In this document: one piece after another, positions 1-24,840 of the stretch | How the letters are laid out: each line of letters opens with the position of its first letter | Position numbering within the stretch: position 1 is the first letter of the stretch | Virus record (IMG/VR): IMGVR_UViG_3300025132_000001 | From: an uncultured virus (IMG/VR IMGVR_UViG_3300025132_000001) | Lineage: Duplodnaviria; Heunggongvirae; Uroviricota; Caudoviricetes | Strand: one strand, 5' to 3' | DNA length: 24,840 nucleotides | Made by a program: the position numbers and the translations under genes | The notes under the pieces: model-generated | Told to the model about the DNA's origin: nothing | The model's database searches: none | The model's input: the letters and a program-made list of their open reading frames with translations, nothing else

Positions 1-1
1 T

Positions 2-799
2 CAAGCAAATCCTAATAATCTTATTAGAGAAGATAGCTTTTTTGGAGAACAAACTACTAGAACTGCATTTGCTCCTACAGAAGTAAATGAAAATAATCCA
101 CCAGATGAAACTCCTCCAGGAGTACAATGGAAATCTCCAAACGACTGGAGATGGTTAATACCAGCAGTAGGGGCAGCGGCACAATTAATTGGGCCTTTAA
201 AAGCAAGAAATTTAAAACCTCGTTTTACTAGTGCAATGATGCAACCAAAAACAAGTTTAGAAAGAGTTGATATGAATCAACAAAGATCGGCAAATACAGC
301 TGATTTAAATGCTTTAAAAACTTATGTAGGTAATAATGTAGGAGGACCTGCTTCTATGGCAAATATACAAGCTGCATTTGCTGCTAAACGAAGAGCTGAT
401 GCTGAAGTATGGCAAAAAGAAAATGAAATGAATGCAGGTATTGCAAATGCAGAATCAAAAATAAATGCAGAAATTGTAGCAAATAATGCTAAAAATGCAT
501 TAGCTGCAAATACTTTTAATGCTGAAGCGCTTACTAGAAACGACGAAACTAAATTAGCTGCTTGGGACGCAATGGGTAATAGAATAGGTGGAATGGCTAA
601 AGATTGGTTAGGATATTTAGCTGAAAGAGATAAAGCGAGAGCAATAGCTGGACCAGAAATGTACGATAGAAATTTATTTTTTGCTGCAAATCCACATTTA
701 GATCCAACTTCAGAAGAAGCTGCAACTGCTCTTAATGAATGGAGAAAAGGTAAAAAACAAAATACTTATAAGATGTTATATAATAAAAATTGGACATAA
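2..799 (+). CDS. Putative virion internal/cargo protein, 5'-truncated (at least 265 aa), Ala/Asn-rich and helical
   Basis: The frame of the tracked ORF 236..799 is open back to base 2 (QANPNNLIREDSFF...WRWLIPAVGAAAQLIGPL...), so the gene starts before the window. It contains N-A repeats (ENEMNAGIANAESKINAEIVANNAKNALAANTFNA) and no Cys. Its TAA overlaps the next ATG. Function is inferred from context only. Confidence 0.75.
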   Translation, partial: QANPNNLIREDSFFGEQTTRTAFAPTEVNENNPPDETPPGVQWKSPNDWRWLIPAVGAAAQLIGPLKARNLKPRFTSAMMQPKTSLERVDMNQQRSANTADLNALKTYVGNNVGGPASMANIQAAFAAKRRADAEVWQKENEMNAGIANAESKINAEIVANNAKNALAANTFNAEALTRNDETKLAAWDAMGNRIGGMAKDWLGYLAERDKARAIAGPEMYDRNLFFAANPHLDPTSEEAATALNEWRKGKKQNTYKMLYNKNWT

Positions 800-3357
800 T
801 GAAATATAAATTTCAACAAGGAGGCGGGTTTAATTTTCAACCATATCAATCAGTATTTGAGCCAACAGGAAAACTGGAAATTGCTCAATATATGCGTGAA
901 AAATATGACCAAACTAAAGAAAACAGAGATTTAGTTTCAAGGGCATTAGCTACATTTGAAACTTCTCCTGGAGACGCACATTTGGTTACTAAAGCTACTG
1001 ATCATATTAATGAGCTTCTTGCTGGAGTAGATGCAACTGGTGCATATGAAAAAGCAGGAGCTGTAGTTTCTGAAGCATATAATTATTTACTTAGCGATAA
1101 AGGATTAACGTTAGCAAAGCGATCTCAAGATATGCGTAATAAAGAACTTGCTTGGCAATCTGAATATCAAATGAAAAATCCTGGAGCACGTGTTTTAGGA
1201 TTTGGAGACGAAGCATGGAAAACTCATGTTTCTTATAAAACAAATGATGATGGTAGTATATATGAAAATATATATCGACCTACTAATGAAATACAAGCTG
1301 ATTATTCAGCTGAAATGAATAATATGTTAAAACGTATTGGCCAGTCTGTAGACGCATCAGGTAATGCTATGGGAATTACTCAACAAAATGCAGACATGAT
1401 AGGAGAATTAATGTTTAATTCTTATTTAGGTGATATGGCTGAAGAAGCACAATCTGGAGAATTTGATTATAATAATGTCACTTTAACTGGATCTGATGTA
1501 GGTATGCAAGATTATAAAAGATTAATGGAGATAGATTTAAAGCATATTGCTAATATGGAAGAAAGACATTTAGCTGCAATTAGTGATATTAAAAAAAGAA
1601 TTAAGTTTACTACACAACAATGGGTAAATCAAACTGCAATGTCTCAAAATTTAAAAGTAGATGGAGTTATACCGCATGATGAAATTAATGATTTAACTAA
1701 ATCAGAAACAAATGTTTCAGTTGATGCTAGTAAAACAGTTGATGCTATATTAGATAATAATGCAAATACATTAGATGTTCTTGATAATCCAAATATGACT
1801 CAATTAAGTAAAGAGGAGGCTTTGGTTCAGTATAATATACAACAATCTCTTAAAAATAACTTTAGAACAAATGCTTTAAAAACTGGATTATCTTCACAAG
1901 GTATTGATGCAGGACAAACTAATCAAATTATTGACGAGTTTAATTTTTATGAAGGAACTGGAGAAGGACAATTATTTGAAGGTCATGAAGAACTATATAT
2001 TTTAGCAGATTTTATGACTAAAGATAATGATATTCTTGATGAATTACTTTCAGGAAATCTTCCAATAGATATGGGTATTGCTGGTGGAGAAGGCTTTGAT
2101 CCTGGTCAAGTTTTAACAGATGCTTCAAAATATGGATTTGGTGTTGGTACTGGTAGTGTTATAGCTAAAAAATTATTTAAAAAGAATTTAAAAGGAATGC
2201 CAAATTTCTGGAAAACAGCTCTTACAACTGCAGCTGGAGTAACTCTTTATAATGCAATGAATTATAAGTTTACAGGATTTGAAAATGTAAATGATTGGTT
2301 GCGTAGTAATGCTCCAGAAGGAGAAAAAGGTTTATTAGATTATTTAAATCCAATACAAAACGAAGTTGATTTTATTAAAACACAATTAACAGGGCAGTCT
2401 GCAATTAATTATTTTAACGATTTAGCAGGAACTAATTATACAAATAATGATGAGTGGGCGCAAAATGTAGATAGAGTAGTAGCATTATGGGAATATAGAA
2501 AACGAGGTGGAAATATTTCTAAACAACATGGATTTTCAGGAACTCAATTACAAAATGTAATGAATACTCAAAGTAATATAGTATATGATACAAACGTTAT
2601 TACTCCAGATTGGAGTAAAGTAGACGCTTATTATGACAGTATAAAAGACTCAGATTTTAAAACAAATTTCTTAGCGCAATGGGATCAAGGAGAAGGAGTT
2701 GTTCAAAATAGTATTACTACTTTTAAATTAGCGGGCAGTTTAACAAATACTACTGATTGGCATTCTATTTTAGGTTATGATAGCGATATGGGTTTAAGTC
2801 AAGTTGATGTTGATTTAGTTGGATTTTTACCTGCAGATATTAGTACTAATACACCTCCTTTAACAGTAGTTTCTGTAAAGAGAGGAGATGATTCTTATCA
2901 AAATTATATAGTTCAAGGAGTACCTGTTTCAGGAGAAGTAGAATCTCATAGAACACGAAATATGATGTCTCAATTGAAAAAAGAAACTTTAGTTATAGAA
3001 GATAATGCAAGGCTTCTAGCTAATAATAAATTAAACACTGGGCAAACACATACAAAAGGACAACTTAAAGGTATAGACGTTTATAATAGTTTGCTTGAGG
3101 CTTATACAACATATAACGGAGGTACTATAAATAAAGAATACGCTGAAGCAAAAGCTTCTGAATATATAATACAATCATTTAGAAATGCTAATCCAGAAAT
3201 TTCTTCTAAAATAGAGCAGGTATATAATAGTAATCCTAGTATATTTGTAGATACAGATGGTCGAGGATTAACATTATCTGATGTATATAGAAGTATAATA
3301 TGGAATGGAAGTAAGGAATTCCAAGTACAACCTTATGTTATGACGACCTTACGATAA
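799..3357 (+). CDS. Putative virion cargo/ejection protein (852 aa)
   Basis: The track starts at TTG 790, but ATG 799 overlaps the upstream TAA (TAATG) and is the likelier start (MKYKFQQGG). There is a Gly-rich hydrophobic segment at about 2131-2262 (YGFGVGTGSVIAKKLF...FWKTALTTAAGVTLYNAM) and no Cys. The gene lies directly upstream of the vRNAP gene. Confidence 0.75.
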   Translation: MKYKFQQGGGFNFQPYQSVFEPTGKLEIAQYMREKYDQTKENRDLVSRALATFETSPGDAHLVTKATDHINELLAGVDATGAYEKAGAVVSEAYNYLLSDKGLTLAKRSQDMRNKELAWQSEYQMKNPGARVLGFGDEAWKTHVSYKTNDDGSIYENIYRPTNEIQADYSAEMNNMLKRIGQSVDASGNAMGITQQNADMIGELMFNSYLGDMAEEAQSGEFDYNNVTLTGSDVGMQDYKRLMEIDLKHIANMEERHLAAISDIKKRIKFTTQQWVNQTAMSQNLKVDGVIPHDEINDLTKSETNVSVDASKTVDAILDNNANTLDVLDNPNMTQLSKEEALVQYNIQQSLKNNFRTNALKTGLSSQGIDAGQTNQIIDEFNFYEGTGEGQLFEGHEELYILADFMTKDNDILDELLSGNLPIDMGIAGGEGFDPGQVLTDASKYGFGVGTGSVIAKKLFKKNLKGMPNFWKTALTTAAGVTLYNAMNYKFTGFENVNDWLRSNAPEGEKGLLDYLNPIQNEVDFIKTQLTGQSAINYFNDLAGTNYTNNDEWAQNVDRVVALWEYRKRGGNISKQHGFSGTQLQNVMNTQSNIVYDTNVITPDWSKVDAYYDSIKDSDFKTNFLAQWDQGEGVVQNSITTFKLAGSLTNTTDWHSILGYDSDMGLSQVDVDLVGFLPADISTNTPPLTVVSVKRGDDSYQNYIVQGVPVSGEVESHRTRNMMSQLKKETLVIEDNARLLANNKLNTGQTHTKGQLKGIDVYNSLLEAYTTYNGGTINKEYAEAKASEYIIQSFRNANPEISSKIEQVYNSNPSIFVDTDGRGLTLSDVYRSIIWNGSKEFQVQPYVMTTLR

Positions 3358-3367
3358 ACTAAATAAT

Positions 3368-6300
3368 ATGGCTAAAAGAAAAAAATATCAATCTGAAGGA
3401 GTATTAGATTACGATGCTTGGAACCAAGAGTTCAATGAAGAGTTTGCGGGACAAACAGCTCCAGATGCAGAGATATCAACAGTTCCTCAACCTTTTAAAG
3501 AAACAAATTTTAATTTATTAGATGCTGTTATTACTACTTCTGAGAATAGAGAAGAAACTTTTAACCAAGCAATAAATCAAAATAGTAATTGGTCACCTTT
3601 ACATGGTGCTACTTTTAATGTTCCTGATTACGAATCCTATCAAAAATATATAGATCGACCTTTTTCTTTTATATCTGATGATCCAGATGACATGCGTGCT
3701 AGAAACCAATCTTTTGGTGAAAAAGCTTTGTATGGTACAACTAAATTACTGACTCGTACTGGTACTAATATTTTAGGATCTACTGTAGGTTTATTTTATG
3801 GTGGTGCTTCTTATATTGATACATTAGTTACTGGTGGACCAGATGCAAGTCCATGGAAAAGTTTTTGGGATAATGATTTTCAACGATCTTTAGATGGAAT
3901 TAATGATTGGATGGATAATCAATTACCACATTATTATACTAAAGAAGAACAACAATATAACTTCTTTAGATCTATGGGGACTGCAAATTTTTGGTTTAAT
4001 GATTTTACACAAGGAGCATCTTTTGTAATGGGAGCTGTTTTGTCTGAAGCTTTAATGAGAGGTTTAGGTAATAGTGCTGCTGTTAGTAAAGCTAATGAAT
4101 TATTTAGAAAAAGTTTTAGTAAAGGTAAATATGAAAAGGTAGGCATAACTCAACAAGAACGTATGAACAGCTTTATGAAAAACGTTGTTAGACCTAGACA
4201 GTTATCTAATGCAGCTGTTAGATTAAGGCAGTTGGGTACAGGAGCTATGTATGAAGCAGGAGTAGAATCAAGACATAATTATGATCGTACATTAGAACAT
4301 TTAGTTCAAATGCACAAAGACGATAATAATGGTCAACAGCCTAATGTTCAAGATATGGCTGATTATGTAGATATTGCAACTAAAACAGCAAATTCTGTTT
4401 GGGCAGGAAATGTAGCATTAGTAGGATATGGTAATTATATGATGTTTCCTAAAATTTTTGGTAAAGGTTATAATGGGACTAAAGCTAATCTTAGAAATAA
4501 AATTAAAACGCAAAACACTATTTTACCAAGAGGTAAAACAAGAACATATAAAAATATACGAGATGACTATGGAAAGTTTGAAGGTATGATGAGAAACATA
4601 TCAAGAATTTTAAAAGTTCCATTATATGAAGGTTTTGTAGAAGAAGGAGGACAAAAAGTATTAGATCTTGCAGGTCATCATGCGGCTGAAACTTTTTATT
4701 TAGCAAAAGCTGATCCTACATATAAATTAGCTGTTGGAGAATTAATGAATTCTATGGACGACGTGTGGGCTAAAGCATACGGATCAACAGAGGGACAAAA
4801 AGAAATAGGGATTGGATTTTTATTAGCTCTTATGGGCGTACCAGGCTATTCTAATACAGCTAATAAAGGTAAAGGTGGATGGACTTGGGTTGGAGGGGCT
4901 ATGCAAAGGGAAGCTGAATTTAAAAAAGAGCAAGAACAAGTTGAAAAATTAGTAGCCTTAGTAAAAAAACATCCACATTTATGGGATGCCACAGAAGCTA
5001 ATTTTAATGCCCTTGTAAGAGCAGAAGTATTAAAAGATATACAAGATGCAGGACTAGTAGTTAATAGTAGTTTTCAATTTAAAAATTCTGAGAATAACGA
5101 AATGTTAAATTTAATCCTTAAAAAAATACAAGCAGGATTAGATTTTACTTTGTATGAAGATATTGATTACATACGAAATATGCGTGTTGATAAGTTTAGA
5201 GAGACATTTGGATGGATGGATCTTGCAGATTTAACTGATGATCAAATTAAAACTAAAAGAAACGAAACTGCAGATTTATTTGCAAATAAAATAGAAGAAG
5301 TAAAAGAAATGTATAATATAGCTTCTACTACATTTACTAATTTTGGTGCAGATCAATTATTTAGTGTCGTTGAAGCTATGGCTGTTCCAAAAGATTCTGA
5401 TACAAGAATGGCTGCGATGAATAAAGAAGCGCGAGAGTTAATGGGAGGAAATATTGAATTAGAAGTTGAAACAGAAAATGTTTCTGATCTAAACAAAAAT
5501 GAACAACAAGGACTTCTTGATAGATTAAGTAATATTTGGAATAGATTAACTGGAAAACAAAAAGATAATATTAATAAATCTCCTGAAGGAAAAAGAACAA
5601 AACGTAAATTAGGTATTAATGAGTTTACAAAAGCTTCTCATGTAGAAGAGTTGTTTGTTACAATTACTGAAGATGTTGCAGCATTAGATAGAAAAATTAA
5701 AGAAGTTGAAAGTGATACTACTTTAACAGAAAAACAAAGAGAAAAAGAATTAAAAAAACTTGAACTTGAAAAAGAAGCTTTACATCAAAGAACAGCAGAA
5801 TTAAGTAAAGGAATTAAAGAAGGATTAGATCCAGATTTAAGTTCTCAAGAACAAGAGATTTTAGATAAATGGAAAAAACAAGATCCTGCAGGCTATGAGC
5901 AAAATTCAGAAAAAGTAATTAATCTTCTTAAAGATATGAGATTACTAAGAGCACGTGCACATAGAGCTACAGATATGTTAAATTATCTTAAAGCTGAACA
6001 TAATGTCGCATTAAGAGAAAATAGTACTTGGTCTAAAGTTGGAAAACATTTACCTAGACCTGAGATCTTACGACAAAGAATGATTGGGTATCAAACAGAT
6101 TTATCTAAAAATATAACAGATACTGAACTGAAAAAAATATACGATAGATATGCAGGTTCTTTTATTGAATTTGATTATACTAGATCTTCTAAAGTAGTTA
6201 TCGGGGACTATAAAAAACATGCTGCTGAAAATAATTTATTAGATTCAGTAACAGCTTTAGCACTAGATAAAATTAATACAGGTAAAATGTCTGAACAAGA

Positions 6301-9300
6301 CGCTTGGAAACAGGCGTTGGAAGAAAAAGGTATTCCATTAGAAGAGCATGCAGAAAAAACTTATAGAGTATTTGTACAAAAAGATTCAGGTACAACTAAT
6401 GAGTCTAAAGTTTTAATTATATATCCTAATAAATTAACTATTGAGTTAATGAGGGAAAAAGAAATATTAGAACGTGTCTTAGAAGAAAACGCTACTAATG
6501 AAACTGCAAAAGAACAGTTAGAAGCTATTGAAAGAAGGTTAGCAGCTATAGGTACTAAACCACAAGTTAGAAGTTTATCTTGGTTAAAAGGTATAAAAAA
6601 TATTAGACGAGTTGATAAAAACATTGTTATTAAAGAAGAATTAGAGCTTATTTTAGAGTCTACAGAAGAGGATCTTCTTAAATCTATAAATGGTCAGCAT
6701 GAAAATATAAAAAAGCTTGAGGACGAGATAAAAGAAATAGCACAACAATTAAGATTATATAGAAAAGCAGAAAGAGAATATAGAAAGTCTCCTAAAACAG
6801 ATAAAGGAAATGTATATATTAAGATCCCAGGTGTAAGAGGTAGAGGTTTTACAGCACAAGGACTAGCTAATAAAATTCAAAGTTTTCAAGATAAGCAATC
6901 GGCTTTAAAACTTGAAGTAGAAGCATTAGATATAAGATTAAAAACACATTCAACACGATTAGCTACATTCTTTCAATTAAAGGAGCAGTTAGGAGAAGAA
7001 ACATCGTATCCTGATTTTGCTAATACAGTACAAGAATATTTTGATGAAAGGTGGAAAGGAGATAAATTAATGTTAGAACAATTAAGAAATACAGAAGCCT
7101 TTATGAATAACCCTATTATTAAAGGTATTTGGAAAGACTTAGATCCACAAAACGATCAGACTGAATTGATTGATGTTCTTACTAATATAGTTGTTACTAA
7201 TAAAGAACCTGTAGGAGAAGAATTAGAAATATTACAAGAAGCTCAAGCTGAATTACATCAAAGGGTAGAAGCTTTACGTGCGGCTGCAGAAAGATTAGGA
7301 AAAGAAATTACATTTAAAAAAGATGGCACATTTAGTTTAAGAGGTAAAGTTAAAGAAGCTACGACACGTGCAGAATATCAAGCTTATCTAGCTGAGATCA
7401 AAGAGCTAGAAGCTGCTATAGAACTTTTAGAATCAAATAAAATAGCTGAAAGTTTTGCAGGAGCAGAAACTGTATTACAAACCAGAGTACAAAGGTGGAA
7501 TAGGCATATTCAACTTAGTAATACAATTGTAGATAATATTACAAGTATTCAACAAATTATAGCAGATCTTACTGGAATAAAACAAGATGTTATAGATTAT
7601 GAATCTAATCCATATTCAGTAGAAGGAGATATGACTCAAGAAGAATTTGAAAATGCTGTTGAGGATGCAAATAAAAAATTAAAACCTGGACAAAGGTCTA
7701 AAGCATATACAAATTCTGTGCCAATTCATATACATGGGTTTAAAAAAACTATTGGAAATCATATACAAGCAATACAAAGACGAAGAGAACTTGTTGAAAA
7801 AGATGTATTAACTCCACAAGAACAAAGAGAGTTGGCAGCTATGGAAGCTCAGTTAAGATTCTTTTATGTTTCTCATATTATGAGGTATAAAAGAAATAAG
7901 AGTGAAATTTTACGTAAAGATGAGCTAGCTTTTGAAGATTATGCCATTGCATTTGTACACAGAGGAATGTTTTCTAAAGAAAATATGGATAAACTTCCAG
8001 ATACATGGAAGTCTGTTATGCAAGCTGAAAATTCTTTTTTATTTTGGGACACTAAAACTAAAAATTATAAAGAAGCAAAAAGTACAGGGTGGTCAAAAAC
8101 ATTAGGAGCCAAGGTTAAAAATGAAAAAGATGAACATATTTTAGCTGTTATAGTAAATAAAAAAACTGGTGCTCCATTATTAGAAGATGGGATGCCTGTT
8201 TATACAGGAGTGATGACAGCTGAATTAACAGAAGAAGTCGTTGATGTAACGGGTAAAAAACAAAACATTACTAGGGGACAAAGAACAGATCTGAAAAAAG
8301 GAGCTAAAAAAGTAATGGTAAAAAGACCAGGAGAAAGAACAGCTAAAGAGGCGTGGGTAGGAACACCTTTACCTGCTGTAAAAGTTTTAGCAGATGAGCA
8401 TGCATCTTTTAGACAAGAAATTTTACAACAAACTGAGCCTTTAGCTGTTGATATTTCAGGTAAATCTCATGGTTTAACTAATTTTGATCAAGGGGTACAA
8501 AGAAAAGTTGCTAGTTCTCTTGTAGCAAATGAAGATTTAGTTAAAGATATTCAATTAGGAGTTTCTACAGATAAAGTACAAAATAAAGTAATTGTTGGTA
8601 AAAGAGAGTATAAAGTAAAAGCGGGCTTTGCATTTATAGATCATAACGATAATATATATAAAGTAAGAGTAGATAAATTAAATGCTTTTTATGTTAAACA
8701 AGTATATAATATGTTACGTTTATATGCTCGTAATTACTTTAATGATAAAATTGTTTTAGAAAATAAAAACAAATTTATGAATGTTAGTGCAGATAATGTT
8801 GCACAAAAAGTTACTGAAAAATCAATTACACAACAAATTAAAGATCTTATTTATTTTGGATCTCATACAAAAACTAGAGAAAAAAGAGCATATAAAATTT
8901 ATTTTGAAAATAATAAATTATACTTTGGTAATAGTGTAATGGATTTAACAGAATTAAATGATCCTGAATCTTTCTCAGAAATTCACACTGCTTTACAAGA
9001 ACATTTAGCTAATATGTATCATCAAATCAATGGTATTAATATATCTAAAGATTATGCAGCTAGAACAACGTATACATCTAAAAATAATCAAAAGCATAAA
9101 GCTTGGAAACAAAAGCTTGATAAGGCTAGTAAGCAAGGAGGATGGACAAATGCAAAAATTACAGCGGCAGTTGGTAAAGAAAAAAGTAAATTATTTGCTT
9201 TAAAAAATAAATGGTTAAAAAAGAATCCAGAGCCCAAAGCAGTATTCCAGCCATATGAGAAGTATACTGAAGTAATGGTAAATGATAATTTAGAAGTTAC

Positions 9301-12300
9301 TCAAAGAGAGTGGTCAAATTATACTGAGTTCTTATTAAGCCAAGGAAAAAGAAATACTCCAACAGCAAGAGAGATAGATGAAATTCCAATTAAATTAGAA
9401 TTATCAGCGCATCCAGGAGCCCTAACAGGATCAAATAAACATCTTAATGCTTCTAAAATAGGAGTCTATTTAAATTTTGGAAAAGCTAAAGCTGTAAGCG
9501 AATTAAAAAGACTTAATAAATTACAAGTTACTTCTCCAAATGTTACACCAGAACAACAAGAAGCAAGTAAATTATTACCTAATAGTGGAATTGAAGTTGG
9601 ACAAACATACGACTACAAAACACCAACGGGACAAAAATTAAGATTTACTTTAAAAGGAATTAATGCAGATTTAAGTTTAGATATTTCAATTAAAAAGGAA
9701 AAAATAGATGGAAAGTTAGTTGAAGTTTATTATGAACCAAATGGTACAATGAAACCAATGGGACCTAAATATAGAAGTTATTTAACTGGACAAGATTCTG
9801 CAGGAGTATGGGTAGGTGAAACTGGAATGTTATGGACTTTAGTAACAGATTCTAAAGGACGAACTGCACAACTAGTTAAAATACCTACAATACTACCTTC
9901 TCCTGAACCAGGTGAAACTAATCAAACGCCAACTAATCCTTTTCCAGGAGGAATGGGCAGTAATAAAGGTGGTAAATCAATGAGTAAAACTACTATTGAA
10001 ATAAGAGATGCTCATGAAACTATGAACTATAAAAAAGAGTATGAAAAGTTTGTAAAAATGGTCCCTAAAGACTCTAAAGGTAATCCTATATTTAAAGTAA
10101 GAAGAGTACGTAATTTACTTAATGGGACTAGTCATGGTTATTGGAGTGGGGTAGCAGATATTTTATTAGATCTAGAAGCACAGACAGGTGCACTTTACCA
10201 TGAGACATGGCATGCAATTGAAGATAGACTTTTAACTCCACAAGAAATAGCAGGAGTTAGAACAGAAGTAAGAAATATAAAAGGTAAAACATCTTTATTT
10301 GGGGCTCCTATTAAAATGGAAGCTCTTACAGATGAACAAATTTCTGAATGGATGGCTGAAGAATTTAGACATTATGTGTTAAATGAAGGTAATTATAAAA
10401 TAGGATCAAATGTACAAAAATCTGTATTACGTAAATTATTTGAATTTATTTTTAAATTTTTAAATAATTTAAATGTTTCACAAGATCTCTTTAAAAAAGT
10501 TCATACTGGTCACTATAATAAGGCTGTTGAAAATTATACTTTATTTGAACCTAAAACAGGTAAAGCAATGTCTAAATCTAGAATTAGTGGGGCAGTTGAA
10601 AAGAAAATAGTTGAAAGTATGTCTGTAGAATTATTTCATATTTTAAATGAACGAGATACATCTATTTCAGAAATTTTAAATATGGAACAATCTGATTTAT
10701 CATTTACTTTATATGAAGCGTATGGTTCAGCTTCAGCTTATGCAGAAAGTGTAGCTAATGGATCGCCTGACTCTAATACGGTATGGGCCCAATTAATGGT
10801 TAGTTTACAAAATGAAGTAACTCAAATAGATGAGTATTTAAAAAATACTAAAAATTTACATCCTGATTTTATAGCAAATGAAGAAGCTAGAAAAATGGGA
10901 TACATACTTACAGCACAAGCTTTAAATAATGATGCATATTGGGATAAACTTAAAAAATGGAATTTAAAAAATCTTCAAGGTCTACAAATTAATGCTAATC
11001 TTGCAGAAGTAATTGATTTAGATCAAATGGAAGGATTAGAAGAAAGCGAAGAAATTTCTAAGGATAAAGTAGCAACTGTTAATCCAAATAAAATTAATCC
11101 TGTTAAACTTTTATCTCCTGAAATAAAAGTATTATTAAAAACATTACCTGTTCAAAACTTTAGTAATAATATTGCAGGTACGTCTGCTTTAGCAGAATAT
11201 GGCGAGGTTATTAGAAATCTATATAAAAACCTATCTAATAAAGATACTTTATTTGATATGTGGTATGCATTAGAACAATTAGCAAGTGAAGATGCTACAT
11301 ATAAAGTTTTAATGCAAAGATTAAAAATAGAAGACTATGCAGCAGGTTTTGATAATTTAGATAACACGGAAATGGCATTAATGGTAGCTTTCTTTACAGG
11401 ATTTAATAAAGCTGCAGATTCATATGTAACACAGTTAGTTAGTAAAACGGGCGGAAGAAACTTTGTAAATTCTAATACTAACTTAATTGAAAACTTAACC
11501 ATGCAAAGATGGAAAGAAGGATTTCAAAATAGTTTATTTAGAAAAAATCTTGGAGCTTTAAATGAAGATGGTGTTTATGTTTTAAATACAGATGCTAAAT
11601 TAACTATTCAAGGTAAAACTAAAAAATTAGGAGAATGGTTTAAGAGTAGAAAAGATAAAGATACAATGCTTATTTTATTAAATGAGTTAGGAATTGTATT
11701 TAGTAATATGGATAATGTAACAGAACTTCTAGACTCTCCAATAGCAGAGAAAGAATTTATGACTGCTGCAAGTAGGATCTTTAGTGAGTTTACTCAATTA
11801 GACAATATAGTAGATATTTTTGAAGATGGTGGTGTTTTTGGTAGAATTAAACAATTAGTTACTATTGAACGTTTAACTACTTTAAAAGCTGTTACTCTAC
11901 AACATCCTAATGTTAATGGTGATCTAGTTTATGGTATTACTAAAAAACATTATATTAATAAATTAGCAGATAAGTTAAATAAAACAGATAGTGAAGTAGA
12001 GAACTTACTTAAATTTGAAAACTTAAAAAATTCTGTATGGTTAAATAGAATTTTAAATGGTGAAAAATTAGAAATTAGAATTCTAGAAGGAGTTAGAAAT
12101 AGAAATGATAAACGAGGACATGATATTTCTAAAACAATAAAAGCTAATATAGCTAATATGCATGTTAACAGTATTTTAGAAGGATACGTACCTTTAATTG
12201 TTACTGGTAATAAAAAGACTAGTAGATCGTTAAGAGTTGGTGAGCCTGGTATAATACCAAGACAAACAATGCTTCAAAGACTTACTGCTTATCTTGTCGA

Positions 12301-15300
12301 TGAAATAATGACTGCTAGAGCTATACAAAATGGAGATAAATCTAAAAGAATAAAAGGATTAACTACTAATGGTAGAGCAGATCTACAATTTTTTAAAGAG
12401 ATTCCTGTTTTAAATTCTTTTGCAAGAAAATATATATCACAAAAAACAGTTGTAACTGAAGAATTATTACAAGACGCACTATTAGATCCTGCTGTCGTTA
12501 AAGCAATGGCATCTATTCTAGATAAAGCAATAGCAGATACTAAAAATGCTTTAGAAAAGTATCATATTATTGATATTGATAATGATGGAATTGTTTTTAA
12601 TAGAGGTATTGATAATTTATTATTAAATAATTTATATAAAGAGTTTAATATAGATAATGCAAGAAAAGGAATAGATCCTGAAAGCGTTGAAGAAGTAACT
12701 AATAAATTAAAGCCAGAATTTTCAGATAGACTATTTATGCAATTAGCTGCATTACAATTAACAGGAATGTTTGAACAATCTAAATTAGTTCTTGGTAATT
12801 TAAATTTATATAATGATCTATTTAAAAGAACTTCTCTAACAGTAGGTACAAAAGATTATCCTTTTGCTGATCAAGGTATTTTAAGTTGGATGGATATAAA
12901 TATGCCTAATCTTATAAACCCAGGTAAAAATCATACAGATATAGTTACGACTGTTACAAGAGCTGAGTTTACTCAAGGTTCTACTTATTTAAATAGTTAT
13001 GTAAAAATATTAGAAGTTTTAGGTAGACAAGATCTTATTCCTGCAGTAGCAGGCGCTTTTTCTAATATGGATATTTTTGATGGTGGTGGATTTATTCAAT
13101 TAGATTTTTATAGACGAGTTTTATTTTTAACTAATAATTGGGGTAATAAACAAGAAGAAGTTTATCAAAAATTATCTAACAATGAAGAACTAACAGCAGA
13201 TGATATTGGCCATTTACCTCCTATAAAACCACAAGTATTTGCAGATCTAAACTTAGACGGCGTAAATTTAAAGAAAGGAGATAAATTTGCACTTTATCCA
13301 GTTCATCCACAATTATCTAAAACACTTTCAACTATTGCAAATAACCAAAGAACTGTAATGGATGATATTTTTGAAGAAATGAATTCTTTTGGTTTAGATT
13401 ATATTACTTTCGAGTCTAGTACAAAAGTAGGGGCAGTACAAAATGAAAGAGGATTTGATCCTATACTAGATAATGAAACTAGAGTGTTTATGCCTTTACA
13501 AGATGAACGAGCATTTGTTACATATAATTTAAATGATTTTGGGATTCAAGTAGATCCTAAATTTAAGTTTTCAAAATCAGTAGCTGCACCAACACAGGGT
13601 ACTTCTTTATTACCTTCTGATATATATAGTAATGGGCAATTAAATCCTAATTATATAGGAAAAGAGTTTAAACCTGATATGACATTTGAGCAAGCTATTA
13701 ATTATTATCATTCTTTAAATACTGAAATTATAAAGAAAGATGTAAATAATTTAGCTAGAAAGTTAGGTTTTATTGAAATAATGACACCACAAGGAAGCAC
13801 ATTTACTTTAATTAACAAAAGAAATAAAAAAGCAGTAGAGCGTTCTATTCTAGAGGAATTACAAAGAAGAGAGCTTCCTATTCATACACAACAAGCTATT
13901 ATGGCAGTTTTCAGATCTCCTGAAACGACGTTAATAAATCAACTTCCTGAAAAAAATAGAATAGAAAATATTTTATACTCTATTGTTAATAACACCGTGA
14001 TCAGAAGAAAGATGACTGGAGAGATGAGTGTAATACAGTCTTCTATGGGATATGAGTTAAGTATACAAAATGAAGGAGGAGTATTTGCTACTATAGACCA
14101 AGTTAAAGAAGAAGGTTTAGATTTAACTCCTTTAAAGTTTTATGCTAAAGATGTTACTCAATTACCTAATGAAACTGATGAAGCTTTCTATGCTAGAGCT
14201 GCAAATAGTAAAACTATGGGCATGGAAGTATATTTACCATATAGTTATAAATCGTTCTTACCAAATCTTGAACCAGGAGCTAAAATTGATCCAGATGTAT
14301 TACAAATATTAGGATATCGTATTCCTACAGAAGGATTAAATTCTATTGAATTTATGATTGTTAAAGATTTTTTACCTCCTCAAAGTGGATCTAGAATTAT
14401 TGTGCCTAATGAAATGGTAGCAAAAGCAGGTGCCGATTTTGATATTGATAAATTAACTTTATTCTTCCCTAATGTAGAATATAATGCTGATACAAATACT
14501 ATTTCTCGTTCTAAAAATATAGAAAGTATTGCAGAGTTAAGAATAAAAGATCCTAATGCTTATATTTCAGCAGCTGTACAACTTTACAAACAATTTGGTA
14601 GTGGGCAAGATTTACTTACTTTTATTAATACATTTAATAGAATTAAAAATGAAGTAAAACTAGAAGAGCAAGAAGCTGAATATGCAGCATTAGATAATGA
14701 ATTGTCTAATCTAGGGTTTTATGAAGGAGCTTTAACACAATTTGAACAGCAGTCTACAGCAGTATTACAAAATAGATTACAAGATTTTATTAGAGATATG
14801 TTATCTCATGAATTAAGTTTTGATCAATTAATTTCTCCTGTAGGTGCTTTTGAAGTTAAGTCTATAGCTGATCAAATACAAGCTAAAAAAATACAGCATG
14901 GAGAAGCTAAAGGAAATATTATTGGTGGACAAAATGGAATTTCATTAATTACTGAAACAGATAATATTTTTGATAAGTTAAGTATTGAAGGAATGGTTGA
15001 AACTTCATATCAAATGTGGTCAACTTTAGGGGGTACAGGAATCGTGGCAAGCTCTATTACAAACTACATTAAAGGACAACGTGCAGGATTAGGTATTAAT
15101 AACTCTTCAGATGCAGTCTTTAATTTTGCAGGATTTGAAAATAATCAAAATGTATCTTTAAGTAATGTTTACGATTTAAATGGTGCAAGGATTAGTAATT
15201 CTATGCGTCAGTATATTACAGCTTATGTGGATGGAGAAAAAGATCCATTTATTATGTTTGTAAACGGAGGTAAAGCATCTGCAGGTGTACATATGTTACT

Positions 15301-17329
15301 ATTAAGAGCTGGAGTACCTTTAAAAACTGTATTATACTTTATGTCTCAACCTATTATCTCAGAATATTTAGAGTTAGTTAATCTACAAAAAGGAGAGCAT
15401 ACTAAAATGTATGGATCTAAAAAAGATTTATATAGAGAAAGTAAAATAAGAGAAACTTTATTAAAATCATATGTAGCAGAACCATTACTTACTCCTGTTA
15501 AATTTTCTACAAACCAGACAGATGACACAGGATTATTAGAAACTATGGTTTATAAAACTAAACTTTCTGGTAAATCTAATTCAATGACAGAAGTAGAACG
15601 TGCTATGCAAAAGCAAATTTTTGAAGATTTTCTACGTTATAAAGATATTGCTGAAGATCTAAGAAAATTACAAGTTATTACATCTTTTGATACAGCTAAA
15701 TTTAAAAATGGAAATGAAGTTATTCAGATGACTGCATTACAAAATATGGTAGCTCAAAAAAATAGATTTTTAAATTGGGAAAGAATGATTGCTGGAACTT
15801 TATTACAACCATTATCTGAAACTGTTTCAAATTTTGGACCTGGTATTATGAGTAATTTCGATTTAAAGTATGCAAAATCAGAAACTAATCAATTACCATT
15901 TATAATGAAAATGGTTCAAATGGCTACAGATGAGTTAAATACTGGTACAACTTCAGAAGCAGTACAATATTTATTAGAACAATTTGATAATCATATTTCT
16001 GCACATGTATTACATCAAACAGCTTCTGCTAATAAAGGATGGACCAATCACATGGGAGATAGATTAAGATCTTTATTTGTGGGAGAAAATAGTTTAGCTA
16101 AACGAATTAGAGATATACAAACAAGTAATAACGATTTAAGATTAAATGGTTTTATATCTTCTTTGCGTCCTGTTATTTCTCCACATCAAAATTCAAGTTC
16201 ATATGAATATACTATTGATAAATTAACTTTAAGAGATAAACAATTAACGACAGAAGATTTAGATGTTTTAGCAAATGAATTTCAAGAAATACAAGCATCT
16301 GATCCAAATCTTGCACAAGATATTATACTGTATTCATTATTAAAATCAGGTATAGCTTATAGTCCTACATCTTTCTTTGAAGCGATCCCAGGAATAGAAG
16401 TTAATAAAATAACTAAAGATATTTTTAGAAACGTACTTGAATATATTAAAATTGATAGATTTAATGAACAAGTAGAAGTTATATATCAAAACTTTTTAGA
16501 TAATAAATGGAATGATAGAAAAATAACAAATTCTTTATGGCACTCTACAGTTCCAAAATGGAATGAAAATAAATCTTTTGAAAGTCTTGAAAATTATGGT
16601 CCTAGAGTAGTTATTATGAAACCTTATAAATCTTCTCAAAAAGGATTAATTGTTAAAGATAAAATTTTACATTTCTTTTATAAGAGAAATGATTTAAAAG
16701 AAAGAATAGAAGAAAATACAACAGAAGGTATTACTTCTACATATTTTACATATGAGCTTCAGCCTGCTAAAGGAATTAGAAATGAATTAATTGAGACTCA
16801 AGAAGGGCCTTCAATTCATAATGCTAATAATGAAAGTAGACCTACAGTAGATCTGTTAGTAACTCCTTCTACAGTGCAAAATGTAGCTAAAGGATCTCAA
16901 GTATTATTGGCTAGACCATTAAATGCTAAACGATTAACTTCAGGTAGATATATGTTATGGTCTGAAAATTCTAAAAATAAAATATTAGTTAGACTTGAAG
17001 AGGTTGGAGGTTTTAATATTAAAAGTTTGAAAAAGAATAAAAATTTCACTAAATTTGGCATAAAAGAAGAGGGGGATATTTATAATGTTTTAGCTAAAAA
17101 ATTAGGGTACACTACTGCACTAGAAATGAAAAAATCTAAAGCAATGGGTAATTTCTCAAAAAATTATATGAAAGTATTTTATGAAATAACGCCTGTAGTT
17201 CAAACAAGTAATACGCAAATAGGTGAAAAAGTAACTTCACCATTAGATACTCAACAAGCTTTAGGATTAAGTGAAAAAGAAAAAGAAGTAATGAAAGAGA
17301 ATATAAATAATCTAAATAACCAATGTTAA
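3368..17329 (+). CDS. Giant crAss-like virion RNA polymerase polyprotein (4653 aa): cargo/membrane region, zincin protease and single-chain two-barrel RNAP
   Basis: Uninterrupted 14-kb ORF. Catalytic loop AGADFDIDK (DFDID at 14435-14449, aa 3690) matches the DFDID motif known from phi14:2 gp66-type polymerases. GYRIPTEG (R at 14318) corresponds to the beta-prime R-x-P-T motif. DGGGFI (13079), PIKPQ, ESSTKVG and YVDGEKDP (15224) resemble conserved motifs of RNAi-RdRP-related two-barrel polymerases. HETWH lies at 10199-10213. Confidence 0.93.
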   Translation: MAKRKKYQSEGVLDYDAWNQEFNEEFAGQTAPDAEISTVPQPFKETNFNLLDAVITTSENREETFNQAINQNSNWSPLHGATFNVPDYESYQKYIDRPFSFISDDPDDMRARNQSFGEKALYGTTKLLTRTGTNILGSTVGLFYGGASYIDTLVTGGPDASPWKSFWDNDFQRSLDGINDWMDNQLPHYYTKEEQQYNFFRSMGTANFWFNDFTQGASFVMGAVLSEALMRGLGNSAAVSKANELFRKSFSKGKYEKVGITQQERMNSFMKNVVRPRQLSNAAVRLRQLGTGAMYEAGVESRHNYDRTLEHLVQMHKDDNNGQQPNVQDMADYVDIATKTANSVWAGNVALVGYGNYMMFPKIFGKGYNGTKANLRNKIKTQNTILPRGKTRTYKNIRDDYGKFEGMMRNISRILKVPLYEGFVEEGGQKVLDLAGHHAAETFYLAKADPTYKLAVGELMNSMDDVWAKAYGSTEGQKEIGIGFLLALMGVPGYSNTANKGKGGWTWVGGAMQREAEFKKEQEQVEKLVALVKKHPHLWDATEANFNALVRAEVLKDIQDAGLVVNSSFQFKNSENNEMLNLILKKIQAGLDFTLYEDIDYIRNMRVDKFRETFGWMDLADLTDDQIKTKRNETADLFANKIEEVKEMYNIASTTFTNFGADQLFSVVEAMAVPKDSDTRMAAMNKEARELMGGNIELEVETENVSDLNKNEQQGLLDRLSNIWNRLTGKQKDNINKSPEGKRTKRKLGINEFTKASHVEELFVTITEDVAALDRKIKEVESDTTLTEKQREKELKKLELEKEALHQRTAELSKGIKEGLDPDLSSQEQEILDKWKKQDPAGYEQNSEKVINLLKDMRLLRARAHRATDMLNYLKAEHNVALRENSTWSKVGKHLPRPEILRQRMIGYQTDLSKNITDTELKKIYDRYAGSFIEFDYTRSSKVVIGDYKKHAAENNLLDSVTALALDKINTGKMSEQDAWKQALEEKGIPLEEHAEKTYRVFVQKDSGTTNESKVLIIYPNKLTIELMREKEILERVLEENATNETAKEQLEAIERRLAAIGTKPQVRSLSWLKGIKNIRRVDKNIVIKEELELILESTEEDLLKSINGQHENIKKLEDEIKEIAQQLRLYRKAEREYRKSPKTDKGNVYIKIPGVRGRGFTAQGLANKIQSFQDKQSALKLEVEALDIRLKTHSTRLATFFQLKEQLGEETSYPDFANTVQEYFDERWKGDKLMLEQLRNTEAFMNNPIIKGIWKDLDPQNDQTELIDVLTNIVVTNKEPVGEELEILQEAQAELHQRVEALRAAAERLGKEITFKKDGTFSLRGKVKEATTRAEYQAYLAEIKELEAAIELLESNKIAESFAGAETVLQTRVQRWNRHIQLSNTIVDNITSIQQIIADLTGIKQDVIDYESNPYSVEGDMTQEEFENAVEDANKKLKPGQRSKAYTNSVPIHIHGFKKTIGNHIQAIQRRRELVEKDVLTPQEQRELAAMEAQLRFFYVSHIMRYKRNKSEILRKDELAFEDYAIAFVHRGMFSKENMDKLPDTWKSVMQAENSFLFWDTKTKNYKEAKSTGWSKTLGAKVKNEKDEHILAVIVNKKTGAPLLEDGMPVYTGVMTAELTEEVVDVTGKKQNITRGQRTDLKKGAKKVMVKRPGERTAKEAWVGTPLPAVKVLADEHASFRQEILQQTEPLAVDISGKSHGLTNFDQGVQRKVASSLVANEDLVKDIQLGVSTDKVQNKVIVGKREYKVKAGFAFIDHNDNIYKVRVDKLNAFYVKQVYNMLRLYARNYFNDKIVLENKNKFMNVSADNVAQKVTEKSITQQIKDLIYFGSHTKTREKRAYKIYFENNKLYFGNSVMDLTELNDPESFSEIHTALQEHLANMYHQINGINISKDYAARTTYTSKNNQKHKAWKQKLDKASKQGGWTNAKITAAVGKEKSKLFALKNKWLKKNPEPKAVFQPYEKYTEVMVNDNLEVTQREWSNYTEFLLSQGKRNTPTAREIDEIPIKLELSAHPGALTGSNKHLNASKIGVYLNFGKAKAVSELKRLNKLQVTSPNVTPEQQEASKLLPNSGIEVGQTYDYKTPTGQKLRFTLKGINADLSLDISIKKEKIDGKLVEVYYEPNGTMKPMGPKYRSYLTGQDSAGVWVGETGMLWTLVTDSKGRTAQLVKIPTILPSPEPGETNQTPTNPFPGGMGSNKGGKSMSKTTIEIRDAHETMNYKKEYEKFVKMVPKDSKGNPIFKVRRVRNLLNGTSHGYWSGVADILLDLEAQTGALYHETWHAIEDRLLTPQEIAGVRTEVRNIKGKTSLFGAPIKMEALTDEQISEWMAEEFRHYVLNEGNYKIGSNVQKSVLRKLFEFIFKFLNNLNVSQDLFKKVHTGHYNKAVENYTLFEPKTGKAMSKSRISGAVEKKIVESMSVELFHILNERDTSISEILNMEQSDLSFTLYEAYGSASAYAESVANGSPDSNTVWAQLMVSLQNEVTQIDEYLKNTKNLHPDFIANEEARKMGYILTAQALNNDAYWDKLKKWNLKNLQGLQINANLAEVIDLDQMEGLEESEEISKDKVATVNPNKINPVKLLSPEIKVLLKTLPVQNFSNNIAGTSALAEYGEVIRNLYKNLSNKDTLFDMWYALEQLASEDATYKVLMQRLKIEDYAAGFDNLDNTEMALMVAFFTGFNKAADSYVTQLVSKTGGRNFVNSNTNLIENLTMQRWKEGFQNSLFRKNLGALNEDGVYVLNTDAKLTIQGKTKKLGEWFKSRKDKDTMLILLNELGIVFSNMDNVTELLDSPIAEKEFMTAASRIFSEFTQLDNIVDIFEDGGVFGRIKQLVTIERLTTLKAVTLQHPNVNGDLVYGITKKHYINKLADKLNKTDSEVENLLKFENLKNSVWLNRILNGEKLEIRILEGVRNRNDKRGHDISKTIKANIANMHVNSILEGYVPLIVTGNKKTSRSLRVGEPGIIPRQTMLQRLTAYLVDEIMTARAIQNGDKSKRIKGLTTNGRADLQFFKEIPVLNSFARKYISQKTVVTEELLQDALLDPAVVKAMASILDKAIADTKNALEKYHIIDIDNDGIVFNRGIDNLLLNNLYKEFNIDNARKGIDPESVEEVTNKLKPEFSDRLFMQLAALQLTGMFEQSKLVLGNLNLYNDLFKRTSLTVGTKDYPFADQGILSWMDINMPNLINPGKNHTDIVTTVTRAEFTQGSTYLNSYVKILEVLGRQDLIPAVAGAFSNMDIFDGGGFIQLDFYRRVLFLTNNWGNKQEEVYQKLSNNEELTADDIGHLPPIKPQVFADLNLDGVNLKKGDKFALYPVHPQLSKTLSTIANNQRTVMDDIFEEMNSFGLDYITFESSTKVGAVQNERGFDPILDNETRVFMPLQDERAFVTYNLNDFGIQVDPKFKFSKSVAAPTQGTSLLPSDIYSNGQLNPNYIGKEFKPDMTFEQAINYYHSLNTEIIKKDVNNLARKLGFIEIMTPQGSTFTLINKRNKKAVERSILEELQRRELPIHTQQAIMAVFRSPETTLINQLPEKNRIENILYSIVNNTVIRRKMTGEMSVIQSSMGYELSIQNEGGVFATIDQVKEEGLDLTPLKFYAKDVTQLPNETDEAFYARAANSKTMGMEVYLPYSYKSFLPNLEPGAKIDPDVLQILGYRIPTEGLNSIEFMIVKDFLPPQSGSRIIVPNEMVAKAGADFDIDKLTLFFPNVEYNADTNTISRSKNIESIAELRIKDPNAYISAAVQLYKQFGSGQDLLTFINTFNRIKNEVKLEEQEAEYAALDNELSNLGFYEGALTQFEQQSTAVLQNRLQDFIRDMLSHELSFDQLISPVGAFEVKSIADQIQAKKIQHGEAKGNIIGGQNGISLITETDNIFDKLSIEGMVETSYQMWSTLGGTGIVASSITNYIKGQRAGLGINNSSDAVFNFAGFENNQNVSLSNVYDLNGARISNSMRQYITAYVDGEKDPFIMFVNGGKASAGVHMLLLRAGVPLKTVLYFMSQPIISEYLELVNLQKGEHTKMYGSKKDLYRESKIRETLLKSYVAEPLLTPVKFSTNQTDDTGLLETMVYKTKLSGKSNSMTEVERAMQKQIFEDFLRYKDIAEDLRKLQVITSFDTAKFKNGNEVIQMTALQNMVAQKNRFLNWERMIAGTLLQPLSETVSNFGPGIMSNFDLKYAKSETNQLPFIMKMVQMATDELNTGTTSEAVQYLLEQFDNHISAHVLHQTASANKGWTNHMGDRLRSLFVGENSLAKRIRDIQTSNNDLRLNGFISSLRPVISPHQNSSSYEYTIDKLTLRDKQLTTEDLDVLANEFQEIQASDPNLAQDIILYSLLKSGIAYSPTSFFEAIPGIEVNKITKDIFRNVLEYIKIDRFNEQVEVIYQNFLDNKWNDRKITNSLWHSTVPKWNENKSFESLENYGPRVVIMKPYKSSQKGLIVKDKILHFFYKRNDLKERIEENTTEGITSTYFTYELQPAKGIRNELIETQEGPSIHNANNESRPTVDLLVTPSTVQNVAKGSQVLLARPLNAKRLTSGRYMLWSENSKNKILVRLEEVGGFNIKSLKKNKNFTKFGIKEEGDIYNVLAKKLGYTTALEMKKSKAMGNFSKNYMKVFYEITPVVQTSNTQIGEKVTSPLDTQQALGLSEKEKEVMKENINNLNNQC
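9989..10558 (+). other. Zincin-like metallopeptidase domain within the vRNAP polyprotein
   Basis: ALYHETWHAI is an HExxH motif (aa 2278-2282). EWMAEEF at 10346-10366 supplies a candidate third ligand, followed by the amphipathic helix VLRKLFEFIFKFL. A Pro/Gly-rich linker (about 9884-9973) precedes it. Boundaries are approximate. Confidence 0.8.
12760..15370 (+). other. Catalytic core of the two-barrel RNA polymerase (beta-like and beta-prime-like DPBB regions in one chain)
   Basis: Motifs occur in order: DLFKR, DGGGFI, PIKPQ, DKFALYP, ESSTKVG, GYRIPTEGLNS, GADFDIDKL, YVDGEKDP. Boundaries are approximate. Confidence 0.85.
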
Positions 17330-17330
17330 T

Positions 17331-20300
17331 ATGGCTTGTAGAGTTATAAAAAATGATCAAGGAAGAGTAATTGAAGTGTATCAAGAAAATGGTACACCTT
17401 CAGTTCTATTTACTCAAATATCTGAAGTATTACCTGATGCTGATCTTGCTTATGCAACTTATCATAGAGCAATGATAGACTCTCAAAGCAATATTGAACC
17501 TACATTTGAAAGTGTATTACCTTATGTACAAGCAGCTAGAAACAATTCAATCGAATACAAAAAAGTTCTTTTAGAAGCAGATGTTCAAAATAAAGAAACT
17601 GCTTTAATAGAAAATCTAGACAATTTTTTAAGAAGTATCAATGTTAATGTATCAATTGTTAATAATCTTGTAGATACAACTACAGATAAACCTATATCTA
17701 TAGCTGCTAGAGCTCGTTTAGGGCAGAAATTAATTGAAATTGCTCAAGATCGTGCTACTTTAAAAGATTTTGCAGAAGAAGGTGCTCACTTTTTAGTTGA
17801 AATATTAAGAGAAACTCAAGCCCCTTTATACACTGGTATGGAACAGTTAGTTACTTCTTATCAGATCTATAAAGATATGATGAAGGAAGATAATTTTTAT
17901 TATCAAAAATATAAAGGAGATCAAGATTTAATAAAAAGAGAAGCTATGGCTAAAATAATAGCTTTAAATTTACTAAATAAAAATTTAGACTCTCAACATG
18001 TCGACACTTCTTTTCAAGAAAGTCCTGAAAAATTATCTAGATTAGAAAGATGGGGAAAAAGATTAGTAGCTTGGATTAAAAAGTTATGGGGATCTGTTTC
18101 AGGAAATGCTTTTGTACAAAGTTCTCAACTTATACTAAATAATTCTTTAGATGAATATTTAGCAGCACAAGGATTATTATCTGCAAAAGAAACTGCAGGA
18201 AATGTAGTATTACCTAATTTAGAAATGCCTTCTGTAGGCCAGCCTAATACTGATACAAAAACAAAAGACATTGTCACACGACTAGATAAATACGATGTTT
18301 ATGAATTAAAAGATGATATTCCTGTTGGAGAAAAGAAATATTGGAAACTTTTAACTGATCAGTCTGATTTATATATTCAAAGATATGTACATAAAGATGA
18401 CGCTTCAAAAATTTTAGAGGTAAGGATGACTGATGCTGCGCAACTGCTCTATCTACAAAAACAAAAAGGTAGAAAATTACCTTATCAAAGTAAAGAAGAA
18501 AAAAAATTCTGGGAAGAGGTAATGGCTAAAAGAGCTGCAACAGGTACTGCAGGTCACAATACATTAGAGGCATTATTACGTTATCACACAAAAGATAAAA
18601 ATATTAAAAGTGATGAAACCACTTTACTTCAAATACAACAAAAGTATGGGTTTAACGATGTTCATTTTAGATTATTAAATGCAAATTTAAAAGCTTTATT
18701 AAAACATACTGCTAATATACAAAAACAAATTGATCCTGAACAATCTCCTATTTATAGACCTGAACAATTTGTTATTAATAAAACAGAAGACGCAGGGGGT
18801 ACAATTGACTTGTTAGTAATTTATAGTAATGGTACTGCTTCTATTTATGATTATAAGTTTTCTACTCCTAGTAAAATGCATTTACACTGGCGTAATAAAC
18901 AACGTGTATTAAAAAGTGATCCGTGGGCAGATAAAACAGAGCAGTACGATGTTCAAATTTCAGGATATAAACAAGCATTATTAGATAAATATGGTATTAC
19001 TGATGTTATTGAATCTAGAATTATTCCTGTGGCTGTATATTATGAAGTCGTAAAAGGTAAACCTACTTCTAGAGTCGTTTCAATGAAGATGGGGGGACAT
19101 TTTTTAAGCGAATTATATACTGCAGAAGAAAAGAAAATATTAAAAGAAGATCCAGACGCAGGCTTTTTAGAACCTATTCCTGTAGCAGGAGAAAAAACAG
19201 GTATAGAAAGTATCGATAGGTTAATTACAAAAGAAAGAGATAGATTAGCAATTTTAATAAAAGAAAAAGGAGATGCTAATTTTCAAAAGAAACAAGTATT
19301 AACTAAAAGAATAGGATTTTCAAGAAACATTTTAAAAAGATTAGCATTAAAAAAGAATGTGGATAGTGCAATTATAGAAGCGTTTAGGGTTCGTAAAAGA
19401 GCTGAAGAGGGATTAGCTTCTAATAATCAAAATGAGAAAAATGAAGATGGAAGTGTTAATACAAAATACATGAAAGATGATGAGCTACAACAAGTTTATT
19501 TAGATCTAAAACATTTTGAAGGGTTTTTAAAACTACAAGATTTAATGGATCATTATGGAAAAATTCAAAAATCTGAGGAAGATGCAGGTAGAAAAAATGA
19601 AGAGTTGTGGAAAGAAATGGAAAAAGAAAAAGAGAATATTAAAAAATTACTTTCTGATGTAGGAGTGTTACAACTTACTTTAGAAGCAATTGAAAACAAA
19701 ATAGTAGAAAGAGCTCAAGATTATGTAAAAAAATTAGGAATGGATCCTCAATCTATAACTAATTATAACACGTCTATAACAGGTATAGGTAAATTAATGA
19801 TACCTTTATCTGCACAAACTAATCCTTACATGCGTGCTATTTATTTAACTAAAAGAGATATTAATTCTAAGATCACACAAGTTACAAAAGAATTAGCTGC
19901 AGAAATAGAAGATATTCAAAATGCTGTAATAGAAGAGTTTGGCCATACAGGAGTTCAAATTTATGATAAACTTATTAATCCTTATACAATGAATTTTTAT
20001 TCTAGATGGGATGAAAGTTGGAGAGAACAAAAAGAACAGGCTTTAGAGACAGGTAATGTTTCTTGGATAAAAGAACATTTTGAAATAAATCCTGCTTTTT
20101 TTGAAAAGAAAGGAAAATTTAATTTCCATACTATGAAAGCTGATATGGAAAAGATTGTTAGAGAGACTATGCAATCAAATCAAGACGGCAGTTTTACACA
20201 AAACCAAAAGAAAGAACTTGAAAGGTTATTGTCTAGATGGGATGTAAAAAGTTTTGATGCTGCTTGGTTAAATCCTAAAAACTTAACTGGTAGATTTGGA

Positions 20301-22487
20301 TTAAAATTAAAAGCAGGAGTAAAACAAAAATTTAAATCTAAAGAACAAATAGAAATTGAAAAGAGCCCTGCTTTATCTAGATTTAGAGAGTTTCATGAAA
20401 AAATGGCTTGGAAATTTGCCAATATGATGGGTATAGATGTACATGCAGGATATATCGCTGACGTACAAAAAGATCTATTTGCTTCAATGATGGAAGATGG
20501 ATTTAATATTAATCAAATTACACAGGCTGTTACTGATCTATTTCAAGTACGTCAACATGAACAAGGATTTGGATTTCTCGACGAAAATGGAGAGTTTATG
20601 AGACAAATTCCTAGGTTACATACAGTACAACTCTTTAACAAAGATGGTTCACCAGACAATTCTTTAAAATCAAAAGAATTAGGAAAAAGTTTATATCTTT
20701 TAGGTAAAGCTGCTTATCAGTATAAGTATAATATGGAAGTTCTTCCACAGTTAAGTCTATTAAAAAGAATGCTTACTGATAAATTTCCTGCAGCGCAAGA
20801 GCTTCAAACAGATGTATTTGGTAAATTAGTGATAGACTCTACAGGAGAAGTTAGAAAAAAAGTTCAAAGTGCCAATGCGGAAACTATTACAGATGTTATT
20901 GATCAAGAAATTTATGGTAGAAGTTTAAAAACACAAGATGTGGTAACTCCAGGGCGAGTCAGTAGAAATAAAACTATCCTTTCTTTAAAATCTTATCACA
21001 GTTTAACAACATTAGGATTAAGTGTACCTGTTGCATTAGGTGCTTTTGGAGCAGGTATGGTAAACACATTTACACAATCTTCTAAAGGAATACATTATAC
21101 TACTAAACAATTATTATCTGCACAAAAATCTTTATTGTCTATGGATCCTAAAATTCAAGCAATATTTGAATTTTTTGAACTTAGTTTAATTGATGAAATT
21201 CATAGACGTGGGGACATGTTATCTACTAATTTTAGAACTAAGTATATGCAAACAGATAGATTCTTTGAGTTTTTAGCGCGAGCAGATAAAACTATTGACG
21301 CAGTACTTGCTGTAGCAATGGCTAAAAATCACGGGATACATCCTGAAACAGGAGAGTTAAAACGTATTAAAGAGTTACCTGAAGGTACAAAATCTATTTA
21401 TGAGTCTATAGATGCAGTTCAAGATCCTAAATGGAAAATGGGCTCTGTAAGAAATAAATATCAAGTTAATTTAAAAGGATTTCAAAAAGAAAAAGCTAAA
21501 GAAAATATAACTCAAAAAGAATTAGAAGCTTTACAAGAAAAAAATAATCGAGCATTAAATGCTTGGGGAACTTTCCAGGCTAGAGTACAAAGAATTTCTA
21601 GTAAAGTAAAAGGTACAATGAATGTTAATGATAAAGCATTATTTAATCAACATTTAATAGGTAGATTAATGATGCATTATAGAACTTGGTTACCTGCTTT
21701 AGCGCATGAAAGATTTGCATCTTTACGTTATGATCATGTAATGGATCATTATGATGAGGGTACATGGAGAAGTTTATTTAGAAATGTTGGTAAAGATAAG
21801 ACTTTTGATTCTATTAAACAAGCTATAGACACAGAAGTTTCTTATTTATCTTTAGCTACAGAAATAGGAAAAGACATATTAAAAATTGGAGTAGATGTAG
21901 GAACATTTGGATTAGCTAAATGGGATTTAAAAGAAGGGAAAGCTAAATTACAATTTGAAGAGTTTTTAAATCAACATATTGGAGATCCTCAATATATGAA
22001 AGGTAATAGACTTTTAAATGAGTCTGATCCTGAATATACAGCAGAATTTGAAAAATTTATTGAATTAAAACGTGCAAATCTTAGAGCAGGGCTAGCTGAA
22101 TTACGTGCAGTATTATTGTTAATGTTAACTTTAATGGGCCTTGGAGGAGATTGGGACGAAGATGGTGATATAGATATAAGAGAAAGTTGGTCAGGTAGAA
22201 AGCTTCATAATATTATGAATAGAGTATATAGAGAAACTGCATTTTTCTTAGATCTAAGAGAACTTACGGGTCCTAGAGCGTCTGGGTTACCATTAATTAG
22301 TTTAGGTAGTCAACTGATTCAATTTAGTAGTAATTCTGTAGATGAGTTACTTGATGCTGTTACAGGTAGAGACGATAAAGATGATAAGTATAATGGTGGA
22401 TATTATGGGTTTAAATTTATTCCTGGTAATAAATTAATTAGACCACTTGAACCTTTTGCAGCAGATAAACATAGTAGAACTGATTAA
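17331..22487 (+). CDS. Large virion cargo protein (1718 aa) with a degenerate zincin-like domain, a PD-(D/E)xK nuclease domain and a C-terminal hydrophobic helix
   Basis: Starts 1 nt after the vRNAP stop (TAA-T-ATG). Degenerate zincin: EEGAH (17775-17789) with downstream REAMAKII. Nuclease motifs: GTAGH (18543), E, GGTIDLL (D at 18807), IYDYK (K at 18855) and QISGY (18954). Hydrophobic segments at about 21003-21062 and about 22107-22148 (AVLLLMLTLMGLGG). Confidence 0.85.
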   Translation: MACRVIKNDQGRVIEVYQENGTPSVLFTQISEVLPDADLAYATYHRAMIDSQSNIEPTFESVLPYVQAARNNSIEYKKVLLEADVQNKETALIENLDNFLRSINVNVSIVNNLVDTTTDKPISIAARARLGQKLIEIAQDRATLKDFAEEGAHFLVEILRETQAPLYTGMEQLVTSYQIYKDMMKEDNFYYQKYKGDQDLIKREAMAKIIALNLLNKNLDSQHVDTSFQESPEKLSRLERWGKRLVAWIKKLWGSVSGNAFVQSSQLILNNSLDEYLAAQGLLSAKETAGNVVLPNLEMPSVGQPNTDTKTKDIVTRLDKYDVYELKDDIPVGEKKYWKLLTDQSDLYIQRYVHKDDASKILEVRMTDAAQLLYLQKQKGRKLPYQSKEEKKFWEEVMAKRAATGTAGHNTLEALLRYHTKDKNIKSDETTLLQIQQKYGFNDVHFRLLNANLKALLKHTANIQKQIDPEQSPIYRPEQFVINKTEDAGGTIDLLVIYSNGTASIYDYKFSTPSKMHLHWRNKQRVLKSDPWADKTEQYDVQISGYKQALLDKYGITDVIESRIIPVAVYYEVVKGKPTSRVVSMKMGGHFLSELYTAEEKKILKEDPDAGFLEPIPVAGEKTGIESIDRLITKERDRLAILIKEKGDANFQKKQVLTKRIGFSRNILKRLALKKNVDSAIIEAFRVRKRAEEGLASNNQNEKNEDGSVNTKYMKDDELQQVYLDLKHFEGFLKLQDLMDHYGKIQKSEEDAGRKNEELWKEMEKEKENIKKLLSDVGVLQLTLEAIENKIVERAQDYVKKLGMDPQSITNYNTSITGIGKLMIPLSAQTNPYMRAIYLTKRDINSKITQVTKELAAEIEDIQNAVIEEFGHTGVQIYDKLINPYTMNFYSRWDESWREQKEQALETGNVSWIKEHFEINPAFFEKKGKFNFHTMKADMEKIVRETMQSNQDGSFTQNQKKELERLLSRWDVKSFDAAWLNPKNLTGRFGLKLKAGVKQKFKSKEQIEIEKSPALSRFREFHEKMAWKFANMMGIDVHAGYIADVQKDLFASMMEDGFNINQITQAVTDLFQVRQHEQGFGFLDENGEFMRQIPRLHTVQLFNKDGSPDNSLKSKELGKSLYLLGKAAYQYKYNMEVLPQLSLLKRMLTDKFPAAQELQTDVFGKLVIDSTGEVRKKVQSANAETITDVIDQEIYGRSLKTQDVVTPGRVSRNKTILSLKSYHSLTTLGLSVPVALGAFGAGMVNTFTQSSKGIHYTTKQLLSAQKSLLSMDPKIQAIFEFFELSLIDEIHRRGDMLSTNFRTKYMQTDRFFEFLARADKTIDAVLAVAMAKNHGIHPETGELKRIKELPEGTKSIYESIDAVQDPKWKMGSVRNKYQVNLKGFQKEKAKENITQKELEALQEKNNRALNAWGTFQARVQRISSKVKGTMNVNDKALFNQHLIGRLMMHYRTWLPALAHERFASLRYDHVMDHYDEGTWRSLFRNVGKDKTFDSIKQAIDTEVSYLSLATEIGKDILKIGVDVGTFGLAKWDLKEGKAKLQFEEFLNQHIGDPQYMKGNRLLNESDPEYTAEFEKFIELKRANLRAGLAELRAVLLLMLTLMGLGGDWDEDGDIDIRESWSGRKLHNIMNRVYRETAFFLDLRELTGPRASGLPLISLGSQLIQFSSNSVDELLDAVTGRDDKDDKYNGGYYGFKFIPGNKLIRPLEPFAADKHSRTD
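18540..19040 (+). other. PD-(D/E)xK (RecB/Cas4-like) nuclease domain within the 1718-aa protein
   Basis: The canonical order GTxxH ... E ... GxxD ... DYK ... QxxxY is present and intact. No Fe-S cluster cysteines. Confidence 0.85.
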
Positions 22488-22503
22488 AAGGAAGATACCA
22501 GTC

Positions 22504-22530
22504 AAAAAGGGGGTATTAACCGCCCTTTTT
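22504..22530. terminator. Probable bidirectional intrinsic terminator between the convergent blocks
   Basis: AAAAAGGG-GGT-ATTA-ACC-G-CCCTTTTT forms a G/C stem with a 1-nt bulge and a 4-nt loop. An A5 tract on the left and a T5 tract on the right give a U-tail in either direction. It starts 17 nt after the + strand stop and overlaps the last codons of the - strand gene. Confidence 0.75.
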
Positions 22531-22896
22531 CTCTTTTATCGCCATTTTTAACAGAAATAAATATCCAATTAAGTCATCAACTGTATCTTCAGTTTTATCC
22601 GTAATTCCTTTATTTTTAATTCTCATTAATTTATCATCTATTCTAGAACATAAAGCTTCTTCTGCATTTAATTTGCTAAATATATTAGCTGGATTTAATG
22701 CGCTATTACCATAAGCTTTATTTTTTTCTGTTAATAGATCTACAATTTTTTTAGCTTCTTTTTTTAAATCTGCTGCAAATGTCAAATTTTTCATTTCAGT
22801 TACTGTGTACGGTGTGTCAGGTTGTAACCCGTCTGGTACATCGCAAGGCTCAAATGAAAAATCTTCTTCATAGTGGTGTCTCCATACTTTTTTCAT
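22516..22896 (-). CDS. Nucleotide modification-associated domain 1 (Nmad1/DUF1599)-like protein; possible helical NTP pyrophosphohydrolase
   Basis: Motifs KNKAYGNS, RIDDKLMRI and DTVDDLIGY match the pattern I recognise for this phage family. There is an N-terminal extension of about 40 aa. The start overlaps the upstream gene's stop (ATGA). Confidence 0.7.
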   Translation of the reverse strand: MKKVWRHHYEEDFSFEPCDVPDGLQPDTPYTVTEMKNLTFAADLKKEAKKIVDLLTEKNKAYGNSALNPANIFSKLNAEEALCSRIDDKLMRIKNKGITDKTEDTVDDLIGYLFLLKMAIKEKKGG

Positions 22897-23645
22897 ACGT
22901 AATAATTTTTATTAAATAGTTCATCTTTAAGATTAGGTATACTGAATAATTCTGCATCATCAGGTAAATGTTCTCCAATCTTTTTTTCTAATCTGGCTTT
23001 TCTACGTTTAGACTTAAATAAAATTTGTCCAATAAAATGGTCTGCTTCAAGTTCATGAAATTCAAGTATTTTTATTTTAAACTCTCGTGAAAACTTTGAA
23101 TACTTACCTTGTAGAAAAAGGTCAAAATGTTTATAATGTTTGGTGGGTACGGTAAATGTTAGTAGTATGTATTTTAAAATTCCATCATTTATAATTTCGT
23201 AACTATAAAAGTTTTTAAATTGTTTAACTGTGTTTCTAAGTTTTGCAAATAAAGCATCATTAGAATATTTATAAAGAAGTGTAATTTTGTCATCTAACCT
23301 ATCTATACCTACAAAAGTATTAAAATGAAGTCTATTATAATGCCATAAATTTCTTGTTCCTCCTAACATAGGAGTTAAAAATAATGATGATTTATTTTTG
23401 TTACATGTTTTTAAGTCGTAATACTCAATGTTATTAGTTTTTCTTCGTGATATGATATTTACTTTAAAGGAATTTTTATTAAGATCTATAATTTCTCCCC
23501 TAGAAATTATTTTGTTAGATATTTCTAAAGAAACGATGTCCTTCTCATAATAATGAGGTTTAACGGACTTCATTCCTCCAGAAATTCTAACAATATTTGC
23601 CCCGATATTTGAATATTTAGGGATATCGCATTTAACTTTTGTCAT
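22893..23645 (-). CDS. Hypothetical phage protein (250 aa, basic)
   Basis: Intact ORF overlapping both neighbours (14 nt and 4 nt), ending in TGA. The C-terminal part (FLQGKYSKFS...LEKKIGEHLPDDAELFSIP) resembles uncharacterised crAss-like proteins from recall only. No function can be assigned. Confidence 0.8.
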   Translation of the reverse strand: MTKVKCDIPKYSNIGANIVRISGGMKSVKPHYYEKDIVSLEISNKIISRGEIIDLNKNSFKVNIISRRKTNNIEYYDLKTCNKNKSSLFLTPMLGGTRNLWHYNRLHFNTFVGIDRLDDKITLLYKYSNDALFAKLRNTVKQFKNFYSYEIINDGILKYILLTFTVPTKHYKHFDLFLQGKYSKFSREFKIKILEFHELEADHFIGQILFKSKRRKARLEKKIGEHLPDDAELFSIPNLKDELFNKNYYV

Positions 23646-24462
23646 TACTGTTGGTATTTAAAATATTTACATTAAAAATTTCAAGCTCCTCTAGCTCGAT
23701 ACCTGTGGACTGAAGCACGTCGTCTGCTGAACGCAGAATATATAATAAGTTAAACGTCTCTCCAAAGATACTAATTCCTTTTTGAATTCCAAATTTTTCA
23801 ATGTATTTATTTAATACCACAGTAGGCATATCTGTTAATTTTTGATCTTTTAATATTAATTCAGCTGTTTTAGGGCCTATTTTTGGCACGCCAGGCACGC
23901 CATCACCAGGATCTCCCATTAACATCTGCTTCCATAAAAAGTACTCTGCTTCTGTGCTGTTTATTGTGATCCATTCTGTTTTTCCGTAGTTATAATGTTT
24001 TCCTTTTGTCTGATATATAACATCTTTATCTGGACTACATAAAATAGAGTTGCCAGTTTTATAAGCAACTACTAAATCATCTGCTTCTAATCCTTTTACA
24101 AATTTAAAGTTCCAAGTTTGTTGTATATATTCTTTTAAAGCATAAAAAATAGGAGGTTTTGCTCCACCTTTTCTATTACCTTTATAGGGTCGTGATTTAG
24201 CTACATCGTATCTAAAACATCTTCCTATAGTTAAAAAGCCTGCAAACCTTGCAGTATTGCATCTTGCCAAAATATCTATTATCCTGCGATCTAAGCACAC
24301 CATTGCTTCCTCTAGTGTAGCCTTACCCATTTCATAATAAAGTAAGCTATCACCGTCTATTAAAGCGACAGGGCCATCTTCAGGTAATTCTGGCAATATT
24401 CCAAATAAAGATTCGTTTGAATTGTCTTCCCATAAAGACTCTATTGTTTCACCAATTCCCAT
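23632..24462 (-). CDS. 5'-3' exonuclease / flap endonuclease (T5 D15 / T7 gp6 / PolA N-terminal family), 276 aa
   Basis: Motifs ALIDGDSLLY, FR...YKGNRK, GLEADDL, SPDKD and the helix-3-turn-helix LMGDPGDGVPGVPKIGPKTA are present. ATG at 24462 is preferred over the track's start at 24498, which lies inside an inverted-repeat structure. Confidence 0.92.
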   Translation of the reverse strand: MGIGETIESLWEDNSNESLFGILPELPEDGPVALIDGDSLLYYEMGKATLEEAMVCLDRRIIDILARCNTARFAGFLTIGRCFRYDVAKSRPYKGNRKGGAKPPIFYALKEYIQQTWNFKFVKGLEADDLVVAYKTGNSILCSPDKDVIYQTKGKHYNYGKTEWITINSTEAEYFLWKQMLMGDPGDGVPGVPKIGPKTAELILKDQKLTDMPTVVLNKYIEKFGIQKGISIFGETFNLLYILRSADDVLQSTGIELEELEIFNVNILNTNSNDKS

Positions 24463-24476
24463 AATTATTGTATTTA

Positions 24477-24570
24477 AATAATAAAGCGTACGCCCCACAA
24501 AGTACTAAAATTCAGGGGTGCGGACGACGACCAAGTTTTAAACATCCCCCAAGACGTACGCTCTATTATT
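24477..24570 (-). other. Intergenic inverted repeat / putative structured RNA element
   Basis: Arms 24477-24492 (AATAATAAAGCGTACG) and 24555-24570 (CGTACGCTCTATTATT) are complementary at 15/16 positions. They enclose an inner GGGGTG/CATCCCC pairing and a GC-enriched core. Confidence 0.6.
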
Positions 24571-24578
24571 ATTATTAA

Positions 24579-24839
24579 TTAAAGTGCATTTAATTCTGAC
24601 ACTTCCTTATCACATTCTATTTTACATTCAGACTTAGCTTGTACAGCTTCGGCTCTCATTTTGTTCCATTCCTCATCTGTTTGTGCAGCATAAGTAGAAC
24701 TATGATATATAGAACCATTTACACCTGCCAAAGAAGAATGTACAAAATACTGTAAACATCTGATCGCACCATCTTCATCATCAGGTACTGCACCAATATG
24801 CATAGGATCAATAAATACATTATGGATCTCACCACTATA
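24579..24839 (-). CDS. C-terminal part of a gene starting beyond the window; rIIB-like protein (tentative)
   Basis: The frame stays open from 24803 to the window edge (YSGEIHNVFIDPMHIGAVPDDEDGAIRCLQYFV). The pattern V-x-I-x-P-xx-I-x-x-V-P-x-D...R-xx-Q-Y-x-V resembles the conserved C-terminus of T4 rIIB-family proteins. Confidence 0.5.
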   Translation of the reverse strand, partial: YSGEIHNVFIDPMHIGAVPDDEDGAIRCLQYFVHSSLAGVNGSIYHSSTYAAQTDEEWNKMRAEAVQAKSECKIECDKEVSELNAL

Positions 24840-24840
24840 C

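Follow-up and report, generated by a model that had tools for sequence, protein, structure and literature searches.

What are two nearly identical hexapeptides doing on either side of a predicted metalloprotease domain, in the middle of a phage protein of 4653 residues? The question is raised by the window, i.e. the whole stretch of 24,840 nucleotides analysed here, which comes from an uncultured virus of the Caudoviricetes (IMG/VR record IMGVR_UViG_3300025132_000001). CrAss-like phages have been described as the most abundant viruses of the human gut and as common in the sea, and a published account already describes the fusion of their RNA polymerase cargo into one polyprotein that is "likely cleaved"; in the literature that we searched, no paper names paired peptides on both sides of the zincin domain. 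The initial annotation of this DNA proposed that the two peptides are self-cleavage sites that release the polymerase, and it offered internal translation starts or relics of a gene fusion as the alternative. The relevant features are the following, with positions in the window:

3368..17329, + strand: cargo polyprotein ORF P0001, 4653 aa, with a gp67-like N part, a zincin module and a gp66-like RNA polymerase (PHROG, phi14:2 and PDB matches)
3368..9979, + strand: N-terminal cargo part, aa 1-2204, predicted product 1 if the cut precedes Met2205 (homology to phi14:2 gp67 and to the zincin-bearing protein of Dulem virus 41; boundary predicted)
9893..9970, + strand: Pro/Gly-rich linker preceding site 1, aa 2176-2201 (sequence; pLDDT <50 at model residues 34-49 and 58-75)
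9971..9988, + strand: site 1, GKSMSK, aa 2202-2207, Met codon 9980-9982 (place conserved 12-17 residues upstream of the first conserved helix of the domain; pLDDT <50)
9980..10567, + strand: zincin module, aa 2205-2400, predicted product 2, 196 aa (AF2 core pLDDT 80-94; VIA-align)
10199..10213, + strand: HETWH metal-binding/catalytic motif, aa 2278-2282 (H2278 and E2279 in 73/73 relatives; position 2282 H in 36, E in 37)
10355..10369, + strand: AEEFR motif, aa 2330-2334, candidate third metal ligand (Glu) (A2330, E2331 and R2334 in 73/73, E2332 in 71/73; ligand role putative)
10559..10576, + strand: site 2, GKAMSK, aa 2398-2403, Met codon 10568-10570 (hydrophobic column conserved in 171/188 relatives; pLDDT <50)
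10568..17326, + strand: RNA polymerase part, aa 2401-4653, predicted product 3, 2253 aa (6vr4_A aa 1205-1675 against P0001 aa 3508-4004)
14435..14449, + strand: DFDID polymerase catalytic motif, aa 3690-3694 (aligned to DFDID of 6vr4_A)
17324..17326, + strand: sole Cys codon of P0001, encoding its C-terminal residue (sequence)
17331..22487, + strand: next cargo ORF, 1718 aa, whose sole Cys is residue 3, codon 17337-17339 (sequence)

The two ends of P0001 can be assigned by homology. In the N-terminal part, PHROG 32390 matches aa 93-491 and aa 62-396 of phi14:2 g067 match aa 102-487 (E 1e-7); a PDB sequence search with the N half gave no match. The PDB entry 6vr4_A matches aa 3508-4004 (E 3.7e-20) with the DFDID motifs of both proteins aligned, and tblastn found matches in 75 phage records, mostly of Crassvirales. 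As judged from these alignments, the C-terminal half is a homologue of the virion RNA polymerase gp66 of phi14:2, and P0001 as a whole is probably cargo injected by a marine crAss-like phage; packaging and injection of its polymerase would follow from the proteomics of phi14:2 and crAss001, as annotated or reported. The cargo modules of these two phages (gp67-gp66-gp65 and gp47-gp50-gp49, respectively) share the homologous polymerase (6vr4_A), and the N part of P0001 is homologous to gp67; compared to such split modules, the first gene break is replaced here by a peptide fusion. In Dulem virus 41 and in crAss001 gp47 (HExxH at 2157 of 2341), the N-terminal cargo protein ends with a zincin. In phi14:2, the only HExxH is located in gp65, after the polymerase, and BLAST detected no similarity between this zincin and the domain of P0001.

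The description of the two peptides in the initial annotation was confirmed: GKSMSK (aa 2202-2207, nt 9971-9988, GGTAAATCAATGAGTAAA) and GKAMSK (aa 2398-2403, nt 10559-10576, GGTAAAGCAATGTCTAAA) bracket the domain, and HETWH at aa 2278, between them, is the sole HExxH of P0001. Moreover, GKSMSK lies just past a Pro/Gly-rich stretch (aa 2176-2201, KIPTILPSPEPGETNQTPTNPFPGGMGSNKG), and the second Ser is encoded by AGT in one copy and by TCT in the other, the two 18-mers being identical at 15/18 bases. The hexamer repeat alone is not above chance: P0001 contains 49 pairs of hexamers that are identical at five of six positions, as compared to 57.2 +/- 9.6 in 200 shuffles. A pair of this kind that brackets the domain core, with at most 35 positions on each side (windows that were picked post hoc), was obtained in 99 of 20,000 draws of matched composition. 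The main support for these putative paired sites comes from the sequences of relatives and not from the repeat itself.

The assignment of the domain rests on predicted structure. Pfam contains no family for the whole of P0001 at E <= 0.1 and no relevant one for the domain alone at E <= 10, the PHROGs yielded no protease family for either query, and a PDB sequence search with the profile of the domain family gave no match. Foldseek detected no match at E <= 0.001 for either of the two AF2 models, with E-values of at least 0.069. VIA-align with the domain-only model brought 13 of 48,161 chains to Z >= 5; among the top eight are LF, PPEP, Certhrax and PprI (Z 7.9-6.8), while the top 50 are nearly all zinc peptidases. 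The leaders are Certhrax (Z 7.9), PPEP-2 (Z 7.7, rmsd 3.3, 127 residues aligned) and anthrax LF (Z 7.6, rmsd 3.9, 132 aligned), and PPEP-3 reaches Z 7.2 (130 aligned). With all Z-scores below 8, this is moderate support for a zincin fold that is closest to the anthrax-LF/PPEP group. HETWH lies on helix 81-94 of the domain model and AEEFR lies 52-53 residues past its first His; M34-type zincins likewise have a conserved Glu downstream of the HExxH helix. The domain differs from these by the lack of a sequence-level match, by Z <8, by its position as an internal module of a 4653-aa protein and by the HExxE form of the motif in half of the family; filing it in peptidase family M34 was rejected, as neither Pfam nor the PDB sequence-profile search gave a match and M34 provides the nearest structures only. 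Both seam peptides have pLDDT <50 in the two AF2 models, compared to 80-94 for the core, and lie outside the confidently folded domain, in keeping with the proposal of self-cleavage.

The places of the two peptides are conserved over about 190 relatives, as had been expected of true sites, while their sequences differ from clade to clade. Among relatives, the literal GK[S/A]MSK is confined to the 97%-identical P0002. In the nearest clade (34-40% identical in the region), the pattern G-[AK]-[SA]-[MLF], for which composition predicts 0.82 occurrences per protein, is present at site 1 in 9/10 and at site 2 in 10/10 proteins; P0010 has a site 1 without the hydrophobic residue. More distant clades have matched pairs of their own at these seams, most of them of the form aromatic-Arg-aliphatic, for example EVYRLQ / SDYRLQ, RYRPVI / RYRPII and KNYRIA / KSYRIA, and a separate tblastn search added the named phages cr50_1 (VPFRKV / APFKVR) and the cultured crAss001 (gp47, FELRQV / AEYRVE). 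In the clade of P0011-P0016, the seam peptides are dissimilar (-1.33). Cut stretches were used in place of full-length rows, which misplaced the flanks. With a matrix of site 2 built from other clusters, the best upstream match was offset by -12 to -17 relative to the domain anchor in 16/26 representatives, where about 4.7 would be expected; by Fisher's method, the combined p is 8e-7 if shuffled sequences serve as the background and 1.5e-4 with other windows of the same proteins.

Do the two peptides of one protein also resemble each other more than those of different proteins? After 21 of 77 representatives without a usable pair under the pairing rule had been dropped before the count, 56 remained, and in these the similarity of site 1 to site 2 was 7.68 for cognate and 2.10 for non-cognate pairs (0/20,000 permutations). 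Kinship of the sequences inflates all permutation tests of this kind, and a control with nearest relatives lessens this inflation but does not remove it: if the partners were swapped with those of the three nearest relatives, the cognate pairs were still better by 3.26 (35 up, 21 down; Wilcoxon p = 8.9e-4, n=56), and p was 0.0029 without the two best-conserved positions. In an earlier set of 26, within-clade permutation gave p 0.011. As far as the aligned sequences can tell, the two seam peptides change together lineage by lineage. An unbiased test for the best 6-mer shared by the upstream and downstream windows ranked the cognate first in 4/73 proteins (P0001, P0002, P0056, P0058) and placed two more at rank 1-2 with the seam peptides, most of the 73 being unremarkable; this comparison is too blunt for a motif of 3-4 residues. 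These results bear on another explanation, a chance likeness of two low-complexity linker peptides without function. The number of five-of-six pairs, which is that of shuffled sequences, and the weak best-6-mer result in most relatives would agree with chance, but the rarity of bracketing pairs, the conservation of the places over so many relatives and a co-variation that holds against the nearest relatives do not, and we regard this already disfavoured explanation as very unlikely.

A further explanation takes the Met codons at 9980 and 10568 as internal translation starts or as leftover starts of once separate genes. Both peptides contain Met, and the ATG at 9980 is preceded 7 nt upstream by GGTGG. 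However, the true starts in the window are A/T-rich and lack a Shine-Dalgarno-like word, whereas 17/117 in-frame ATGs have such a word anyway, and in 188 relatives the residue at the Met position of site 2 is mostly F (69), Y (50) or L (35) and M in only 12; the position at site 1 varies likewise. For these reasons, the internal starts suggested in the initial annotation are rejected. Its idea of a relic of gene fusion fares somewhat better at site 2, since split relatives indeed break the gene nearby. Yet, these breaks lie roughly 24 to 46 residues past the place of site 2 in Dulem virus 41 and crAss001, other natural breaks lie 100-180 residues ahead of site 1, none of them is at the peptides, and the split relatives, in which the polymerase is a separate gene, still keep both peptides around the zincin. 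A word-based search found no protein <2559 aa with this domain, which also spoke against separate starts; an exhaustive profile search later found split forms of 2417-2572 aa that bear the domain. The N-termini of stand-alone polymerases can be placed on P0001 only roughly because the distance between site 2 and the first conserved block of the polymerase differs by 50-125 residues. Taken together, starts of either kind are extremely improbable as the reason for the two motifs.

With a probability of roughly 0.55, we favour the view that the seam peptides are the recognition sites of the embedded protease itself, and that cutting at both excises the protease and parts the cargo from the polymerase. 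Both peptides, located in flexible seams directly before and after the protease, would be recognised by it, and cuts at the two seams would take out a protease of about 196 aa and separate an N-terminal cargo of about 2204 aa from a two-barrel polymerase of about 2253 aa. These sizes agree with those given in the initial annotation (about 2,200, 200 and 2,250 aa), and the stand-alone polymerases of phi14:2 (gp66) and Dulem virus 41 have 2180 and 2247 aa, respectively. That the cut is made, and made by the embedded zincin, is what we infer from the arrangement. Thermolysin-type zincins favour a hydrophobic residue at P1', and on the basis of this preference the scissile bond is predicted just before the hydrophobic residue, GKS|MSK and GKA|MSK; by the same rule, crAss001 gp47 would be cut near L2086 and Y2295. 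The cut could be made while the virion matures or once the cargo has been ejected into the cell. The places at the seams and their predicted disorder fit the original proposal of cuts that release the polymerase, but "release" is too narrow a term, as relatives with a separate polymerase gene keep the pair, too.

An arrangement of this kind is familiar from RNA viruses. The picornavirus 3C and alphavirus nsP2 proteases are self-excising Cys/Ser proteases of polyproteins, with their own recognition peptides at both borders and flexible linkers. The layout of P0001 is the same: a protease inside a polyprotein, a peptide at both borders and flexible linkers. In contrast to 3C and nsP2, the fold is that of a zinc metalloprotease, its activity is predicted, and it is located in the injected cargo of a DNA phage.

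If the peptides were never cut and served as docking or latch elements, they should be placed and co-vary in the same manner. Both seams would then bind a single site, which could be the zincin cleft, with the peptides as a pseudo-substrate that holds the module shut, or a partner in the capsid or portal with a role in packing and ordered ejection. At position 2282, the second His of HExxH, P0001 and 36/73 relatives have His and 37/73 have Glu (HExxE), and the HExxE relatives keep the most regular seam pairs; if HExxE domains are inactive, their pair must serve something other than self-cleavage. Docking would also explain why split relatives retain both peptides next to a separate polymerase gene. 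The giant injected vRNAP of coliphage N4 likewise has an HExxH subdomain, which is C-terminal to a T7-like single-subunit polymerase, different from the arrangement here, and a term search of the paper returned no mention of autoproteolysis or self-cleavage (PMC13434306). On the other hand, the catalytic-type residues are invariant across the family, and AF2 shows no confident docked conformation, as neither seam peptide is confidently placed in the cleft in the two models. Moreover, two substrate-like copies of a peptide at the domain borders are the usual layout of self-excising proteases, and the pair is found exactly there. We therefore consider uncut docking elements rather unlikely, and self-excision remains our preferred reading.

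Could the seams be cut at the peptides by another protease, encoded by the host or by a different phage gene? CrAss001 has a gene annotated as aspartyl protease (Gp66) elsewhere in its genome, an assignment from annotation only. A shared external enzyme should, however, keep one common motif that is also used in other virion proteins, whereas every lineage has peptides of its own, placed exactly around the zincin. When 34 full-length relatives were scanned with their own peptides over 4068 aligned columns, only the two seams emerged (mean Z 5.8 and 5.7, high by construction; next best column 1.69) and no third site. Among the neighbouring ORFs, the 855-aa one has no such site and the 1718-aa one has one loose match to the four-residue pattern. 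A candidate third site, G-[LA]-S-F near aa 190-245, was rejected, since it recurs across the family in the N domain and does not follow the changes of the seams. The residue next after the hydrophobic one of site 2 is Arg in 27/34 proteins with HExxE as compared to 2/21 with HExxH, which suggests a link between site and catalytic motif, as would be expected for the embedded enzyme; it is confounded by relatedness, Arg at site 1 is common with HExxH, too, and we give it no weight. An external protease thus seems improbable.

Self-excision by the zincin can be embedded in a wider, tentative picture, to which we assign well below even odds: zincin and private seam peptides may act as a joint that excises itself from an ejection cargo linked by covalent bonds into a chain. 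The crAss-like cargo would cross the tail as one string whose junctions are either peptide bonds or tail-to-head Cys-Cys bonds, and in the cell this string would be undone by reduction and by the zincin protease. The specificity of the protease and its two sites would have co-evolved in each lineage as a lock-and-key code, and the cuts would release, and perhaps activate, the injected RNA polymerase.

The work on phi14:2 left undecided "whether activation requires proteolysis", and no mention of proteolysis, cleavage or a protease was found in the main text of the crAss001 atlas. The defined candidate cut sites, which are also present in gp47 of the cultured crAss001, make this question experimentally simple. 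Moreover, peptides that are private to lineages and co-vary would provide a natural data set on the co-evolution of protease and substrate.

Finally, each gene break of this cargo module is flanked by single cysteines in a tail-to-head arrangement. In the pre-ejectosome of cyanopodophage A4, a tail-to-head disulfide has been solved that connects Cys1715 of gp27 to Cys5 of gp26 (PMC12002296); its geometry is the same as that of the terminal Cys pairs here, and the proteins are unrelated.

The longest open reading frame of the window (3368-17329, + strand) encodes a protein of 4653 residues, P0001, that carries two similar hexamers around a single HExxH motif.

Landmarks of the 4653-residue protein, from N- to C-terminus
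GKSMSK (site 1): aa 2202-2207, nt 9971-9988
HETWH, the only HExxH of the protein: aa 2278
GKAMSK (site 2): aa 2398-2403, nt 10559-10576
DFDID, catalytic motif of the polymerase: aa 3690-3694

The region after site 2 matches gp66, the virion RNA polymerase of Cellulophaga phage phi14:2 with a solved structure (6vr4_A, E = 3.7e-20, P0001 aa 3508-4004), and the DFDID motifs of the two proteins are aligned. With the polymerase core as tblastn query, 75 phage records were found, Crassvirales for the most part. The N-terminal part matches PHROG 32390, phi14:2 gp67 (E = 1e-7) and, with E = 2e-22, the Dulem virus 41 protein that bears the zincin. Because both parts have these matches and the gene order of phi14:2 is g067, g066 (polymerase), g065, the ORF is, as judged by homology, a gp67-like cargo protein fused to the RNA polymerase.

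The initial annotation had proposed that both hexamers are self-cleavage sites that free the polymerase. Two of its observations are correct: A Pro/Gly-rich stretch precedes GKSMSK, and the second Ser codon differs between the two copies (AGT versus TCT). By itself, the repeat means little since the protein contains 49 hexamer pairs with 5/6 identities as compared to 57.2 +/- 9.6 in shuffled sequences. A pair bracketing the domain core within at most 35 positions on each side was obtained in 99 of 20,000 composition-matched draws, with windows that were picked after the fact.

The domain between the motifs is, according to its model, a zincin fold with the LF/PPEP group as nearest structures. 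In the AF2 model of aa 2195-2415, the core has a pLDDT of 80-94, and only 13 of 48,161 chains reached Z >= 5 in VIA-align: the best matches are the Certhrax N domain (Z 7.9), PPEP-2 (Z 7.7, rmsd 3.3, 127 aligned), the catalytic domain of anthrax lethal factor (Z 7.6, rmsd 3.9, 132 aligned), PPEP-3 (Z 7.2) and PprI (Z 7.1), and the top 50 are zinc peptidases almost throughout. A larger AF2 model found the same families (Z 6.4-6.9); neither model had a Foldseek match at E <= 0.001. We do not assign the domain to M34: LF and PPEP are nearest by fold, but there is no sequence match in Pfam, PHROG or PDB. H2278, E2279, A2330, E2331 and R2334 are invariant among 73 relatives. Position 2282 is His in 36 of them, as in the window, and Glu (HExxE) in 37; the HExxE relatives, which occur among P0021-P0073 and later homologues, keep the AEEFR motif invariant, as they do the His and Glu that open the HExxE.

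Both hexamers lie outside the confidently folded core, as prediction of the domain boundaries with AlphaFold, suggested in the initial annotation, revealed. In a 421-residue model (aa 2140-2560), site 1 is inside a stretch with pLDDT < 50 (58-75) and site 2 in low-pLDDT stretches (249-257 and 261-265) that are followed by a helical domain (pLDDT 80-90). In the domain-only model, both are in the ends with pLDDT < 50 (residues 1-15 and 193-221). A third site was not found: clade-specific four-residue patterns, defined post hoc, were confined to the two seams, i. e. the places just before and after the zincin domain, in all ten proteins tested, and when an alignment of 34 full-length relatives (4068 columns) was scanned with each protein's own peptides, only the two seams came up (next best column, mean Z 1.69). 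The pattern G-[AK]-[SA]-[MLF] has no match in the 855-aa neighbouring ORF and one loose match in the 1718-aa neighbour.

A region search identified 72 homologues (2872-5544 aa), and an exhaustive profile search yielded 2519 cluster representatives (E <= 0.001); named phages were retrieved by their own tblastn search or via the polymerase. Conservation in homologues, another check proposed initially, holds for both places: in the nearest clade (P0001-P0010), G-[AK]-[SA]-[MLF] is present at site 1 in 9/10 and at site 2 in 10/10 proteins, and elsewhere in these proteins 0-2 times (0.82 expected). The remaining clades have different peptides at unchanged places. In most of the family, both seams consist of a hydrophobic or aromatic residue, then Arg, then an aliphatic residue. 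The Arg after the hydrophobic residue of site 2 occurs mostly with HExxE (27/34), versus 2/21 with HExxH.

Seam peptides of relatives (site 1 / site 2)
Clade peptides: xPFFL / EAYFE
Clade peptides: APFLS / NVYMS
Arg type: EVYRLQ / SDYRLQ; RYRPVI / RYRPII; KNYRIA / KSYRIA
cr50_1: VPFRKV / APFKVR
cr118_1: NPFDRL (or GASMKG) / APFKIN
crAss001 gp47 (22428-29453, minus strand; zincin near the protein end): FELRQV (L2086) / AEYRVE (Y2295), HExxH at aa 2157 between them

The alternative that the Met codons of the motifs are internal starts was rejected. Relatives mostly have F, Y or L at this position (site 2 column in 188 aligned relatives: F 69, Y 50, L 35, M 12, gaps 9). True starts of the window lack Shine-Dalgarno-like words, and 17 of the 117 in-frame ATGs carry one by chance.

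The seam peptides of one protein change together, because cognate pairs, i. e. sites 1 and 2 of one protein, are more alike than others, even when compared to swaps between nearest relatives. In a smaller set (n=26), the similarity was 5.23 for cognate and -0.01 for non-cognate pairs (0/20,000 permutations; p = 0.011 if permuted within three clades). From 77 representatives at 60% identity, a fixed rule gave 56 with a usable pair: here the values were 7.68 and 2.10 (0/20,000 permutations), and cognate pairs exceeded swaps with the three nearest relatives by a mean of 3.26 (35 up, 21 down; Wilcoxon p = 8.9e-4, or 0.0029 once the two best-conserved positions were omitted). A position matrix derived from the site 2 peptides of the other clusters was run over the upstream region: for 16/26 representatives the best match lay at offset -12 to -17 relative to the domain anchor, and for 7/26 p against shuffles was < 0.05 (Fisher combined p = 8e-7 against shuffles, 1.5e-4 against other windows of the same proteins). 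An unbiased best-6-mer test ranked the cognate downstream window first in just 4/73 proteins, and in the P0011-16 clade the two peptides show no likeness. Since the change is toward identical residues at matching positions, two ligands of one reader would fit better than two mutually pairing strands.

We regard the pair as a functional, co-evolving element (probability about 0.85); the prediction that the embedded zincin cuts there is one which we favour by a small margin over its negation. As crAss001 is an existing cultured model phage, the prediction can be tested there. In our literature search, cleavage sites of these polyproteins were not named by any paper; the Nature paper on phi14:2 and Yutin et al. 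may hold more.

The seams are real module borders because natural gene splits occur near them. In Dulem virus 41, N-terminal cargo and zincin form a 2474-aa protein that ends about 24 to 42 residues past the site 2 place, depending on the mapping, and a 2247-aa polymerase gene follows; crAss001 gp47 ends 46 residues past Y2295. In these two phages the break is after the zincin. It is before the zincin in a second class (P0080, P0085, P0144 and P0172; 2417-2572 aa), whose members share their N-terminus, have a Cys at residue 4-6, and begin with an extension of ~100-180 residues that leads into the site 1 peptide, after which come the zincin and the polymerase. cr50_1 and cr118_1 are fused as in the window. 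The proposed release of the polymerase from a fusion cannot be the whole purpose of the peptides since they persist whether the genes are fused or split. In the phi14:2 cargo module, the only HExxH is HEIMH at aa 245 of gp65 (g065, 16910-21175), downstream of the polymerase; this region has no BLAST similarity to the window zincin, and gp67 lacks HExxH. The protease module seems to have been moved or replaced in this lineage.

The only Cys of the 4653-aa protein is its last residue (codon 17324-17326), and the only one of the next ORF (1718 aa) is residue 3 (codon 17337-17339). The same tail-to-head arrangement is present at each gene break of three phages.

Cys positions in successive cargo proteins
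phi14:2: gp67, 1797 of 1797; gp66, 3 and 2179 of 2180; gp65, 3
Dulem virus 41: 2471 of 2474; 4 and 2247 of 2247; 5
crAss001: gp47, 2339 of 2341; gp50, 5 and 2404 of 2412; gp49, 5

Among homologues of at least 3500 aa, 184/191 have a Cys within the last eight and 4/191 within the first eight residues, at an overall Cys content of 0.042%. According to PMC12002296, a disulfide between gp27 Cys1715 and gp26 Cys5 has been solved in cyanopodophage A4, a precedent for these pairs. The terminal Cys pairs at gene breaks suggest that the cargo is covalently chained by disulfides and that a protease would be required at the one junction which is fused in the window.

In the public entries for cr50_1 and cr118_1, the homologous polyprotein is labelled 'DNA helicase' or 'exonuclease V', apparently a misannotation. 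In the window, the 1718-aa ORF (17331-22487) has a weak match to a PHROG 'exonuclease' (phrog_298, E = 2.9e-10, aa 390-556), and a 288-aa ORF (23632-24498, minus strand) matches the exonuclease phrog_107 (E = 5.8e-48).

What the first reader, a model, noticed from the sequence alone, without database searches (positions are those of the whole stretch)
17324..17339. The only two cysteines in about 7,500 aa of cargo protein sit at facing termini, suggesting a disulfide link between cargo proteins
Seen: scanning by eye, the four + strand products (265+852+4653+1718 aa) contain only two Cys. One is the last residue of the vRNAP polyprotein (...NNQC-stop) and the other is residue 3 of the next protein (MAC...). 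They are encoded 13 nt apart across TAA-T-ATG. The small - strand proteins each contain Cys, so the depletion is specific to the cargo block. Established: the N4 virion RNAP is Cys-free, which has been linked to its passage through the periplasm. Inference: the two retained terminal Cys may form an inter-chain disulfide, or a shared metal site, linking the vRNAP tail to the head of the nuclease-bearing cargo. That could set packaging stoichiometry or ejection order, with release in the reducing cytoplasm.
Basis: partly seen in the sequence, partly recalled or inferred. Interest (0 to 1): 0.85.

Follow-up and report, generated by a model that had tools for sequence, protein, structure and literature searches.

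The report
Terminal cysteine clasp between crAss cargo proteins
Two giant proteins that this crAss-like phage most likely packs and injects (its RNA polymerase and a nuclease-bearing partner) have no cysteine except one at each of the two ends that face each other, a rule kept by all relatives sampled and dropped where the genes are fused, which points to an untested end-to-end disulfide tie.

Summary
The four + strand products (7,491 aa) hold two Cys: the last residue of the 4,653-aa polymerase polyprotein and residue 3 of the next 1,718-aa protein.

It is not chance.
- All 12 related loci that show this junction keep both Cys.
- 136 of the 150 best-scoring representatives of the downstream family have a Cys within their first 8 residues, at 0.06% Cys overall.
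- The C-terminal Cys is the only invariant column in the last 250 residues of the upstream family.
- Where the big gene is split, a new Cys pair sits at the break (5 of 5 loci).
- Where all three modules are fused, two of four giants have no Cys in 5,200 and 5,862 aa; the other two have one internal Cys, away from the module joins.
- Outer ends never carry Cys (0 of 11, 0 of 13).

phi14:2, crAss001, DAC15, cr108_1, crAss002 and cr1_1 follow the same rule.

A disulfide of this geometry has been seen by cryo-EM in cyanopodophage A4 (gp27 Cys1715 to gp26 Cys5, PMC12002296). Here the bond is inferred, not shown.

This scan had already noted the pattern on at least 16 other genomes.

Verdict: real, and a new variant of a known kind.

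The parts
3368..17329 (+). Gene C: a 4,653-aa polyprotein with a gp47/gp67-like N-terminal module fused to a gp50/gp66-like virion RNA polymerase module. Its sole Cys is its last residue.
   Evidence: blastp: residues 135-869 to crAss001 gp47 (E 7e-18) and residues 3205-4380 to crAss001 gp50 (E 2e-30) and phi14:2 gp66 (E 3e-23). PHROG 32390.
14435..14449 (+). DFDID, a DFDxD polymerase motif, at residues 3690-3694 of C.
   Evidence: The same motif is found in phi14:2 gp66 (1361) and crAss001 gp50 (1483). Its role as catalytic site is taken from the abstract of bioRxiv 10.1101/2020.03.07.982082 (listing).
17324..17326 (+). TGT codon for Cys4653, the C-terminal residue of C.
   Evidence: It is the only invariant column in the last 250 residues of 9 family members at about 20% identity. 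In a low-confidence AF2 model it lies at the tip of a flexible tail after a terminal helix.
17327..17330 (+). TAA stop of C plus one spacer base before the ATG of D.
17331..22487 (+). Gene D: a 1,718-aa gp49-like cargo protein. Its sole Cys is residue 3.
   Evidence: blastp to crAss001 gp49, E 5e-8. 17 homologues besides the window's own protein all have Cys at residue 3-5.
17337..17339 (+). TGT codon for Cys3 of D.
   Evidence: Invariant in alignments A1 and A2. 136 of 150 family representatives have a Cys in the first 8 residues. In the AF2 model residues 1-3 have pLDDT under 50 and precede a beta hairpin.
18498..18998 (+). PD-(D/E)XK-type nuclease-like domain of D (residues 390-556).
   Evidence: PHROG 298 'exonuclease', E 2.9e-10. 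Invariant D493, D507 and K509. Foldseek gives only weak hits to MGME1, RecE and AdnAB, with E above 0.01.
2..3357 (+). Two upstream Cys-free ORFs (265 aa, 5' open; 852/855 aa). They are putative further cargo or ejection proteins and are not part of the Cys pair.
   Evidence: 0 Cys in 1,120 aa. No family match. Assignment as cargo rests on position only, by analogy with crAss001 gp45/gp46; it is an inference.

Best explanation
C (polymerase polyprotein) and D (nuclease-bearing gp49-like protein) are virion cargo that is purged of cysteine. The one Cys kept at the C-terminal tip of C and the one at the N-terminal tip of D form an inter-chain disulfide in the mature particle. This ties the two chains head to tail, so that they behave as one linear polyprotein for packaging and for threading through the tail. 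The bond is then broken in the reducing host cytoplasm, which frees the two proteins. Shown: the pattern, its conservation, its covariation with gene fission and fusion, and a solved disulfide of the same geometry in phage A4. Inferred: that C and D are packaged, that the bond forms here, and what it is for.
For: Count and position.

The D family keeps an N-terminal Cys:
- All 18 proteins of the first search, the window's own included.
- 136 of 150 of the best representatives, out of 2,005 hits; 116 of those 150 have it as their only Cys; 164 Cys in 269,720 aa overall.

The C family keeps a C-terminal Cys:
- Both proteins found.
- 12 of 12 loci.
- It is the only invariant column of alignment A3.

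Fission: in 5 of 5 loci where C is split into P1 and P2, P1 ends in Cys, and P2 starts with M-x(1-3)-C and ends in Cys, with no internal Cys. P1 and P2 are collinear with C.

Fusion:
- P0090 (5,862 aa) and P0141 (5,200 aa) hold all three modules and have 0 Cys.
- P0066 and P0079 (polymerase module plus D module) keep only the N-terminal Cys.

Controls:
- 6 of 6 cargo junctions carry both Cys, against 2 of 254 other same-strand neighbour pairs in four genomes with 1.46% Cys.
- Outer ends carry none: 0 of 11 first-module N-ends and 0 of 13 last-module C-ends.

The pattern does not depend on gene adjacency. In crAss001 and DAC15 the gp47-like gene lies on the other strand, yet the ends still match. 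G002 has a 74-aa ORF between P1 and P2.

Precedents:
- In A4, gp27 Cys1715 to gp26 Cys5 is a disulfide in the virion (passages); each is the sole Cys of its protein.
- crAss001 virions hold many inter-subunit disulfides (passages).
Against: No bond has been observed in any crassvirus.

Several gut crassviruses carry some internal Cys as well:
- crAss001 gp50 Cys1334.
- DAC15, 3+1 internal.
- cr108_1, 7 internal.
- crAss002 gp33, 6 internal.
- cr1_1, 2 internal.
So the purge is not absolute.

14 of 150 representatives lack the N-terminal Cys. Seven of these are fused or long forms and several look truncated. P0050, P0139, P0092, P0078 and P0110 could not be explained without their context.

Two fully fused forms keep one internal Cys (P0060, P0124).

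Two terminal Cys have no evident partner: the G004 1,157-aa protein and the Lbo-JY46 674-aa protein.

The bacterial cytoplasm is reducing, so the bond would have to form inside the capsid or after lysis.

C and D show no sequence similarity to A4 gp27 and gp26, so that precedent is an analogy.
Confidence: 0.65

Rival explanations
1. The two thiols are joined by something other than a disulfide: a shared metal ion (thiolate-metal-thiolate, perhaps across two copies of each chain) or another covalent chemistry. The tie is still end to end.
For: The same covariation data fit any pairwise Cys-Cys link.
Against: No conserved His, Asp or second Cys lies near either end; the Cys is the only invariant column and the flanks vary. 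The one solved case is a disulfide.
Confidence: 0.1
2. The terminal Cys do not pair with each other. Each binds another partner (a capsid-interior, portal or inner-body protein) or forms homodimers (C-C tail to tail, D-D head to head).
For: Two terminal Cys without an evident partner exist in relatives (G004 1,157-aa protein, Lbo-JY46 674-aa protein). In three-protein phages the pairing topology cannot be read from sequence.
Against: A new gene break always brings a C-terminal and an N-terminal Cys together (5 of 5 loci), and a fusion removes both; homodimers or a third partner do not predict this. N- and C-type terminal Cys are balanced in the window, G001-G003, phi14:2, crAss001, DAC15 and A-4L. 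Outer ends carry none.
Confidence: 0.1
3. The terminal Cys have no function. Selection against Cys is simply weaker at flexible chain ends, or the TGT/TGC codons are part of a nucleotide signal at the gene junction.
For: Both Cys lie in low-confidence, probably flexible tips. In the window the two codons lie 13 nt apart.
Against: Near-invariance at about 20-35% protein identity. No Cys at the outer ends, which are equally terminal (0 of 11 and 0 of 13). Absent at fused junctions. Present when the genes are on opposite strands or separated by another ORF. The position varies: residue 2-8 at N-ends, 0-8 from the end at C-ends.
Confidence: 0.04

Closest known systems
Cyanopodophage A4 (Anabaena phage A-4L) pre-ejectosome pair gp27-gp26, with the disulfide Cys1715-Cys5 (PNAS 2025, PMC12002296; passages read)
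   Same: Two large ejection proteins are encoded by adjacent genes in the same order. The upstream one has its sole Cys 2 residues from its C-terminus and the downstream one has its sole Cys at residue 5. The bond is seen by cryo-EM in the virion, where a C-terminal helix of gp27 docks into gp26. A low-confidence model of the tail of C also ends in a helix.
   Different: A different phage family (Saffermanviridae) with a 42-kb genome and no virion polymerase module found. No sequence similarity to C or D (blastp E above 0.1, profile E above 0.1). No A4 chain appears among the listed Foldseek hits for D 1-600. That paper does not describe the rule of fission and fusion covariation.
Crassvirales polymerase cargo block: phi14:2 gp67-gp66-gp65 and crAss001 gp47-gp50-gp49
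   Same: Homologous modules in the same order. The terminal-Cys pattern is the same: gp67 ends in Cys, gp66 has Cys3 and Cys2179 of 2,180, and gp65 has Cys3; gp47 has Cys2339 of 2,341, gp50 has Cys5 and Cys2404 of 2,412, and gp49 has Cys5. Both papers report the proteins in virions (passages).
   Different: In the window the first two modules are fused into one 4,653-aa protein, so there is one Cys pair, not two. D carries a PD-(D/E)XK-like domain. The texts I searched do not mention these Cys: 0 hits for cysteine or disulfide in the phi14:2 preprint, and in the crAss001 paper disulfides are described only for tail and portal-vertex proteins. The Nature version of the phi14:2 paper was not held.
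Schitoviridae ejection proteins (N4 gp50, DEV gp71-gp73)
   Same: A giant virion RNA polymerase that is injected and purged of Cys (0.00075% against 0.865% in the proteome; passages of PMC11445570). N4 vRNAP is described as beads on a string that ease ejection (passages of PMC13434306). That is what a disulfide-tied chain would imitate.
   Different: There it is one continuous chain with no terminal Cys pair reported. The N4 polymerase is described as T7-like and mitochondrial-like, whereas C carries the DFDxD motif of the gp66 type.
Inter-chain disulfides of A-B toxins and of some animal-virus capsids that are reduced on entry (recalled, from no call)
   Same: A bond that is stable outside the cell and is broken by the reducing cytoplasm to free the delivered part.
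   Different: Unrelated proteins and a different delivery route. This is an analogy for the mechanism only.

Membership tests
Crassvirales virion polymerase cargo block (gp67/gp47 - gp66/gp50 - gp65/gp49) | A giant protein with the DFDxD polymerase motif and similarity to phi14:2 gp66 / crAss001 gp50 | tested here: met
   DFDID at residue 3690 of C; blastp E 2e-30 (gp50) and 3e-23 (gp66).
Crassvirales virion polymerase cargo block (gp67/gp47 - gp66/gp50 - gp65/gp49) | A gp47/gp67-like module upstream and a gp49/gp65-like protein downstream, in that order | tested here: met
   C 135-869 to gp47, E 7e-18; C 102-487 to gp67, E 8e-7; D to gp49, E 5e-8. No blastp hit of D to phi14:2 gp65 at E up to 1e-3.
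Crassvirales virion polymerase cargo block (gp67/gp47 - gp66/gp50 - gp65/gp49) | The proteins are present in the virion | not testable with these tools
   Reported for phi14:2 and crAss001 by mass spectrometry (passages). Inferred here by homology.
Disulfide-clasped ejection-protein pair (A4 gp27-gp26 type) | The upstream protein has its sole Cys within a few residues of the C-terminus, and the next protein has its sole Cys within the first residues | tested here: met
   Cys4653 of 4,653 and Cys3. A-4L: Cys1715 of 1,717 and Cys5.
Disulfide-clasped ejection-protein pair (A4 gp27-gp26 type) | The two Cys are joined by a disulfide in the mature particle | not testable with these tools
   Needs non-reducing gels, MS or cryo-EM. 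Co-folding was unavailable.
Disulfide-clasped ejection-protein pair (A4 gp27-gp26 type) | Homology to gp27 and gp26 | tested here: not met
   blastp E above 0.1 and profile A1 E above 0.1. No such chain among the listed Foldseek matches (model pLDDT 67.5, so the fold test is weak). I therefore file it as working like the A4 pair, not as a member by descent.
Cys-suppressed phage ejection proteins (as in Schitoviridae) | Cys frequency far below that of the phage's other proteins | tested here: met
   2 in 7,491 aa against 11 in 750 aa on the - strand. Relatives have 1.46% in non-cargo genes.

The most novel reading that the evidence does not exclude
Crassviruses, and some unrelated podophages, rebuild an injectable polyprotein after translation. 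Every break between the giant cargo genes is bridged by a C-terminal-Cys to N-terminal-Cys disulfide, so the polymerase modules leave the capsid as one linear thread in a fixed order. The host's reducing cytoplasm then cuts the thread and switches the polymerase on. The purge of all other Cys exists to keep that thread unbranched. Gene fission and fusion in this block are then neutral, because the disulfide substitutes for the peptide bond.
Probability: 0.4. Interest if true: 0.8.

Novelty: new variant of a known kind. Interest (0 to 1): 0.68.

Why it matters
How crassviruses pack, order and inject about 700 kDa of polymerase-related cargo, and how the virion polymerase is switched on, are stated as open questions in the papers I read (passages). 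A redox-cleavable head-to-tail tie gives a concrete hypothesis. It can be tested with cultured phages (phi14:2, crAss001, DAC15) and possibly by re-searching existing non-reduced virion MS data; the crAss001 study ran reduced and untreated samples (section 15). It would also explain why these genes can be split or fused freely across the order, and why the proteins are purged of Cys. The covariation rule can also help annotation: it flagged a probably mis-called start in crAss002 gp33.

Tried and rejected
Searches and tools that gave nothing useful:
- tblastn of the first 800 aa of D against 50,697 phage records found no match.
- A single-protein locus search in IMG/VR found none; the profile-based search then worked.
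- No whole genome is held for the window.
- The D profile found nothing convincing among PDB sequences (best E 0.049).
- Foldseek of the D 1-600 model found no match at E up to 1e-3, only weak PD-(D/E)XK nuclease hits.
- The p-crAssphage accession I recalled is not in the collection.
- The Nature version of the phi14:2 paper is not held.

The tree is the quick version only. The split forms make one clade (support 98), so within the window's close relatives as few as one fission or fusion event may explain the states. The independent events come from the wider family.

Readings considered and rejected:
- An N-terminal-nucleophile hydrolase Cys: the Cys position varies from residue 2 to 8.
- A lipoprotein lipobox: I saw no signal-peptide-like N-terminus in the sequences; this was not formally scanned.
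- CaaX-type prenylation of the C-terminal Cys: a eukaryotic process (recalled), and the Cys lies 0-8 residues from the end.

Literature searches for a prior description in crassviruses found none in the listed titles and abstracts or in the passages I read:
- 'virion RNA polymerase' + cysteine + crAss, 2 papers.
- 'ejection proteins' + disulfide + bacteriophage + cysteine, 2 papers.
- 'cargo proteins' / crAss001 / cysteine.
- Crassvirales + disulfide, 4 papers.
- crassvirus + cysteine, 5 papers.
- ejectosome + disulfide, 13 papers.
Subscription journals and supplements were not searched.

Full report
**Observation.**
The window holds four + strand ORFs (2-799; 790/799-3357; 3368-17329; 17331-22487) followed by small - strand ORFs. 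An exact count gives 0, 0, 1 and 1 Cys in 265, 855, 4,653 and 1,718 aa. The two Cys are the last residue of the 4,653-aa protein (here C) and residue 3 of the 1,718-aa protein (here D). The DNA reads TGT TAA T ATG GCT TGT at 17324-17339. The - strand ORFs hold 11 Cys in 750 aa. TGT/TGC are common in the other two frames of the four ORFs (82 and 395 occurrences) but occur twice in frame.

**What the proteins are.**
- C matches crAss001 gp47 and phi14:2 gp67 in its first ~870 residues.
- C matches crAss001 gp50 and phi14:2 gp66 (the virion RNA polymerase) in residues 3205-4380, with a DFDID motif at residue 3690.
- D matches crAss001 gp49.
- D also has a PD-(D/E)XK-like stretch: PHROG 298, residues 390-556; invariant D493, D507 and K509; weak Foldseek hits to MGME1, RecE and AdnAB.

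The window therefore holds the crassvirus polymerase cargo block with its first two modules fused. Among 50,697 deposited phages, the only BLAST match to the tail of C is cr108_1 at 24% identity, so the phage is a distant member of the group.

**Conservation of the N-terminal Cys.**
- The first protein search returned 18 proteins, the window's own included, reaching below 25% identity. All have Cys at residue 3-5, and 16 of the 18 have no other Cys.
- A profile of the first 600 residues found 2,005 proteins among 1.84 billion representatives.
- Of the 150 best, 136 have a Cys within the first 8 residues and 116 have it as their only Cys. Together the 150 hold 164 Cys in 269,720 aa.
- The Cys sits at residue 3 in 78 of the 136, residue 4 in 32, residue 5 in 20, and elsewhere in 6.

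**Conservation of the C-terminal Cys.**
- Both proteins found with the tail of C have a sole Cys, at the last or the fourth-last residue.
- Of 14 IMG/VR loci with a D homologue, 12 include the start of D. In 12 of 12 the upstream ORF has a Cys within its last 3 residues. The other two loci are cut.
- In an alignment of the last 250 residues from 9 members at about 20% identity, that Cys is the only invariant column.

**Covariation with gene structure.**
- In 5 loci (L002, L003, L005, L007, L009) C is split into P1 (2,044-2,090 aa where complete) and P2 (2,272-2,472 aa). In 5 of 5, P1 ends in Cys, P2 begins M-x(1-3)-C and ends in Cys, and none of them has an internal Cys.
- P1 and P2 are collinear with the window's C, and the break falls in a poorly conserved linker near residues 2,100-2,300.
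- In the wider family, P0090 (5,862 aa) and P0141 (5,200 aa) contain all three modules in one chain and have no Cys at all.
- P0066 and P0079 fuse the polymerase module to the D module and keep only the N-terminal Cys.
- P0124 and P0060 are fully fused and have one internal Cys each, away from the module joins.
- A quick tree of D proteins puts the split forms in one clade (support 98). Among the close relatives the number of events may therefore be as low as one.

**Controls.**
- In four complete relatives, 6 of 6 cargo junctions carry both Cys. Only 2 of 254 other same-strand neighbour pairs do, in proteomes with 1.46% Cys.
- The outer ends of the chain carry none: 0 of 11 N-ends of the first module and 0 of 13 C-ends of the last. 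This speaks against mere tolerance of Cys at chain ends.
- The rule does not need gene adjacency. In crAss001 and DAC15 the gp47-like gene is on the opposite strand to the other two. It still ends in a sole Cys, while the gp50-like protein has Cys at both tips and the gp49-like protein has one at residue 4-5.
- G002 has a 74-aa ORF between P1 and P2.

**Named phages.**
All 8 of 8 examined carry the pair or pairs:

| Phage | Upstream end | Downstream end |
|---|---|---|
| phi14:2 | gp67 ends in Cys; gp66 Cys2179 of 2,180 | gp66 Cys3; gp65 Cys3 (no other Cys in any of the three) |
| crAss001 | gp47 Cys2339 of 2,341; gp50 Cys2404 of 2,412 | gp50 Cys5; gp49 Cys5 |
| DAC15 | as crAss001 | as crAss001 |
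| cr108_1 | ...NLCK | MANVC |
| crAss002 | ...SFVCS | M-S-C, if gp33 starts at Met33 |
| cr1_1 | ...IHCIKS | MSIIC |
| Lbo-JY46 (cyanophage) | sole Cys is the last residue of a 1,552-aa protein | sole Cys is residue 4 of the next protein |
| A-4L | gp27 Cys1715 of 1,717 | gp26 Cys5 |

The gut phages also carry some internal Cys (1 to 7), so the purge is less strict there.

**Precedent and literature.**
I read its passages: gp27 Cys1715 and gp26 Cys5 form a disulfide in the pre-ejectosome, where the C-terminal helix of gp27 docks into gp26 (PMC12002296).
- In the A-4L record these are the sole Cys of the two proteins.
- C and D are not detectably related to them.
- crAss001 virions contain many inter-subunit disulfides in the tail and at the portal vertex, so such bonds do form in crassvirus particles (PMC10172136, passages).
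- Cys suppression in injected proteins is described for Schitoviridae (PMC11445570, passages).
- I found no description of terminal Cys in crassvirus cargo. The phi14:2 preprint has no hit for cysteine or disulfide, and the 2026 N4 paper has none either. Six full-text searches gave nothing on it in what I saw. The Nature version of the phi14:2 paper and all supplements were not seen.

**Structure.**
- An AF2 model of D 1-600 (mean pLDDT 67.5) has residues 1-3 below pLDDT 50, just before a beta hairpin.
- A model of the last 250 residues of C (mean pLDDT 57.9) has a folded domain, a disordered linker, a terminal helix and a low-confidence tip.
- Both Cys thus sit on probably flexible tips. That suits a tether, but these models are weak evidence.
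- Co-folding was not available.

**Reading.**
The best explanation (0.65) is an inter-chain disulfide that joins the tail of C to the head of D in the virion. It would restore the continuity that fused relatives have in one chain, and it would be opened in the host cytoplasm.

The roles are inferred:
- co-packaging at 1:1;
- a fixed order of exit as one linear thread, in line with the N-to-C ejection proposed for crAss001 gp45 and the 'beads on a string' view of N4 vRNAP;
- release or activation by reduction.

The rivals are a metal bridge, other partners or homodimers, and absence of function. The fission and fusion data and the outer-end control count against the last two.

**Novelty.**
The kind of link is known from one solved phage, A4. 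Three things are not in the literature I could search: its presence in this polymerase cargo, its spread across Crassvirales, and its covariation with gene breaks. This scan has noted the same pattern on at least 16 other genomes. I reached the reading before that look-up and tested it on this window's own relatives.

Noticed in passing
L044 (cr108_1) 15123-15412: The polymerase ORF is interrupted by about 290 nt exactly inside the DFDxD motif: the upstream ORF ends ...AKAGSD and the next begins with ...YDIDK. This looks like an intron or other insertion, so the two annotated 'hypothetical proteins' (2,967 and 798 aa) are probably one protein.
   Followed up: no
G002:C1:14963-15187 (- strand; within L035): A 74-aa ORF with two hydrophobic stretches and 2 Cys is inserted between the P1 and P2 genes of this relative only. 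The sister loci L003 and L009 have gaps of about 20 nt there.
   Followed up: no
G001:C1:32174-40279 and G002:C1:39777-51689; also G001:C1:31664-32164: Relatives encode giant Cys-rich proteins (2,701 aa with 179 Cys; 3,970 aa with 210 Cys). Next to them lies a conserved ~166-aa protein with 12 Cys that ends ...CGCNC. These are probably disulfide-rich outer virion or fibre proteins, the opposite extreme to the cargo block.
   Followed up: no
L046 (crAss002) 5270-5374: The annotated start of gp33 lies 32 codons upstream of an in-frame M-S-C followed by a motif typical of this family's N-termini (C-x-P-x-N-P). The true start is probably Met33.
   Followed up: partly
G004:C1:39132-42605 (- strand) and L045 (Lbo-JY46) 626-2650: Two further Cys-poor upstream proteins carry a sole terminal Cys with no evident partner: a 1,157-aa protein that ends ...KKC, and a 674-aa protein that begins MKKKC.
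   Followed up: no
window 17775-17801 (D residues 149-157): E149, E150, H153 and E157 are invariant in the D family and may form a metal site. The phi14:2 preprint says gp65 orthologues hold a zincin-like protease domain (passage).
   Followed up: no
window 23632-24498 (- strand): A 288-aa ORF matches PHROG 107 'exonuclease' (E 6e-48) and, below the cut-off, the Pfam 5'-3' exonuclease SAM fold. It marks the start of the replication module on the opposite strand.
   Followed up: no
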